A stretch of 64,000 nt of DNA from a virus, in IMG/VR virus record IMGVR_UViG_3300032116_000104, positions 1 through 64,000 of that record. One strand, written 5' to 3'. The position numbers and the translations under genes were made by a program. This document shows positions 1 to 64,000 of this stretch, in pieces. The notes beneath the pieces were generated by a model that was not told where the DNA came from, made no database searches, and was given only the letters and a program-made list of their open reading frames with translations. Every line of letters begins with the position of its first letter. The stretch's first letter is position 1.

Positions 1-1
1 G

Positions 2-178
2 CGTAAAAACGGCGTTCATGCGCTTCTTATCCCATCTATGAATGGTGCTATCTGGACTTCTGAAACTAGAGCCAAGAAAGAAGCCAAAAAGATGGTCAAA
101 TGGGACAAGCGTATGGCTAGGCTAAACAAAATCCCACTCTCCCAGATTCCTAGAACAGAATGGGCTCAGAATCCATGA
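2..178 (+). CDS. Partial hypothetical protein (5' end outside window)
   Basis: Frame open from position 2 (RKNGVHALL...WAQNP). Its TGA at 176-178 overlaps the next ATG (ATGA coupling). Confidence 0.6.
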   Translation, partial: RKNGVHALLIPSMNGAIWTSETRAKKEAKKMVKWDKRMARLNKIPLSQIPRTEWAQNP

Positions 179-381
179 CCGATGACATTGTGACCCGACT
201 ACGAGATTTACGGGAAGTGTTGATGGGTAACCCGATTATGGCTCGTGAAGTTCAAGAGGCTATGGATGAGATTGAACGCCTACGGGCAGACCTTGAAAAT
301 GTGCGTGACATGAACGAGCAACTGACTGAGGAATTACAGACCTACTACAGCGAGGATGAACTAAATGCCGACTGGGAATGA
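175..381 (+). CDS. Small coiled-coil hypothetical protein (MTDDIVTRLR family)
   Basis: ATG at 175 coupled to the upstream stop; paralog of 594..803. Confidence 0.75.
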   Translation: MTDDIVTRLRDLREVLMGNPIMAREVQEAMDEIERLRADLENVRDMNEQLTEELQTYYSEDELNADWE

Positions 382-622
382 AGCAAAGTGCGATTGCGCC
401 AGTATGAATGGACAAATGTGTTATCCATGTTTAGTAAAAGATTACTACGCCATCTCTGCGGATAACTTTAGACTTATCCATGAGAACCAAAGCCTAAGAG
501 CGGAGCGCGACAAATGGGAAAAACTAGCCAAAGAGCGCAACCCAAATTCGTGGAGAAATCTTGTTCAAAAAAGGTACGGAATAGAGGATATATATGAGCG
601 ATGACATTGTGACCCGACTACG
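180..622 (+). repeat. 24-bp direct repeat CGATGACATTGTGACCCGACTACG at 180-203 and 599-622
   Basis: Identical copies at the 5' ends of two paralogous genes. Confidence 0.85.
365..604 (+). CDS. Hypothetical protein with Cys-rich N-terminus (CxC...CxxC)
   Basis: 79-aa ORF overlapping both neighbours in an operon-like arrangement. Confidence 0.65.
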   Translation: MPTGNEAKCDCASMNGQMCYPCLVKDYYAISADNFRLIHENQSLRAERDKWEKLAKERNPNSWRNLVQKRYGIEDIYER

Positions 623-803
623 GGAGACTGTTGACAGGAGAACATCTCTTGTTTCAAACGGCATTACGCGTGTCCGAGCCGAAACGCAGTTGATGATAGA
701 AGCCGCTGACGATATTGAACTCCTGCGGGCAGAAAACAAAAGGCTGAGTGATTGCCTGAGCGAAATATATTCAGTAGCGAGTTTTGCTGTTCACGGCGAA
801 TAA
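594..803 (+). CDS. Small coiled-coil hypothetical protein (MSDDIVTRLR family)
   Basis: GAGGA RBS; shares its N-terminus and an EA.D.IE.LRA motif with 175..381. Confidence 0.75.
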   Translation: MSDDIVTRLRETVDRRTSLVSNGITRVRAETQLMIEAADDIELLRAENKRLSDCLSEIYSVASFAVHGE

Positions 804-810
804 AATTCAC

Positions 811-885
811 TGGGGAATGGTGTAATTGGCAACACATCAGGTTTTGGTCCTGAGATTGAGGGTTCAAGTCCTTCTTCCCCAACCA
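811..885 (+). tRNA. tRNA-Gln(UUG)
   Basis: Acceptor stem TGGGGAA/TTCCCCA; anticodon arm TCAGG-TTTTGGT-CCTGA; GGTTCAA T-loop; encoded CCA. Confidence 0.95.
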
Positions 886-894
886 ACACAATCA

Positions 895-971
895 GCCCCT
901 ATGGCGCAGGCTGGTAGCGCATCGGACTTTTAATCCGCTGGTCGTAGGTTCAAATCCTACTGGGGGCACCA
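895..971 (+). tRNA. tRNA-Lys(UUU)
   Basis: Acceptor stem GCCCCTA/TGGGGGC; anticodon loop CTTTTAA; GGTTCAAATCC; encoded CCA. Confidence 0.95.
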
Positions 972-990
972 GGAACAAGGTGGTCAATCA

Positions 991-1443
991 ATGAAAAATA
1001 AACATGAAATGAAATGGCTTGAGGGTTGCGACCATCTCGCCAGGATTTTCTCCACCTGCTCCAAGCGTCAGTACGCCTCCGTCGTTCTTGCTCCCAACAA
1101 GCGTGTCGTGGGTTTCGGGTATAACGGCTCTCCCCCTGGTATGGCGCATTGCGTAGACGGAGGCTGTCCTAGGGCTCTAGAGACTGATATTCCAGGCTCC
1201 AATTACGACACCTGTATTGCGCAACATGCCGAGGCTGGGGCACTGCTGTGGTCAGACCCAGCGATGCGAAGCGGTGGGACGCTCATCGTGAACGGTCCCC
1301 CCTGTATGGGGTGCGCCAAGTTGGTTGCTTCCTCGGGAATAGCGAGAGTTGTTCATTACAACGACCCTAGATACAGTCAGTGGGGAGATGTGGCGCAATT
1401 TCTGGCAGATGCTGGAATAGTCGTTGTATCTCTAGATAGATGA
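991..1443 (+). CDS. dCMP deaminase (cytidine/deoxycytidylate deaminase family)
   Basis: STC.KRQ, GYNG.P.G..HC, HAE and PCxxC zinc motifs. Confidence 0.92.
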   Translation: MKNKHEMKWLEGCDHLARIFSTCSKRQYASVVLAPNKRVVGFGYNGSPPGMAHCVDGGCPRALETDIPGSNYDTCIAQHAEAGALLWSDPAMRSGGTLIVNGPPCMGCAKLVASSGIARVVHYNDPRYSQWGDVAQFLADAGIVVVSLDR

Positions 1444-1454
1444 AATGAGGAATC

Positions 1455-2327
1455 ATGAAGAAAATAATTACTATAACTGCACTGCTTTTGTCTGCCTGTG
1501 GTGGCTCTGGTGAGCAAAGTACCACCACGACCGAGGCCATAAAGCCAGTCACCATCGCCGCTGTTGGGGACATCTCCTGTAGCCAGTCTCAGCGCAAGAG
1601 CGGTAAGTACCTCTGTGAGGACGACAGGGTGGCCGACATCGTCCGCCAGCAGAATCCAGACCATCTCTTCCTTCTTGGCGATATCCAGTACCACAGCCAT
1701 ACTGTCAAGAACTTCAGGGAGAACTTCGCCCTCATCTGGGCTGACCTTCTTGATATCTCTAAGCCTATTCCTGGGAACCACGAGTATGTAGAGCGTGGAG
1801 CCAAGGGCTACTACGCCATATGGACAAAGTATCCCAATCCTGGGTACTACTCCTTTGAACTGAACGAGGACTGGATGGTTGTCGCCCTCAATACCAACGA
1901 CAACTGTTCCGACCTCCCCTGCAAGAAGGGGTCCGAGCAATACAGATGGCTTGAGGCTCAGTTGACGCAAAATCCAGACAAGTGCGTCATTGCGATGGCA
2001 CACCACCCCCGATTCTCCTCAGGGGCACATGGCTCTTCTGCATCCGTCAAGGACGCATACGACCTGATGACAAAGTACGGAGTTGTCATGCTTCTGAGCG
2101 GTCACGACCATCATTACGAGCGCTTCAATACCAGCCCCAAGCAATTTGTGGTCGGCACTGGCGGTAAGGATGTCCGTCGTGTGGGCAAGATTGAGAATTC
2201 CGTGTTCTCCTACAACAAGGGGAGCGGCGCCCTTTTCCTTGAGATTTATGGAAAAACGGTGTCTACTGAGTTCATTACCGTTGAAGGTAATGTTCTGGAC
2301 ACAGATGTGACTACCTGCTCAAAGTAG
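1455..2327 (+). CDS. Lipoprotein metallophosphoesterase (purple-acid-phosphatase type)
   Basis: Signal peptide with lipobox LSAC; motifs GD, GDIQY, GNHE, HHP and GHDH. Confidence 0.9.
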   Translation: MKKIITITALLLSACGGSGEQSTTTTEAIKPVTIAAVGDISCSQSQRKSGKYLCEDDRVADIVRQQNPDHLFLLGDIQYHSHTVKNFRENFALIWADLLDISKPIPGNHEYVERGAKGYYAIWTKYPNPGYYSFELNEDWMVVALNTNDNCSDLPCKKGSEQYRWLEAQLTQNPDKCVIAMAHHPRFSSGAHGSSASVKDAYDLMTKYGVVMLLSGHDHHYERFNTSPKQFVVGTGGKDVRRVGKIENSVFSYNKGSGALFLEIYGKTVSTEFITVEGNVLDTDVTTCSK

Positions 2328-2334
2328 GTGTCTC

Positions 2335-2407
2335 GCCGCTGAAGCATATATGGCTATGCACCCGCCTTGTAAGCGGGAGATAGTGGGTTCAAATCCCACC
2401 AGCGGCT
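2335..2407 (+). tRNA. tRNA-Thr(UGU)
   Basis: Acceptor stem GCCGCTG/CAGCGGC; anticodon arm CCCGC-CTTGTAA-GCGGG; GGTTCAAATCC; no encoded CCA. Confidence 0.92.
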
Positions 2408-3016
2408 CTAATCCATAGGCGGTAATTTCACCTTGGTTTCTATGAGTCTAATTGAATTTGTCCAACTGGAAGCCAGTTGTGAGCCAAGTTCAGTTACTTG
2501 GTCACCCCCATAGATAAAGCCACCCCAGTTGCCAGCGACATTGACGATGTCGGCAACATTGATGAGTTTCGTGGCCACCCTCTTTCTGCGGTGCTGTTCA
2601 GCGACATAAATCTGCTCAATCTTGGGGTCACCCATTCCCCACCTGATTGCCGCCGCCCTGCTGGATAGTTCTACGCCAGTCTTCAAGAACTCTTGCTGCT
2701 CTATGACGGTTCCGTCTGCATACATATCATTGGCAAAGCCTATGAGTGTCTGTTTCGGCGGGTACTCTCCGTATTCCCTGACCAGGAGATACCACATTGA
2801 CGGAGCATCTGGGAGATGCTCTTTCGGCACATGAACGAGCAGTTTTCCTCTGTCATCAAGAGAGGTGTATGACCATGGTTCGTCATTGGTCGGCTTTACT
2901 GGAGAGCGAGATAGTGATGGTTTTTCTCTCTCGTCGTTTGAGAATGAGTACGCCTCAAACCATTCAGCGTTTAACCGAGAAGCCTGCCAAAACCATAGAG
3001 TGACAAACTTGCCCAT
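2408..3016 (-). CDS. Putative GNAT-family acetyltransferase
   Basis: C-terminal IEQIYVAEQHRRKRVATKLI resembles the GNAT acetyl-CoA-binding motif A. Confidence 0.6.
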   Translation of the reverse strand: MGKFVTLWFWQASRLNAEWFEAYSFSNDEREKPSLSRSPVKPTNDEPWSYTSLDDRGKLLVHVPKEHLPDAPSMWYLLVREYGEYPPKQTLIGFANDMYADGTVIEQQEFLKTGVELSSRAAAIRWGMGDPKIEQIYVAEQHRRKRVATKLINVADIVNVAGNWGGFIYGGDQVTELGSQLASSWTNSIRLIETKVKLPPMD

Positions 3017-3025
3017 TGGGGCATA

Positions 3026-3559
3026 TTAGGGGATGGCTGGATACCTGGCGATAAGTTCCCAGGCAGTCGGGTCAGTGCTTGGCCTATAAGCGATTGTTAC
3101 TGTTGCCGAAGCAAGAGTGTAGTCAATCTCGTCAAAGTCTCCTGCCGTACCCTCAATCCAAAGGGCAAGGTAGTCGCGTGGACCCATAAGACCCTCTGAA
3201 AGGACTACGTTTTTATGCGTCTGAGTCACATCGCCAGAGGGAACGGTCAACCTTACGGTCTCGCTCACGGTGCTAATAACACCAGACTCAGCAATGGTCA
3301 CGACTGGCTTTTCGCTGTCACCGAACACTCCGAAAAGAGGAAATGCCTGCTCGGACAGGGGGTTCTCCTCGGTTGGTGTTGGATGGGCAACGACAGCGTA
3401 TAGAGACCACACTCTTGCTAGTTCCACGGAGCCAGCCGCCTCTGCGTTCACGGCAAACGAGACCGACTCAATCTGTACTTTTTGCGGGAAAGAGATGAGC
3501 CTATAATTGCTCGGGCTTGTCTCAAGATTGTCAATTTGGATGGTCATTAAATGGCTCAC
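3026..3559 (-). CDS. Hypothetical beta-rich protein
   Basis: GGAGG 6 nt before GTG at 3559 (alternative ATG at 3547); weak resemblance to 44623..44973. Confidence 0.65.
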   Translation of the reverse strand: MSHLMTIQIDNLETSPSNYRLISFPQKVQIESVSFAVNAEAAGSVELARVWSLYAVVAHPTPTEENPLSEQAFPLFGVFGDSEKPVVTIAESGVISTVSETVRLTVPSGDVTQTHKNVVLSEGLMGPRDYLALWIEGTAGDFDEIDYTLASATVTIAYRPSTDPTAWELIARYPAIP

Positions 3560-3615
3560 GATTAACCTCCGTGTCTGCCGCCATTGTACATTACGGGCGG
3601 AGGGGGTGCGGAAGG

Positions 3616-3644
3616 TTGCAAGCCTGGATTTCACGGGCTAGAGT
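3616..3644 (+). promoter_or_regulatory. Sigma70-type promoter for tRNA-Ser/tRNA-Leu
   Basis: TTGCAA-N17-TAGAGT ending 10 nt before tRNA-Ser. Confidence 0.6.
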
Positions 3645-3654
3645 GCTGGGACCA

Positions 3655-3741
3655 GGAAGGGTGGCAGAGTGGCCGAATGCGTCTGTCTTGAAAACAGAAT
3701 CAGGTGTGAGCCTGACGGGGGTTCAAATCCCTCCCCTTCCG
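3655..3741 (+). tRNA. tRNA-Ser(UGA)
   Basis: Acceptor stem GGAAGGG/CCCTTCC; anticodon arm TCTGT-CTTGAAA-ACAGA; long variable arm. Confidence 0.93.
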
Positions 3742-3743
3742 CT

Positions 3744-3791
3744 GGGTGGTGGCGTTGTGCGTCCGAACAATAAACGGCGTCACCACCCTTT
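3744..3791 (+). other. 15-bp stem-loop between tRNA-Ser and tRNA-Leu
   Basis: GGGTGGTGGCGTTGT pairs with ACGGCGTCACCACCC (three G-U pairs), followed by TTT. Confidence 0.6.
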
Positions 3792-3873
3792 GACCGAGTG
3801 GCGGAACTGGCAGACGCGCAGGATTTAGGTTCCTGTACCGTAAGGTGTGAGGGTTCAAGTCCCTCCTTGGTCA
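3792..3873 (+). tRNA. tRNA-Leu(UAG)
   Basis: Acceptor stem GACCGAG/CTTGGTC; anticodon arm CAGGA-TTTAGGT-TCCTG; variable arm. Confidence 0.93.
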
Positions 3874-3887
3874 CAAAGCGAGGATAC

Positions 3888-4418
3888 ATGTCGTACAACT
3901 ATGTACAGGCCTTCAAGGAGGGCCATTATTACAACGAGATTGTTGCTGGCTACCTGCGTTCGCATGGAATCAATTGTGTTGCCCCAGAACTAAAGATAGC
4001 CCAAAACTCTCAAGAAGTAAAAGAAATGACTCTTTCCGAGAAGGACGTTGTTATAAGCGCTTCTGGAAGCGTCATTGAAGTCAAGTCCAATAGGAGGGAG
4101 TTCTTCTGGGAGCCATCAGCATTCCCCTACAAGAGCATCATTGTTGACACTGTGAGTAGTTACGAGAGCAAAGAGGTCAAGCCCATTGCGTATGTCTTTG
4201 TCAGCCGCACAAATGGCGCGATGGTAACTATTGGTTCTTCTACATTCAAGAAATGGAAAAAAGTCAGTCTTTATGACAAGTATCAAAAAATTACTGACGA
4301 CTTCTATCTGGCTAATAAATCTGAAATCAGACCGATATCCGACCTTGTCCGACACATTCTTGATGGTCAAAACACAACCAACAACCGTGGACGCAATAGC
4401 GGTAGGTTGATAAAGTAA
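3888..4418 (+). CDS. PD-(D/E)xK nuclease-fold protein
   Basis: ATG at 3888 after GAGGA; E...D.......IEVKS catalytic-type pattern. Confidence 0.6.
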   Translation: MSYNYVQAFKEGHYYNEIVAGYLRSHGINCVAPELKIAQNSQEVKEMTLSEKDVVISASGSVIEVKSNRREFFWEPSAFPYKSIIVDTVSSYESKEVKPIAYVFVSRTNGAMVTIGSSTFKKWKKVSLYDKYQKITDDFYLANKSEIRPISDLVRHILDGQNTTNNRGRNSGRLIK

Positions 4419-4425
4419 AAATCTC

Positions 4426-4498
4426 GCCCTCGTGGCGCAGTGGATAGCGCAACGGACTTCTAATCCGCAGGTCGCAGGTTCAAATCCTGCCGAGGGCA
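4426..4498 (+). tRNA. tRNA-Arg(UCU)
   Basis: Acceptor stem GCCCTCG/CGAGGGC; anticodon loop CTTCTAA; GGTTCAAATCC. Confidence 0.94.
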
Positions 4499-4729
4499 CT
4501 ACTTGGCGAGTTTCTTGCCTTCAGGGGAAACCCTGATTGACCGCGCAATGCGTGGATTCATCTCAATGTATCCTTGACGAAGACATTGCTTGACAACCTT
4601 GTGGATTGTGGCAGAGGACGACAATCCAATCTCAGGACCAATTTCACGCATGTTGGGCGGATAGCCGTTCTGCTTGGTGTATTCCATTACAAAGCGGACA
4701 ATCTTCTTGAACTTCTCTTCTTGGGTCAT
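4499..4729 (-). CDS. LexA-like winged-helix DNA-binding protein (N-terminal domain only)
   Basis: GYPPNMREIG..IGLSS.ATIH......GYI...PRIARSI matches the LexA DNA-binding domain; no S24 peptidase domain. Confidence 0.85.
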   Translation of the reverse strand: MTQEEKFKKIVRFVMEYTKQNGYPPNMREIGPEIGLSSSATIHKVVKQCLRQGYIEMNPRIARSIRVSPEGKKLAK

Positions 4730-5049
4730 TTTGCCAATCCCTGATTTCTCTTGTTCCTCTTGGAAGCGGCGTCCATGGCTCGCTTTCTGATGTCTTGTGC
4801 AGCGACAGCAAAATTGTATTCCGCACCCCAGATTGCGGTGGGGTGAAGCCCCAGATGCTCGGCAATCTGCTCAGCACGGAGAAGGGTGACTCCAACCTTT
4901 TCCCATCTGAGAAAGGCACCCCTGCCAAAACCACACGCCTCAGCAATTTCGTAAACGCCTATCTCATCCCCATCAAAGAGGTCATAGACGGGCTGGAGTG
5001 AGAGGACTGGCTCTGGGTATTCGTTGTTCCTACCCACGCTTCCTCCCAA
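4726..5049 (-). CDS. Putative HTH (Cro/Xre-like) DNA-binding protein; start uncertain
   Basis: EIAEACGFGRGAFLRW...AEQIAEHLGLHPTAIWG; coupled to the LexA-like gene. Confidence 0.6.
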   Translation of the reverse strand: MGGSVGRNNEYPEPVLSLQPVYDLFDGDEIGVYEIAEACGFGRGAFLRWEKVGVTLLRAEQIAEHLGLHPTAIWGAEYNFAVAAQDIRKRAMDAASKRNKRNQGLAK

Positions 5050-5114
5050 AAAATGCTCCGACCAGCAGACCCATTACTGAGCCGATGATGATGCCGACGG
5101 TATAGAAGTACCAG

Positions 5115-5327
5115 TCATTCTTCATTTTTTGCCTCCTTAACAGCCTTGGTGAAAGCGTCACCATCTAGAACAAATTCTGGGATGTGGATGTTATTGCGTA
5201 TCTCAAGTAGCGCATTAATAACATCCCACACCTCCAGCAATGTCAGTCCACTGGTAGACCTATCATGGAGTTCCTTGATGTAGTCGTCCAGAGGGCTGAG
5301 GATTTCCATTACTTGGAATCTTTCCAC
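5115..5327 (-). CDS. Hypothetical protein
   Basis: 70-aa acidic ORF overlapping the upstream gene. Confidence 0.55.
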   Translation of the reverse strand: MERFQVMEILSPLDDYIKELHDRSTSGLTLLEVWDVINALLEIRNNIHIPEFVLDGDAFTKAVKEAKNEE

Positions 5328-5548
5328 AGCGGGTCAAGTTCAATGCCGTACAACTTGCGGAAATCCGAATAGATGGCCTTGATTGCCTTCGGTGTTCCGT
5401 GCGTCGTGTAAATGCGCTGTTCCTTGTTGGGTGGGTAAATCTTGAAGCAGTTCTTCAGGTGGACAACTCTGAATCCGAGTTTCTCAATCTCCCTGAAGAG
5501 AGCCTGCACTTCTTTGCTTCCGTGGTTCCTTGCCATAGTGACTGGCAT
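5309..5548 (-). CDS. HicA-like small protein
   Basis: KEV..L...IEKLGFRV......KIYPP.......HGTP resembles the HicA dsRBD-like fold. Confidence 0.5.
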   Translation of the reverse strand: MPVTMARNHGSKEVQALFREIEKLGFRVVHLKNCFKIYPPNKEQRIYTTHGTPKAIKAIYSDFRKLYGIELDPLWKDSK

Positions 5549-5564
5549 GGTAACTGGTTGTGGG

Positions 5565-5612
5565 AAAAAGACAACCCCCTGGCGAACAAATTTTCTCGCC
5601 AGGGGGTCGTCT
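5565..5612 (-). terminator. Intrinsic terminator after the histone-like gene
   Basis: 17-bp inverted repeat AGACAACCCCCTGGCGA/TCGCCAGGGGGTCGTCT followed by a U-run on the minus strand. Confidence 0.75.
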
Positions 5613-5621
5613 CCGACAGTC

Positions 5622-5909
5622 TTACTTTTTCAGCCAGACAAAAAAGCGAGTGAAGATTCCAGCCTGATTCTTGCGGAGTTTGTCGGCATTGAAGGACAGC
5701 GTCTCAACGATGTCATCCTCAATCTCGGCAACCTTCCGTGCAGGAGCCTTCTTGGTAGGCGCCTTCTTGGCGGGAGCCTTCTTCTTTGCTGGAGAGGTCT
5801 TGCTCGCAGCCTTCTTCGCTGGCGCCGCCTTTTTGGTGGTCGCCTTCTTGGAAGAAGCCTTCTTCGCAGGAGCCTTCTTTGCTGTCTTCTTAACTGGTTT
5901 ATTTGCCAT
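5622..5909 (-). CDS. Histone H1-like Lys/Ala/Pro-rich DNA-binding protein
   Basis: Tandem (P)AKKA repeats over about 60 aa; has its own promoter and terminator. Confidence 0.85.
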   Translation of the reverse strand: MANKPVKKTAKKAPAKKASSKKATTKKAAPAKKAASKTSPAKKKAPAKKAPTKKAPARKVAEIEDDIVETLSFNADKLRKNQAGIFTRFFVWLKK

Positions 5910-5915
5910 ACGGTC

Positions 5916-5944
5916 ATCCTAGCGGCTACTTGGTCGTTTCGCAA
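5916..5944 (-). promoter_or_regulatory. Leaderless promoter for the histone-like gene
   Basis: TTGCGA-N17-TAGGAT-N6-ATG. Confidence 0.7.
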
Positions 5945-5972
5945 GAACCGCCAGCAGGGATATGTATGAAGT

Positions 5973-6617
5973 ATGCTGAAAAGAGTGGAAGAATACGTTG
6001 AAGACCTAAGAAAATTAGCACTTGCCTTGACATCTGCTCAGATGGCCAAGTCTGTTTTCGTGTCCGAGGAGGGAATCGGGGAGGACATCGCTTTCAACTT
6101 TTTCTTCTGGAAAGAGAATAAAGTCGCCCTCATCATGCAACTAAATAAGGAACTGATGGGGCTTGACCATAGGCAAAGATTTATTGTCTGCGCCGACCTA
6201 TGCCTAGCCATCAGGCAGTATTGGGGAGTGGACGCCATAACCATGGTGGCAGAGGGGTACTGCTCCCAGGACCCCGAAAAGACAAAAGGCCTAGAATTGG
6301 CAAGAGAATTCCCTAAGCCAGACTCCAAGGTCATGGAGTGCATAACCATCACCCACGCTGAATATGGCCCCAAACCCGAGCCAAACATCCAACTAATGGC
6401 CTGCCCCTATGAGTACAAGCAGGGTCGCATCGTGGAGTTCCATGACCCAATCTACTATTCCGAGGGTGGCGGCAATATCCTGCGAGACAAAAAATACCCC
6501 GCAATGCTGGCAAAAGCACTCCAAAATGAAGTCCTTCCCAGTACTGACAAACTCAAAGATGAGATTTTGGATGAATTCCACGAAAGAGGAATATTCTCGC
6601 AGGACTTTGGGTTATGA
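5973..6617 (+). CDS. Hypothetical protein
   Basis: 214-aa ORF coupled to the next gene. Confidence 0.8.
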   Translation: MLKRVEEYVEDLRKLALALTSAQMAKSVFVSEEGIGEDIAFNFFFWKENKVALIMQLNKELMGLDHRQRFIVCADLCLAIRQYWGVDAITMVAEGYCSQDPEKTKGLELAREFPKPDSKVMECITITHAEYGPKPEPNIQLMACPYEYKQGRIVEFHDPIYYSEGGGNILRDKKYPAMLAKALQNEVLPSTDKLKDEILDEFHERGIFSQDFGL

Positions 6618-6931
6618 GTAATTGGCATTCTAATAGAAGCAGTGGTCCTGAAAAACTATTTGATGGCGTGTCAATAATTCGCGCCGACAGAATGCCATGC
6701 CCAGTCTGTGGTCATCCAACTGGGGATTGCACTGGAGACACTCCGCCCCCAAAGAAAATCGCAGGTATGGGTGGCGTGTATTCCGACCAAAAAGAAGTAG
6801 GCAAGATTCTTGTGGAAGAGGACATCAAAGAAGAGCGACAGATAACTCCGTTCTACAAAACGACAGTAGTTATCCACAGGAAAGGTTCGTACATCACGAA
6901 GGAAGAAGCAGAGAAGTTCGGACTTCTTTAG
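6614..6931 (+). CDS. Hypothetical protein with CPVCGH...C metal-binding motif
   Basis: 105-aa ORF with ATGA overlap. Confidence 0.75.
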   Translation: MSNWHSNRSSGPEKLFDGVSIIRADRMPCPVCGHPTGDCTGDTPPPKKIAGMGGVYSDQKEVGKILVEEDIKEERQITPFYKTTVVIHRKGSYITKEEAEKFGLL

Positions 6932-7001
6932 ACGCTTTCAGTATTTGATGCTAGGGTATCATCGTAGACCCTAAGAGTTTGCGATTAAGAAAGAGACGCC
7001 C

Positions 7002-8927
7002 ATGTCATCCCTGTCACCTGATTTCCTTTCCTCATATTCCCAGAAAGTTGTGCCGTGGGGCTTCAACGGAATGGGAGAGACTGTTTTCCTCCGCACATAC
7101 AGCCGCCAGAAAGAGAATGGTGACAACGAAACCTTCGTGGAGACTCTTGCTCGCGTCATCAATGGGGCAAATGACATTGGTGCCGAACTCACCACCGAAG
7201 AGGCCGAGAAACTGTTTGACCACTGCTTCAACCTGCGTTGCCTTCCGTCTGGTCGCTCTCTCTGGCAGTTGGGAACCCCCCTCGTCAAGAAGTTCAATGC
7301 CACATCGCTGAACAACTGCTATTTCACCAACATTGAGAAGGTTGAGGATTTTGAACTCCTCTTTGACTACCTCATGCTCGGTGGCGGAGTCGGTTTTTCT
7401 GTGGAGCGCTCCAAGATTCACGAACTGCCGAAGGTGAAGTCTGGTGTTTCCATCGTCCATGAGCGGACCAATGATGCCGACATTATCGTTCCCGATTCCC
7501 GCACTGGATGGCGTCGCTTGCTCCACAGCGTCCTGAAGTCGTACTTTGATACTGGGAAGTCTTTCTCCTACTCCACGATTCTCATTCGTGAGTTCGGTGC
7601 CCCACTGAAGACCTTTGGTGGTACTGCTTCTGGTCCTGGGGCGCTCATTGATGGAGTGACCGACATTTGCAAGGTTCTTGAGAACCGTGCTGGCAAGAAA
7701 CTCCGCTCCATTGATGTGCTGGATATCTGCAACATCATCGGTCGCATCGTCGTGTCTGGCTCTTCTCGTCGTTCAGCGCAAATTGCCATCGGTGACCCCG
7801 ACGATGTTCTTTTCCTTCGTGCAAAGAACTGGTCGTCTGGCAACGTCCCCGCCTATCGCGCCAACTCCAACAACAGCATCTATGCCGACCACTATGACGA
7901 AATCATGTCTGAACTCTGGAAGGGTTATGACGGAACTGGTGAGCCCTACGGTCTTGTAAATCGTCGCCTTGCTCGCACCTTCGGTCGTCTTGGCGAGAAG
8001 AAGCAGGATGACTCAATTGAGGGATTCAACCCGTGTGCCGAGATTGGTCTTGCCGATGGTGAGTCGTGCAACCTCGCAACAATCTTCCTCCCGAATGTGG
8101 AGTCCAGGGAGCAGTTGCTGGAGATTTCCTACCTTCTCTACCGAGTCCAGAAGAGCATCACCCGCATGGAGTACCCATACGAGAAGACGACTAACATCGT
8201 GCGTAAGAACGCTCGCCTTGGTCAGTCGGTGACTGGCATCCTTCAGGCTTCTGAGGAGCAGGTCTCTTGGCTTGACGAGGCGTACATTGCTCTCCGCAAG
8301 GAGGACGCAGCGTGGTCGTCAATGAAGGGGTGGCCAAAGTCGGTGCGCCTGACCACTGTTCAGCCTTCTGGCACTCTCTCGCTCCTCCCTGGAGTAACCC
8401 CAGGTATCCACCCTGCCTATGCGCGCTACTACATCCGTCGCGTGCGTTTCGGTGCCGCCGACCCGCTGGTTGATGCGTGCCGTAAGCGTGGATACAAGGT
8501 TCAGTGGGACATTGGGCTTGATGGGCGTGAGGACCACACCCGTTATGTGGTGGAGTTCCCCTGCAAGTCGCCTGACAATGCCGTTCTGGCATCGGAGATG
8601 ACCGCTGTTGACCAGTTGGAGTGGGTCAAGAAGATGCAGACCATCTGGGCGGACAATGCCGTTTCTGTGACCGTCTACTACCGCAAGGAAGAACTGCCAG
8701 AAATCAAGCAGTGGCTCTCGGAGAACTACGACACGAGCGTGAAGTCTGTTTCGTTCCTCCTGCATACTGACCACAATTTCCCGCTTCCTCCTTACGAGGA
8801 GTGCTCGGAGGAGGAGTACCAGAAGATGCTCGCCAAGGTTGATTTCAGCGTTCCGCTGTACGTCCCCAAGGGTGGGGATGACCTGGACCTTGATAACTGC
8901 GCAACTGGGGCTTGCCCAGTCAGGTAA
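7002..8927 (+). CDS. nrdJ: Adenosylcobalamin-dependent (class II) ribonucleotide reductase, monomeric type
   Basis: RTYSR, SGR.LW, LNNC, LMLGGGVG, RRSA.I, NPCAEI, TTV.PSGT.S and C-terminal CATGACP. Confidence 0.95.
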   Translation: MSSLSPDFLSSYSQKVVPWGFNGMGETVFLRTYSRQKENGDNETFVETLARVINGANDIGAELTTEEAEKLFDHCFNLRCLPSGRSLWQLGTPLVKKFNATSLNNCYFTNIEKVEDFELLFDYLMLGGGVGFSVERSKIHELPKVKSGVSIVHERTNDADIIVPDSRTGWRRLLHSVLKSYFDTGKSFSYSTILIREFGAPLKTFGGTASGPGALIDGVTDICKVLENRAGKKLRSIDVLDICNIIGRIVVSGSSRRSAQIAIGDPDDVLFLRAKNWSSGNVPAYRANSNNSIYADHYDEIMSELWKGYDGTGEPYGLVNRRLARTFGRLGEKKQDDSIEGFNPCAEIGLADGESCNLATIFLPNVESREQLLEISYLLYRVQKSITRMEYPYEKTTNIVRKNARLGQSVTGILQASEEQVSWLDEAYIALRKEDAAWSSMKGWPKSVRLTTVQPSGTLSLLPGVTPGIHPAYARYYIRRVRFGAADPLVDACRKRGYKVQWDIGLDGREDHTRYVVEFPCKSPDNAVLASEMTAVDQLEWVKKMQTIWADNAVSVTVYYRKEELPEIKQWLSENYDTSVKSVSFLLHTDHNFPLPPYEECSEEEYQKMLAKVDFSVPLYVPKGGDDLDLDNCATGACPVR

Positions 8928-9203
8928 TCAGTGCTCTTTGAGCAGACCGTCTCGGATTACCCACAACTTGCAGATTGCTGAGGGGGAAATATCTCCCTCA
9001 ACAATCTCGCATTTGCGGCCACCGAGGAAAAAGACGCAGTTTGAGCAGACCATTCCCTGCTTGCCGAACGGGGAATTGTCCACATAGTGGGCGCCGTCAG
9101 ACTTGACTCCCTTGTTCCATTGACCAAACTTCTTCGCCACCTCTTCAAAGAGATTGTAGAGTTCAACTTCTCTTTTCTTCAGGCCGTCAATATTGTCAGA
9201 CAT
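8928..9203 (-). CDS. HiPIP-like four-Cys protein, copy 2
   Basis: Y...CSNCVFF....CEIVEGDISP.AICKLW; start at MSDN (9203). Confidence 0.7.
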   Translation of the reverse strand: MSDNIDGLKKREVELYNLFEEVAKKFGQWNKGVKSDGAHYVDNSPFGKQGMVCSNCVFFLGGRKCEIVEGDISPSAICKLWVIRDGLLKEH

Positions 9204-9552
9204 TGTCACCCTTTTGCCACGACTTGACGACACCATCTGGGATGACGGCAAACCTGCACTTGCCTTCTGGGGCAACTGGCAGAGCAATGATTCTGCACTG
9301 GTCTCCTCCCTGATAAAGCACGCAGTTATCGCACTTCACCCCGATACGGGCATCCTCGTTGCTGGATGGCTCTTCATATCCAGCCCATATGCCAGTTCCA
9401 TCCTGGTTGAACTTGCCGTACTTCTGGGCGATTGTAACGAGCGCGTTGGCTAAGTCTCTCTCGTCATCCGAAAGTTTGATTTCTGGCTTTCTTACCTCAA
9501 CACGCATTCCAGACAGAATCATGTTGATAAGGGGGTGCATTTTCTCTGACAT
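9196..9552 (-). CDS. HiPIP-like four-Cys protein, copy 1
   Basis: Y...CDNCVLY....CRII..PVAPEGKCRF; paralog of 8928..9203. Confidence 0.7.
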   Translation of the reverse strand: MSEKMHPLINMILSGMRVEVRKPEIKLSDDERDLANALVTIAQKYGKFNQDGTGIWAGYEEPSSNEDARIGVKCDNCVLYQGGDQCRIIALPVAPEGKCRFAVIPDGVVKSWQKGDNV

Positions 9553-10223
9553 TACTTCTTTTTCTTTCTTTTTTCGTAACGCTCAAGCATGCGCCTACCC
9601 TTGGCTGCAAGTGCCGCAGCATCCTCTGCATTTTGCGGAACTGGTTCACCCCACGCTGCTGCCGACAGGGCAAGCCTAGTTGGGCGTCCTTTTTCGTCCT
9701 TCATTGGCCCAGAGGGGTTTGTAAAGAACCTGGTCAAGAAGGAGCCCTTGCGTCGCAGTTTCTCTGGCGTATCTGCTGGACCCATTACCCCTGGCTTGAG
9801 ATTTGCCCCTTCTGTTCTCTTGAAGAACTTTCTTCCAGCGGCAGTTAGCCCACCCTTAGGGTCCTTGAGTCTTGCTCTTTTGTAGTGGACGATATCTGTC
9901 TCTCTGGCAATGGCCCTTTTCATTCCAGGCTCACCGAGTTGACCAATGGCAAGCCATTTGACTTGGGCGATTAGTGCTGGAACGGAAGTGTCTCTTGAGT
10001 GTCTTGCAATCCACGCATCTCTTAGGTCAAGCACCTTTACTTGCTCTGGAGTCATGGCATACCCGTCTTGCTCTACAATCTCCATGAGGACATTGAAGAC
10101 ATAGTCGCCAGCAGTTCCGCTTGACTTCTCCCATAGTTCTGGATAATGGGTTTTCAGTTCAACAGCGTAAGATGGGTCAAATACTGCCGACCCTCTATTG
10201 TGGATGTAAAACTCGTCAATCAT
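9552..10223 (-). CDS. Head-region protein with basic C-terminal domain (DUF6321-like)
   Basis: KDPKGGLTAAGR.......NLKPGV......RRKGSFLTRF.....DEKGRPTRLAL...AW; start chosen at MIDE (overlaps upstream stop). Confidence 0.7.
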   Translation of the reverse strand: MIDEFYIHNRGSAVFDPSYAVELKTHYPELWEKSSGTAGDYVFNVLMEIVEQDGYAMTPEQVKVLDLRDAWIARHSRDTSVPALIAQVKWLAIGQLGEPGMKRAIARETDIVHYKRARLKDPKGGLTAAGRKFFKRTEGANLKPGVMGPADTPEKLRRKGSFLTRFFTNPSGPMKDEKGRPTRLALSAAAWGEPVPQNAEDAAALAAKGRRMLERYEKRKKKK

Positions 10224-10476
10224 TTTTCTCGTTCCGCAATTTTTTCTTGGAGCCAATGTATTCAGAAACCATAGAGTTCAGTAACTCATACTCCTCTTTT
10301 GAGTCCTCAGGAAGCGGGCCATATACGGACTCCCAGGCTTCCTCGTGAGGCATGAACTTTTTTAGTTTTTCATATTTTGCTAGATTTTCTAGATACTTAT
10401 TTCTAGATGCTTCCATTTCCATAACACGCATCATGAAATCATATTCTGATTCATTAGTTCTTTTTTGTGGGAGCAT
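10216..10476 (-). CDS. Hypothetical protein
   Basis: 86-aa ORF within the operon. Confidence 0.65.
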   Translation of the reverse strand: MLPQKRTNESEYDFMMRVMEMEASRNKYLENLAKYEKLKKFMPHEEAWESVYGPLPEDSKEEYELLNSMVSEYIGSKKKLRNEKND

Positions 10477-10477
10477 T

Positions 10478-10639
10478 TCAGTCTTCTTCGTAATTCTCTT
10501 CGCGTTTTTTCTTTTTGGGCAATCTAATACCGTTGTCTATTGCCCAGTCCTCAAAGTCGTCTGGAACGCCTTTTGAGTGTGCAGCGTATCTTAGGTACTC
10601 TTCAATTGACTCGTCGCCATCTTCTGGATTGTAACCCAT
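10478..10639 (-). CDS. Hypothetical acidic protein (leaderless start)
   Basis: TATGAT 6 nt before ATG at 10639. Confidence 0.6.
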   Translation of the reverse strand: MGYNPEDGDESIEEYLRYAAHSKGVPDDFEDWAIDNGIRLPKKKKREENYEED

Positions 10640-10661
10640 ACAACAATCATAGCCCATACGA

Positions 10662-10697
10662 CAATCACCCCCAGCCAATTAAGACTGGGGGTGATTG
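10662..10697 (-). terminator. Hairpin, putative terminator after the oxygenase gene
   Basis: CAATCACCCCCAG/CTGGGGGTGATTG 13-bp perfect inverted repeat. Confidence 0.65.
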
Positions 10698-10745
10698 CCT
10701 CCCAAGGTAGCGGGAGAACTAATAGTATTTTATCATCTATTGATT

Positions 10746-11279
10746 CTACCCTATATCAACTATTAAATGAATCCTATCTATATTTGAGTTGTTCTCAATG
10801 GAGTGATACCTATCGGTATTGTCAATGACCCACACTTCCCCGTATGGGATGTGCATCAATTCATTGCCAACAGTGAATACACATCCAGGACTGGTTACTA
10901 CTGGGACGTGTATGCGATGAGTTTTCTTGCTTATTGTTCCAACGTCCTTGTGTCTTGGTATTTTTCCCCCAGCCCTAAGTCGGGCAAAAAAAGCGCGTTT
11001 TATATCGCTTTCCCCGTATTTGGTAATGCCAAGACCTGCGACCTCATCAATATATTTGCTGAATATAGACATGTGTTCGTGTTCTTCCTGGGAGGCGACG
11101 GTGTCTACTTTGCCCCACAGGAGTGGAATTGTGTCCGTGTTGGCGCTTGCTGCTCCACCGCGATTCTTTCTTTCTTTGAACCCCAACCATTCCTCATTGG
11201 TTATTTTTTCCACATGTTCACGGAGGGATTCAATGCTTTCCAGTATTCCCAGTGGTACAAAACTCATTTCCTCATTCAT
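10746..11279 (-). CDS. 2OG-Fe(II) oxygenase, aspartyl/asparaginyl beta-hydroxylase family
   Basis: L..GG.I..HKD.......RIHVPV......GEVW.IDN...HSI.N.S..DRIHLIVD. Confidence 0.88.
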   Translation of the reverse strand: MNEEMSFVPLGILESIESLREHVEKITNEEWLGFKERKNRGGAASANTDTIPLLWGKVDTVASQEEHEHMSIFSKYIDEVAGLGITKYGESDIKRAFFARLRAGGKIPRHKDVGTISKKTHRIHVPVVTSPGCVFTVGNELMHIPYGEVWVIDNTDRYHSIENNSNIDRIHLIVDIG

Positions 11280-11290
11280 ATACACCGCCC

Positions 11291-11330
11291 AAAAGGAAAA
11301 ACCCCACCCTCCGAAGAGAGTGGGGTTTCC
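11291..11330 (-). terminator. Intrinsic terminator after the major capsid gene
   Basis: AAACCCCACTCTC-TTCG-GAGGGTGGGGTTT then TTCCTTTT; cUUCGg tetraloop. Confidence 0.88.
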
Positions 11331-11355
11331 CCTAACTAGATTGGCTAGTTGACTA

Positions 11356-12684
11356 TCAGGCCTCTGGAGCCGCGTCAAACGTCACCTTCACGAAGGCCTC
11401 TGGGCGCTTCACCGCGAGGGCAAGGCGCTGCTCGGCCAGGATGACAATGGCGTTGCGGACGAAGAAGTCCGAGTGCTGCTCTGAGATGCGGATGCTGGCC
11501 TGCTCACGGTCGTAGAGTTGCGCACCCGTACCGAAGGCACCGACGAGAGCGGTACCCTCAGGGATGGCTGGGGTCTCAACGACTGGCAGACGCCAGACTC
11601 GCGGCTCACCACCGAGGGCGACGGATACAGCGACCAGGTACTGGCCCTGTGAGTCCTTCGTCAACTCAATGTCTTCCCAGTCGTTCGGGTGGAGAACCAC
11701 ACCGCTCGGCTCGTAGTAAGCGAGGAAGGACAGCGTTGCCGCACGACGAATCGCATCAGCCTTGGTGTCGGGCACTGGGGTAACAGCGCCAGCCGACCAG
11801 TCATAGGTCTGGATGCCAGAGGTCTCAAGGACGCCAGTGAGGTTCTCACCAGTACCGTCGCCCGACAGAATCTGCGCATCCTCCTGGAGACGGAGGCCGT
11901 ACATGAGTTCGTTGTCAATGATGCTGCGGAGTTGCGGCTCATCGGCAAGCACGTTGCGGTGAGCAGCCTCCCAGTGCGCGATGGTGCGCACTGGAGCCTG
12001 GTGGCCCTCAAAGACCATTGACGACTGCGGCTTGGCAGCGAAGTTTCCACCTGAACGCTCAGCGACGGTCGCCGCGTTGTTGGTGCCACCGCCAGTCGTG
12101 GTGAAACCAAGCATGCGGAAGTACTCAATCACGGCAGCGGTCGTCGTGCGGGTCGGGAAGAGGTCACGGACTCTCTTGACTCGCATCGGCGGCACCACGA
12201 TTGGGTCACGCTGAATGGTACCGAACTCGCCAGGCGTACCCGATGGGAGGGCTGAGAAGACATCCTTCACGCGGTAGGCACCAGCAGTGGTGAGCGAAGC
12301 GCCGACCTGGAAAGGTGAAGGCATGTTCGCGCCATTGCGGCCACCCTGGAGGGACTTGAACTCGGCTGAATCCAGGAAGAGTTGACCGATTGTCTGCTGT
12401 GAGCCGAGGCCCTTCAGCGAGTAACCAGCAGCAGCGGCAGCGGCAACTGAATCGGCAGGAGCAGAGGTGCCCCACTCTTGAACCTGCGTGAAGGCCTCAA
12501 GACCCTCAATGAGGCCCTTGATTTCCTTGATGTCCTGCATGTTCTTGTCAAACGCTGACTTCTGCTCTGCAGAGACGACAACGGTGCCGTCCTGAATCTG
12601 GAATGAGTCTGCAATGGCCTTGTTGTCCGCCATCTTCTGGCGGAGCGCACCCTGCAACTCGTTGAGTCTTGACTTATCTGTCAT
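11356..12684 (-). CDS. Major capsid protein, HK97 fold, with N-terminal scaffolding (delta) domain
   Basis: AAKPQS, TIAHW.....LAD.PQLRS.ID..L.YGL...ED.QIL.GDG.G.NL.G, LHP.DW..I, F.RN....LAE.R.....RP.AF; AGGAG RBS; strong terminator. Confidence 0.96.
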   Translation of the reverse strand: MTDKSRLNELQGALRQKMADNKAIADSFQIQDGTVVVSAEQKSAFDKNMQDIKEIKGLIEGLEAFTQVQEWGTSAPADSVAAAAAAGYSLKGLGSQQTIGQLFLDSAEFKSLQGGRNGANMPSPFQVGASLTTAGAYRVKDVFSALPSGTPGEFGTIQRDPIVVPPMRVKRVRDLFPTRTTTAAVIEYFRMLGFTTTGGGTNNAATVAERSGGNFAAKPQSSMVFEGHQAPVRTIAHWEAAHRNVLADEPQLRSIIDNELMYGLRLQEDAQILSGDGTGENLTGVLETSGIQTYDWSAGAVTPVPDTKADAIRRAATLSFLAYYEPSGVVLHPNDWEDIELTKDSQGQYLVAVSVALGGEPRVWRLPVVETPAIPEGTALVGAFGTGAQLYDREQASIRISEQHSDFFVRNAIVILAEQRLALAVKRPEAFVKVTFDAAPEA

Positions 12685-12847
12685 TTGATTTGTCTCCTTA
12701 AAGACGTTTTGGGTTGGATGTGTTTTGACTGGCCTAGGTAAGCACCCAGCCCTATTGGAAATAATAACTTACTCACCAGTTCCGCAGTGCAACATTTAGG
12801 ACTTTATGGGTATTGCACTTATTTTTATAACTCTTGCTGCTATCAGT

Positions 12848-14593
12848 TCATCCCTTCTTGGAGGCAACTCCAGATAACTGCTTGTCACGACCATTGGCGT
12901 CTTTCTCCCACTGGTCGGCTCGGCTCTTTCCCTTAGCAAAATCCTCAAATTTGGGCCTATCAAAGATTTCCATGGCTTTGCCAGGAACCTTTCGGGCAAT
13001 GAGTTTCGGCACCCCATCGTCGGAATCATTGTCCCAAAGATAGAACTCGTCCATTAGTCCTTCACCGAAGGCCTCGGAAATTGAGTACGGAATGATTCCA
13101 GCCATCTTTCTGGCAAGCCTCACTGGTGTTTGCTGGGTGCTGGTTTGCGCCCTTCTTGTTGCCCGTCTTTCGGCAACATCGTCTGAGGCATAAACGAAAT
13201 GACCAACAGTCCTGTACCCGCTCCTCTTGGCGCCGCGAAGATGCTCCGTTCTTCTGCCAGTTCCCTGAACTATCACGTCCATCCCTTCGGACACCGCATC
13301 TTTAATGATTTTGTCCGTGGCTACTCTTGATGTGTTGTGCACCGCCTCAATACCGCGCCCATCGTTAAATCCTGGTATTCCGAGTTTGACGAAATCTGGG
13401 TCAACATGGGCAGCCTCATCGTCGTTCGGTATTAGGCCGTTGGCCTGAAGGTGCTTTTCAACAACAGTTCCCTTTCCAGAACCAACCGTTCCACCAATGA
13501 AATATGTGGTTTTCTGCCCTGGCTTATTGCGGTGTTCTGGGCGAACCCTTCCGAGGATTATTCTCCCCATTGCCCTTCCGCCGAGTTCAGCATATGGATT
13601 TGCTTTTGTAGCCTTTGGATTATCAGTAGGCGGAGTAGTTGAAGAACGAAGGCCAGCAGGCTTTGACATTGAACGAGCAATAGAGGCTCTTTCCTTGGGA
13701 CTCAACTCAGCGATGGCATCAATTGAGGGGCCGAATCTGTCCTCTCTCTCCTGCTCGGACATTGAGTGATACCACTCTTCTGCTGGCGCTCGCCTCTGCT
13801 TTTTACCAGCGATGACGCCTACTGCTTTTTGAATTTTTCCCGTAACGGCAGGTCTCTGAAACGGCGTGTTGTCCTGAAGTATTCCGTCTCCATCACCATC
13901 TTCAGCCTTGGGGTCAAACCTGGCAGAAACATTCCTCAAAGTTCTGCCCAGGCCCTTGTAGTCGTGAAGTTCTTCAGCGAGTGACTTCTTTCGTGTTCTG
14001 GAAGAATCTTTTAGAACGGTTCTCACGGCTCTGGTAAAAGCCTGCTGCTGGTGCCTTCTTCCTAGTGGTGTTGTGCCAGCAAGGCGGTCATAGTCGCTCA
14101 TATTTGTGCATGGCATCCATACAAGTTTTCCACTTTTGCTTACTCTTCTTGATACCCCGATGCAGCCCATTTGGCGCGAGCGCTTCCTAGCCGACTCAAT
14201 GTCAGTGAAAACATCCATATCCTCATCTCTAGGGGAATATGGAGCCTGGATTGCCTTGACCGACATGCCACGGGATTCAATAGAAGCGGTTGCTATTGGG
14301 GCGGAAACAAGACCCCCAGATGGAAGAGTGTCAATGCCAAGAACACCTCTTTCGCGCAACTTCTGGAAGCCACTGCGACGCTTTTTGCCTTTCTTCTTTC
14401 TTCTTGAATTCCAGTTCTCAATATCATCTTGAGTAATCCTAGAAACCCCAGCCTTGCGCATCATGGCGTCTTTGTACTCTGTGAACGAAGAACATGGCAT
14501 CCATTCTCCGTGTTCACCAACATGGGCGCCAGAACAGCCGAGTTCAGAAGCAGCACGAAGTGCTTTTGCTTGAAGCGCTGGCTCCGACGACAT
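12848..14593 (-). CDS. Modular head-region protein: two GC...WMPC (DUF3721-like) repeats, DGDGD tag, GLRS, zeta-toxin-like P-loop kinase
   Basis: GCSGAH...WMPC and GCIGV...WMPC; FDPKAEDGDGDGILQDNTPFQRPA; FIGGTVGSGKGT...VDPDFVK...DVIVQGT. Confidence 0.8.
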   Translation of the reverse strand: MSSEPALQAKALRAASELGCSGAHVGEHGEWMPCSSFTEYKDAMMRKAGVSRITQDDIENWNSRRKKKGKKRRSGFQKLRERGVLGIDTLPSGGLVSAPIATASIESRGMSVKAIQAPYSPRDEDMDVFTDIESARKRSRQMGCIGVSRRVSKSGKLVWMPCTNMSDYDRLAGTTPLGRRHQQQAFTRAVRTVLKDSSRTRKKSLAEELHDYKGLGRTLRNVSARFDPKAEDGDGDGILQDNTPFQRPAVTGKIQKAVGVIAGKKQRRAPAEEWYHSMSEQEREDRFGPSIDAIAELSPKERASIARSMSKPAGLRSSTTPPTDNPKATKANPYAELGGRAMGRIILGRVRPEHRNKPGQKTTYFIGGTVGSGKGTVVEKHLQANGLIPNDDEAAHVDPDFVKLGIPGFNDGRGIEAVHNTSRVATDKIIKDAVSEGMDVIVQGTGRRTEHLRGAKRSGYRTVGHFVYASDDVAERRATRRAQTSTQQTPVRLARKMAGIIPYSISEAFGEGLMDEFYLWDNDSDDGVPKLIARKVPGKAMEIFDRPKFEDFAKGKSRADQWEKDANGRDKQLSGVASKKG

Positions 14594-14595
14594 AA

Positions 14596-14985
14596 TTACT
14601 TCGCAGAAGGGTATAGAGGATAGATGTCTTCGTTCCAATCATCTGGGACGATATTGTTCAGTTTCATGGCTGCTTGCTGAGCGTCATATGGATTTCCATA
14701 GCGCTTCTGATATAGACGCGCCTCTTCCAGGTCATCATCCCACTTCACTTCAAGAGTTGAGAATGGTCTATCCCACTTATCGGTACGTGTCATCTCTTGT
14801 TCAGCAGAAATTATTCCGTCCTGAAACTCTTTGCGTTTTGTGCGGCTTATCGTAAATGGCGGATAATCAAGAAGTATTGATAACTCCTTGTGCTTGCCGT
14901 GGAAGGCGGCCATCTGCTCTTCCGTAGCATTTGGCGGAGTGGCCCATTCGCTCTTGTAAATTGTGTTGTTTTCTTCCATGTCCAT
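14596..14985 (-). CDS. Hypothetical acidic protein (candidate immunity or partner protein)
   Basis: 129-aa ORF between two effector-bearing genes. Confidence 0.7.
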   Translation of the reverse strand: MDMEENNTIYKSEWATPPNATEEQMAAFHGKHKELSILLDYPPFTISRTKRKEFQDGIISAEQEMTRTDKWDRPFSTLEVKWDDDLEEARLYQKRYGNPYDAQQAAMKLNNIVPDDWNEDIYPLYPSAK

Positions 14986-15004
14986 ACCTTAGCACTACTG
15001 TCAA

Positions 15005-18000
15005 TTAGCCGTAATTTTGGATAATCCACTGACGACGAGCAATGAGTTTACGAATCAATTCGGCCCTCTCATTGGGGTCTGAAATCGCATCAGAAACCAT
15101 TTGTGTAATCATCTGGTCGGTGATTTTCTTCAAGTCGTCAACTTGTTGCTTAATTTCTTGAGGAGTGATATCTCTGAGAATACCCGCGCCTCCTGGGTTG
15201 AAGTTCGGGTCTCTAAGTGTCTCCATCTCCCTGGCTTCATCACCGAACTGGGTTCCCTTGGGGGCGCCCTGGGCCCTGTAGTTCAATGAGCCACCATGGT
15301 CAATTCTAACGGCACGGCCCTGACCGTCGTTCTTGATATTTCCAGAGTTGGCAAAGGCATCCCAGTTGCCGAGCCATGCATCGGCAACATATCCTCTTCT
15401 CATTGCCATTCTTTCACCAAGGGTATTGCCAGACATTGGGCCAGACCCAGGAACCCATTCGGAAACTACCTGTACTTGTCCATTGTCATTGCCAATATCA
15501 ACGCGCGATGCTGGAACATTGAGCGCTCGGTACAGTGCTGATGCAAGAACTTCGTTTTCAACGTGGGACTGAGAGCGTCCCTGCTTTACATAATACTTCT
15601 TGCCATCTGGTGCGGTGTACTGACCGCCAGGATTTGAGCCAAGTTGTCCACCAGTTTTTGTCCATCCAGAAGTATCAATAACTTTTGCGCTTGAACTGCC
15701 TTTGGCGGCCTTGGGGGTCTTGGGGGTCTTTTGCTTCTTCGGTTCCGCTCCGCTGACAATTCCAGCCTGCGCGTCTCTTACGATTCTCTGACCCTGCTCG
15801 TTGGTTAGCGGCTTATTGACGGCAATAATTGCGCCTCTGTTGTGAACAACGAGAGGTCCACCGCTTTCCATATCAATAGCGTCATAGCCTAGAACTGGCG
15901 CCCAATAGTTCATGTCGTGAGCAAACATTTTGCCGACATGCTGCATTGCTACCCAAATATCTTCCGAGTCTTTTCCTGATGACTTCCCGTAATTGTCAAT
16001 TAACTGCCTATAGACCTGCCCAAGCGGCGTGTCCCAATCGGCATCCGTTACCCTGCCCTCAAGGTGTTGGAGCAAGCCAGTAACATAATCTTTCGGGTCT
16101 GTTTTTTCCGCTTCTCCCTCTGGGAATCCAGCATCATAGGCTCTGATGGCATCTTTTATCTTTCGGCCATCTTCAACAATTCTGTCAAGTTCAGACCTCT
16201 TAACGACCCTCGCTGATGGAGAAACGAATGCAAGCATTCTCGCGTCTCCGAAAGAACTGCTCCATGAAAAACTGTCACCCTCAAAAGCCCAGTATTCACC
16301 AATGCCATATGCTGAACCACCCTGTCCAGGAATGAATCTGTCTTCATCGGTGAGATAAGCGTCAACAAATCCAGTGTCATTGCCAACACCCCTGTTGATA
16401 GGTCTCCATCCAGCGGTGACAAGCATTTCAACCTGGTCTTCTCTGATTTGGGTTGGCAGGCCGTTCTGCTCCATGTTTTCCCAAATCAACAAAAGACTTT
16501 CGTTCGTAACCTTGCCAATTCTCTTGGATTCGGTTTTCTCTCCGCGCTTAAACCTAGACAGTTCGCCCTCAATGAACGCCATTCTTGATGTCCACTCGGG
16601 AGTAACCTTGACCTTGAGGTCTGCTGGCTTGTCTCCAGTTACGCTCAAGGGATGCTTCAGTCTTCCTGACTGATTTCTTCCAGCAATCTTTCCTGCTGTT
16701 TCTTGACCCCTGAGTCGTCCAGCAATCTCACGCCTTGCTCTTCTGATGCGGCGAGCAATACCCTTCTTCTCGGCTTCGGCTTGTCCAGCGGTTCGCCCGA
16801 CTCCAGCCTTACGTGCTTTGCGTCTTTCGCGGCGCGCAACTCTCTTTGGATTTGGGTCAAGAAGTCTTCTTGAAAGACCTTCAAGTCTTTCGCTAGTTCT
16901 TTTCTTGACTTTTGCTTTTTCTCCAGTTTCAAGAGTCTCTTCGGCAACATATTTCTTTGCACGCCCACTCTTGCCGTAGTATGTGGAATCAACTCTTCCC
17001 ATTGTTGGGAATGTTCCTTCAATCTTCGTTCCAGAATCCTTGCCCTTTCCAAGCGCAGCCTCTTTGGACGGTGGATGAAGATGCTCAAGCATTTCATGCG
17101 AATCGTTTTTCTGCATGTTCCTGATTGTGCGCAGGTCGTCAAACTGGCGATAAAAAGTTTGGAACGCCTTGTCGTTCTCGGCAAGTTTTTTATCCCTATC
17201 TGGGCCTGGCGCCATATCACTCATTATTCTGGTGATTGAATCGCGTTCCTGTTCCTGAATTTCGGCCTGCAGAACAACCATAAATTCATCGGTAAAGTCG
17301 CTGTCGCGTGAAATGCCTGGGTATTGCTTTTTTGTCTTCGGATTTGTGAGCCAGGCATCCCAAAGACCACTTTTCTTAAAGATGCCTTGCAGTTTCTGCT
17401 TTCTCTTTTCAAGGTTTTGAACTACTGCGCTTCTCTGCTCTTGCGTCATTGATGCCCATGCTGAGCCGTCTTTTGCATCAACTCTGTCAACACCAGCAGT
17501 AGCCCGTGTTTTCTTTTTAGTCTTTGGCGTCTTTGTGCGTGAACGCATTCCAGTCTCAACGGTGCCTCTCTCCATTCTGGAGCGAAGACCAGCGGCTGGG
17601 CGCGTTCCTCTTCTTGGCGCGGCATCAATTTCTTCGGATGCTGCTGGCTTGGTTGTGCTTCTTAGTGAAGTACGCTGCGGCTTTCCACGACCTTCCGCTT
17701 GCTGCATCTGCTGTCTGCGGCTCTGCTCATTCCATGCGCGAGTCGCCGCTCTGGTGTTGACTTTGCCGCCAGTTGACCTGTCATTGACACCTGGAATTGC
17801 TGGACGCTGGAATGGAGTGCTGTCCTGAACGATGCCGTCGCCATCTCCGTCCCAGGCATTGGGGTCAAATCTTGAAGTTATTGCTCTTCCGATTCTGCGG
17901 GCGCTTCTGGTGCCACCGCCGCCTCCGCCGATTGCGCGACCGAGAGCCTTCTCCTCTGTCTTAAAGAAGTCTCCGACCTTTCTGCGCTCACCCTGTTGAA

Positions 18001-18592
18001 CAATTGTCTTGAGAGCCTTTACTCCCAGTCTGCGCTCAAAAGAAGTGCTGACAGCCGACTCAATTCTCTCACGGATGAGCGACTTCTCTTCAATGGAAGG
18101 GCGAGGCATAAACTTGGCGCGGTCAATATCAAATGCGTATCCATTTGACTTTACTTCGCGCATCATTGATGACTTCTGGGCATCAAACCTGAAAGCAAGG
18201 CCCTTATAGTTGACGGCGTTTAGATATTGGGAGTTCTTGAAGTGACGAATGGGTGTGTCAAAGACTGCTGGTGTCTTTGACGCCGACTTAACCCGATTGG
18301 TTCCAGCAAACATGTAGTCTTTCCTGCTGGCTATTGCGACCTTTACGGAGTCAACATCTCCAGAAATCATCCTGTCAAAAATGGCATCTTCCATCTGCTT
18401 GAAGGCGCCAACGATTACCCCAGGCGGCATGTCAATGGCAGAGAGGCTCTTGACGTTCGTTGAGTTGGCCCATGATGCCCAGTTTGTACTATGGGTGTCA
18501 ACCCCATAGAACTCGTATGAAGCAGCACTCTTCACTACAAAGCCAAAATTAACGCCTTGAAGAGCGTCATGAAGAATGGCTACTTTTTTCAT
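15005..18592 (-). CDS. 1195-aa modular protein: leader, DGDGD tag, G[LM]RS sites, ADP-ribosyltransferase-like domain, HipA/PI3K-like kinase domain
   Basis: ART-like: NRGV...G.GG.AYG.GEY.A...LGYDAI...HNR. Kinase-like: GGQLGSNPGG.Y....YYVK...NEVLAS.LY...DAWLGNWD...N...RIDHG. Confidence 0.8.
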   Translation of the reverse strand: MKKVAILHDALQGVNFGFVVKSAASYEFYGVDTHSTNWASWANSTNVKSLSAIDMPPGVIVGAFKQMEDAIFDRMISGDVDSVKVAIASRKDYMFAGTNRVKSASKTPAVFDTPIRHFKNSQYLNAVNYKGLAFRFDAQKSSMMREVKSNGYAFDIDRAKFMPRPSIEEKSLIRERIESAVSTSFERRLGVKALKTIVQQGERRKVGDFFKTEEKALGRAIGGGGGGTRSARRIGRAITSRFDPNAWDGDGDGIVQDSTPFQRPAIPGVNDRSTGGKVNTRAATRAWNEQSRRQQMQQAEGRGKPQRTSLRSTTKPAASEEIDAAPRRGTRPAAGLRSRMERGTVETGMRSRTKTPKTKKKTRATAGVDRVDAKDGSAWASMTQEQRSAVVQNLEKRKQKLQGIFKKSGLWDAWLTNPKTKKQYPGISRDSDFTDEFMVVLQAEIQEQERDSITRIMSDMAPGPDRDKKLAENDKAFQTFYRQFDDLRTIRNMQKNDSHEMLEHLHPPSKEAALGKGKDSGTKIEGTFPTMGRVDSTYYGKSGRAKKYVAEETLETGEKAKVKKRTSERLEGLSRRLLDPNPKRVARRERRKARKAGVGRTAGQAEAEKKGIARRIRRARREIAGRLRGQETAGKIAGRNQSGRLKHPLSVTGDKPADLKVKVTPEWTSRMAFIEGELSRFKRGEKTESKRIGKVTNESLLLIWENMEQNGLPTQIREDQVEMLVTAGWRPINRGVGNDTGFVDAYLTDEDRFIPGQGGSAYGIGEYWAFEGDSFSWSSSFGDARMLAFVSPSARVVKRSELDRIVEDGRKIKDAIRAYDAGFPEGEAEKTDPKDYVTGLLQHLEGRVTDADWDTPLGQVYRQLIDNYGKSSGKDSEDIWVAMQHVGKMFAHDMNYWAPVLGYDAIDMESGGPLVVHNRGAIIAVNKPLTNEQGQRIVRDAQAGIVSGAEPKKQKTPKTPKAAKGSSSAKVIDTSGWTKTGGQLGSNPGGQYTAPDGKKYYVKQGRSQSHVENEVLASALYRALNVPASRVDIGNDNGQVQVVSEWVPGSGPMSGNTLGERMAMRRGYVADAWLGNWDAFANSGNIKNDGQGRAVRIDHGGSLNYRAQGAPKGTQFGDEAREMETLRDPNFNPGGAGILRDITPQEIKQQVDDLKKITDQMITQMVSDAISDPNERAELIRKLIARRQWIIQNYG

Positions 18593-20634
18593 TTCCTGTC
18601 CCCAATCACACGCAGTAGTGTCTGCTTGCTTGTTGTGAGTCTGTCAATTCTCTGTTCAACGATTCGCCCGAGAATGTCAATATGTGTTTTCTCAGCATCA
18701 GAAAGTTGTCCGTCGCTGTAGAGGCGAGTCTTGAAATTTGTGAAGTTGAACGCCCTGGCCCTCTTGAGCAAGGTGTCAATCATTTTTCTAAAAGCAAACC
18801 TCTGATTCTCTTTTAGTTCAGCCCAATACTGCCTATACATTGCCGCCCTCTGGGCGGAATAGAAATCATCCACACCCATCTTGCTGCGCTTGGCTACCTC
18901 AATTTTATCTAAATCAGTCAATCCTGAGGTGAAGTTATTGACCATTACTGGCTTGGGGTTCTTGCCGTCGGTAACGGGGATAATGCTGCCTGGGTCTCTA
19001 TCCCTCTGGTCAGATAGGTAGTCGGCAATCATCATTCGGGCTACGTCCTCTGGCTCGTAGTCCTTGAAGTCAATATTTCTGTCCATTCTGTAGCCGCGCA
19101 TCACGCTGTCGGCATCCTGGACTAGATACTTTCTATTGTCGCCTTTACCGACAAATAGGACATCTGGCGACTCAAGACCGAGGTGTTCTTGAATGTCTGA
19201 AGCCAACCTCTGGCCAATATGCTCGTATCTTCTTGACGGGCTATGGAGGGTGTACTTGGTGCCATCCTTGCCCTCTACCAAGGTTCTCTTTGCGTCAAGT
19301 TTGGTCATCTTGAGCAGTGCCTTCTGAGCAAGAACCTTTTGAAGGATGTCTGGGGATATGTCAGCAAAAGAACCACCAGCATTGACGTGCTCAATGGCGT
19401 CATCAATGTTGTTGATTTTCTTGCCAATCTGGGCAACTGAATCAGTGCCAGCGCGCACTTGGGATGTCGGCTTGGCCTTCTTGCCCTTGCCAAATACCTC
19501 ATCAACCCATCTCTGCGTTGGCTTCTTGCCTGGCTTGGCAACTATCTCGTTCGGATTGTCAATATTGACGAAGTCCTCTGAGTATCTGATTCCGTCACCA
19601 GTCTGAGCAACGACCTCCTTTAGTCTTGCCGTTGCGTCTCTATCCACTGGAATCTGGGCGGCAGAGTTGACGGTTCTGCCGAGTTTTCTTCTTTCACCAA
19701 CGGTCAGCGGACGAACTTTTTCAAGGCTGATTGTTGAGCCACCTGGAGTTACATAAGTCAGTTTTGTTACCCCAGTGTTTGATAGGAGTCCAAGTTCCTG
19801 TCCACCAATGTCGCTTGGCTGACCAACTGTGACCAGATAATTCGCGCCTTCCATGTCTCTGTTGTCTGGAATGGCGCGAAGAACTTGCGCTGGCACTACT
19901 GGCTCCAGAACATATCCATCTCTGCGGACCATTCTGGCGATTCCAGATTGACGCACCTCACCCATTTGGGTGGACAATTCTCTGGAGCGTTGCTGTGCCA
20001 ATCTGAGGTTCGCTACCCCAACGCGAGGAATTTGAGGACGGCGGGATTGAATTATTGAATCTGGCGGAGCGTCTCCAGTAATCAGTCGTGAATCGCCTTC
20101 TGTTAGGGCGGCATTGGCTCCACGAACCAGGCGGCGAATTGCGCCAATCGTTGCGCCAAGAGGCGAAGGAATATCAAAGAGTTTTTGTCCACACGTAGAA
20201 AGCCTGTTGTCCGTGAATCGGCCACCATACTGGTAGCCCTCAGGACAGCGTGATGTCCTATCCCGACCAGGCCCGCGAAGCGGAAGGTTCGGTTTTCCTG
20301 GCGTCAGCGCGCCCAATACTCCAGACCTGATTGGGCTACGGATTGGGCTGAGGTTTCCTGGAATAACCGTTGAGGCTACTCCTTGAGCAATCTGTCCAAT
20401 AGTTGAGTGGCTACCAATGAGGCCTACCTTGACATCGTAATTTTTAGAAATACCAGCCCTTTTAGCGAGCGCCTTGTACTCAACGATGTTCTGGTTGCGA
20501 TTGATTCTCTCATTCAGGATTCTGTGGGGTCGCTCAAATGACTTGTATGAGTTAGATACAAGTGAAATGCGCGTTACGGAAATGGGAATCATCCCATTGC
20601 AGCAATCGGAGTAATCAGCAGCAGCCATCGCCAT
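18589..20634 (-). CDS. 681-aa head-region protein with RCP..FTD..C motif and degenerate HipA-like kinase C-terminus
   Basis: HIGQRLASDIQEHLGLESPDV...IADYLSDQRDRDPGSI...VNN, where canonical catalytic residues appear altered. Confidence 0.75.
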   Translation of the reverse strand: MAMAAADYSDCCNGMIPISVTRISLVSNSYKSFERPHRILNERINRNQNIVEYKALAKRAGISKNYDVKVGLIGSHSTIGQIAQGVASTVIPGNLSPIRSPIRSGVLGALTPGKPNLPLRGPGRDRTSRCPEGYQYGGRFTDNRLSTCGQKLFDIPSPLGATIGAIRRLVRGANAALTEGDSRLITGDAPPDSIIQSRRPQIPRVGVANLRLAQQRSRELSTQMGEVRQSGIARMVRRDGYVLEPVVPAQVLRAIPDNRDMEGANYLVTVGQPSDIGGQELGLLSNTGVTKLTYVTPGGSTISLEKVRPLTVGERRKLGRTVNSAAQIPVDRDATARLKEVVAQTGDGIRYSEDFVNIDNPNEIVAKPGKKPTQRWVDEVFGKGKKAKPTSQVRAGTDSVAQIGKKINNIDDAIEHVNAGGSFADISPDILQKVLAQKALLKMTKLDAKRTLVEGKDGTKYTLHSPSRRYEHIGQRLASDIQEHLGLESPDVLFVGKGDNRKYLVQDADSVMRGYRMDRNIDFKDYEPEDVARMMIADYLSDQRDRDPGSIIPVTDGKNPKPVMVNNFTSGLTDLDKIEVAKRSKMGVDDFYSAQRAAMYRQYWAELKENQRFAFRKMIDTLLKRARAFNFTNFKTRLYSDGQLSDAEKTHIDILGRIVEQRIDRLTTSKQTLLRVIGDRK

Positions 20635-21214
20635 CCTTGCGAACGAAAGGCATGGACTTCATGGCCCCAGACCACTCGTCCTCTCCTTCAATTTCCCAGT
20701 TCTTGTCATCGTTGATGAGACTTACAAAGCCTTTCTCCATCTCAACGAAATCTGCTAGAACCTTCACTGCGTGCTGCATGTCGTCAACGGTGACGACGGC
20801 GTCCTCAAAGCCCTCTTCGTCAGCCATGTTGAGCATTTTCTTGCCAGCGATTCTACGAAGACGGTCGTTGAAGTCGCTGTCGCTCCAGACAGAACCACGA
20901 ACAACTCCCCTCATCTTCTTGCGACAGTTCTTCATGCCAGGGTGATGACAGCCCTCGTTTGGCCAGAGACCAGTTGTCTCATGGTGGAGCCAAGCGCAAA
21001 TGTTGTTGAGTGGATACAACTCTGGGTGGTTTGCGAGAATCACCTTGCATCGGCGGAATCCACCAGGCTTGCGCATGATGGGACGCCAGTATCTGAGAAG
21101 CCTCTCAAGGTTGCCTCTTCTTGGGCCACGACCTCTGAGAATGTCGCCAGTGAGTTGCTCCTGCGGAACATCAAAGAGAACGTCCTGCGGAGCCTTAATC
21201 TCAAAATCACTCAT
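20615..21214 (-). CDS. Head-region protein with His/Cys-rich domain
   Basis: GNLERLLRYW...PGGFRRC...ICAWLHHETTGLWP..GCHH....C; similar motif recalled from actinophage head accessory proteins. Confidence 0.75.
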   Translation of the reverse strand: MSDFEIKAPQDVLFDVPQEQLTGDILRGRGPRRGNLERLLRYWRPIMRKPGGFRRCKVILANHPELYPLNNICAWLHHETTGLWPNEGCHHPGMKNCRKKMRGVVRGSVWSDSDFNDRLRRIAGKKMLNMADEEGFEDAVVTVDDMQHAVKVLADFVEMEKGFVSLINDDKNWEIEGEDEWSGAMKSMPFVRKDGDGCC

Positions 21215-21216
21215 TC

Positions 21217-21621
21217 TTATACTTCCTTGTTTTCAGCAGAACTGTTTACTGGGCTGGAGAGTTCCACCCTGAAGGAGACGGCTTTTTCGTATAAGCCCTT
21301 CTGCTTCTTTCCACTCTTCATTATGTCAGACCTGATTTGTACGCCGTTGAGCATACTGTCTTTAATTTTCTGATTTTTTCTTACGAAGATTCTATACCAT
21401 CTCTCCATCTCGTCCTTGTCAGGAGTTGACCATAGATATCGGTGAAATTCCGTCTCCATGCTTTTGCGCAGACCAATGGCAAAGCGCACCGTATCCCAGA
21501 AAGAAACAACAGTGGGTTCAGCCCCCTCTGGGACAACCACACCATCAGACAATGGGCTTTCCGAGTCCAGAATGTAATAGAGATTGGACTTGTCAATCTT
21601 TGCTACGAATACTGCCTTCAC
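21217..21621 (-). CDS. Hypothetical protein
   Basis: 134-aa ORF coupled on both sides. Confidence 0.75.
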   Translation of the reverse strand: MKAVFVAKIDKSNLYYILDSESPLSDGVVVPEGAEPTVVSFWDTVRFAIGLRKSMETEFHRYLWSTPDKDEMERWYRIFVRKNQKIKDSMLNGVQIRSDIMKSGKKQKGLYEKAVSFRVELSSPVNSSAENKEV

Positions 21622-23267
21622 TTCTTCTTGTCCTTCTCTTTGAGGAACTTCTTGACAGCGTCTGGCAGTGCGGCATCTACTTCCTCAATTGCCTTTTGAG
21701 ACACAATGCGGTCACCAGACTCCAGAAGTTTGGTAGTCATGTCCTGAAAGGAATAAGGGTCAAAGATGTCAACGCCTTCTGAGTTGACAAATCTAATTTC
21801 AGAAATGTTGAGCGGACTCAACTCAACCTTCACTTTGTCTGCCGCTTTCTGCTGGAGATAGATGGTGACTGCTGGGAGATTAAGCCCGCCCCCGATTGGG
21901 CCGCCGCCCTGCATGAATAGAACAGCATCCTCGTCGCTCAATTTCATCTTCTTTAGTTTCAATGCTATGACATCTTTGCCAACAACTGGGTCGCGAGGGG
22001 GAACCTCTACCGAATTTATGTCCAGCATTGACAGTGGGTAGTGGATGACCTCAACCTCGCTCTTGTTGATTCCACCGAGAATGTAGGCCTTGAATCCAGG
22101 ACTATTGGCATGTCCAATGAGTTGCGAATAATCGCCAGTAATGGCTGCCTCAATGTAAATCTCCAGAAGTTCAAGGTTCCTGGCTTCGCTATTACGGGAG
22201 TTGATGTTCCCCAGAACAGCAAGGGCAATGTTCTCAGAATCCTCTGACATGGTTGAAACGGAGTAGGCGTTATCAAATATGCCAGTGTTTCTTGAGTATC
22301 CCGTGCGTCCAAAAACCTCTGGTTTGAGCAGGATGTGAATCTTGTCGTTCATTGAGAAGAACTCGGACTTGTAGTTCTTCTTCTTGTTATTGGGCTCGGC
22401 GGACTTGAATCCAGAGTGGTGCATCCACCCAGAGATGGGGCGAGCCTCGTCTCCCGTCTTTCTGCTGATTCCCAAAGTTAGGTCAGCATCTCTCTGGATG
22501 TCCGCTTGTGAGCCAGACGACCTATCTCTTACTATTTTCTTTCTCTCGGCTAGAAGAAATAGTGTCTCCACAGACGCATCAACAGAGACAAATCTCTCAA
22601 ACCCAGCATGCAATCTGAAAGCCAATTTCTCTAGAATCTCTATAATCTCTTCGTTGGTCTTTTTTTCCACCGCTTTCTTCAGGTATTTAGATACCTCAAC
22701 ATCGTTTTCCCTGACAGATACGGACGGCATTCGGATATCGTCTAGAATCTTCATTACAGTGTCGGTGAAGTCGTCGTAAGCGTCGTCAATATCCGTCGCA
22801 TAGTTGGTGCCGTACATCTCATCCAACTTTGAGATGTCATTCATCATGGACTTAGATGCACTGAAGTGGTCAAATGGCTTGCCGCCAGCAGCCTTAATCT
22901 CCCTGATAACAGACTCATTGCGGCGAGAAATTTCTAGGGCATTGCTTGACTTCTTGGTTGACTTGCCGCGACGCTGTTTCTCCTCTTGACGCACATCTCT
23001 AATGGCATCAATAAGCAAGCCAGCCTCTCTCCGCTCATCGCCAGTCATTGTTGCCGAGGCTTTTTGGGCACGTCGCTCCATGTCGGACATGACCTTATCC
23101 AGGCCGTCTTGCTCAATAACTTCAAGAACCATGGTGCCATCTGGGTCAGGCTGACCCACCCTCAGTTTGGCTGGAGGTAGGACAACATCCTCTTTCTGAC
23201 GGTCTTTGTTGGACTTGAATATTCCCTTGGACCCAGCAGGAAGTTTTACACGAACTTTCTTGCTCAT
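21618..23267 (-). CDS. 549-aa head-region protein, possible degenerate DUF3626/ART-like fold
   Basis: R.AD..LG......ARPISG and FKAYILGGI...EVEVI loosely echo RP.YG and YIEAQIHG of DUF3626. Confidence 0.7.
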   Translation of the reverse strand: MSKKVRVKLPAGSKGIFKSNKDRQKEDVVLPPAKLRVGQPDPDGTMVLEVIEQDGLDKVMSDMERRAQKASATMTGDERREAGLLIDAIRDVRQEEKQRRGKSTKKSSNALEISRRNESVIREIKAAGGKPFDHFSASKSMMNDISKLDEMYGTNYATDIDDAYDDFTDTVMKILDDIRMPSVSVRENDVEVSKYLKKAVEKKTNEEIIEILEKLAFRLHAGFERFVSVDASVETLFLLAERKKIVRDRSSGSQADIQRDADLTLGISRKTGDEARPISGWMHHSGFKSAEPNNKKKNYKSEFFSMNDKIHILLKPEVFGRTGYSRNTGIFDNAYSVSTMSEDSENIALAVLGNINSRNSEARNLELLEIYIEAAITGDYSQLIGHANSPGFKAYILGGINKSEVEVIHYPLSMLDINSVEVPPRDPVVGKDVIALKLKKMKLSDEDAVLFMQGGGPIGGGLNLPAVTIYLQQKAADKVKVELSPLNISEIRFVNSEGVDIFDPYSFQDMTTKLLESGDRIVSQKAIEEVDAALPDAVKKFLKEKDKKK

Positions 23268-26200
23268 TAGACAACGCTTTCTTTGCGATTTGGGTCAGGT
23301 ATTTGACGTGATGAAATCCATCTATCACCTACAGCGAGACGAAGTATTGCATTTTCACTCATTGTTGCCAGTTCATTAACATACAGGCGCATTTTAACAT
23401 CCCGAACCCTTAATCTTTCTGTTTCCGCCTGAACGCCAGCATTGGCCATATGATTTGTTACGCCAAGTTCATCAGCGATACCGCTAATTCTTTTTTCAGC
23501 CGTGGCAACATTCCACCCAAGTCCTGAACTGTCTCCCGATAGTTTTACTTCCCTGGGCATGCCCATTTCTTCTAGTAAATTGGCAACAATTTCTCCCCTT
23601 TTTGATTCCCTAGTTAGGCCAGCCATGGCAAAGGAGCCTTTTGGTATGACCAATCCAGAACCTGGAGCGGCAGATGCGTATGTATCAACTCCATAAAGAT
23701 TATCCAAAGCATCTGGATTATGTTTTATAAATTCCCTTAGTGGTATAACTATGGCACGACTTGACTCTGGAGTTTCCCTCGCTGAATGGCCAGAAACAAT
23801 ATGGTTCAGGGCAAAGTGAACGGTGCCCCTATTGAGCGGAATATAGTAATATCCAGTACTTTCTGTGCCCATAGGCATTGTCGCCCCATAATCTCCAGAT
23901 GGGCGCAAAATCAAATTTCCGTCCTCGTCAACTTCTGGTTCATAGGGAGTTTCATGAACCAGGAATAAGTCGTCCACCGAAAGTCCAGAGAAGTCGCTAT
24001 CTCGTGATGGGCGCAAAAGTCTTTCTTTCGTTTCGTCACTTATGTCCATCGCTTCAACTTGTTCAATCCATTTCTGTCTTTCTTCTTTTTCTTTCCTTAT
24101 TCCTTCTTCTCTTTGAATTTGCAATTTTTTCCTTGATTCTTCAACCATCTGGCGGCCAATGCGTGCCATTTCCTTTAATGTTTTTTCGGCTTCTGTATCA
24201 CCTCTTGATGACGCATAAAGAAGCGCTGCGACAAATGCTGATTCATCAAGACTCCCTTCACTGTTTGCATATGTAACTGCATATATAAAGTCAGATGCAG
24301 CCTGTTTTCCTTCTTCAGATGATTCTGGAAATCCAGATATAACATAAGGATTCAGGGGCATATCTTTTATTTCTGGGTTGTTCGCAACAACTTCTGGTCG
24401 GGCACCAAACATGACTTTTTCACCAGCAAAATCCCAAACTTCTATTTCCCAAACCGTTCTAAAGCCCTCCAGACCCTCGTCCGAAAGTATTGTAGTTTTT
24501 TCTCCCTTGAACTCTCCTGGCTGAAGTCGCTTGGGTGTACCAGACCTTAATCCCCTGCCAGTTGAACTGCGTAATCCCCTGCCGCTAAACGGGTCGCTTG
24601 GGTCAAATACCGTAGGCTCCTCATCCATCCCCATTCTTTCCCGAATTCTTCTCATCGTCCTTCTGCCTGCATCTGCAGCCCTAGATACACCGTCGTTGGT
24701 ATCTGGTGGAGGAAATGGATTACCGAACGGGTCGCTGGGGTTTTGTGTTGACTCTTCTCTAGTGAGCCTGCCTCTCGCCCTTGATGCGGCAGAAGAAACT
24801 CCTTGTCTTGCCGAGCGCGCCCTCTCCCTGTTTTTTTCTGTATCAATTCTTGCCCTTGCAAATCGCCCAGCATTGACGGCAGCATCCTTGAGTGGGTCGG
24901 GAAGTCCTTCTGGGGCAATTCTGTCAAGGCGCGAAGTTATTGCATTGGCTTGTCTTTGACTAAGTTTTCCGTCTTCAACAAGTTTGCCGACAACATAATC
25001 TGCGACATCCCTACCGCCCCTCCGCGCAAGTTCAAGACCTAGTTTCGTAATAGCAGCCTTGGGTCCAAATTTCATCGCTAAAGCAGTATCAAGAATCATT
25101 CCCGCTACTTCTTTTTCACCCTCGTCAAGGCCCATCCTCTCGGCAATAGCGTCAAGCGCCCTACCCTTGAGTCGCTCCCCAAGTCCACCTTTTCTCTTCT
25201 TTCTTTCTCTTCTCGGGCGAGATGTGTCAACTTCTGGAGTGGTCACTTCTGGAAGAGCAAACGGGTCGGCAAATGGGTCGCTTGAGTCATAGGTGCCAGG
25301 GGTTGTAGCAGGTGTTGTGGCAATTGTTCTTATAGGAGTTGCAAACGGGTCGGCAAATGGGTCTGCAAATGGGTCACTGCTAGACCTGAGGCCGCGAGAT
25401 TCACCCCTCATTAGCCCAGTATGTGTAATTTCTGTTCCTGGAGTCATTGAGGCAATATCGCCAATATCTCCGAGGTCATCTGCATCAATCTCAACAACGG
25501 CGTCAAATAGGAGTGGATTCTCCTCCATTGCAGAAAGCATTGGGGCCATATAGTTCTTGACTTGCTCGTCAAGCAGGGATGAATCAGATGACTTCGGTGT
25601 TCCTCTGGAGCCCATCAGTCTTGTGTCGTTGAGCAGTCTTCTTATTTCAGCGCTCTCTCTCAAAGAAGAAGAAACACTTCTCAGCCCAAGGTCGCTTGAC
25701 ATGTATGGGGCGTTTCCAGATAGTGCGTCTTCAACAGAGCGAGCCTGCTCCCTTGACATATTGCGCTGTGTAGTTACTGCTTGTATTCTAGAACTGCTTC
25801 TGGAGCCCATACGCATGGGGACTTCATCCATTTCCTCCCTATCAAAATTTGATAGGTCAAATCCGTATTCGGGTATCACCTCAATGCCATGCTCTTTTAC
25901 AGCCTGCAAGTCAGCAAGGTCATCTATTGATGACATAAAGCGCTTGAGGGCCAGAGCCTGATTGCGCTTTCTTCTCTGGAAGGTTCCCTCATCTGGCCTT
26001 TTTTCATTGCCAGATGCACGCATGGCTTCATCTGCGGCATTCTTAACAGCGGCCTTTAGTTGCATTAACTGGTCTTCATCAAGTTCCCTAAGGTCGGTCG
26101 TCCCAAAGTTCTCTTGTGAATACTCGCGGACAAAACTTAAATTCGTGGTTGGACCATATCTCCCATCATCCCCGCCATTAACACGGGCATTGATGTCATC

Positions 26201-29104
26201 AATCTCTTGTTGTATTTGTGATTTTGTAATGTTGTCCCTGGATGACGGGTCTTTTGTACTGCGCGCCTTCTTCAGGCGTTCCCAAATTCTGCTTCTTCTT
26301 TCTTTCCTTACCGTATTATTGAACTTCTTGCCGTCTGGACGCTTTGATGGCTCGGGCCCAGCAGGAGCATCAGCGGGCCGCCTCTCTGGCTGTGGCGATA
26401 CTGGGCGAGGAGCGCTAGGCACAACATCCAGTTCGTCCACTATGTCTGGGTCATTGACAACAGATTCTGGGGTGTCTGGTCTTGACGCTGGCTCAACACC
26501 AGGCGACTCTCTGCGCCGTCTCTCACGACGCAGTTGAATCATCTTCCTCATATCTGAGGCAATGTCACGGAAACTCTTCTCAAGCGTGTCGTCGCCAAAG
26601 TCTCTGTACCCATCGGCGCGGGCGTCTAGAGCCCTCGCAAGAATCTCTAATTCGCGGTCGTTGAGTTGCCCGAGGTTGTCTTTTCCGAACGATTGCTTGA
26701 TGTAGAAGTCAATAAAGTCTTTGCGCTGCTGATGCACCTTTGAGCGGCTTCTGGCTCTCTTCATAATCTTTGAATAGAGTTCCTGCATCTCTTCTGGGGT
26801 CATTGACTCAAGACCGTCAATCTCCCCCATGCTGAATCCGCCTGGAGCCCAATTATCTCTGCCCCCAGATAGCGCGGCAGGTACTTGTGGTGTCGGTACT
26901 CCTAGTTCTTCGGCAAGGTCTGGAGCGACGCTCGCTGGAGGTGCTGCTGGAGATACGGGGGGTTCATAACTCTGGGCAACCCTAGGCTTCGGACGCTCCA
27001 TGAACTCAATGGCATCATCAACCTGCTCGCCAGAAATCACGCCCCTTTTCTTCAGTGCAAATAGTTCTGCAGTTGTTTCAAGGTAGGCGACAGAACGAGC
27101 ATCTTGAATTGTAGAGGCAGATTCACCGCCTTGAATTGCTGCCGCAATTTCCATTTGCTCCCTGTAAGACCTTTTTCCAGCAAGCAGGTCAACTTTTTGA
27201 GCAATAAGTTGCTCTATATCGCTTCCAGCGTATTTTGATGTATCAACACCGCCAGTAAGTGCATCCATAACCATCTCGCTAATTTCGGCGTTTGTCATGT
27301 CATTAGTTATGACTCCAGCGCCTCTTAGGAAGTCCTCAACCTGCTCCATTTGCAAAACGTGACCGAATTCGTGGTACACAAAGTGAGTACCCCTCTCGGT
27401 AAATCCACCTTCTGCTGCTGCCAAGTCAATTGCGAACTTTGAGGAATAGTCTTGGAGAAGTTTTAGTTCGGCTGCAGCACGAGCAACCGCCATGGCGTTT
27501 TCCGCATCAGTGCCCTCTGTTCCTTCCTTTACCTGAAGGAGAAATGTCTCATCTGCCTGAAGTTTTTGAAGAGATGTTTCATCTACTTTAAGAATCTCAA
27601 GAGGATTGTACTCTATTGCATATAGCGTATTTCCTTGACCATCTGTTGTTCTTATTGCTTGCCCTTGGTCTCCAGCCTGGAAAAATGCAGTCCTGAGAAC
27701 CATTTTTTGTGTAACTTCTGGATAGTCGTATGACACTTCGGCAAACGCTTCAAGTTGTCCATTGAGTTGGTCAAACATTCTCGTCGTTTGACGACCAACT
27801 AGGTCTTTGTCTGGATAATCCTGACCAGCGAGATGGCTTCGGGCATGCCTGAGCGCATCGGCATCGTTATAACCAAGATTGCGTAACGCTGTATGTACGA
27901 AGACTGCTTCGTGTGCTCTCAGTTTCTCTTCAATAGAAGAATTTGCGGACAGGTTAATTCCGAGTTCTTGAAGGATTCTCTGTAGTTCTTGATGTTCAAT
28001 TCCAAAACTTTTATTTTTGTCAACTTTAATTGACTCCGAAAACGGACTAAGAAGAAAATCGTCAATCCTAAAATCTGGATTCATTCTTCCAGAATCAATC
28101 ATTGCTTGAAACAGGCTTGTTAGTGCCGCTGTTCTATCGCCACTCATATCCACGCCAAGACTGTCGGCAAGAAGTTGAACTGTTTTCATTCTGCGCTCAA
28201 TGGCGAGTTTCATACCCTCCTCACGCTGAGCAAGTGCAAGCACTTGTTCTGTGACTTGCGATGTTCTTTGGGCTGGCGGCACCCTGCCCATGACCTGGCG
28301 AGCCCTGTCAATAAAACTGGTTCTTGACCTGAGTCCTCTTGCTTCCGAAACAACCTCAGCGACATTGACGGCAGCAATGCCTACGCTGGAGAGCGTGGGT
28401 CTTCCAGAAAATGCTTGAGATATTTCAGAAATGATGTTGCCTATGTCAGCAACGGAAAGGGTGAAGCAGTTTGAGCCCTGGGCGTCCGTGAACTGGTTGG
28501 CCGCTGGAACTCCAGGAGGGCAACGCAATCTGCCTAACGCATCAACAACCATTCCAGCCCGCACGGCGGCACGGTTCACGAGTTTTCCAGCAGGATTGCG
28601 CTCGCCTATGCTCCGCCCAAGAGCCTTGACCTCTATTGGAGTCTTGTTTATTTGACCAGTCTTAGGGTTGATTTTGTGCTTTGTGATTTCAACTTGCGGA
28701 CCATTGACCAGTGAATCTCTGGCTTCCATGAAACTGGTTTTCTTAGGGCTGACCCATCCGTAATTCGGCTCGGTATCAAGACCCTGGGAGGCCATGAATG
28801 CCTCCCTATCGGTAACCCAATGCTTGAAGAACTGCCCTGGCTTCCGCTTGGCACTCGGGTCCCAAATTATGCCAGTGCGTTCCTTGTTGGCATTTTCGCC
28901 CTGTGTTCTTTTCTTGCCGTCGGTATTGCCTTTTTTGGGCATGGCGGCAGCAGATACATTGGCGTTTAGGCTCGCCTGCTTAGAGAGTATTCCGCTGATG
29001 GCCTTGAAGGCGACCGCTCTTTCGTTGAAGTCAGGGCGTGTGCTTTCTGCCTCAAACACTCTGGGCGCATAATAGCGATATTTGTTAAAACGCGCCCCCG
29101 TCAT
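23267..29104 (-). CDS. 1945-aa polyvalent-type protein with zincin metallopeptidase, five GLRS sites and DPF repeats
   Basis: KALG, RCPPG..NQFTD..C, HEFGH (27359-27373) with downstream ETTAELF; C-terminal LVHET...RGTVHFALNH domain. Confidence 0.85.
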   Translation of the reverse strand: MTGARFNKYRYYAPRVFEAESTRPDFNERAVAFKAISGILSKQASLNANVSAAAMPKKGNTDGKKRTQGENANKERTGIIWDPSAKRKPGQFFKHWVTDREAFMASQGLDTEPNYGWVSPKKTSFMEARDSLVNGPQVEITKHKINPKTGQINKTPIEVKALGRSIGERNPAGKLVNRAAVRAGMVVDALGRLRCPPGVPAANQFTDAQGSNCFTLSVADIGNIISEISQAFSGRPTLSSVGIAAVNVAEVVSEARGLRSRTSFIDRARQVMGRVPPAQRTSQVTEQVLALAQREEGMKLAIERRMKTVQLLADSLGVDMSGDRTAALTSLFQAMIDSGRMNPDFRIDDFLLSPFSESIKVDKNKSFGIEHQELQRILQELGINLSANSSIEEKLRAHEAVFVHTALRNLGYNDADALRHARSHLAGQDYPDKDLVGRQTTRMFDQLNGQLEAFAEVSYDYPEVTQKMVLRTAFFQAGDQGQAIRTTDGQGNTLYAIEYNPLEILKVDETSLQKLQADETFLLQVKEGTEGTDAENAMAVARAAAELKLLQDYSSKFAIDLAAAEGGFTERGTHFVYHEFGHVLQMEQVEDFLRGAGVITNDMTNAEISEMVMDALTGGVDTSKYAGSDIEQLIAQKVDLLAGKRSYREQMEIAAAIQGGESASTIQDARSVAYLETTAELFALKKRGVISGEQVDDAIEFMERPKPRVAQSYEPPVSPAAPPASVAPDLAEELGVPTPQVPAALSGGRDNWAPGGFSMGEIDGLESMTPEEMQELYSKIMKRARSRSKVHQQRKDFIDFYIKQSFGKDNLGQLNDRELEILARALDARADGYRDFGDDTLEKSFRDIASDMRKMIQLRRERRRRESPGVEPASRPDTPESVVNDPDIVDELDVVPSAPRPVSPQPERRPADAPAGPEPSKRPDGKKFNNTVRKERRSRIWERLKKARSTKDPSSRDNITKSQIQQEIDDINARVNGGDDGRYGPTTNLSFVREYSQENFGTTDLRELDEDQLMQLKAAVKNAADEAMRASGNEKRPDEGTFQRRKRNQALALKRFMSSIDDLADLQAVKEHGIEVIPEYGFDLSNFDREEMDEVPMRMGSRSSSRIQAVTTQRNMSREQARSVEDALSGNAPYMSSDLGLRSVSSSLRESAEIRRLLNDTRLMGSRGTPKSSDSSLLDEQVKNYMAPMLSAMEENPLLFDAVVEIDADDLGDIGDIASMTPGTEITHTGLMRGESRGLRSSSDPFADPFADPFATPIRTIATTPATTPGTYDSSDPFADPFALPEVTTPEVDTSRPRRERKKRKGGLGERLKGRALDAIAERMGLDEGEKEVAGMILDTALAMKFGPKAAITKLGLELARRGGRDVADYVVGKLVEDGKLSQRQANAITSRLDRIAPEGLPDPLKDAAVNAGRFARARIDTEKNRERARSARQGVSSAASRARGRLTREESTQNPSDPFGNPFPPPDTNDGVSRAADAGRRTMRRIRERMGMDEEPTVFDPSDPFSGRGLRSSTGRGLRSGTPKRLQPGEFKGEKTTILSDEGLEGFRTVWEIEVWDFAGEKVMFGARPEVVANNPEIKDMPLNPYVISGFPESSEEGKQAASDFIYAVTYANSEGSLDESAFVAALLYASSRGDTEAEKTLKEMARIGRQMVEESRKKLQIQREEGIRKEKEERQKWIEQVEAMDISDETKERLLRPSRDSDFSGLSVDDLFLVHETPYEPEVDEDGNLILRPSGDYGATMPMGTESTGYYYIPLNRGTVHFALNHIVSGHSARETPESSRAIVIPLREFIKHNPDALDNLYGVDTYASAAPGSGLVIPKGSFAMAGLTRESKRGEIVANLLEEMGMPREVKLSGDSSGLGWNVATAEKRISGIADELGVTNHMANAGVQAETERLRVRDVKMRLYVNELATMSENAILRLAVGDRWISSRQIPDPNRKESVV
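25340..25375 (-). repeat. Tandem 12-bp repeat encoding (DPFA)3; further DPF copies near 25260-25285, 24715-24733 and 24588-24606
   Basis: Units of GCAAA(C/T)GGGTC plus one base on the + strand. Confidence 0.8.
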
Positions 29105-29121
29105 AGGGATTCACTTTCTTT

Positions 29122-30630
29122 TCAGGAAAGGTCTGACCCGTTGCCCTCAATTTCCGAGTTGAGAAGTTCAAACTCAACAAGGGATGAGATGAACGAATCT
29201 GAACCATCGCCAGACTTCTCTTCCATCATCTTGGCTCCGCCAGTCAGCCAGTTCACTGGAATCATGCTCTCCTTGCCAAGTTCCTTGGCACGCTTCATGA
29301 TGTGACGCTTTGCGGCCTCTTTGTCCTTGGCGCGACCATAGGCCTGAATGGCGTTCTGGAGGTCAGACTCATTGGCAATCGGGAACGAACCATCAGGAAG
29401 GGCATTGCCCTCCTTGGCCATGGCGGTGCGCTGGTCCTCAGTAAAGGCGCGCTTGAGTGCAATCTCGGCAGCCTCGGCCTCAATCGCCTCGGCCTCCTCT
29501 GGCTCGTACTTGTCGTAACCGAGCACCTCACCATCAAGGGCAACAAAGACATCGTATGACTTGCCGTCAATGCCGTTAATCTCAACGGCATAGGCGTCAA
29601 AGCCCTCAAAGATGTCTGGCTCAACAGAAATAGCCTCGCCCTCAATGGACTTGACGGCAATCTCTACTGCCTCAGACATATCAATAACTAACATTGAATC
29701 AAGCGCTGACTTCTGCTCAAAAGAGTTCTCGTCAAGTTTCTTCCAGCCAAGCACCTCGGAGGTGGTGCCATCAATGAACATTTCTACAGCCCGACCATCT
29801 TTTGCCTCAACATCAACGACGAACATGTCGGCGTCAGATGAGTACCCAGAGTCAAGTACCTTGCCATCAAACATGGTTTCGGCAATACCCTCGGCGTGCA
29901 AAAGACCTGGCATTCCAGCCTCAGGCACGCATCCGCCTGGGCAGTCAGCGCAAACAGCGGCACCACCTGGGTACACCTTGCGCTCAATGGAGCAAAGATA
30001 AGCGTTTCTTCCGACCTCGGCGGCCTTGACACCAAGGGACTGGAGGCGGCGCTTGCGCATCTTCTCCATATCGCCTGGGATACCCATGCCGTAGCCCTTC
30101 ATGGACTCCTCGTCGTCTTCTTCCTCGTCGTCCTCCTCCTCCATGTCCATGTCCTCGTCGTCCATGTCCATTTCGGGCTTGGCCATTGCGCCCTTCATCT
30201 TCTTTTTGCGCTTGGGCATCATGTAATCGCCATCCATGCCCCAGCCCTTCTCGTCGGACTCATCCTCCATGTCCTCGTCCTCCATCTCCTCCTCGTCGGG
30301 AGCCATCATGGAGGCTTTCATCTTCTTCTTCTTGCGCTTGGGCATCATGTAGTCCTCGCCCATGCCCCAGCCCTTTTCATCGGACTCGTCTTCCATATCC
30401 TCTTCGTCGTCTTCCATGTCCATCTCGGCCATGGAAGCGGCCTTCTCGTAGAGGTCATCAAAGTCCTCATTAATTGGAACCATCTTCATCTGAACGGGCA
30501 CGGCGCCACACTTGGCGCACACCTTCGCACCAGGGACGAAACCGCACTCAGCAGCATCGGCACCCTTGGCGCACTTAAGAACATTGCCATCGGCATCAAT
30601 GCTGACTTCGGCCTTCTCGTCATATCCCAT
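29122..30630 (-). CDS. Capsid-maturation-associated protein: Cys-rich domains, acidic Met-rich repeats, PepSY-like domains, C-terminal DUF6582-like domain
   Basis: C..G...CG......C..CG; EAVEIAVK...G....VE......Y.VEI...DG..Y.V.V..DG.VLG (PepSY-like); ALPDGSFPI...DL.NAI.AYGRA. Confidence 0.8.
   Translation of the reverse strand: MGYDEKAEVSIDADGNVLKCAKGADAAECGFVPGAKVCAKCGAVPVQMKMVPINEDFDDLYEKAASMAEMDMEDDEEDMEDESDEKGWGMGEDYMMPKRKKKKMKASMMAPDEEEMEDEDMEDESDEKGWGMDGDYMMPKRKKKMKGAMAKPEMDMDDEDMDMEEEDDEEEDDEESMKGYGMGIPGDMEKMRKRRLQSLGVKAAEVGRNAYLCSIERKVYPGGAAVCADCPGGCVPEAGMPGLLHAEGIAETMFDGKVLDSGYSSDADMFVVDVEAKDGRAVEMFIDGTTSEVLGWKKLDENSFEQKSALDSMLVIDMSEAVEIAVKSIEGEAISVEPDIFEGFDAYAVEINGIDGKSYDVFVALDGEVLGYDKYEPEEAEAIEAEAAEIALKRAFTEDQRTAMAKEGNALPDGSFPIANESDLQNAIQAYGRAKDKEAAKRHIMKRAKELGKESMIPVNWLTGGAKMMEEKSGDGSDSFISSLVEFELLNSEIEGNGSDLS
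30203..30405 (-). repeat. 126-bp-period imperfect duplication encoding EDMEDESDEKGWGMxxDYMMPKRKKK twice
   Basis: GCGCTTGGGCATCATGT at 30208 and 30334. Confidence 0.8.
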
Positions 30631-30725
30631 TGGTCGGCTCCTTAATGTAAACCGTCGTAGAGTTTATCTGTACTGTGTAAAAGTATACCCTACACACACG
30701 TCGTGTAGGAAGGTATTACTGCGTA

Positions 30726-33700
30726 TTAGAGGTCTTGAATCTCAACTTCTCTTCCGCGCTGATTGCGTCGGTTGACCGTTCTGGAACTCAACTCCTCAAC
30801 CGTTCTGTCAATGAATGTAGCCATGGCTGCTTTAGCGAGCATGTCAAGCATGGTTGCAAACTTCTGCTGACGCTCGTTGCCTCCGATGGCACCTTGACGG
30901 TCAATGACCACCATCATGGCGTCAAGGATTTCATCAACTTCATCTCTGGTCATCAGGATGCGCCCAGCGTTGGTTCTTCTGCTGCCCAACTTGGCTGCCT
31001 CTTGACGACTGATGAGGTCTTGAAGCGCCTTGAGGGCGTCTGATGTTCTCTTGTCCTGAGCCTTGTCTGCCTCACGGATTTCCTTCGGCAGTGAGTCAAG
31101 AATATCTTTGAAGAAAGTGGCTTCTGCCTTGATTTCCGTGCGGCCCTGCTTGGAGTCGGTTGACGACCTCAGGCCTCTCGTGTTCCGCGAGCGGGCGGCC
31201 ACATAATCCCTAACTTCCTGGGACACCACCCTGTTGGCATTGACTGGGACACTTGAGCGGAGACCCTCACCCATGCGTCGGGTAATGACTTCTCCTGCTG
31301 CTGGCTCCGCGTCTGGAGTTGGGACATTGTCGTCAATGTCCAGTGGGCGGCCCTCAACTCTCCTGACAACACCGCCAGTATCGTCAAACGCATCGTCTGA
31401 AATGTCGGCAATGTCGGCAGCAGCGCGACCCCTTCTCGGTGCAACCTCTATCTCTGGTCCATCCTTAATGAACTTGTCATTCTTGTAATAAGTGTCCAGT
31501 CCGTTAAGGGTTCTCAAGAGTGTTTCTGCTCGCTGAATAATCTTCTCTGCTGGACCATCGGTATCGTCGGCTTCCTCGGCGTCAGCGAGGTAGTTCTTAA
31601 CTCTCTGGATGGCAGCCTTGATTTGGTTCCTGCTCAGGTCTTCGCTGTCCATAATGTCAGCGATTTCATCCCAGGCCTCAGCATGGAGTTCATCAATTCT
31701 GCCCCTGTCTGAAAGTCTTGAAGCGTCGTTGACGGTCTTGTCAAGGAAGTTGTTGATTCTTCTTGAGTCGTCTCTACGCTCCGTGGTTGCGTCTTCGTCA
31801 TTTGCAGGACGAGGCTTGACGGCAACTTCTTTTGGCCCCTGTTGTGGCTGGCGTTGTGTCGGCTGCACTGGGCCCCTCTCGGCACGACGAGCCCCACGCT
31901 CTGCCCTTCTTTCGTCAGAAGCCTCTCTATCAAGCACTTCCTTCATAACGCGCTCATAGTCAACTTTGCGCATTCCACTTCTCTCTGGAGAGTGGTCTGC
32001 CATCCAGTTGAACTGTTGTTCTGCCGTCATGCCATCCCAGTTATCTGGCTTCATGCTCTGGAATGTCTTGCCCTTGCTGTCTTCCTTGGCCCTAGAGCCC
32101 ATCGGGCGTCCTTTGCTGCCACTGCGACCAGTATCACCGAGTCCTGTTACGCGGATTCCACCTCCGCCAGTATCGTCATCGCTGGTTGATGAACGCATGC
32201 CACGACCACTTGACTTCTTGGGATTGGCATCGCCAGTAATATTGCTGTACAGGGTATCAAGGGCCTTCCAGTCCTTCGCAAGAAGCGTTCCGTCCCCACG
32301 CCTGTTGTACTCCTCTCGGATTCTCATTGAGACGCCGAGGCTTCCACCCCTTGCGCTGTTCATGAAGAACACGAGTTTCTTCTGGCGGGCCTCATCAATG
32401 TCCGCAGGAGCGCCATTGTTATTATTTGAACGAAGGCCTAGGTTGCCGCGCTTGCCAGCCTGCTGGTCTTCCCAGTTGAGGCTCACATACTTTCCGCCCT
32501 CTGATTCGGCGGCCTGGTCAATTACGCCCTGAATGTCGGAGGTAACAACTGTTCTGCCGTCTCGGCGTGGCTCTTTTGCCGACTCAATGGCGTCTTCAAT
32601 CTGCTCAACCTCGTCTGGGGTGAGGTCAACTTTGCCATTCCTTGCGTTTTTAAGTTTCTCGTCAAGAGCATCAAGCGCTGCACCATTGGCAGAAAAACGC
32701 TTGAGCATTGGAATCTCGTCGCGAAGTTGTGCAATCTCATCGTCGCTGAGCGTCATTGATAGATTGTTTGCAACTCTTCTTGTTGAAGAACGCATTCCCT
32801 CATCTGAATCGGTCCGTGACTGTTGTGCCGCCTCGCGACGACGCATTGCACGCAGTTCCGCCTTGCGAACATCTTCACGACGCATTCCGAGAGACTCGGC
32901 CACTTCCTGGAGTGATTCACCTGCCTCGCGGCGTCTCAGAATTCGGTTTTCCGTTTTTTCTCTTTTTGCCCTTTCAAGACCTTCCTTGACGGTGGGTCTT
33001 GGTTTCCTGGCGGCGCGCGCAGTTGTGACCGCCCTGTCTTTCCCAGTCCAGTCCTTGAAAATCCTTGCCCTGGTCGCAAAATCACCTATTCCTTTATCGT
33101 CCCATGCATCAAAAACTCTTTCAGTTATTCCATCACCCCATGGGCCCATCATTTCCCTAACAGACGGGTTCTGCACTGGGAAGTCATCATCTATGCCCAG
33201 AGCGCTGGCAATTTGCTCGGCAACGATTTCCCCAAAACCGTTCAATACATCAACGAATGCCGATTCTTCTCCTTCGTCCCCAAATAGTCCATCAGACATG
33301 AGCCTGACCGCATCCTCTGCGAGAGAATCCATGCGAGAACGCATATTTTCTCTGGTAAATGGGGTGTTGGCAGCCGCATCAAAGAGTTCTTCAGTCCTGC
33401 TCCGAGACGACTCATCCAGGTCACGAATCATTGACCTTCCTGACTCCCTTTTACGCACATCAGACACTCTGTCTTTTCTGTCACGAGTTGACGACATCAG
33501 ACCTCTAATGCGTGCCTTTTGCTTATCGTTTGGATTTGGACGAATGGGCAATTTTTCAATATTGCGCTCCATGCGGTCACGCCAGTCATCCAGAAGTTCA
33601 ATTATCTCATCTTTGCTGAAAGAGTCCCAGTTTCGCAGCCACTCTCCCGTTGGGTCATCTGGGTCAGGGAGATACTCATTATCTGGGATGTTCGCTGCCT

Positions 33701-36700
33701 TGACTCTTTCCTCAAGAAGGTCACGAGCAAGGTAGGCAATATCAGTGACAGCCGTTCTATCTCCGCCACCTCCAGTGTTTCTGACACCATTTGCGGCTAT
33801 GTCAATTATTGACTGACGGATACGATTTAGTTCATCGCCAATGTTTTCTGGAGTTATGTCAGTGAGAACTATTGATTCAAAAAGTTCCATCGCTCTGTCT
33901 GCTGTGGCGGCATCCCATCCACCGCCCTGCTGCCCAGGCTGCATGAACCCCCTGATGTCACGCAACTCTTTTGACGCATCAAGTCTTGCCTGACGCGCCT
34001 GTTGTGCTGCCGCAGATGCGCGCCCTGCCTCTACGTCCCTCATATTGACGACTTCTACATCGCCAGTGCTGGAACGGACTCCTGTAGTTGGAAATTTGTT
34101 ATTTAACCCATTGGTCAGGGTATTGATTTCGTCTTCTGAGAATCCAAGTTCTCTGAGTTTGCCAACAATGTCTGACTCAATTTTCTGACGCGCCTCGCGA
34201 GACTCCGTTGGGTCAATCTTGCCCTTTTCATCACGCTTGACCATTCCAGAGCCGCGCTTACCGAGGTTCTCGGTCGTGGAGCGCATTCCACTACGGCGAC
34301 GCGCTGGGTTCAGGTTCTCAAGTTCTTCTTTAGAAACACCTTCAACAATGACCCTTCTTGCGGTCTTGGCGACTTCAAGTTGTCTGGCGAGCCTGGCTTC
34401 GTCTGGGCTTGGCTTGGCTCTCTCCATGTTCATATCGTCAACAGCAAGTTTGAGAACTCTATTCATGTCCTCAAAGTTGGTAGTCCCATTCTTCATGTCA
34501 CGAATGAGGCCATCAACCCAATCCTTGTCAAGGCCGCCCCTTGCCGAGTAGGCGGTTGGATAGTCTTCTAGTGACTCTTCAATATCTCTCAGAAACTCTG
34601 AAATTCTTCTGCCGCGACGGTCGGTAATTGACAGCGGTGAGTCCATTGAAGAACTCCTGAGACCACGAGCACGATTCATGCGTGGGTCTCCTCTGGTCTC
34701 TGCAATCTCCCATGCACGGAGGTCTTCCGCTCTGACGCCAAGGATTCCAGCAAGTTCACGAACTGGCGTTCCTTCAAAGCGCTTACGCAAGATGAATTCA
34801 GCAAGAGCCCTATCGGTGTCCTGGAATCGCGGCTCCTGACCTGGCTCCCCTCGTTGCGCAAGTTGTGCTGGTGTTCGTGCTGGGATGAGGTCTTTCGCCC
34901 TCTTCTTAATTTCCTGAATTTCTAGTTTCCGCACTTCTTCGCGCGACATACCATACTCTTCAGCAACATCATCAAGTACTTTGCCAGCAAGACGAGCATC
35001 AACAATCGCCCTGTCTCTGTCAATCTCAACCTGCATATCGTCCAGCAGCGCATCAACATCGTCTCTATCGGTTGAGGAACGAAGGCCTCTTCTTGAGCCA
35101 CCCGCATCTATGGAATCAGCAAGTTGCTGAATATCCTCAAACGGACCACCACGGTCTCTTCCGTATGCAGAGAGAGTGGCTATTAAAGCCAGTCTTGCGT
35201 TGTTCTTATCGTCCTCGCTAAGAGGAGACTTTGGCCTTCTTCTGCTCGGAAAGAATTTTGTAAAATCATCTCTGTCGCCGTCAGACAGTTTTATATATTG
35301 GTCTTTAAGTGTTGAAATAAGGTCGCTTAGTTCTTCTGCGCCAGGAAATTCGTCTGGAATGTCGCCTTGCATTACTGATGCAACTGTCCAGTCTGAACCA
35401 GGCTGCGGGGGAAAGTAATCGCCCTGTTCGCTAGGCATAAACCGCGAAAGAACCTCCCCGAGGTTTTCAAGGAGAATTTCATCTACATCATCCATTGATG
35501 TATCACCGTCATTGCCAAGACTTGCGTCAAGCGCCTCTATTGCTCGCTGAAGTGCTTTTGTCTGCTCATCTATGGTCATTTCCGCAAAGCGGTCTCCCAT
35601 TGCGTCAATAATTTCTCTTTGCTCTACGCTATTGGCCTTTGCCGTTCTTGAGCGAAGCCCATCAGGGCGACCCTTGGAGTCTCCAGCACTTTGCATGCTA
35701 CGCACCATGTTACGAAGCGCATCAGAGTTTTGCTTATCCGTACTACGAACTCGCTTGTTATTTACTGAGTCAAGAACTGTGCCGAGGGCAAGAAGAGACG
35801 CAATTTGGTCGTCTTCTGACACTGCTCTCTTCCCTCTGGTTTTATACATGTCACCAAAGCGACCCTTGCCGCCAAGTTTTTCATAGGCATCCTGGACTTC
35901 ACTCAGAAGGTCACTGACGCTCTCTTTGTCAACGCTCTCTGAACCATCAAGAATTTTGGATGCTGAGTAATCACCCGATGGCGCTTCCACGGATAGAAAA
36001 TCACTCATTAGTTCAGACAGGTATTCTCTGTAGAAATCAATTTCATCGTCACCAGTGGCATCAAACAATTCCAACTGGTCTTTAACGATATTTCTAAAAG
36101 CCTCTTTTCTTTCAGATGGAGACATTTTTGCCATTGATTCAATTGCTGTTCCAGAACGCAGTCCACCATCACGACGGTTCTTGGCCTCAAGTTCGGCTTG
36201 TCGCACATCCTCGCGACGCATGTTGAGCGACTGAGCAACATCCTGTAGTGACTCCCCAGCCTCGCGGCGCTTGAGAATCTCATCGTTTGTCTTGCGCTTT
36301 GCATCGCGCTGGCGGATTGCCCGAAGTTCAGCCTTTCGCACGTCTTCGCGGCGCATGCCAAGGGACTCGGCTACGTCCTGCAAGGACTCTCCAGCCTCAC
36401 GGCGCTTCAAGATGGAGGCGTCGTCGTTGCTGTCTTTTCCACCAGATGAACGGAGACCACGACCAGTGTTGATGCCCTGCCCCTGGGCGGCCTGAATTGC
36501 CGCCTGAGTATTTACGCGACCACGCGTTGACCTGTCGTTGACGCCTGGAATCGCAGGTCTTTGGAACGGTGTCCCTTCTTGAACGATGCCATCGCCGTCA
36601 CCGTCCCAAGCGTTGGGGTCAAATCTAGCGGTTAGGCCTCTTGCGAGGCGGCGTCCTTTTCCCCCTCCGCCACCACCAATCGCTCGCCCGATGCGATTGC

Positions 36701-38015
36701 CAAGCCCCTTCTTTAGAGTTTCAACTGCATCAATGAACTCGGGAGTGACACCAGAGGTAATCACGATTCCCTTTTCAGAGACATATGAATCTACGCGGTG
36801 GTAATCCATGATTGGGTCAAGGAGTTGCTTCGTGTGGAAAGCATTATTGATGTCAACTGGGATGACATACTCTGCTGACTTCACTTCAACTTCCTTCTCT
36901 GCCGAAGCAAGGACATCTTGGAGCATTTCCATGACATTCTTCAGTTTTGCAAGGTTGCGCTTGTTGAGCGAGCGGCCAATCTTCTCCTCAATGTCATCAA
37001 GGAAGAAGTCGTCAAAGTCCAAGTCGTCGGACTTTCCTGGCATTGGCATGAAGTCGTCTGGGTCATCCCCAAGATAGGCGTCCCCCTGCGGCTTCATTGA
37101 CACAGCAAAAGCCTGTGCTGGAGATGACGGTATGGCGGGAATCTCTGGCGTGTAGACAGTCTGACTCTGGACGCGCTCAGGCTTGCCAAACATGAATTGA
37201 CCATCCTGGAAGTGGAATGCCACTCTGTATGTTGACGACTCACCGTCGCTTGTCAGTCTGTCAAAAACAACAGTGTTCTCTGTTGCGGCCCTCACGATGA
37301 CGTTGGAGCCAGACCGCTTGACAAGTTCCCTTCTGAGGGCAACCATCAGCGGGTTCTCTGGGGCAGATGGACGAACTGGGCGAACGGCCTGCTGTGGCTT
37401 CGGCGCCATTGGCTTCATCATTCCAGACGGCATTCCAGGGCTGTGCGGCATGCCTGGCATGCCCATCATTCCGTGACCCTTCTCCTCATCCGCCAGAGTA
37501 GTATCTGACTTAACCGAAATCGTGCCAGTCAGTTGGTTGGCTCCATGAAGAACTGGGGAAACCTCGTAAAGTTCCACCTCTCTGAGGATGTTGGCCTGAA
37601 GATTAGGGTCAAAAGACGCCTGAATGGTCTTGTAGCCAATTGACCACTCCTGCTCCTCACCAAAGAAGGCAACATTGGCGAAAGCCTCACGGCCCTTCTC
37701 TGAATTGAGGTTGAACTGAACGCGAGCGTAAAGACCGCCGATTCCAGCAGCCTTCATCTTTCCTGGCAGTCTTGAGTCGGTTGGGGGAACTTCGTAAATC
37801 TCCAAAACCTTGCCGATGGGGTCATTCCAGTTGTGTCCCCAGACGACTCTTGGCTTGCGTCGCTTCAGACTTGAGTTAAAAGCACCTGGGAGAAGAACAT
37901 CACCGACGCTGTCCTTGTTTCCGACGCCAGCAACGAAGCACTCAACGATGCCCTGAGCCTGGTCAACATTGAATGTTCCAGAACTCGCTTTGAACTCAAT
38001 ATCAGAAAAAGACAT
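30726..38015 (-). CDS. Prohead (HK97-type, S78) protease fused to a ~2250-aa modular polyprotein
   Basis: N-terminal ~170 aa: G.VE.FV...GNKDS.GD...PGAF..SL......W.HNW..PIG...WSIGY...LYEVSPVL.GAN. Lies between portal and capsid genes. Confidence 0.92.
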   Translation of the reverse strand: MSFSDIEFKASSGTFNVDQAQGIVECFVAGVGNKDSVGDVLLPGAFNSSLKRRKPRVVWGHNWNDPIGKVLEIYEVPPTDSRLPGKMKAAGIGGLYARVQFNLNSEKGREAFANVAFFGEEQEWSIGYKTIQASFDPNLQANILREVELYEVSPVLHGANQLTGTISVKSDTTLADEEKGHGMMGMPGMPHSPGMPSGMMKPMAPKPQQAVRPVRPSAPENPLMVALRRELVKRSGSNVIVRAATENTVVFDRLTSDGESSTYRVAFHFQDGQFMFGKPERVQSQTVYTPEIPAIPSSPAQAFAVSMKPQGDAYLGDDPDDFMPMPGKSDDLDFDDFFLDDIEEKIGRSLNKRNLAKLKNVMEMLQDVLASAEKEVEVKSAEYVIPVDINNAFHTKQLLDPIMDYHRVDSYVSEKGIVITSGVTPEFIDAVETLKKGLGNRIGRAIGGGGGGKGRRLARGLTARFDPNAWDGDGDGIVQEGTPFQRPAIPGVNDRSTRGRVNTQAAIQAAQGQGINTGRGLRSSGGKDSNDDASILKRREAGESLQDVAESLGMRREDVRKAELRAIRQRDAKRKTNDEILKRREAGESLQDVAQSLNMRREDVRQAELEAKNRRDGGLRSGTAIESMAKMSPSERKEAFRNIVKDQLELFDATGDDEIDFYREYLSELMSDFLSVEAPSGDYSASKILDGSESVDKESVSDLLSEVQDAYEKLGGKGRFGDMYKTRGKRAVSEDDQIASLLALGTVLDSVNNKRVRSTDKQNSDALRNMVRSMQSAGDSKGRPDGLRSRTAKANSVEQREIIDAMGDRFAEMTIDEQTKALQRAIEALDASLGNDGDTSMDDVDEILLENLGEVLSRFMPSEQGDYFPPQPGSDWTVASVMQGDIPDEFPGAEELSDLISTLKDQYIKLSDGDRDDFTKFFPSRRRPKSPLSEDDKNNARLALIATLSAYGRDRGGPFEDIQQLADSIDAGGSRRGLRSSTDRDDVDALLDDMQVEIDRDRAIVDARLAGKVLDDVAEEYGMSREEVRKLEIQEIKKRAKDLIPARTPAQLAQRGEPGQEPRFQDTDRALAEFILRKRFEGTPVRELAGILGVRAEDLRAWEIAETRGDPRMNRARGLRSSSMDSPLSITDRRGRRISEFLRDIEESLEDYPTAYSARGGLDKDWVDGLIRDMKNGTTNFEDMNRVLKLAVDDMNMERAKPSPDEARLARQLEVAKTARRVIVEGVSKEELENLNPARRRSGMRSTTENLGKRGSGMVKRDEKGKIDPTESREARQKIESDIVGKLRELGFSEDEINTLTNGLNNKFPTTGVRSSTGDVEVVNMRDVEAGRASAAAQQARQARLDASKELRDIRGFMQPGQQGGGWDAATADRAMELFESIVLTDITPENIGDELNRIRQSIIDIAANGVRNTGGGGDRTAVTDIAYLARDLLEERVKAANIPDNEYLPDPDDPTGEWLRNWDSFSKDEIIELLDDWRDRMERNIEKLPIRPNPNDKQKARIRGLMSSTRDRKDRVSDVRKRESGRSMIRDLDESSRSRTEELFDAAANTPFTRENMRSRMDSLAEDAVRLMSDGLFGDEGEESAFVDVLNGFGEIVAEQIASALGIDDDFPVQNPSVREMMGPWGDGITERVFDAWDDKGIGDFATRARIFKDWTGKDRAVTTARAARKPRPTVKEGLERAKREKTENRILRRREAGESLQEVAESLGMRREDVRKAELRAMRRREAAQQSRTDSDEGMRSSTRRVANNLSMTLSDDEIAQLRDEIPMLKRFSANGAALDALDEKLKNARNGKVDLTPDEVEQIEDAIESAKEPRRDGRTVVTSDIQGVIDQAAESEGGKYVSLNWEDQQAGKRGNLGLRSNNNNGAPADIDEARQKKLVFFMNSARGGSLGVSMRIREEYNRRGDGTLLAKDWKALDTLYSNITGDANPKKSSGRGMRSSTSDDDTGGGGIRVTGLGDTGRSGSKGRPMGSRAKEDSKGKTFQSMKPDNWDGMTAEQQFNWMADHSPERSGMRKVDYERVMKEVLDREASDERRAERGARRAERGPVQPTQRQPQQGPKEVAVKPRPANDEDATTERRDDSRRINNFLDKTVNDASRLSDRGRIDELHAEAWDEIADIMDSEDLSRNQIKAAIQRVKNYLADAEEADDTDGPAEKIIQRAETLLRTLNGLDTYYKNDKFIKDGPEIEVAPRRGRAAADIADISDDAFDDTGGVVRRVEGRPLDIDDNVPTPDAEPAAGEVITRRMGEGLRSSVPVNANRVVSQEVRDYVAARSRNTRGLRSSTDSKQGRTEIKAEATFFKDILDSLPKEIREADKAQDKRTSDALKALQDLISRQEAAKLGSRRTNAGRILMTRDEVDEILDAMMVVIDRQGAIGGNERQQKFATMLDMLAKAAMATFIDRTVEELSSRTVNRRNQRGREVEIQDL

Positions 38016-38105
38016 AAGACTCCCTTGGTCTTCTTTGATAATAAACGAACGGCGGGTCCTGTTGATGCAAGTAATGACGCTTATGCGTATGTTTCAGTAA
38101 ATTAT

Positions 38106-40202
38106 TTACTGAAATGACCCTTGGACGCCAGCGTTCCACGCACGACGGGCTTCCTGTTCAGCGATTTCTGGCCTCTTCTTGCCCAAGAGGTTAGTGAACG
38201 TAGAGACGATTGAACTCCTGAAAAGCGTGCTTCGGATGTCCTCATCTGGGGCGTTGAGGGAAGTGAACATTGACGCACTCAGTTCACCAAATGTCTCGTC
38301 ATTCACTAGATTGATGCGCTCAATCTGGGAATTCACATGAGCGATGGCATCCTCTCGGGTGAATGGGGCAATCGGTAGACGCTTCTCCGCATAGGTTTCG
38401 CGGGCATCATTCATGATGGAAGTCAGGACTGGCCTGATGTCTTCCTCAATCTGTCTAGTCCATGTCTCCCTGTTGAAGATGGAGTCAATTTCCAAGGATG
38501 CCGTGGCGAGTTGCTTCTTCGCCTTGGCTCCGCTGGCCTTTTCCAGAACGACCCTCTGTTGCCTCTCAAAGATTCTCTCTAGGCTTCTGTCAAGAATCTG
38601 GGTCCATCTAGTGAGGGCAATATTGGACGCTTGGTCCAATTCTTGGTCCACCTTGGTTTGAATTGGCGAGTTAGCCAACGCCGACATTTGTTGTGGTGCT
38701 GGTGGCTCTTCTGTGGTGGCCATTTCGGGTGGAGCATCGTTTGGCCCCATTGGTGCTGGCGGCTCCGCTGCTTGGGCAGCAATTTGCATGGCGCCCTGCA
38801 TGGTCGTTGCATCTGGCGGTCCTTCTGGGGCGGCGTCAGTTGGCGGCATTCCTGGCATTCCTGGCATTCCTGGAGCACCTGGGGCACCTGGCATCCCTGG
38901 CATCCCTGGCATCCCTGGCATTCCTGGAGCACCTGGCATCTGTGCCTGCGGACCCTCTTCCATCTTCTTCTTGGTATTGGCGATGGGGGTGAGATTCGGG
39001 TTCATGAGAAGCGAGTCAGCAAGGTCGCTCTGAACATCCTTGCGTCCAGAATTAATTCTGTACTCGTTGGTACTGATGAGTCCATTCTGGAACTCATCCA
39101 TGAGGTAGCGCTGGCGCTCCTGCTCGTACAGAATCAGGACTGGAACATCCGATGTATCAAAGTCAATGTAATTGTTTTCATCAAGTTCGTCAAGGGCGCG
39201 ACCGAGAATTTCCAGATGCGGAAGCATTGTTTCGTTCCAGAAGACTCTGTGCTCCTCTGCGGCGTTGCTGAATGTCCTGCCCGCAGCGTTGCCAATGACC
39301 GACTCTGGCACTCCGAATGAAGCAAGAATCTCCTCTTTTGTGATTTGCCTCATCTGCATGTAGGCCGCATCACGGGGAGACGCAGATGTGTCAACATAAT
39401 CAACACCTTCGTCCGAAGAAATAACCGTTGTCTGACCCGTTCTGCTCAGGTTTCCACGGAAACGATTCTTGATTTCCTCTTTGTCGTCCTCGTCAATTTC
39501 CCCCCTGAGGACGATTAGTCCACCAGGACGACCGTCATTCAGCAAGTAGTTTCTGTTATAGACCTTTGCAAGATTCTCAATCTCTACGGCGACACCAGCG
39601 GACTCAAGAGGCGTCATTGAGAGGTACGGGTCAAGCGGGTGTGGCTTGCGAATCCAGACCACATCATCTGGCTTCATGATGATTGTTCTGCCGTCTGGCA
39701 TGATGACCTCATAGCCAGCGACAAAGTTCTTTGGGTCTGGAATTGGCGCGGTGGACTGCGGTGGCAAAAGGTTCAGGGCGATAACGGTTCCGTCTCTGGA
39801 ACGAATCTTCTCAATGAACGCACCTCTGGTGCTCATGAGAATCTGTGAGGAAAGCCTGTATCGGAAGATGAAGGAGTTCTCTCCTATGTTCGCTTTGGTA
39901 TTGAAGATTTTCAACAGGGGGCTGTCCTTAGCCGCCTTGCCGCCAAGAATCTGCCCGTCAGGTGAGTTATCCTTGCGAAGAATGACTGGAAGCCTTGCCT
40001 GGTTTCCAGCGATGGCATCAATGCATCGCGACACCCAAGTGACCTTCTGCATGCCCTCGCGATAAACGCGCTCAATGTCCCATGAGTCCTTGTAGCCACG
40101 GCCTGCATAGGCGGGGTTCATTGCGATGGGGGCGCCAGGACCTATTGCCGCCTTGGAAGAACCTGAGTTCAGTGACTTATTTTGATAACTATTCCAGGCC
40201 AT
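38106..40202 (-). CDS. Portal protein (HK97-like) with MPG low-complexity linker and MuF-like C-terminal extension
   Basis: V.RCID.IA...A.LP, G.A.I, P.DP..S..PL, N.GRPGG, I...FGVP...G; C-terminal RI..VNDET...IAEQE.RRAWNAG. Confidence 0.93.
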   Translation of the reverse strand: MAWNSYQNKSLNSGSSKAAIGPGAPIAMNPAYAGRGYKDSWDIERVYREGMQKVTWVSRCIDAIAGNQARLPVILRKDNSPDGQILGGKAAKDSPLLKIFNTKANIGENSFIFRYRLSSQILMSTRGAFIEKIRSRDGTVIALNLLPPQSTAPIPDPKNFVAGYEVIMPDGRTIIMKPDDVVWIRKPHPLDPYLSMTPLESAGVAVEIENLAKVYNRNYLLNDGRPGGLIVLRGEIDEDDKEEIKNRFRGNLSRTGQTTVISSDEGVDYVDTSASPRDAAYMQMRQITKEEILASFGVPESVIGNAAGRTFSNAAEEHRVFWNETMLPHLEILGRALDELDENNYIDFDTSDVPVLILYEQERQRYLMDEFQNGLISTNEYRINSGRKDVQSDLADSLLMNPNLTPIANTKKKMEEGPQAQMPGAPGMPGMPGMPGMPGAPGAPGMPGMPGMPPTDAAPEGPPDATTMQGAMQIAAQAAEPPAPMGPNDAPPEMATTEEPPAPQQMSALANSPIQTKVDQELDQASNIALTRWTQILDRSLERIFERQQRVVLEKASGAKAKKQLATASLEIDSIFNRETWTRQIEEDIRPVLTSIMNDARETYAEKRLPIAPFTREDAIAHVNSQIERINLVNDETFGELSASMFTSLNAPDEDIRSTLFRSSIVSTFTNLLGKKRPEIAEQEARRAWNAGVQGSFQ
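38845..38939 (-). repeat. 9-bp tandem repeat encoding (MPG/APG)n inside the portal gene
   Basis: CCTGGCAT(T/C) units on the + strand. Confidence 0.85.
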
Positions 40203-40205
40203 TTT

Positions 40206-40445
40206 TTACTCAAGCCCTAAAAGGAATCCGAATATTCCGCATGCCACACCAGCCACAATAAAACCAAGGGCAGGGTTGAATAATCCCGCGCCAATACTGG
40301 TCAACAGTATAAACGACAGCATAAAGAGGTTGGCGAATGTCTGCCTAGTAAGTATCGCTTTGATGTAGCGTTGAATGGAGACCCAAAACACGCGAAGGCG
40401 GGCTTTGGCTCTTTGCTGTAGTGATGGTTTTGGCTGCCTTGGCAT
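40206..40445 (-). CDS. Small two-TM membrane protein upstream of portal
   Basis: Hydrophobic LFMLSFILLTSIGAGLF and ALGFIVAGVACGIFGFLLG; leaderless TAATGT-N7-ATG. Confidence 0.8.
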   Translation of the reverse strand: MPRQPKPSLQQRAKARLRVFWVSIQRYIKAILTRQTFANLFMLSFILLTSIGAGLFNPALGFIVAGVACGIFGFLLGLE

Positions 40446-40493
40446 ATGAACAACATTACCTTATACGACGAACGGCTGTCGGAGGGCATATTT

Positions 40494-41801
40494 ATGTCAA
40501 CAGATTGGAACAAAGTTTTAGAGTATCTTCAGCCGAAGATGCCTGGGTTTTGTCCAGAACAGCCATCCATAACCCAGAAGGTATTTCTAAGAACCTATGC
40601 CATTGAGGCGCTGTTCGGGGGAGCGGCTGGTGGAGGCAAGTCATCCGCTCTTCTGATGTCAGCATTGCAGTATGTGGATATTCCTGGCTATTCAGCCATT
40701 CTTTTCCGCCGCACCTTCGCTGACTTGTCGCTCCCAGGAGCACTCATGGACCGCTTCAAGTCATGGATTGACAATTACGACGACGTTCATTGGAACGCCA
40801 ACTCCTATGTTGCGACTTTCCCATCTGGGGCCAGAATCTCCTTCGGATACCTGAACAACACGAACGACTACCTCCGATACAAGGGTTCTGAGTTCCAGTT
40901 CATCGGCATGGATGAGGTCACTGAAATTCGTGAATCTGACTATAGGTACCTGTTCTCCCGACTGCGTCGCCCTGCTACTGGACCACTTTCCAAGGTTCCC
41001 CTCCGAATGAGGGCCGCATCCAACCCAGCACCCAACTGGGTGAGACAAAGATTTATTGTTGAGGGCATTGATAATGGCAGAATTTTCGTGCCCTCCAAAC
41101 TGACCGACAACCCTGGAATTGATGCCACCTCGTACCGTCAAGCCCTTTCTGCCCTTGACCCTATTGAGAGAAGAAGGCTGGAGGAGGGCGACTGGTTTGC
41201 CACCACCCTAGGGACGCTCTTTGACAGAACATCGGCAATCATCATTGACCACTCAGAAATACCTCAGGTCCAGTCATCGGCTCGTGTTGTCCGTTTCTGG
41301 GACTTGGCGGCTACAGAGCCAAGTTATTCAAACCCCAATCCAGACTGGACTGTCGGTACATTGATGATGTTTGACCAAGGAATCGCCTACGTTTTGGATG
41401 TCAAGAAAGCCAGAGTGCGCGGCGAGAAGGTTGAGCAGTTGATTGCCCAAACCGCCTATGAGGACGGACATGCTGTCCCCATCAGAATGGAGCAAGAACC
41501 TGGTTCTTCTGGAAAAGCCCTAGTTGACCAATACGCAAGATATGTGCTTCCTGGATACGATTTTCAGGGCATTCGCTCTACTGGGGACAAGGTCACAAGG
41601 GCTAGACCATTTTCTGCCGCGTTTGCTAATGGCAATGTCAGGGTCGCAAGGGGGGCATGGCTGACTGATTGGCTTGATGAATTTTCGTCATTTCCTGAGG
41701 CCTGTGACCACGACGACCAAGTGGACTCCGCCGTAGGAGCATTCACATATTTGGCTGGACTTGGGTTGCCACAGAGACGAGCAATCAGTATCATCGTCTA
41801 G
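40494..41801 (+). CDS. terL: Terminase large subunit
   Basis: Walker A GGAAGGGKS, Walker B IGMDE, ASNP; nuclease motifs WDLA...PDWT and HDDQVD; GGAGG RBS. Confidence 0.95.
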   Translation: MSTDWNKVLEYLQPKMPGFCPEQPSITQKVFLRTYAIEALFGGAAGGGKSSALLMSALQYVDIPGYSAILFRRTFADLSLPGALMDRFKSWIDNYDDVHWNANSYVATFPSGARISFGYLNNTNDYLRYKGSEFQFIGMDEVTEIRESDYRYLFSRLRRPATGPLSKVPLRMRAASNPAPNWVRQRFIVEGIDNGRIFVPSKLTDNPGIDATSYRQALSALDPIERRRLEEGDWFATTLGTLFDRTSAIIIDHSEIPQVQSSARVVRFWDLAATEPSYSNPNPDWTVGTLMMFDQGIAYVLDVKKARVRGEKVEQLIAQTAYEDGHAVPIRMEQEPGSSGKALVDQYARYVLPGYDFQGIRSTGDKVTRARPFSAAFANGNVRVARGAWLTDWLDEFSSFPEACDHDDQVDSAVGAFTYLAGLGLPQRRAISIIV

Positions 41802-41826
41802 CAAACCCGACTTACTAGGAGAATAA

Positions 41827-42342
41827 GTGGTCCCAGACGACCTCAGAGTTGCCATTGGCGCACTCAGACAAACAATCCTTGACCTTGATGCCATGGTCTT
41901 GGAATATTCATATGCCGAGCCGACGATGGAGCATGCCTCTGAGGCACTTCTTCAACTCAATCTCGCAAAAAGGGACGTTGCCTCCGTCTACGACGGTCTT
42001 GCCGCCTTCGTGTCTCACTTGATGGAAAACTTGTCCACCAAAGACCTTGCGCTTTCCAATGGTGCCCAAATTGAGCGCAAAGTTGCTTTTGACAGAAAAG
42101 GCTGGCGTCACGCTGACCTTGCCAGGGATGTGGCGCACAGGCTTATTGAGTCTTCCGTGGATATGGACACTGGTGAGGTGTTGTTGACAAATGAAGAACT
42201 TGTCGCTAAACTCCTTGACTACGTTCAGCCCTCCTATTGGCGGGTTGGCGAACTAAATAAAATCGGCATCAACGCCGATAATTACTGCGAAACTGGCGAA
42301 GCAAAAGCCAGCCTTGTTGTTAGAAAAGGAGAAAACCAATGA
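41827..42342 (+). CDS. Hypothetical protein
   Basis: 171-aa ORF with AGGAG RBS and GTG start. Confidence 0.8.
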   Translation: MVPDDLRVAIGALRQTILDLDAMVLEYSYAEPTMEHASEALLQLNLAKRDVASVYDGLAAFVSHLMENLSTKDLALSNGAQIERKVAFDRKGWRHADLARDVAHRLIESSVDMDTGEVLLTNEELVAKLLDYVQPSYWRVGELNKIGINADNYCETGEAKASLVVRKGENQ

Positions 42343-43007
42343 GTGATATTTACAAGCAGTTTGCCGAACCCTTCCCCAAGGAAGTTGAGCGTCAACTCAA
42401 GAAAGGTGGGGCGTACCTCACCTACATTCCCGTCAGCGAGGTCATCACCAGACTCAACAAGGTTGTTGGCGTTGGTCGCTGGAACTTCCAAATCAACAAG
42501 TGCGAGCGTGACGCTCTTGACCCTGATTTCATCGTCGCCCATGTGACCCTTGAGGCAATCATTGAGAATCCCGCTGGTCAGAACGTCCTCGTCAAGCGAG
42601 ACGGTATCGGTGGGCAGAAAATCAAGCGCACTAAGCAGGACGACATTGTTGACCTCGGTGACGAGATGAAGGGCGCCGTGTCCGACGCACTCAAGAAAGC
42701 AGCACAGACTCTTGGCATTGGCCTCTACCTCGCTCGCACCGAAGAGGCGATGGAATACGATGTGGTTGAGGAGGCTCCTCAGGTTGCTCCGAAGATTTCC
42801 CAGTTGTGGGAACAGTTTGTTTCCCTCAGCAAGTCTCTCAGCGCAGACCAGCGCAATGAGTTGAACTCTTTCTGGACCAACTGGTCTGGTGGTGCCCCCA
42901 AGCCCACGAAGACCACGGCAACGGAAGAACAACTTGATGCTCTCATCACACAGTGCGTCGCTCTTTCGCTAAACGCCACTGTTGTGGATGAAGATGCCGA
43001 TTCATAA
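42339..43007 (+). CDS. Rad52/Sak-like ssDNA-annealing protein
   Basis: LTYI....V..RLNKVVG...W.F......K.AVSDALKKAA..LGIGLYL. Confidence 0.88.
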   Translation: MSDIYKQFAEPFPKEVERQLKKGGAYLTYIPVSEVITRLNKVVGVGRWNFQINKCERDALDPDFIVAHVTLEAIIENPAGQNVLVKRDGIGGQKIKRTKQDDIVDLGDEMKGAVSDALKKAAQTLGIGLYLARTEEAMEYDVVEEAPQVAPKISQLWEQFVSLSKSLSADQRNELNSFWTNWSGGAPKPTKTTATEEQLDALITQCVALSLNATVVDEDADS

Positions 43008-43758
43008 TCCGCCTCCTCATCTCTCTGCATCATCCATAGGCACTTTCAACCAGTGTCCGCTGAAATTCAAGTTCAGCAAAATTGATGGGATAACTGACGA
43101 CCCAACAGAGGCAACCCTGATGGGAAACTTCGTCCATGACATCATGGAGGAGTTCTATCGTCACGACCCAGAACTGAGGGATATTGCCCTTGCTCGCACT
43201 CTTGCTTCCAAGATTTGGGAAGAAAAGTGGCGAGATGAGGTAACCCCATGGGTGAAGGGCGACAAGCAACTGCACATGTTCCGATGGAACTCGTGGTGGT
43301 GCGTGGAGAACCTGTGGAAACTTGAAGACCCCATGAGTATCTCACCGACTGGACTTGAGCGAGAAGTGAATGGTCTGGTTGGCGGAGTAAAAATCAAGGG
43401 GTTCATAGACAGGTTTGTCGTCAATAATGGGAAGATAACCATCTCCGACTACAAGACTGGCAAGGTGCCCAAGCCTCAGTATGCAGGCGAGAAGTTCTTC
43501 CAGTTGAACCTGTATGCCCATCTCTTGCGCTCGGAAGGCGTTGGTGAACCCGAAGAAGTTGAACTCCTGTTCCTGAAAGAGGGCAAGCGGCTTAGGGACA
43601 AGGTCACCGAAAAAAGCCTCACCAGTGCCGAGCAACTTGTTGTGTCAACAAAAGAACAGATTGACGTTTGCTGTGAAACTGGCGAGTTTGAGCCAATAAA
43701 GTCAATTCTGTGTAACTGGTGCTCTTATCAATCAATCTGTCCAGCGTGGAGAAAGTGA
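42994..43758 (+). CDS. RecB-family PD-(D/E)xK exonuclease with Fe-S-type Cys
   Basis: LS.SS...F.QCP, G..VH, GFIDR...DYKTG, QL.LY, C..C.Y...CP. Confidence 0.88.
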   Translation: MPIHNPPPHLSASSIGTFNQCPLKFKFSKIDGITDDPTEATLMGNFVHDIMEEFYRHDPELRDIALARTLASKIWEEKWRDEVTPWVKGDKQLHMFRWNSWWCVENLWKLEDPMSISPTGLEREVNGLVGGVKIKGFIDRFVVNNGKITISDYKTGKVPKPQYAGEKFFQLNLYAHLLRSEGVGEPEEVELLFLKEGKRLRDKVTEKSLTSAEQLVVSTKEQIDVCCETGEFEPIKSILCNWCSYQSICPAWRK

Positions 43759-44264
43759 TGATTACCGACGACGTTTTTGCTCGGATGGTCGCAGAAGAGG
43801 TGAAAAATCGCCTCTCGCCCAACCAAAAAATAATCCTGATGGAGCCAGAAAACTGGGGCAGGTGGAAGACCGCCCTTACCTATTTGGTAGAAAACCTGGA
43901 AGAGCAGATTGACAACATCAAGGCCGACGCAATCAACGATGCCGAGCGTTATCAGAAAATGGGCCATCACGGCAAGAAGTTGCTTGTTGAGTCAGAAAAG
44001 GCTTACAAACTCAAAATCACCAAGGTGGAGCGCTTTCTATTTCATGTCCAGCGTCGTCTTGATGATGTCGTTTCAATGATTGAGACTGGCGAAGTGGCCA
44101 AGTCAGACGGCTGGCAGGAAGTCTCGTTTCTCAAGAGGGCAATAACAAAACACCGCGCCATGCTTAGGGACTACGACCTTGAGGAAACGGCTATTGATAG
44201 GTCTCTCTGGGATGCCCTTGACAACAGGTGGACTTTTGACGACATTGACCCTGGGAGCATCTAA
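43755..44264 (+). CDS. Hypothetical coiled-coil protein
   Basis: GTGA-coupled ORF. Confidence 0.75.
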   Translation: MMITDDVFARMVAEEVKNRLSPNQKIILMEPENWGRWKTALTYLVENLEEQIDNIKADAINDAERYQKMGHHGKKLLVESEKAYKLKITKVERFLFHVQRRLDDVVSMIETGEVAKSDGWQEVSFLKRAITKHRAMLRDYDLEETAIDRSLWDALDNRWTFDDIDPGSI

Positions 44265-44265
44265 A

Positions 44266-44565
44266 TTGCGCCACAGGTCAAAGAAGAAGGAAGCGGAGTA
44301 CAGGCTACGCCGACCGCTGGTTGAGAGGCTTCTCAGCGAAAACCCAATGTGCCAAGCCTGTCCAGTGTTCGCTGAACATGATGGTGTGGCCACCTACACG
44401 CGCAAGCGTTCAGTAGATGTTCACGAGATAGTGAGACGCTCTCAGGGTGGCTCTATCCTTGATGAGAACAATCTCATGTGCGTCTGTCGTGACTGCCATA
44501 GGCGGATTGGAAACTATCCGCAACTGGCTTTTGAACTAGGCCTAGCGAAGCATAACTGGCAATAA
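44266..44565 (+). CDS. HNH endonuclease
   Basis: CQAC...DVHE...RSQGG....NNL..VC..CH; TTG start inferred. Confidence 0.8.
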   Translation: MRHRSKKKEAEYRLRRPLVERLLSENPMCQACPVFAEHDGVATYTRKRSVDVHEIVRRSQGGSILDENNLMCVCRDCHRRIGNYPQLAFELGLAKHNWQ

Positions 44566-44575
44566 TTTGGGCAAC

Positions 44576-44601
44576 AAAAAAGCGCCCCCGAAGGGACGCT
44601 T
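44576..44601 (-). terminator. Intrinsic terminator between convergent genes
   Basis: AAGCGTCCC-TTCG-GGGGCGCTTTTTT on the minus strand. Confidence 0.85.
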
Positions 44602-44622
44602 CTCTGCAGTTTTGAAAACTGA

Positions 44623-44973
44623 TTACTTGTTGTAGACGGTGAAGGCGCACACGATGTTGGCACCAGCAGTGCCCGAGCCGATACCCGAGATGTCCAGGGT
44701 CACGATGTCGCCAGCGGCGAAATCGCAGTTGGCAGCAGTGAGGGTGCCGTCATCAGATGTGCCAGCAGCCGCGATTGAGAAGGCGGCAGCAACATCCGAA
44801 CCAACCTTGAGGTCGGCGGTGAGGGCGGAACCTACTGGGGCGGTGGTAACTGCTACCGTGGCCGACGTGATAACGCCAGCGAAAGGCATACGAACCTTGA
44901 CCTCGCTCGTGGTTGCCAGGGTGCCTGGAATACCAAGCGTCATGGTAATTGGGGCTGAAATTCCTGTTGACAT
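44623..44973 (-). CDS. Small beta-rich protein, probable virion/capsid decoration protein
   Basis: Ala/Thr/Gly/Val-rich 116 aa; GGAG RBS; own terminator. Confidence 0.6.
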   Translation of the reverse strand: MSTGISAPITMTLGIPGTLATTSEVKVRMPFAGVITSATVAVTTAPVGSALTADLKVGSDVAAAFSIAAAGTSDDGTLTAANCDFAAGDIVTLDISGIGSGTAGANIVCAFTVYNK

Positions 44974-45059
44974 TAATGTTCTCCATTTGACTCAGGGGGA
45001 CGCATTCAATATACCATCTCAACCTTGTGCCGATTGTTAAGTAAGATGATTTTTACATT

Positions 45060-45605
45060 ATGAGCAACATCAACATCATCGCCCTGGACCTATCCCTGAC
45101 CTCAAGTGGGGTTAGTTTCGGTTCACAACTCAACCTCATTACGACCAACAAACGTGGTGCAGAAAGACTGTTTCATATCTCCTCAGAGATTATGAAACTT
45201 GTTGTTGCCCAAAACATCACCCACGCTGTTATTGAGGGCTACTCATTTGCCTCTCGCAATAGTCAAGCCCACAGTATTGGGGAACTTGGTGGTTGCGTCA
45301 GAATGAGGCTCTGGGAAAACGGCATCCCATATGTGGAGGTACCGCCAACATCAAGGGCAAAGTTTGCAACTGGCAAGGGGAACGCCTCTAAGGGAGAAGT
45401 TATTTCTGCCATATCTGCCAAAACTGGAATTGTCTTTGCTGGCTCTGGGGGGAACGACATGTGCGATGCATGGGTTCTGATGGAAATGGCCCAAGCCAGG
45501 CTCGGACTGTCCGAATGGTCATGGTCAAAAACCCAACTGGAAGCACTGGACAAAGTTGACTGGTCCCCGCTAGAATCGGGGACCACTACAACAAACGGAG
45601 AATAA
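45060..45605 (+). CDS. ruvC: RuvC-like Holliday junction resolvase
   Basis: IALDLSLT.SG, VIEGY, K.ATGKGNA.K, D..DA. Confidence 0.88.
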   Translation: MSNINIIALDLSLTSSGVSFGSQLNLITTNKRGAERLFHISSEIMKLVVAQNITHAVIEGYSFASRNSQAHSIGELGGCVRMRLWENGIPYVEVPPTSRAKFATGKGNASKGEVISAISAKTGIVFAGSGGNDMCDAWVLMEMAQARLGLSEWSWSKTQLEALDKVDWSPLESGTTTTNGE

Positions 45606-45606
45606 A

Positions 45607-45954
45607 TTGATTTCCAGGAATGCTCCAATTAGTCAAGTTGACATTGAGCACGAATTGCTCCGACTGATTGACGAACTTGAGGAAGAGACTGAGGCTTTTG
45701 AGAAGTTGGCTGAAGATGCCTCCAAGAAAGAGTCTCTCTACAAGTCCAACTGGGCAAAGGAGTACCTGTCAGCCAAGGGTTCAATCAAAGAGCGCGAGGC
45801 ATGGGCCGACTACAAGATGGCTGACGAGAACTTTGACTACAAAATTTCAGAAGCACTTGTCAAGGCAAAACGCGAGAAACTGCTTTCTCTGCGAACTGCC
45901 ATTGATGCCATGCGAACACTGAACGCCAATGTGAGAGTACAGGTGAATAATTGA
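45607..45954 (+). CDS. Hypothetical coiled-coil protein
   Basis: 115-aa ORF with GGAG RBS and TTG start. Confidence 0.75.
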   Translation: MISRNAPISQVDIEHELLRLIDELEEETEAFEKLAEDASKKESLYKSNWAKEYLSAKGSIKEREAWADYKMADENFDYKISEALVKAKREKLLSLRTAIDAMRTLNANVRVQVNN

Positions 45955-46754
45955 AACACAATGTTGCGCAGGCACTTGAGGGATTGCTGGTTCCAATTGA
46001 AACCCTTATCCCACTTGAGAACAATCCTCGTCGTGGCGACATAGGCGCGATTATGGCCTCCTATGCAGAGTTTGGTCAGGTGAAGCCGATTGTCGTGCGC
46101 CCCAATGAAGACGGCACATCAACTGTTATTGCTGGTAACCACCAACTAGAGGCAGCCAGGCGTCTTGGGTGGAGCCACATTGCCGCCGTCGGCTATGAAG
46201 TGGACGACAGCAGGGCTATTGCTTTTGCTCTTGCTGACAACCGCACGATGGAACTTGGACACACTGAGGCATCAGCACTCAATGAGATGTTGGTTGAGGT
46301 GGCGGATATTTATCCAGAGTTGTTTGAAGGTCTTGGCTGGGATGAATTTGAAATTGCCGAGATGGAAGAGCAGGTTGAGCGAAAGACCTGGAACGACGAG
46401 CAGACATCGTCCTACACGACCCCAGTGATTCAACCCATCATCAATGCTGCCGCAGAAATGGCTGGTAGGGCAATATCCGCCCTGGTTAGCGAAGATGAGG
46501 ATGGTGAACTGCGCATCAATGCCCCTAAGGATGCTGACCATCGGGAAATCGCCACACAGGGCAGCACTGTCACTCAGGGCGGTGCGGCAACTGCTCCACA
46601 GGCGGTTGTTCAATACACAATCGTGTTTGACAACCCTCAACAGCAGCGTCGTTGGTATGAATTCATCAAGTGGCTTCGTAACGACCCAGCGGTTGCTGGG
46701 AACACGGTTGCGGAGAAATTGATTGACTTCATTGACCAACACATAGAGGTCTAG
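45951..46754 (+). CDS. ParB/Srx-like N-terminal domain protein
   Basis: NNPR.GD...I..S...FGQ..PIVV......VIAGNH..EAA..LG...ADNR. Confidence 0.88.
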   Translation: MKHNVAQALEGLLVPIETLIPLENNPRRGDIGAIMASYAEFGQVKPIVVRPNEDGTSTVIAGNHQLEAARRLGWSHIAAVGYEVDDSRAIAFALADNRTMELGHTEASALNEMLVEVADIYPELFEGLGWDEFEIAEMEEQVERKTWNDEQTSSYTTPVIQPIINAAAEMAGRAISALVSEDEDGELRINAPKDADHREIATQGSTVTQGGAATAPQAVVQYTIVFDNPQQQRRWYEFIKWLRNDPAVAGNTVAEKLIDFIDQHIEV

Positions 46755-46756
46755 TA

Positions 46757-47911
46757 ATGACGCGACAGCGGATGTTTCTTGACATAGATGTGGTTGAGGC
46801 CGCGAGACAGAGGATTAGACATGTCTATGATACTTTTGATACTGTTTGCGTTCAGTTTTCTGGAGGAAAAGACAGCACAGCGGTTCTTTACCTTGCTAAA
46901 GAAATTCATGAGGAGAGGGGACTCGGACCTGTAAAGGTCATCTTCCGTGACGAAGAGATGGTCAGCCCGCTTGTTGCCAACTACGCGATGAAGATTCGCG
47001 AATACGACTGGGTTGACATGGAGTGGTACTGCCTAACATCTGGCAGCGAGGTGTGGACTCTTGGCACTAGAGACCCAGTTGTGCTCTGGGGTCATGAGAG
47101 GCGAGATACTGGTCGTTGGGTGCGTCCAATGCCACCTTTCGCAATCACTCCAGCGCACTTCGGAATCCCAGATGGGCAAGCCCTGACGGAAGCAATTGAT
47201 TACTACACAATGCAGGGCAAAAAGGGCAAAGTGGCCTTCATTACTGGCGTTAGGGCTGCTGAGTCAATGGTTCGCTATCGCTCTTGTGTGCAAAAATTGC
47301 ACGAAAACTACATAGTTACCCCATACAGGCTCAAAAAGTCAATTCCGTTGAAATTTGCCAAAATTATCTACGACTGGCAAATTGACGATGTATTCAAATT
47401 CATCACGGAAGAGCACAATGCCGAATATTGCGAGTATTACGACCTTGCGGCACTTACTGGCTCAAACACCAGAGTTGGCATTCCGCTCCACTCGGTCGCT
47501 ATTCGCCGTATTGGTGACCTGATTGCTACCGAGCCAGAATTCTATGACAGGCTCGTGGAGATTTGGCCCAATATTGATGCCCAGAGGCGTTGGTGGCCAG
47601 AATTTGACATTGAGAAACTCATTGAGTACTACGCTAGCCAAGGCATTGACGGAGCGAAGGAGTGCATAGAGACGCACTACTTGTCTGAGGATGATAAGCG
47701 ACGGGCAAAGGCATATGTAGCCGACTTTAGACGCAAGCACGCCGCCGACCCTTATTCGTACCCCATGAACTGGCTCATCAGGAACATTTTGCATAACGAA
47801 ATCTCCGTACATGCCGCCGCCCCAGTTGGGCCGAAGACAAAGGCACATACACTCAGAGTGAAGGCTGCACAAAAAGCCGCAGAAGAGGAAATAAATGAAT
47901 ATGAAGATTGA
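46757..47911 (+). CDS. PAPS-reductase-family (IbrA-like) adenine nucleotide alpha-hydrolase
   Basis: FSGGKDS PP-loop, F.DEE, G.RA.ES..R, IYDW..DDV. Confidence 0.88.
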   Translation: MTRQRMFLDIDVVEAARQRIRHVYDTFDTVCVQFSGGKDSTAVLYLAKEIHEERGLGPVKVIFRDEEMVSPLVANYAMKIREYDWVDMEWYCLTSGSEVWTLGTRDPVVLWGHERRDTGRWVRPMPPFAITPAHFGIPDGQALTEAIDYYTMQGKKGKVAFITGVRAAESMVRYRSCVQKLHENYIVTPYRLKKSIPLKFAKIIYDWQIDDVFKFITEEHNAEYCEYYDLAALTGSNTRVGIPLHSVAIRRIGDLIATEPEFYDRLVEIWPNIDAQRRWWPEFDIEKLIEYYASQGIDGAKECIETHYLSEDDKRRAKAYVADFRRKHAADPYSYPMNWLIRNILHNEISVHAAAPVGPKTKAHTLRVKAAQKAAEEEINEYED

Positions 47912-48452
47912 TTACATCAATGTTGATGAACTGGTTATTGCGCCATACAAGTCAACCTATATTCTCAGGCCAGACCTGTTGACTCTTTCTTCTTCCTTGA
48001 TGGACCTCGGTTTCATCGCGCCAGTCACAGTCCATGCCTCCACGATGGAAGTTATTGACGGCAATGAGCGCGTACTCCTCGCAAAGAATGTCAAGAATAT
48101 TAGAGAAAAGTGCGATGGGCTGGTTCCTTGCGTCCTGATTGATTGTGGAAAGTACGACGCCATGCTCATGCATCTTCGCCTCAATCGCGGGCGAGGCGCT
48201 CTCGTTGCCAAGCCCATGTCTGCGATTGTGCGTAAACTTGTTGCATCAGGTCACAGCGACAGACCATCGCTGGATAGGACTCTTTGCATGAAAAAGATGG
48301 AATTTGACCTAATGATGGACAACACCATCATCAAGCAACGCAAAACCTCGGAACACAAGTATTCGCGCGCATGGGTGCCAGTTGAGGCTCCGCCTGGAGC
48401 GGTAGAGAAGGGTGGCATCTCCATTGAAACGCCACCAAACCCAGACAGATAA
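47895..48452 (+). CDS. ParB-like (IbrB-like) protein
   Basis: L..SL...GF..P.......IDG.ER...RLNR.RG. Confidence 0.8.
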   Translation: MNMKIDYINVDELVIAPYKSTYILRPDLLTLSSSLMDLGFIAPVTVHASTMEVIDGNERVLLAKNVKNIREKCDGLVPCVLIDCGKYDAMLMHLRLNRGRGALVAKPMSAIVRKLVASGHSDRPSLDRTLCMKKMEFDLMMDNTIIKQRKTSEHKYSRAWVPVEAPPGAVEKGGISIETPPNPDR

Positions 48453-48489
48453 ATGCTACACTTGCCGTAAACAACCCTAAGGAGTGTTT

Positions 48490-48669
48490 ATGCCAGGAGC
48501 AAGACTTACAGCGAGAGAGCGTACTGCCCGTTCATTGGGCCTGCTGCGTCGCCTTGGCCGCTCAGTCACGCAGAATGTCCGTCGTCGCGTCGGTGGTGGT
48601 GAGGTTGAGGCGGAGCGTCCAGTAGACGTAATCCGCGAGGGCGCCCGCAGACTTCGCCGTCGTCGCTGA
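48490..48669 (+). CDS. Small Arg-rich basic protein
   Basis: 59 aa, about 30% Arg; AAGGAG RBS. Confidence 0.7.
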   Translation: MPGARLTARERTARSLGLLRRLGRSVTQNVRRRVGGGEVEAERPVDVIREGARRLRRRR

Positions 48670-48707
48670 ATCTACGTGTCTATTCGGACACGTTTTCATA
48701 GGAGAAG

Positions 48708-49361
48708 ATGATGCTTGTTTCAGTGTCTGAATTAGTCACGTACATGGACATCTCTTTCTCGCTGCGCCAGCAAGATGCGGCAGAAATCGTTCTTGAAGGA
48801 CTGCAGAGCGAACTTGAGGCTTACCTGAATAGACCCATTGAGTTACAAGAGTTTACGGAGACCTATGTTGTTCCTGGGGTCAACGACCCGATGCCGATGA
48901 CATCGTTCTTCTACAACACCAGCACCGAGAGTTCTTTTTACACATATCCAGGCAATACAGCAAACTCAATCGTCAACTACTCAATGCCTCCAGAAACCAT
49001 CTATTTGAGAAACAGTCCTGTAGTTGAGGTTGAGGAAGTCAAACTTACCCCATTTAACGGGGTAGAGAGAACTTTGGAGACAACCGAGTACATCGTCAGA
49101 AGATTTGGCATTGACATTGCTAATCTCATTGGAAACGACACGGTAGAGGTCACGTACACCGCTGGTCTTGATGGAACGCAAATTCCTATGTTCAGAAGTC
49201 TTATTCTCAGAGCAGCAACCCGTGAGATGCAAAACATGCATGATGACGTTGTGGGTGTCAAAGACCTAAATACAAGAAATGTCGCTCCATTGGAGACTGG
49301 GTTTTCCGAGCGCGAACTCATGTCGGTCAGGAAATACAGAAGACGCAAGGTCGTTGGCTGA
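48708..49361 (+). CDS. Head-tail adaptor (neck) protein
   Basis: LVS..EL..Y....A...L....LE.YL.R, V.YTAG....P; first gene of the tail operon. Confidence 0.75.
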   Translation: MMLVSVSELVTYMDISFSLRQQDAAEIVLEGLQSELEAYLNRPIELQEFTETYVVPGVNDPMPMTSFFYNTSTESSFYTYPGNTANSIVNYSMPPETIYLRNSPVVEVEEVKLTPFNGVERTLETTEYIVRRFGIDIANLIGNDTVEVTYTAGLDGTQIPMFRSLILRAATREMQNMHDDVVGVKDLNTRNVAPLETGFSERELMSVRKYRRRKVVG

Positions 49362-49855
49362 TGGCTAGAAACAATAGAGATGTCTACGTCATAATGATTG
49401 GCGAAGATGATGTCTACGACCTGATGGACGACATGCAGGAAAGAGCCAAAAATCTCAAGCCAGTTTTCAATTGGGCTAAGAGAAAACTTGAACTCGCTAA
49501 CGCCGAGAACTTCGCCCAGGCTGGCCTACCGTCTGGCGGATGGAAGCCATTGTCCCCACGCTATGGGGCATGGAAATCAAGAAACTTTCCTGGGGCACCC
49601 ATTCTTTTTAGAAGCGGCAAACTGTTCAGGTCGGTCACTTCTTTTGCAGCAGCAGACACTACAATAAATGACACAAGTGCTTCATTTAGCACTTCGGTTG
49701 AGTTCGCCAAATTTCATCAGTACGGCACCTCTCGTATGCCAGCGAGAAAAGTCATTTTTGAGCCACCTAGATTCGCCAGAGAACTGGGAGAAGAGGTCGC
49801 TCAGTATGTCGTTGGTGGCGAGAAGGAAATCGGCGCACTGGGTGGTGGCTCATGA
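49361..49855 (+). CDS. Virion morphogenesis (Mu gpG/P2 S-like) protein
   Basis: WKPLSP....L..SGKL..S....A..HQYGT.RMPAR. Confidence 0.82.
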   Translation: MARNNRDVYVIMIGEDDVYDLMDDMQERAKNLKPVFNWAKRKLELANAENFAQAGLPSGGWKPLSPRYGAWKSRNFPGAPILFRSGKLFRSVTSFAAADTTINDTSASFSTSVEFAKFHQYGTSRMPARKVIFEPPRFARELGEEVAQYVVGGEKEIGALGGGS

Positions 49856-50436
49856 CAACTCCATACCTAATGCATGGTCCACAGTTTGCCAAGCAATATG
49901 TCAACGACTACCTTCAACGAGACATCCCAACACGACTCGTTGATTACCGCAATGGCTGGAATGTGGACGACATCACTCTTCCTACTCCAGTTTCGTTTTT
50001 TACCTATGAGCCGCTGGCTCTGGACAGTTGGCCCACCATTATCACCGTGGCCATATCAACCAATGGCATGGAGAGAATTGACTTCTCTGGTTCTGACCCC
50101 CTCTACAACGTGACTTATTCAATGAGAACTTATGTTTGGGTAAGGACAGAGGGGTCGTATGAGTCAACGCTCATGAGGGACAGGTTGACAACAGTGCTTC
50201 GCTCAGCCCTGCTTGACTATCCATGCCTTCAGGCCCAGGACCCAAGAAACACATTCAAGGCCGTAATTGACGAGTCGTCACTCAGAGAAGAATTCTCTGA
50301 CCTCACGCTGCTCAAGGGCGACAGGGTTCTCGCTGGTTCCTACCTCTCATACACTCTTTCAATCCATGAAATTGTCTCAAGAAGAACTCTTGGGCAAATT
50401 CAAGAGATTGATGTAACTTATGGGATGATTACCTGA
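49852..50436 (+). CDS. Putative tail terminator/completion protein
   Basis: Position between neck and sheath genes; 194 aa. Confidence 0.6.
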   Translation: MTTPYLMHGPQFAKQYVNDYLQRDIPTRLVDYRNGWNVDDITLPTPVSFFTYEPLALDSWPTIITVAISTNGMERIDFSGSDPLYNVTYSMRTYVWVRTEGSYESTLMRDRLTTVLRSALLDYPCLQAQDPRNTFKAVIDESSLREEFSDLTLLKGDRVLAGSYLSYTLSIHEIVSRRTLGQIQEIDVTYGMIT

Positions 50437-50497
50437 ATTGGGCACACGAAACCTTTGCGTGTTGTACAATCTAGACATTCGGAGCATGGAGTAGTCA

Positions 50498-50893
50498 ATG
50501 CAGAATAAAGTCGTCAACGTCAAGGTCAAGAAGGGTGATTCCCTATCGGGGTTCCCTGCTGGTTCTGTCGTAGTTAAAAACGTCGCTGGAAGAACTATTG
50601 AGGTTGGTGAGCCAAGACTTGCTCTCTTCCCAGGGGAAATTGCTGTTTTCGCTGGCTCCGCCAGGGGCGTTGCCGAGGGGCTTGCCAACAAGACGCTCAA
50701 GTCTGTTCAGGTCGTTGATGCCTATGAAGAGCCTAAGTCGTATATCTCTAGCAAGAAAAAGAAGAATGATGTTCCAGCGCCAGATGAGGAAACTGTTTCT
50801 GAAACAGTTGCATCGGAGGAGCCAGAGTCATCTGTACAATTGGGGCTTGTAGACACCGAGTCTTCCCCCTCTGACCAGCAGGAAGGTAACTAA
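50498..50893 (+). CDS. Hypothetical protein upstream of sheath
   Basis: GGAG RBS; acidic disordered C-terminus; TAATG coupling to sheath. Confidence 0.7.
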   Translation: MQNKVVNVKVKKGDSLSGFPAGSVVVKNVAGRTIEVGEPRLALFPGEIAVFAGSARGVAEGLANKTLKSVQVVDAYEEPKSYISSKKKKNDVPAPDEETVSETVASEEPESSVQLGLVDTESSPSDQQEGN

Positions 50894-52356
50894 TGCCAGG
50901 CATTGTAATTGAAACAGCAGTAAGAACTGGTCCCTCAACCGCGACTGTTCGTGCGTCTTCACAGTTCTTTGTTGTTGGTCTCGCTGAGCGCGGCACCACC
51001 ACTGCTCCAGTCAAGGTTGAGAGCCTTGAGCAGTTTGAGACCTACTTCGGCGGTTATCAGTCCTACTCATACCTCCACCCGACAGTCCAGACCTTCTTTG
51101 AGGAGGGCGGTACTCGCGCCTATGTCGCAAGAGTGGTTGGTTCGGCTGCTGACTCTGGTTCGTTGACTCTTGATGACGGCGACGACGATAACACCATCAC
51201 TATCACTGCTGTTGGCGAGGGCAACTGGTCAACCAGAATCAAGGTTCAGGTTGTTGATGCCTCTGGTGACAGAAACGTCAAGATTCTTCTTGACGATGTG
51301 GAGATTTTCGCAACTGGCGCCCAGTCAACCGTGACTGGCATTATCAACGCCATCAACACCAGCGTTGAGGCTTCTCCGTATGTGGTTGCGAGCAACGATA
51401 ACTCAACCAACAACAACCCACTCCCAGCGGTTCTCGCTGCTACGGCGCTTTCTGCTGGTGACGATGATAGGGCTGCAGTTGTTGCTGCTGACTATGTCAA
51501 TGCTCTTGAACTGTTCAATGACTCATACGGCGATGGCGCCGTGGCGGTTGTGGAGAATACCTCCGACACGGTAAAAGAGGGTCTGGTTGAGCACGCCAAC
51601 ACTCACAGCAGAATCGCCCTTCTCCACTCAGCCTCTGGCACTTCTGTGTCAACGGTAATTGCTGATGCTGAGGAAATCACCGACCTTGAGCATGCCGAGC
51701 ACGCGGCCTACTACTTCCCGTGGGTGTATGTGCCGACTAGCGTGAATGGCGTGAATCGCCTGATTCCTCCGACTGGCTATGTGGCTGCCAAGCGTGCGCA
51801 GGCTCACAACCAGACTGGACCTCACGCTCCTGCTGCTGGCCTGATGTCACGCTCGCGCTTCGTCAATGGAGTTGAGACAGATATTGACCGCACCAACGGC
51901 GACCTTCTTGACAACGGCAAGGTCAACGCTATCCGCGTTCTGAGCAACACCATCCGTATCTACGGTGCACGCTCATGCTCGTCTGATGTCGCCAACTTCC
52001 GCTTCTACACTGCTCAGGATGTTCTGAACTCAGTGGTGACGCAAGCCTTCACCTCGCTTGAGGACCTGGTGTTCTCTGTCATTGACGGCAGAAACATCGT
52101 CCTGGCTTCGGTGGAGTCGCGCCTTGTGAGTCTCCTTGAGGGTCTCAAGAACCTCGGCGCCCTGTACCCATCGTTTGATGCCTTTGGTGTTCAGGTTGAC
52201 CCTGGCTACACGGTCAAGTGCAACCCATCCATCAACCCACTCACCCAACTAGCCGATGGCACCATCAAGGCCGAGGTTGGAATCAGGGTGTCCAGCATTG
52301 GCGACAAGATTAACGTCACAATCGTCAAGTCCAACCTGACTACATCTATTGTCTAG
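50893..52356 (+). CDS. Tail sheath protein
   Basis: MPG..I, G..ERG....V.S..QFE..FG, FF.EGG..AYV.RV, Y.PW......PP.G..A, VN.IR.....IYGAR. Confidence 0.93.
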   Translation: MPGIVIETAVRTGPSTATVRASSQFFVVGLAERGTTTAPVKVESLEQFETYFGGYQSYSYLHPTVQTFFEEGGTRAYVARVVGSAADSGSLTLDDGDDDNTITITAVGEGNWSTRIKVQVVDASGDRNVKILLDDVEIFATGAQSTVTGIINAINTSVEASPYVVASNDNSTNNNPLPAVLAATALSAGDDDRAAVVAADYVNALELFNDSYGDGAVAVVENTSDTVKEGLVEHANTHSRIALLHSASGTSVSTVIADAEEITDLEHAEHAAYYFPWVYVPTSVNGVNRLIPPTGYVAAKRAQAHNQTGPHAPAAGLMSRSRFVNGVETDIDRTNGDLLDNGKVNAIRVLSNTIRIYGARSCSSDVANFRFYTAQDVLNSVVTQAFTSLEDLVFSVIDGRNIVLASVESRLVSLLEGLKNLGALYPSFDAFGVQVDPGYTVKCNPSINPLTQLADGTIKAEVGIRVSSIGDKINVTIVKSNLTTSIV

Positions 52357-52369
52357 GAGTAGATAAACA

Positions 52370-52843
52370 ATGGCAAAAGTATCCCAGAGACAGGTCCTTG
52401 CGACAATTGACCCAGTGACCACTGGGGCCCCAAAGTGGAATGAGTTCCGCTTTGCCCAGGTGTCAGGTGGAGAAATCACCGCGTCTGTGGAGAAAATCTA
52501 CGAGGGTGGTGCTCAGTTCCCGACGGTGCTGTGCGCCCCATACGAGATTGGCGACATCACGCTAACCGCCCACTTTGACGATGACGTAACTCCGTCTGAT
52601 GACTACAATGGTATTGCCTACAAACTGCGTCTACTCCGCGACAGAGTTGGCAAGGCCTACTACAACATCACGGTTGCTACATACGACTGTGACCTCAAGG
52701 TGAACGGCAACGACCGCATCTACAGCAACTGCCTCCTGGTTGGCCTGACCGAGCCAGACGGCGACTCTTCATCGGGTGCCCCAGCGACGTTTGCTCTGAC
52801 CTTCTCGGTCCAGAACGTCACTGGTCCTAGCACCAACGCCTGA
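52370..52843 (+). CDS. Tail tube protein
   Basis: Follows sheath; F..VSGG......Y.GG.......ITL...DGDS.S....LT. Confidence 0.85.
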   Translation: MAKVSQRQVLATIDPVTTGAPKWNEFRFAQVSGGEITASVEKIYEGGAQFPTVLCAPYEIGDITLTAHFDDDVTPSDDYNGIAYKLRLLRDRVGKAYYNITVATYDCDLKVNGNDRIYSNCLLVGLTEPDGDSSSGAPATFALTFSVQNVTGPSTNA

Positions 52844-52905
52844 TTAGTTAATCTCTTTACAGGGTAGTTTCCCACGGGGTGGGTGCTGTGTGCTAGGTTT
52901 CTGGC

Positions 52906-53421
52906 ATGAGCGAAAACTCCCTTTACCTAGAAGAAACCCCCGAGCCAAAGAAGGGCGCCAAGTCGGCCCCTGCGCAGCCAACTGTCCTTGACCGCCTGAA
53001 GGAGACAATCTCCAAGAAGGTTGAGCGCCAGACTGTTCACCTTGAGGTTCCAGAGCGTCCGAATGTGACCCTCATCATCTCCCCTAACATCAGTCAGCAT
53101 GATATGCGTCGTTGGCGCAAGGCTGCTGGCGAGGACAGCAAGAACGGCATGGATGCCACCCGCTTTGCTTGTTCGGTAATCGGACACACCACCGTCGGAA
53201 TCGCCTTTGACGGCGAAGAGGTCATGGACGAAGAGGGCTATCCGCTGAACTTTGCCTCTCCAGTAATCATGGAGATGACGGATACTAGCCGTCCAATCCC
53301 AGAGGCAGTTCGTGCATTCTTCGGAATTGACCCACATATTGAGGCTGCTGCCCTCGCGATTCTTGATGCGGCTGGCTACGGGGAGACCGTAGATACCGTG
53401 GACCCTACGAAGGGGTCATAG
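52906..53421 (+). CDS. Tail assembly chaperone (G-like)
   Basis: Between tube and tape measure; ends DPTKGS; leaderless TAGGTT-N6-ATG. Confidence 0.8.
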   Translation: MSENSLYLEETPEPKKGAKSAPAQPTVLDRLKETISKKVERQTVHLEVPERPNVTLIISPNISQHDMRRWRKAAGEDSKNGMDATRFACSVIGHTTVGIAFDGEEVMDEEGYPLNFASPVIMEMTDTSRPIPEAVRAFFGIDPHIEAAALAILDAAGYGETVDTVDPTKGS

Positions 53422-53591
53422 AAGACTTAGCCGATGAGGCTGTAATTATCTCAGCCGCGAGGCTGGGAGAAGTCTTCGGAACTGACCCAGTCAGGATTCT
53501 TGACTCAACTGATGACGAATGGGTCATTAGGCTTGCTTGTGCTAAAGTGGTTGCCAGAGACCGCGAAGAACAGGCCAAGAAAAACAAGTAG
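53403..53591 (+). CDS. -1 frame extension of the tail chaperone (GT-like product)
   Basis: The -1 frame is open from 53367 to TAG at 53591 (PYEGVIEDLADEA...KKNK) and has no usable start codon. Confidence 0.7.
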   Translation, partial: PYEGVIEDLADEAVIISAARLGEVFGTDPVRILDSTDDEWVIRLACAKVVARDREEQAKKNK

Positions 53592-53627
53592 TTTCTTGGT
53601 CTTCGCGTCGTTGCGCACGGAGATGGC

Positions 53628-56600
53628 ATGGCTGACGAAAAAGTCACAATCAAGATTGAAGTCAACTCTGACGTTCGTGGCGCAAAAAGAGTCAATCGGG
53701 AACTCAAAGAAATTGCCCGCACTGCCGACCGCATCAATGCCCATTCTGGCATGCGGAGCAGTACAAAAAACCTCACTGGAATGCTCAATGGGCAGCAAGT
53801 GGTCTGGAAGAAGCACTTTGATGAACTTGACAAGTTGACCAAGATGTTCGGCAAGGGCATGCAAATGGGCATGAAACTTGCCACCAAAGCCGTTATTGCC
53901 GAACTAGCGATTCTCAGCGTCTCGCTCGTTGGTATCCATGGACTGTTTGCCGCTGGTCAGGGGATAATGAAAGCCTACCGATGGGCCCTTGATGCCACTG
54001 GCGCTGCGGCTACTGGACTTGTTTTTGCCTTGTCAACAGTTGCTGCTGCATTGAGAGAACAACAGGCGGCAATGTACGCCTACAAGACCAATACTCTTCC
54101 GCAGTTCGGCTCTGGGCTGAACCAGACGAGAGTTCTGATGAGGGCTCTTAGTTCCGACAGTGAGATGGCTTTCATCGGTGTTGAGAATCTCAACAAGGCA
54201 TTTGCTGCAGTATCCAAGAACTCAACATGGACCGCAAATAGTCAGCAACTCCTTAGAGGACTCATGGACTTTGCGGCTGCTGGTCAGCCACTTGAGCAAG
54301 GTGTTGAGAAGGCTGGAGAACTCATCGGCTTGCTCCAGGACACCAAGTCATCCTGGGGTTCTATCAAGAAAGCAGCCGAAGCATCAAGCCCTGCAATGAA
54401 AAAGGCTCTTGAAGAAGCCAAGAAGCAGGGAATCAATACAAGAGAAGAACTCATCAATGCCATCAATAGCGGCCAGTTGTCTTCGCTAGGTGGAGTGAGT
54501 GGTCAGTTTGACGCCGTGAGCGGAACCCTCATTAACCAACTCAAGGGGTACTTCAACATTGTTCGCGGAAGATTTGCTGACCTTGGACAGCAGTTTCTTG
54601 CGCCAGTCAAAGAGGCCATGAGCGAGTTGATGAACATCTTCAATAGAATGTTCATCAGAACAATCCCAGCCCTCTCCAAGAGGGGAATCAACTCGTTCAC
54701 TGATGGAATTGTCAATGTTGCAGAAAAGATAGAAAGACTCTATTCAAAAATTATCTACCAATACACTGAAAGAACTGAGGGAGTTTTTGAGGGCATTTCC
54801 AAATGGTGGGCAAAGTTCAGACAGGGATGGGAAGACACAAAAGAAGCCCTAAGACCGTTTATTGAGGGTGCTCGCGTCATTGAGGACGCCCTAAAGGCGG
54901 CGTTCCAGCCCATCAAGGAGACTGTCTCTGGAAAGTTTGGCGACTTCAATGAATGGCTTCAGGAGAACAGGGGGGAAGTCGTTGAGTTTGGCGACAAGAT
55001 GGGCAAACTTGTTTCTGCGATATTGAAACTTTTTGGGGAAATTGGCAAACTTTATAGAACCCTTCTGCCGTTCATTAACAGACTCGTTGACGGACTTACA
55101 CAGGTAGTTAACCTGACATCCAGCATGTTTGGCATGTTTAGTGGCATGGGGCAATTTGGCGGTCTATTTGCCCTACTTGGAATGCGTCAACTTGGAGGAA
55201 AGTTGGCTGGCACCAGAGGTGGATTTATAGGTGTGGGTGCTGGCGCTGCTGGTTCTGCACCTGCTGGAAGTTATGGACCATATGGTTCAAACTTCGCCAC
55301 AATGCAGCAACAGGCAGCACAAAGACAAGGCATGGGGGTAAGAAGCGGTGGCCTGAGGAGCAGCACTGGCGCTGCCGCTGCCGCTGGCACTGCTGGTCGT
55401 GGTGGTTTTAGAGGATTCATGTCAAATGTCGGTACAAGATTCGGCAACTATGCATCACAGCAGTTCGGCCCCATGGACATGGCTGAGTACAGGAGAATAG
55501 AGAAAGGGGCGCAACAGCCGACTGCATTTCAAAGAAGCAGCACCATGCAGGCCCTAAGAAGGGCAAGATACAGAAACCAGGGGCTTCAAAAATTCCAGCA
55601 AAGCGGTGGAGCAAAACTGGGAGTCGGCATGGGACTTGGAATGCTGAGTGCCGTCGCTCCAGCCGAGATGCAGGGTGCCCTTGCGCTCGGCGGCATGGCT
55701 GCCCAAATCAATCCGATGCTTGGTTTGGCAGTCGGCGGCCTTGGTGCCGCCATGAATGCCCAGGGTGGCTTGAGTGGAGCGCTGGCTGGCGCTGGCGGTG
55801 GAGCCGCACTCGGTGCCATGGTTGGAGGACCAGTTGGGGCAATGGTCGGAGCCGCTCTTGGTGGCATTGCTGGAGCAATTAGGGGCTGGACCAATAAGAG
55901 CAAAACACAAGCAAAAATGGCCAGGAAAGCAGTTACTGATACCCTAACAAGCATTACTACTGGTGCTGCAGAGTTTGCTATTGCCGAACTGATGGCTGGC
56001 CCAGGGAGGGGTGCTAACCCAATCAGGGAAGCACTGCAAAAACAAAAGTCGCAAGCACAGTCATTCGGAGATGTTGTTCGTTCTGGAATGGGAAACAGGG
56101 CGCAAAACAAAGAACTATTGCAGGACCTTTTTGACAATCAACTAACGCTTGGCATCAAAATCACTGAGAGCCAATTGAAAGACATGATGGAAAAGCCAGA
56201 TACCGCAGTATCTGAGTACATCAAGCAGACCAATGCCCAGATGGGTGCAAGCGAAATTGTCATGGACTCTTTCAATACCAAAATGCAGTTCTTGCAGAAT
56301 TACACTGGTCAAACAGAAGACCAAATTCTTGCGCTAGCAAAGACCATGGGAGTAAATCTCCTTGACGGAACCCAGACAGCGATGGAAGCCCTTGAGGAAA
56401 TGGGCAAATTGCAAGTCAAGACAGCGGAACAAATGAAAAACGTCTTCACAGAGGCATACGCATCTGCTGAAGGCGTGTTTGACAAAATCATCAAGCAAAA
56501 AGAAGCACCTAAAATTCTTGATGAAATGGCGAAAGCATTGTCTGGCAAACTTCAGCGTGGTGGTGGAGAGAAACAAATTCTAGATTTCTTCAAAGAGTCA

Positions 56601-57623
56601 ATGCCAGCATTGATAGCCCAATTTGGTAGTGGCGACCTTGCCATGGCTCAACTAGTTACGAGTTTTTTTGGTCCAAATGCAACCGCATTCCAGAAGGGCG
56701 GACCATTTGAGGGAATGCAAGGGCAATTTGCTTCTGTTCAAGATGAACTTATGCTTGTTATAAAAGAATTTGCTGGCGGAGCAGTTCCAGGCATCATTGA
56801 CCAGATACAAAATACCCTTCCAGAAGGAAGGCAGTTGGGTGATGTTGGCGGCCTAACGACTGCACTAACTAGTCTTCTGTCAACCAATCCAGAGTTGTTT
56901 GCACAAATTACAACTGGTTCCGTTAACCAATTTGGTGGCGACCCACTAAAGTTCTTTCAAAATTTTGGCGTTGGACTCACAACAGTGGCCACAGAAGATA
57001 CTACCCGTGACAATTTAGATGAACTTCCAACTGAACTCAAGACACAATATGAAGCGCTGGTCAAAGAGTTTGACAAAGTATTTGCAAAATATACAGAAAA
57101 ACCAGACTGGATGACTGATAAGTTTATTAAATTTGTTGATGAAAACAACGATACGGCAACCCCTCGCGGCGCTGGCATTGGGGACACAACATCCTCGCGC
57201 CTAGCAGTAACAATGAACCGTCACTCAGTAATGGACGACATGTTGACTGGCAAGAGAAATGTTACTTCTGCATGGAGAAACTGGGGACTCGGCTCCATGA
57301 ACTCTGACCATGTGACGGGAAGGGCCTATGACCTAACTGGGCAGAACCTTGGGGGATATCAGCAACTTGTTCAGAGCACTGGTGGATTTGCGGAGTTCCA
57401 TGGGACTAACGCCAGTAGGCATCTCCACGTCGTTCCAGGCCCAGTTGGTGACACAGCCGTTCCAGCCATGACAACTCCAGGACCAATGATGGCCACTGGC
57501 GGGTCAACCTACAATAACTACAATTTTACTGTGTCCAGCAATTCATCCGACCCAGAAGTGGTTGCTAATGTCGTGATGCGAAAGATTGAAGAAACACAAA
57601 GGGACAAGAGGGAACGCAAGTGA
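53628..57623 (+). CDS. Tape measure protein with C-terminal M15-like peptidoglycan peptidase domain
   Basis: Long helical, Gly/Ala-rich protein; C-terminal VTS.WR......SDH.TGRAYDL...HLHV. Confidence 0.92.
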   Translation: MADEKVTIKIEVNSDVRGAKRVNRELKEIARTADRINAHSGMRSSTKNLTGMLNGQQVVWKKHFDELDKLTKMFGKGMQMGMKLATKAVIAELAILSVSLVGIHGLFAAGQGIMKAYRWALDATGAAATGLVFALSTVAAALREQQAAMYAYKTNTLPQFGSGLNQTRVLMRALSSDSEMAFIGVENLNKAFAAVSKNSTWTANSQQLLRGLMDFAAAGQPLEQGVEKAGELIGLLQDTKSSWGSIKKAAEASSPAMKKALEEAKKQGINTREELINAINSGQLSSLGGVSGQFDAVSGTLINQLKGYFNIVRGRFADLGQQFLAPVKEAMSELMNIFNRMFIRTIPALSKRGINSFTDGIVNVAEKIERLYSKIIYQYTERTEGVFEGISKWWAKFRQGWEDTKEALRPFIEGARVIEDALKAAFQPIKETVSGKFGDFNEWLQENRGEVVEFGDKMGKLVSAILKLFGEIGKLYRTLLPFINRLVDGLTQVVNLTSSMFGMFSGMGQFGGLFALLGMRQLGGKLAGTRGGFIGVGAGAAGSAPAGSYGPYGSNFATMQQQAAQRQGMGVRSGGLRSSTGAAAAAGTAGRGGFRGFMSNVGTRFGNYASQQFGPMDMAEYRRIEKGAQQPTAFQRSSTMQALRRARYRNQGLQKFQQSGGAKLGVGMGLGMLSAVAPAEMQGALALGGMAAQINPMLGLAVGGLGAAMNAQGGLSGALAGAGGGAALGAMVGGPVGAMVGAALGGIAGAIRGWTNKSKTQAKMARKAVTDTLTSITTGAAEFAIAELMAGPGRGANPIREALQKQKSQAQSFGDVVRSGMGNRAQNKELLQDLFDNQLTLGIKITESQLKDMMEKPDTAVSEYIKQTNAQMGASEIVMDSFNTKMQFLQNYTGQTEDQILALAKTMGVNLLDGTQTAMEALEEMGKLQVKTAEQMKNVFTEAYASAEGVFDKIIKQKEAPKILDEMAKALSGKLQRGGGEKQILDFFKESMPALIAQFGSGDLAMAQLVTSFFGPNATAFQKGGPFEGMQGQFASVQDELMLVIKEFAGGAVPGIIDQIQNTLPEGRQLGDVGGLTTALTSLLSTNPELFAQITTGSVNQFGGDPLKFFQNFGVGLTTVATEDTTRDNLDELPTELKTQYEALVKEFDKVFAKYTEKPDWMTDKFIKFVDENNDTATPRGAGIGDTTSSRLAVTMNRHSVMDDMLTGKRNVTSAWRNWGLGSMNSDHVTGRAYDLTGQNLGGYQQLVQSTGGFAEFHGTNASRHLHVVPGPVGDTAVPAMTTPGPMMATGGSTYNNYNFTVSSNSSDPEVVANVVMRKIEETQRDKRERK

Positions 57624-59047
57624 CAACTCAAATAACTATTCCTGATTCAGTTTATGATGGCACTCTTCCGACAATGCAGACACGTGTTACAGGTAGGGCG
57701 GTTTTTGAGAATCTCGGTGGAGCAGGAAGATGGATTGCCGTTAATTACAAAGGACAAAAAAAATATTTCAGAGGCACTGGCGAAACAATTCTCAGAGACT
57801 TTCTGATAACTGACGGTAATAGTAATGGTTCCAATTTAGCGGGATACGACATACGCTTTCCAATATTCAGGCAACTAATTCAAAACAATGGAACATGGGC
57901 GATGTCAGTCACGAGGTTTATACCATCATTTGCTGGTGGAAGCACTGAAAAAAATAATACAAAATTGGTCAGCGCTGGCCCCAATCCAAGAATAACAATG
58001 CTAATTCTTGATAGCGCACCTTTGTCTAGAAGTTACAGTTTTGTGTACAGGGGAAGGACAATAACTGGAAATACAAACAGCCTGAGTGCGGTTACAACTA
58101 ACTATCAATTTAGGGCTCCGACAGTTTCAGTACCTTCTTCTGCAGCGAATGCGCGGATGTTTGAGATGGGCGACCTGCAAAGACTCGCACAAGCCGCGCG
58201 AGCAGCAGAAGCGGCTAACTCAAACGGTCGTTCCTCCTCTTCATCAAGAACGTCTAGGCGACCAGGTGCGCCAGCAGTAGCACCTCCTGCGAGATTCACT
58301 CCAAGACCACAGCCAGCACCTATTACTGTTGACTTTGGTCCAGGACTGCAGTTTGGACCGTCTCCGTCGGAATTGGCGAATAAGCCATACCTTATGCAGA
58401 GATTTGTCATTACTGGTGCTGACGGCAATCCTCAACAGGTTACTCGCAGATTTCTCCTCAAAATTATTCCCAACTCCTTCCAGTACAGCAATGTCAATGC
58501 TGCGTGGAACGAAGTTGATAGGCCAGGAAACTTTGCTATTACTGACTGGGCAAAATACAATCTATTAAAAGTTTCTTTCAAGTTCCTTATTGCCGCCGAT
58601 GTATCACCAGACAGGTTGATAGACGATTCCCCTTCAAGTATTCCTCGTGATGGATTGCTCTCAAGCATTGAACCAGAACTAAGAGAAATCAGGGCAATTG
58701 CTGGAGCGCCGCATCCAGTTTCACTGATTAATTTTCAGTCGTATCTTACCAATACAATGCGGTTTCCATTCATTGAGGATAAGTCTGGAGCAAAGTTTGT
58801 TATCGCAGACATGAGCGTAACAACATCAAGATTCTTGCCAAGCGGCATAATGGATGCAAGCGCTGCTGAAGTATCAATGACGCTAACTGAGTTTGTTGAG
58901 CCAGTCACTCAATTGGCAAAACTGCCACCCATTCAGTCACAACAGAGACCACCGAGTACTTCAACAAACAGACCACCAGCAGCCAATAATCGCGGTCTAT
59001 ATAGCGATTCGTGGACAATACCTATCCCCAGGACACAGCAGCCGTAA
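57620..59047 (+). CDS. Tail tube initiator / baseplate protein
   Basis: C-terminal P.SFQYS....W.E.DRPG......L..VSF...A.VS.TL.E; follows tape measure. Confidence 0.65.
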   Translation: MTTQITIPDSVYDGTLPTMQTRVTGRAVFENLGGAGRWIAVNYKGQKKYFRGTGETILRDFLITDGNSNGSNLAGYDIRFPIFRQLIQNNGTWAMSVTRFIPSFAGGSTEKNNTKLVSAGPNPRITMLILDSAPLSRSYSFVYRGRTITGNTNSLSAVTTNYQFRAPTVSVPSSAANARMFEMGDLQRLAQAARAAEAANSNGRSSSSSRTSRRPGAPAVAPPARFTPRPQPAPITVDFGPGLQFGPSPSELANKPYLMQRFVITGADGNPQQVTRRFLLKIIPNSFQYSNVNAAWNEVDRPGNFAITDWAKYNLLKVSFKFLIAADVSPDRLIDDSPSSIPRDGLLSSIEPELREIRAIAGAPHPVSLINFQSYLTNTMRFPFIEDKSGAKFVIADMSVTTSRFLPSGIMDASAAEVSMTLTEFVEPVTQLAKLPPIQSQQRPPSTSTNRPPAANNRGLYSDSWTIPIPRTQQP

Positions 59048-59053
59048 TCAGCC

Positions 59054-60601
59054 ATGCTTGATAAGAACTCAATTCAAATTGCCTCTCTATCAACACGGCA
59101 AGTTCAGGAAATAGCAGAGGCAATTACATCTCTTGATGTCAATTACTCCATTGATGAGGCCAGTCAAATCTCTTTTCAGGTCATTGACCCCCAGTTCAAG
59201 ATGGCGGAAAACGGTTACTTCACCGTTGGTAGAGAAGTCATTTTTACAGCATCAACCGTCTCGCCGTTTCTCGTGAATAGTTTTGGCAAATTTATTAGCA
59301 ACTATGCAGATGGTGGAGAATTCGCAAGAGCAAGCCTTTTTTACGAAATGGCATCTGTGACTGTTGGCCAGAATGGAAGCAATTCACCGACTTGGACCAT
59401 CAAGGCTCGTCCCAAGGCTGTTCAGCAGATGAAGAGAGACAGAGAACCAAAAAATATCAAAGGTTCTGGAAGTGAATTTGTTCAGAATGCTGCCAGAAGG
59501 TACGGGCTTTTTCCAGTTACACAAAACACCAACAAGAGTTACAAAATCAATAGCGCCAATGGCTCACAGCAGGCAACCTCTACATGGGACGCAATGAAGA
59601 GCATTGCTGACGAAGCAGAATTTGTGCTCTTTGAGGCAGATGGAGTTCTTTATTTTGGGCAGGAAAAATGGCTTTTGAACAAATGGGGCACACACGCCAG
59701 TGGAGGAAATCAAATTTTTGACGCGAGGGGAAGGGCGGTTCTGGATAAAAACGGTAATCCTAAATTCAGGCCATACAAGCGCTTTATCCCAATGTCTTGG
59801 CCGCCTGGCTCATCCACTATGACCGAAGATTTCAGACTTATTGAAATACCCAGCATCACTCAGTCAGACAATGACGCCTATATTGCTGATGGTTCTTTCA
59901 ACTGCGAAAGGATGAATGGCACGAGAATGCGTCCTGGCATGACAGTGAAATTCATTAACATTCCGAACTTTGCTGGAGAATATCTTGTCACACAGGTTTC
60001 CTATCGCGAGCAGTCCACGGACCCAGTATCGGTGTCTTTTAGAACTCCAACAAAACTTAAAGATGAAAAAATAAAAGACATTGCTATCGGCACGGTTGTA
60101 GACAACATATATAAAATCTATAGAGGAACTGAGAGAGATAGGGCAGTTCCTGTTGCTGCCGCCAACGTAGGAACAGTAAGACCTGTTTACAGGCAGTCAC
60201 CGACGCCGACCGCCGCCCGACCAATGGTTTACCCAGCGCCCAACTTTGATGAATCGTTCATCATTGAGGCTGGAAACATCTCTCTATGGGATAGACCTAT
60301 CTATGTTGAAAATAGAAGAGCCGTTACAACGCGACCATTTATCCATGTAGATTCTGGAGATTATGTTGTTCTGGAGAGGGTTTGGTGCCAGAGTGGCTCA
60401 CCAGCACTTCTTTCAGAAGCAGCAGCAATCACCAAATACGGGATTGATGACCAGCACCTAGGCAAATTTTCCGACGAAAGCGCAGCAAGGTCATGGGTTG
60501 AGCAACTTCTTCAGTTGGCCCCCATCGTGATACAGAAGAAGTTTCCCACCTCATATCGGAGCATTCTTGCTGGGGTTGTCCCAGTGGGATACGGTTGCTG
60601 A
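59054..60601 (+). CDS. Baseplate hub (gp27/GPD-like) protein
   Basis: AS..SFQV.DP, S.WD....A......FE..G.LYFG, RPG.TV........G.YLVT.V. Confidence 0.75.
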   Translation: MLDKNSIQIASLSTRQVQEIAEAITSLDVNYSIDEASQISFQVIDPQFKMAENGYFTVGREVIFTASTVSPFLVNSFGKFISNYADGGEFARASLFYEMASVTVGQNGSNSPTWTIKARPKAVQQMKRDREPKNIKGSGSEFVQNAARRYGLFPVTQNTNKSYKINSANGSQQATSTWDAMKSIADEAEFVLFEADGVLYFGQEKWLLNKWGTHASGGNQIFDARGRAVLDKNGNPKFRPYKRFIPMSWPPGSSTMTEDFRLIEIPSITQSDNDAYIADGSFNCERMNGTRMRPGMTVKFINIPNFAGEYLVTQVSYREQSTDPVSVSFRTPTKLKDEKIKDIAIGTVVDNIYKIYRGTERDRAVPVAAANVGTVRPVYRQSPTPTAARPMVYPAPNFDESFIIEAGNISLWDRPIYVENRRAVTTRPFIHVDSGDYVVLERVWCQSGSPALLSEAAAITKYGIDDQHLGKFSDESAARSWVEQLLQLAPIVIQKKFPTSYRSILAGVVPVGYGC

Positions 60602-60602
60602 C

Positions 60603-61190
60603 ATGACCAAGTTTGTTAACAGGGAAAAGGCCTCATCTCACCCGCTTGCTCCAGGGGGTCTCTACGTTGGCGTTGTCAAGTCCATGCTCTCGGATGGAAG
60701 GGTCAATGTCTTTGTCCCACGACTCAACTCTCATTATGGTCCACTGAGAATTGCTGGACAATCAGCAATAACCCGTATTGAACCAGAGCAGCAGGTGGTG
60801 TTGGCATTTATGAACTCTGGAACATCAGAGATAATTGTCATTGCAGACTTGGACATAAATCCAAAAATCATAAAATCAACACTTGACGAAGATGATACGC
60901 CTGTTGAGATTTATCGCCATCCGATTCAGGGCAACTCGGCAACCAAGTTGTGCTTATTGCTAGAGAATGAAACTATAGGCAAGTTGTACGAAGAACTGGT
61001 CATTCTGATTGTCGGCGGAACGCCATACGTCAAGCGAATGCAATATGATGAAGAAACTACAATATCAGTTCACGGTAGATTGACTTTTGATGCCGTGCTA
61101 AGTGATGGTCATGTCGTTGTTTCCTGCGAGGCAAACAATGCGGGTACTTACCCATATTCCCTAACTACCACAAGGCTTATCTCGCTGTAG
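60603..61190 (+). CDS. Baseplate spike (gp5/gpV OB-fold) protein
   Basis: GLY.GVV.....GRV.V.VP.L.....QV..AF. Confidence 0.7.
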   Translation: MTKFVNREKASSHPLAPGGLYVGVVKSMLSDGRVNVFVPRLNSHYGPLRIAGQSAITRIEPEQQVVLAFMNSGTSEIIVIADLDINPKIIKSTLDEDDTPVEIYRHPIQGNSATKLCLLLENETIGKLYEELVILIVGGTPYVKRMQYDEETTISVHGRLTFDAVLSDGHVVVSCEANNAGTYPYSLTTTRLISL

Positions 61191-61215
61191 GTCAATGATG
61201 TGGGAGAATGTTTAG

Positions 61216-61533
61216 ATGGACACCATAAAGTTTCCGATTTCTTTTGATTCCACTGGTTTCAATAAACTTGAAGAAGGAACATACGATTATTACAGACAAC
61301 TATTGACAATTGCCCTGCTCACTGAGCCTGGGGACAATCCTTTGACCCCAGACTTTGGTGTTGCCGACCCTGCATTCAATGGCCTTGACGGCGGGTTGTT
61401 TATCTACAATGCTGCAAGATTTGTTCCAGAAGTCAATGTTAGGGACGTATCCTCAAGTGTTAACGAAAAGACTGGCAAATACTCTGTAAAATTCACTTTT
61501 GACATACGAGAGGTCGCAGACGATGCCAATTGA
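61216..61533 (+). CDS. Baseplate gp25/gpW-like sheath initiator
   Basis: KFP.......LLTEPG..P..PDFG. Confidence 0.82.
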   Translation: MDTIKFPISFDSTGFNKLEEGTYDYYRQLLTIALLTEPGDNPLTPDFGVADPAFNGLDGGLFIYNAARFVPEVNVRDVSSSVNEKTGKYSVKFTFDIREVADDAN

Positions 61534-62722
61534 TTATTCTGACTACATTGACCTCACGGTCTTTAATGAGGCTCCATCGGATATTTATCTAGAATCCCTT
61601 GAGTATGCCCGTCTGTTGATGCCAGAACTGACTATTCGTCAGGGCACGCCAGAGGATGCAATTCTTCAGGCATGTGCATATATTGGCTCTGCGAACCTGA
61701 GTGCCATCAATTCATTGCCCAACAGACTGATGAGTGGTGTTCTCAATCTTCTTGGCGTACCAAGAAATGAAGGGGAATTCCCACTCATTGAGGTTGAATT
61801 CACTGCCGCCACTCACGATGGAGCAGTTATTGAGGCTGGAACTCTCTTGAGATACGACTTTAACCTTTTGGAGCCGCCAATAACCGTATATTTTGAGACT
61901 ACGGAAGAGTTGCAGATTGCAGCAATAACAAATACTGGCAATACCCCCCTTCCGACTGGAATAGTTGAGGCAAGGGGTACAGAGGCTCTTGTTCTTCTTC
62001 CAGTAGATAACGGTTCTCTTCTTGCCATTGAATCTACTAATGCTGACATTTATACGGCCACTATTGACTCAACAACAGAACAGGGAATTGAGCCAGAATC
62101 TGATGACGAGTATCTGAACCGTGCATCAACGTACATAGGCTCTTTGTCTTCATCGTTTGGTAAGGCTTCACAGATTGAGGCGTTTATTCTGTCCACGTTT
62201 CCAGCAGTCAGTAGGGTAAAGGTTTATGACCTGACAGACCATACTGGTGGCCTTGACTTTGCCGACGCTGCCGAACCTGGACATATCACCATCTTCGTTT
62301 ATGGCCGTGGAGCAACTTTGTCTTCCGCAGTCAAGTACGAGATTCTTACAGAAGTTGCCGATAGGGCAATCGCTGGCTTAACTATTGGTGTTCTTGATGT
62401 CGTGCTAGCAGATTTGGACGCCACCATTGATGCCGTCTATGACCCAGCATTTGACCCGCTCATTGTTGAAGAAAATATCAAGGAAGCGGTTGATGTTGCA
62501 GTTAATGCTTCTTCATATTCCTTCACTGACAAACTGCGCAGAAACTCCCTCATTCCAGTAATTAGTGACGTACCTGGAGTGCTATTTGTCTCGTCAATTA
62601 CGCTGAGTAATAACGATGCTAACTCCACAATAGTCAGCGGTGAAGCGGAGTTTGCACAGAAAGGCACTCTTCCAGAAATTGCATCTGTAAACATAACGGT
62701 CAACCTAACTGTCAATCAGTAG
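61523..62722 (+). CDS. Baseplate J-like wedge protein
   Basis: LLG.PR, I.AGT, G..PESD.EY..R, VSRVKV, PG.ITI.V, VPGV..V. Confidence 0.87.
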   Translation: MPIDYSDYIDLTVFNEAPSDIYLESLEYARLLMPELTIRQGTPEDAILQACAYIGSANLSAINSLPNRLMSGVLNLLGVPRNEGEFPLIEVEFTAATHDGAVIEAGTLLRYDFNLLEPPITVYFETTEELQIAAITNTGNTPLPTGIVEARGTEALVLLPVDNGSLLAIESTNADIYTATIDSTTEQGIEPESDDEYLNRASTYIGSLSSSFGKASQIEAFILSTFPAVSRVKVYDLTDHTGGLDFADAAEPGHITIFVYGRGATLSSAVKYEILTEVADRAIAGLTIGVLDVVLADLDATIDAVYDPAFDPLIVEENIKEAVDVAVNASSYSFTDKLRRNSLIPVISDVPGVLFVSSITLSNNDANSTIVSGEAEFAQKGTLPEIASVNITVNLTVNQ

Positions 62723-62724
62723 CC

Positions 62725-63912
62725 ATGGCCAGGACGCTCCAGAGACTCACAGAGCGACAGGCTCTCTACAACGTCAATATTATTGGCGCGCCTTTGCCTA
62801 TTGCTGACTACAATCTTTCAACTTATTGGACAGTTACCAACGGCACCGCATCGCTCATCAATGATGACTTCTTTGTAAGTAATAGATATGTGATGAAGAT
62901 TATTCCTTCATCCTCTGCGCCAGTAACTATTAGTACGAATGCAACAAACGGAATCCTGGAGGGAGATAGCGGACTCAACATTGTCTTTACGTCTGTCTTT
63001 AAGTTTGGAGTCAATGCTGCACAGACAGAAACGAAAATATACAAAAACTCAGAGATAGTTGCTGGGGAGACAAAAGCACACAATGCATCCGTCTGGAGTG
63101 TTGTTCGCTCCAACAGAATGACCTATCAATACTCAGTTGGGACAACGGTTACAGCCAAGGTTGAAGTTTCAAATCATGGCTCTCAACCGATTTACATGAC
63201 GATGCCAGCCGTGGTAAATGACGACGCATTCATCAATGCTCCAGCGGTTCTGGCATCAAAGGTTTATATGCCTGACTTTTACTGGCAGTTTGATGGTCAG
63301 TCCGTCAGCCCAACTTACCCTCTCTTCAGGTTTGTGGATATCTGTACATGGCCGATTTCAGAGGCTGCACAGATGTATGCCAACTGGTTTGAGTATGAAA
63401 CTGGTGAACTGCCATACAACACTTCTCGTGATGATTTGAGAACAAGAAGCGCCCTTCTTCATCCAGACAACTTCTATCTCGCTTATAGAAACTGGATATG
63501 GCAATTCATCGGCTCTCCATTTTTAAGAAACGTCTATGACCCAGCAGATAACGCGGCTTACATTGCTGACGAAGAGGAGTACGCCAGGTGGCAGGCCAGA
63601 ACTGCACACTTCGGGCATGGGGCTGGTAGCAGGAAAGCCATCAGGGAAGCAGCGGAATTCGTTTTGTCTGGAACTAAAACTGTTGTTATTACACCCAAAT
63701 TTAGCGGAGACCCTTTTCAGATTTCCGTCAAGACTCTGGTATCTGAAACACCAGACGTTGCTATGGATGGTGATGTAAGCGCAGCCGTCCTGGCTGCCGT
63801 TGAGTCAGCGAGACCAGTAGGTTTCAAGATTGTTCATGAAGCAGTTGATGAAATCATCTTCACGCTTGACGATATTGAGCAGGGACTGCTTGACGTTGGA
63901 CAACTTGGATAA
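62725..63912 (+). CDS. Baseplate wedge / gpI-like tail protein
   Basis: Y.P..Y...D......L.RF, W..QF.G, GS..AI..A, RP.G. Confidence 0.7.
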   Translation: MARTLQRLTERQALYNVNIIGAPLPIADYNLSTYWTVTNGTASLINDDFFVSNRYVMKIIPSSSAPVTISTNATNGILEGDSGLNIVFTSVFKFGVNAAQTETKIYKNSEIVAGETKAHNASVWSVVRSNRMTYQYSVGTTVTAKVEVSNHGSQPIYMTMPAVVNDDAFINAPAVLASKVYMPDFYWQFDGQSVSPTYPLFRFVDICTWPISEAAQMYANWFEYETGELPYNTSRDDLRTRSALLHPDNFYLAYRNWIWQFIGSPFLRNVYDPADNAAYIADEEEYARWQARTAHFGHGAGSRKAIREAAEFVLSGTKTVVITPKFSGDPFQISVKTLVSETPDVAMDGDVSAAVLAAVESARPVGFKIVHEAVDEIIFTLDDIEQGLLDVGQLG

Positions 63913-63971
63913 TTGCCTTCTATAAGACGGAGACACAATCGTCTATAATCAAATAAAACCTTGGAGAAAAG

Positions 63972-64000
63972 ATGATTGCTGGCATCTACAACATGCTGAT
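63972..64000 (+). CDS. Start of the next tail-region gene (MIAGIYNML...), truncated by window end
   Basis: GGAG RBS and upstream TATAAT. Confidence 0.5.

Follow-up and report, generated by a model that had tools for sequence, protein, structure and literature searches.

The tape measure protein (TMP) of an uncultured phage known from the IMG/VR record IMGVR_UViG_3300032116_000104 (84,372 bp, of which a stretch of 64,000 nt is the window considered here) carries, close to its N-terminus and again in a linker at its middle, the same short motif that recurs in giant proteins of the head module, the largest of which begins with an HK97-type S78 prohead serine protease domain. Since the variable residue of this motif co-varies between the TMPs and the head proteins of related phages, and since the TMP sites are conserved, TMP and head cargo are most likely read by one enzyme, for which the fused S78 protease emerges as the best candidate. 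We posit that G-[LMF/V]-x-S constitutes a virion-wide proteolytic signal, with the same enzyme, most probably S78, reading the sites in the head proteins and the TMP alike; as a proposal drawn from sequence, we rate it about as probable as its contrary.

The TMP (P0001) is encoded on the + strand at 53628..57623 and with 1331 aa has a size fitting for a tape measure. It lies directly downstream of genes for the sheath (50893–52356), the tube (52370–52843) and a tail assembly chaperone (52906–53421), which match their PHROG profiles with E-values of 4.7e-39, 7.5e-21 and 2.4e-15, respectively. Its identification draws on the ORF call, this gene order, its homologs and a weak match to PHROG 4070 (tape measure; E 5.5e-7 over residues 244–494), the Pfam Tape_meas_lam_C profile reaching only E 0.93. 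The initial annotation had drawn attention to GMRSST at 53748..53765 (+ strand) and GVRSGGLRSST at 55335..55367 (+ strand) in this gene, and both indeed translate in frame, the former as residues 41–46 and the latter as a tandem of GVRSG and GLRSST at residues 570–580. Following a MADEKV start that is kept in the consensus of the homologs, the protein comprises a conserved N-terminal body (residues ~60–528), a low-complexity linker (528–660), a membrane-like Gly-zipper (residues ~660–760; 55605..55907, + strand), a variable region and a conserved C-terminal domain (57150..57452, + strand). The Gly-zipper displays invariant Gly columns and matches Pfam Gly-zipper_YMGG with E 1.7e-4 to 5e-4, which is under the gathering score. 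The C-terminal domain is a candidate cell-wall peptidase, characterized by S-x-H-x-x-G-x-A-x-D and H-x-H elements that are invariant across the aligned TMP homologs; we take these to be the zinc-ligand signature of the M15/LAS type, and they are the one basis on which a family is assigned to it. Pfam and PDB sequence searches with this domain gave no match, and its AF2 model (pLDDT 50.8) is too poor for fold comparison.

The motif was counted over 91 ORFs from a crude gene call (26,939 aa in total) on the whole 84,372-bp record, with the chance level taken from per-protein shuffles. G[LMV]RS occurs 23 times as against 1.8 ± 1.3 expected, and all copies are confined to five ORFs, namely four head-module proteins of 2429 aa (12 copies), 1945 aa (five), 1195 aa (two) and 596 aa (one), and the TMP (three). 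The head module occupies the - strand between 11.4 and 40.2 kb, which bears out the initial annotation in placing the TMP copies 15 kb away from the head cassette and on the other strand. The absence of the motif from the capsid, portal, sheath, tube, baseplate and enzyme genes, likewise claimed there, holds in the ORF scan of the record (with baseplate-J as the baseplate gene), and the enrichment scan that had been proposed with it detected nothing like an equal frequency in non-virion proteins. The sole near-match outside the five proteins, a GIRS in the large terminase, was rejected as a copy of the motif: its surroundings, G[YF]DF.GIRSTGDK, remain unchanged in six of six records whatever their motif version, and it is thus unrelated. 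Across the 23 sites, Gly is encoded by each of its four codons, and Arg and Ser by both of their respective codon families, which shows, as far as codon variety can, that selection acts on the sites at the protein level. One might still ask if the copies in the TMP arose by chance in a linker rich in Gly, Ser and Arg. The mid site does lie inside a low-complexity stretch, whereas the residue-41 site is outside such sequence, and the three copies in the TMP compare with 0.077 expected, with none of 2000 shuffles getting to three.

Among the carriers in the head module, the 2429-aa polyprotein (30726..38015, - strand) was delineated by its ORF, its Pfam/PHROG domains and the motif scan, and the 1945-aa (23267..29104, - strand) and 1195-aa (15005..18592, - strand; sites at residues 335 and 348) proteins by ORF and motif scan. 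The 596-aa protein (12848..14638, - strand; site at residue 329) contains a Zeta-toxin/AAA_33 kinase-like domain and DUF3721. The major capsid protein (11356..12684, - strand; Pfam Phage_capsid, E 5.5e-45) is without the canonical motif, and the portal protein (38106..40202, - strand; Pfam Phage_portal, E 1e-49) is without the motif altogether. As a giant multi-domain protein with an embedded peptidase encoded among virion genes, the polyprotein resembles the polyvalent proteins, and a short consensus common to several virion proteins in a genome with a prohead protease gene is what is expected of prohead-protease substrates.

Protease-headed chains measure 1652 to 4898 aa in six whole records and about 2000–2300 aa in other complete ones, and their modules have been shuffled between relatives. 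The pieces obtained by cutting the polyprotein at its sites align with pieces of the relatives that are delimited by sites of those relatives; in 11 of the 11 records that include the C-terminal 146-aa module, a site precedes it by 0–11 aa, and the segment 1–522 ends at most 7 aa from a site in seven of 14 records. In the flanks of the sites, hydrophobic residues are scarce (a fraction of 0.165 as compared to 0.25–0.30 in the whole proteins). Placed where modules meet, within hydrophilic linkers, and written in varied codons, the sites thus resemble cleavage sites, and the signal, which in this phage takes the form G[LM]RS[SR]T, would serve in the head module to divide the modules of the giant cargo proteins. 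An uncut signal shared by these proteins, such as a Ser/Thr modification site or a translocation handle for passage through portal and tail, would suit the constant Ser at position 4 with the Ser, Thr or Arg that comes after it, and sequence alone proves no cut. However, sites at the module borders of protease-headed chains with shuffled modules are the classic layout of polyprotein cleavage, and the tandem double sites present in linkers also argue against an uncut signal, which we therefore regard as very unlikely.

Turning to the relatives of the TMP, 727 homologs were recovered (E<=0.001) among 7998 candidates scored, and a tblastn search with it against 50,697 phage records matched nothing; it hence has no cultured relative among these. 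The conservation check that the initial annotation had proposed came out in its favor, with both sites being kept in all seven of the closest full-length homologs (P0003–P0009; 48–66% identity), as SG[LM]RSST at the N-terminus and as DG[LM]RSRT at residue ~570, the latter though the flanks differ. In other lineages the residue-41 position is occupied by G[LF]AS, GMSS and similar versions, and more distant relatives have GLAS, GFAS, GLSS or FSSGR at the same two places. Overall, G[LMFVI][RA]S is found in the N-terminus and/or the linker of 82 of 120 TMP homologs, and most other sampled TMPs show further versions at these two places, e.g., KFSSGR together with GFSSGR.

Co-variation with the head proteins was assessed in 15 TMP–genome pairs, the second batch of records having been picked once the TMP sites were known, with the head motifs still blind. 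The dominant head versions are GLRS, GMRS, GLAS, GFAS, GMAS and GFSS. The TMPs contain 18 sites of the version of their own head proteins, as compared to 2.58 expected, with at least one such site in 12 of the 15; the G[LMF]xS sites in their N-termini and linkers have the top x residue of the head in 16 of 30 cases and differ from it in 14, and shuffling the TMP–genome pairings gives P=0.0005, a permutation value that takes no account of phylogeny. The TMP tree shows two joint switches or more: on it, the window phage is R-type within an A-type clade and G014 is S-type within an R-type clade. G002 and G004 are A-type relatives. The dominant head version is missing from three of the 15 TMPs. 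Of these, G001 and G007 have near versions only (GMSSQR in the former; GMSSRG, GMMSTG and GFRSAN in the latter), and G009 has GLASST and, twice, GFASRT, with A being the close second among its head residues (S7, A6). Thus, the TMP motif appears to be the same signal as that of the head proteins, as the initial annotation had maintained, being conserved in seven homologs, co-varying in x over 15 records and absent elsewhere. The single-genome Poisson P for TMP sites is weak in many relatives (0.07–0.26) and on its own would leave room for chance; the presence of both sites in all seven close homologs and the co-variation of x with the head version oppose this, and a chance origin of the TMP copies is disfavored to the point of being barely credible.

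That the version varies among lineages, which could have different hosts, would also be expected if a host protease were to read the cargo and TMP motifs, be it inside the cell that produces the virions or following ejection, with the versions reflecting the hosts; moreover, the enzyme processing the TMPs of model phages goes unnamed in the accessible part of PMC11972413. Nevertheless, the motif is densest in the protein that itself begins with a protease, and its version correlates with a loop of the phage S78 domain. Further, G008 and G009, closely related by their end branches of 0.029 and 0.022 in the tree of TMPs, differ in version mix from G002 inside one well-supported clade. We accordingly view a host reader as improbable. 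A scan of GTDB genomes returned metagenome-bin contigs only and no host clue. The cultured actinophages Cantare and ChisanaKitsune, which have the closest capsids (47–49% identity), lack anything comparable to the motif in their TMPs and in the proteins encoded from portal to capsid, and are unusable as a model for the system.

The S78 domain corresponds to residues 1 to ~170 of the polyprotein (37506..38015, - strand), and is detected by Pfam PF04586 (E 1.5e-11; 45.2 bits as against a cutoff of 21) and PHROG 80 (E 4.5e-29). A slippery run of seven A was looked for at the joint of protease and cargo, and none lies within 30726..38015. Of 15 further records searched and used, 14 likewise have the protease fused to the N-terminus of a polyprotein, and the domain is N-terminal, at residues 1 to ~170, in all 15 records compared; the comparison leaves aside the IMG/VR fragments G016–G020 and G011, none of which gave a protease match. 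H61, S125 and H157 are invariant in the 15 S78 sequences and are candidate catalytic residues. A PDB sequence search with the domain returned nothing meaningful (a single chance-level match, E 0.097). Its AF2 model is poor (pLDDT 61), and Foldseek with this poor model placed herpesvirus proteases in the best rows (E 9.6e-3) and T4 gp21 at rank 18, with no row at E<=0.001.

Three observations point to S78 as the reader. It heads the protein with the most sites; its identity of 72–83% across 14 relatives parallels the constancy of the G-[LMF]-x-S core; and the columns of its core (residues 20–170) that split R-type from A-type phages, namely 79, 81, 85, 88 and 89 and no others, cluster at residues 79–89. 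Common descent is a confounder for these columns. In the S-type G014, and in it alone, Ser takes the place of G91, a residue that hardly varies otherwise. In the protease-domain tree computed without the loop, one inner branch out of 12 has good support, and a convergent R-type loop of the window phage therefore cannot be told apart from an inherited one. Contractile phages build their tails separately from the proheads, to which HK97-type proteases are as a rule restricted. The TMP, being encoded in the tail module, is thus not placed to meet the protease inside the prohead as prohead substrates do, and this separation of head and tail assembly is a real problem for S78 as the reader, above all at the mid site.

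This topological problem does not arise if the motif is read instead by a zincin that forms part of the 1945-aa cargo protein, or by some other peptidase packaged along with it, acting after ejection at G|[LMF] with a hydrophobic P1', because all the substrates would then meet in the host. The initial annotation, which considered that the prohead protease may not be the enzyme concerned, named such a zincin first and a host protease second. In its favor, the 1945-aa protein displays an HEFGH zincin signature at residues 578–582 (27359..27373, - strand), the module, at residues ~258–1139, recurs in 11 other records, and zincin-like MPTase domains have been predicted to process phage polyvalent proteins, possibly post-injection, in the accessible text of Iyer et al. 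(2017, PMC5512222). The capsid also offers it some comfort: a KGLGSQ linker separates a scaffold-like N-domain from the capsid fold, and a version-matched motif sought in this scaffold/shell linker by alignment across relatives was not found, the linker reading YS[LV]K[GS]LG[SA]S in R- and A-type phages of clade II alike and EG[LF]REA in clade I. As the linker ignores the lineage version, a capsid-maturing S78 may not be what reads the x residue. On the other hand, the zincin module is just 21–32% identical across records, in contrast to the constant G-[LMF]-x-S core and the 72–83% of S78, and it was not found in three records, all of them fragments. It matched no profile family, so that its peptidase nature is read from the HExxH alone, and the motif version is tracked by the S78 loop columns. 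On balance we deem the zincin an unlikely reader.

Returning to the S78 protease, a cut at TMP residue 41 would remove an N-terminal peptide of 40-odd residues, and one at residues 570–580 would yield two halves, the N-terminal body and a part comprising the Gly-zipper and the C-terminal domain. The bond broken is likely x|S, by analogy with K103/S104 in HK97 and with herpesvirus assemblin, which cuts A|S. As to timing, the TMP might be cut by free protease-polyprotein at a stage preceding the assembly of the tail, or once TMP, cargo and protease have been ejected jointly. Somewhat more tentatively than the shared signal itself, and short of calling it probable, we suggest that the head-maturation protease of this phage family acts beyond the prohead as a virion-wide enzyme that also cuts the TMP, in the cytoplasm before the tail assembles or post-ejection, and that its R/A/S preference switched repeatedly, carrying along some 20–80 sites in head proteins and the TMP. 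It is plausible, as the initial annotation suggested, that carrying the motif is a general mark of ejected proteins, with the ejection of the head proteins being deduced from gene position and other phages.

If this proposal is true, the enzyme class behind TMP processing would be named for one phage family, and these phages would provide natural sets of orthogonal protease/site pairs. The sequence signal links TMP processing, through lineage-specific code changes, to the code by which protease-headed cargo polyproteins would be dissected, and supplies exact candidate sites along with a candidate enzyme that lends itself to direct testing. It points either to communication between the maturation of the head and that of the tail or to a processing step that follows ejection, and it suggests that the cleavage sites of a whole proteome can drift jointly with their reader. 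In practical terms, the motif could serve as a predictor of host-delivered proteins in these abundant uncultured lake phages.

Among known systems, T4 (gp21) and phiKZ/SPN3US (gp175/gp245) likewise combine a short recurring consensus in head proteins with a prohead protease. In T4 and phiKZ that motif is x-x-E, unlike the G-[LMF]-x-S seen here, and the protease of our phage is set apart by belonging to the S78 family and by heading, as an N-terminal fusion, the largest of its putative substrates. In SPN3US, many head-packaged, ejected proteins share a short consensus that is cut by the assemblin-fold prohead protease at head maturation, and the accessible part of the source presents its TMP, gp239, as a tail protein only and not as a protease substrate (PMC10052503), in contrast to the TMP of our phage, which carries the signal. 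The S78 domain belongs to the same protease clan as HK97 gp4 and herpesvirus assemblin, and their cut before Ser fits the R|S and A|S predicted here. Those enzymes act only within the procapsid, on capsid or scaffold, whereas in this phage the capsid linker is without the canonical motif. In HK97 the cleavage at K103/S104 falls in an unstructured stretch, according to the accessible text of PMC10275583.

Polyvalent proteins, as described in the accessible portion of Iyer, Burroughs, Anand, de Souza and Aravind (2017, PMC5512222), are giant proteins of many domains whose genes lie among those of the virion and which are co-delivered with the DNA; embedded peptidases are predicted to release them as separate units. 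Unlike those with a C-terminal assemblin-like peptidase, the protease here is N-terminal in all 15 records. That portion holds no repeated junction motif, and the words "tape measure" are absent from the main text. With regard to TMPs themselves, cleavage is confirmed in siphophages (lambda gpH to gpH*, and T5 pb2) and inferred in the myophage phiTE, the cut parts can differ in copy number in the tail and the purpose is debated, in the accessible part of PMC11972413. Our search, which covered sources other than subscription journals, found no published link of TMP cleavage to a prohead protease or a head-cargo motif. Like the cuts in lambda, T5 and phiTE, the mid-linker cut predicted here from sequence would split a ruler part from a C-terminal part in comparable fashion. 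Unlike in those phages, for which neither a protease nor a shared motif is reported in the accessible sources, the site in our phage is tied to the signal of the head cargo.

The tape measure protein (TMP, P0001) is encoded by an ORF of 1331 aa on the plus strand (53628-57623), downstream of the genes for the sheath (50893-52356), tube (52370-52843) and tail assembly chaperone (52906-53421); this gene order, together with a weak match to a tape-measure profile (PHROG 4070, E 5.5e-7), makes its naming sound. The initial annotation placed in it the peptides GMRSST (53748-53765, plus strand, residue 41) and GVRSGGLRSST (55335-55367, plus strand, with GVRSG at residue 570 and GLRSST at 575), and both indeed translate so in frame. 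The parent IMG/VR record of 84,372 bp, whose first 64 kb make up the window, has a CheckV completeness of 56%, and a tblastn search with the TMP found no cultured relative in a collection of 50,697 phage records.

The G[LMV]RS motif is real and far from a chance occurrence. Crude ORF calling over the whole record (longest non-overlapping, at least 50 aa) yielded 91 ORFs with 23 copies, as against 1.8 ± 1.3 in per-protein shuffles, and all 23 are confined to five proteins, the other 86 ORFs having none. Three copies belong to the TMP (0.077 expected; 0/2000 shuffles), and the others to four minus-strand proteins of the head module, namely those of 2429 aa (30726-38015, 12 copies), 1945 aa (23267-29104, five), 1195 aa (15005-18592, two) and 596 aa (12848-14638, one, at residue 329), which are together flanked by the portal (38106-40202) and capsid (11356-12684) genes. 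Thus, a whole-proteome scan finds the motif enriched and restricted to the TMP and these head-module proteins. The 23 sites use all four glycine codons, both families of arginine codons and both of serine codons, which points to a constraint on the peptide rather than a DNA repeat. The large terminase (40446-41801, plus strand) has a GIRS at residue 375 within GYDFQGIRSTGDK; since its G[YF]DF.GIRSTGDK is kept in 6/6 records examined, whatever their version of the motif, we consider it an unrelated look-alike to be excluded from motif counts.

The 2429-aa protein has an N-terminal prohead protease domain of the S78 (HK97) type (above threshold in Pfam, PF04586, E 1.5e-11; PHROG 80, E 4.5e-29), whose low-confidence AF2 model (pLDDT 61) has its best, weak, fold matches to herpesvirus proteases and T4 gp21. 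Its twelve sites delimit pieces of 30-522 aa, and the hydrophobic fraction at site flanks is 0.165 vs 0.25-0.30 in whole proteins. The pieces align to those of relatives as delimited by the relatives' own sites: a site lies 0-11 aa upstream of the match to the C-terminal 146-aa module in 11/11 records holding that module, and in 7/14 records the end of segment 1-522 is no more than 7 aa away from a site. As judged from its sequence, the protein has the layout of a polyprotein with predicted cleavage sites. Its modules include a Sigma70_r4 domain (residues 1693-1726, E 6e-10) and HTH-type matches (residues 568-607). The gene contains no A7 run, and its protease accordingly seems to be produced in the fused form alone. 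The 596-aa protein, a possible packaged effector, combines DUF3721 with a kinase-like Zeta-toxin/AAA_33 domain (E 3e-13). Just downstream of the capsid gene and slightly overlapping it is an Asp/Asn β-hydroxylase-family gene (10746-11378, minus strand, E 1.3e-15), an odd companion for a capsid gene. Elsewhere, the window codes for a LexA-type DNA-binding protein (4499-4729, minus strand), a class II (B12) ribonucleotide reductase (7002-8927, plus strand) and a Rad52-like annealase adjoining a PD-(D/E)XK nuclease (42339-43758, plus strand).

The scoring of 7998 candidates gave 727 TMP homologs with E<=0.001, of which the best 120 were listed; the alignment excludes one of these, P0002, a fragment whose sequence is the same as that of the window. 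Among the full-length homologs listed, the seven nearest (P0003-P0009, 48-66% identity) bear out conservation at both places: SG[LM]RSST at residue 41 and G[LM]RSRT at about 570 are each kept in 7/7, the latter within flanks unlike those of the window (NFDDDGLRSRTG vs QGMGVRSGGLRSSTGA). Most of the listed homologs beyond these are without G[LMV]RS, and the aligned N-terminal peptides there are related ones such as SGLASST, SGFASST, KGMSSRS, RGLASTS and DGLASRG. Within the first ~62 residues or the linker stretch that corresponds to residues 528-646, 82 of the best 120 of the 727 homologs have G[LMFVI][RA]S: 33 in both places, 31 in the linker alone and 18 at the N-terminus alone, which leaves 38 with it in neither. 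Of 26 homologs whose linkers were inspected beside that of P0001, four have G[LMFVI][RA]S, and the linkers of most others hold further versions, which pair with N-terminal ones as GKFSSGR with PGFSSGR or GMSSRS with GLFSRG; GMSSQR is also seen. What stays constant in the motif is the skeleton G-[LMF]-x-S. The N-terminal site is specific to clade II and the mid-linker site is widespread, the latter probably being ancestral.

An alignment-based scan of IMG/VR recovered 555 stretches encoding TMP relatives, and the best 80 of these were kept. Alongside the window we compared 14 long records with the protease (15 TMPs in all), the first five picked by length and the next nine by length and the diversity of TMP sites already seen, blind to the head motifs; G011 and G016-G020 were dropped for want of a protease match. 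The protease domain (72-83% identity) heads a giant ORF in 14/14 records; for the first five records its length is 1652-4898 aa, and for the later ones mostly ~2000-2300 aa. The ORFs of G012 and G013 run off contig ends, and that of G006 has only 566 aa, with the downstream modules in a second ORF behind it. The dominant version of the motif in non-TMP proteins differs by phage, and the TMP follows the version of its own phage. Thus, the window's head proteins have GLRS (15) and GMRS (4) beside its GMRSST, GVRSG and GLRSST in the TMP; G002 has GLAS in the head (26) and at TMP residues 21, 580 and 589; G004 has GFAS (20) with GLASRG at 50 and GFASSG at 632; G005 GMRS (37) with GMRSQV at 613; G006 GLRS (8) with GMRSQT at 574; G015 GMRS (18) with GMRSSN at 596; and G014 GFSS (6) and GLSS (3) with GLSSLK at 594. 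GFAS in the head goes with GFAS/GLAS in the TMP linker of G010, GFAS in that of G012, and GFAS at the N-terminal site (residue 40) of G013. Among all 4-mers, GLRS ranks first in the non-TMP proteomes of both the window's record and G006.

Own-version sites number 18 in the 15 TMPs vs 2.58 expected from composition, and 12/15 TMPs have at least one; five matches are to other versions (GLAS in G001 and G005, GFRS in G007, GMRS in G008 and G009). Within the alignment-defined TMP N-terminus and linker, the head's top x residue occupies 16/30 G[LMF]xS sites, and against shuffled TMP-to-genome pairings the score is 8.11 vs 4.45 ± 1.09 (P=0.0005), a comparison that ignores shared descent. When the site regions are removed before the TMP tree is built, the window phage stands as the sole R-type (after the x residue in its head proteins) within a clade otherwise made up of A- and S/A-types, and G014 as the sole S-type among R-types, implying that head and TMP sites have switched together at least twice. 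The exceptions are G001, whose TMP has only GMSSQR; G003, with GFLSAR and GMSSGQ plus, beyond the linker, GLRSHE; G007, with GFRSAN, GMSSRG and GMMSTG against GMAS in the head; and G009, where A (6) comes close behind S (7) as the top residue of the head and the TMP sites are all A. Hence, a single peptide signal, common to the head cargo polyproteins and the TMP, is under selection and shifts its version jointly in both; this supports the core proposal of the initial annotation, and the co-variation makes it stronger. The composite GVRSGGL[R/A]SS occurs both in the window TMP (GVRSGGLRSS) and, as GVRSGGLASS, in a cargo protein of 3112 aa encoded by the A-type G002 (28352-37690, minus strand, residues 371-380), and further cargo proteins and TMPs likewise have double sites in tandem. 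Relatives encode more giant motif-rich proteins (3112, 3152, 2281 and 2543 aa, 6-18 sites each; G002 28352-37690, G004 93698-103156, G005 10873-25750), some outside the portal-to-capsid block and several with multiple HExxH motifs.

We infer that the motif is very probably a cleavage site, with all copies read by one enzyme. A moderately strong candidate for this reader is the S78 protease, cutting the x|S bond: it lies in cis on the most site-rich substrate and its conservation equals that of the motif core. All columns of its conserved core (residues 20-170) that separate R-types from A-types fall at 79-89 (N/S/T vs G; P/S vs A/R/Y; K vs L/R), positions 85 and 89 among those separating them, and the S-type G014 alone has S at the nearly invariant G91, both patterns being confounded by descent; in the protease tree, good support is reached by 1 of 12 internal branches. 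Herpesvirus proteases cut at A|S, and an x|S cut would fit both this and the K103/S104 bond of HK97. The latter is cut within an unstructured stretch, according to the accessible text of PMC10275583. Against the S78 protease, the linker that joins the coiled-coil-like N-domain (scaffold) of the capsid protein to its HK97 fold (shell) is motif-like but version-blind: in the R-type window it is AAAAAGYSLKGLGSQQ (11356-12684, minus strand, residues ~105-125) with KGLGS, in A-type relatives KSLGSS or KGLGAS, and more generally K[GS]LG[SA]S in clade II and EG[LF]REA in clade I. Tails also assemble apart from proheads, which counts against a prohead protease acting on the TMP. A possible alternative reader is the putative zincin of the 1945-aa cargo protein, with an HEFGH signature at residue 578 and a module that 11 further records share at 21-32% identity; the accessible part of Iyer et al. 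(PMC5512222) predicts that zincins process polyvalent proteins, possibly post-injection. A host protease might likewise read the motif.

Both the identity of the reader, for which we favor the S78 protease, and the timing of cleavage are matters of inference. An N-terminal cut would remove a ~43-residue peptide from the TMP, and a linker cut would part the conserved body (to ~528) from the half with the Gly-zipper and C-terminal domain. The free protease-polyprotein could cut the TMP before tail assembly, or cleavage could follow joint ejection, as originally proposed. The conserved C-terminal domain (57150-57452, plus strand) has an invariant S-x-H-x-x-G-x-A-x-D and R-H-L-H-V, a signature with H-x-H that we take to be typical of M15/LAS cell-wall peptidases; profile and PDB searches gave no match and the AF2 model (pLDDT 50.8) no usable fold, and these residues may mark a family of cell-wall peptidases that has so far escaped recognition.

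The cultured phages with the closest capsid, Cantare and ChisanaKitsune, are without such a motif system in their TMPs and in the proteins from portal to capsid. In the literature covered (main texts, few subscription journals), TMP cleavage is nowhere tied to a prohead protease or head-cargo motif, and in the accessible text on SPN3US (PMC10052503) the TMP is listed among the tail proteins and nowhere else. The link to the TMP and the head/TMP co-variation are new here. The N-terminal protease here is the opposite of the polyvalent proteins, whose assemblin-like peptidases lie at their C-termini in the accessible text of PMC5512222. The proposed linker split would parallel lambda gpH and T5 pb2, as well as the TMP of the myophage phiTE, with its six-fold vs three-fold parts (accessible text of PMC11972413). 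Short motifs are known to direct the processing of virion proteins; what is surprising here is the probable extension to the tail.
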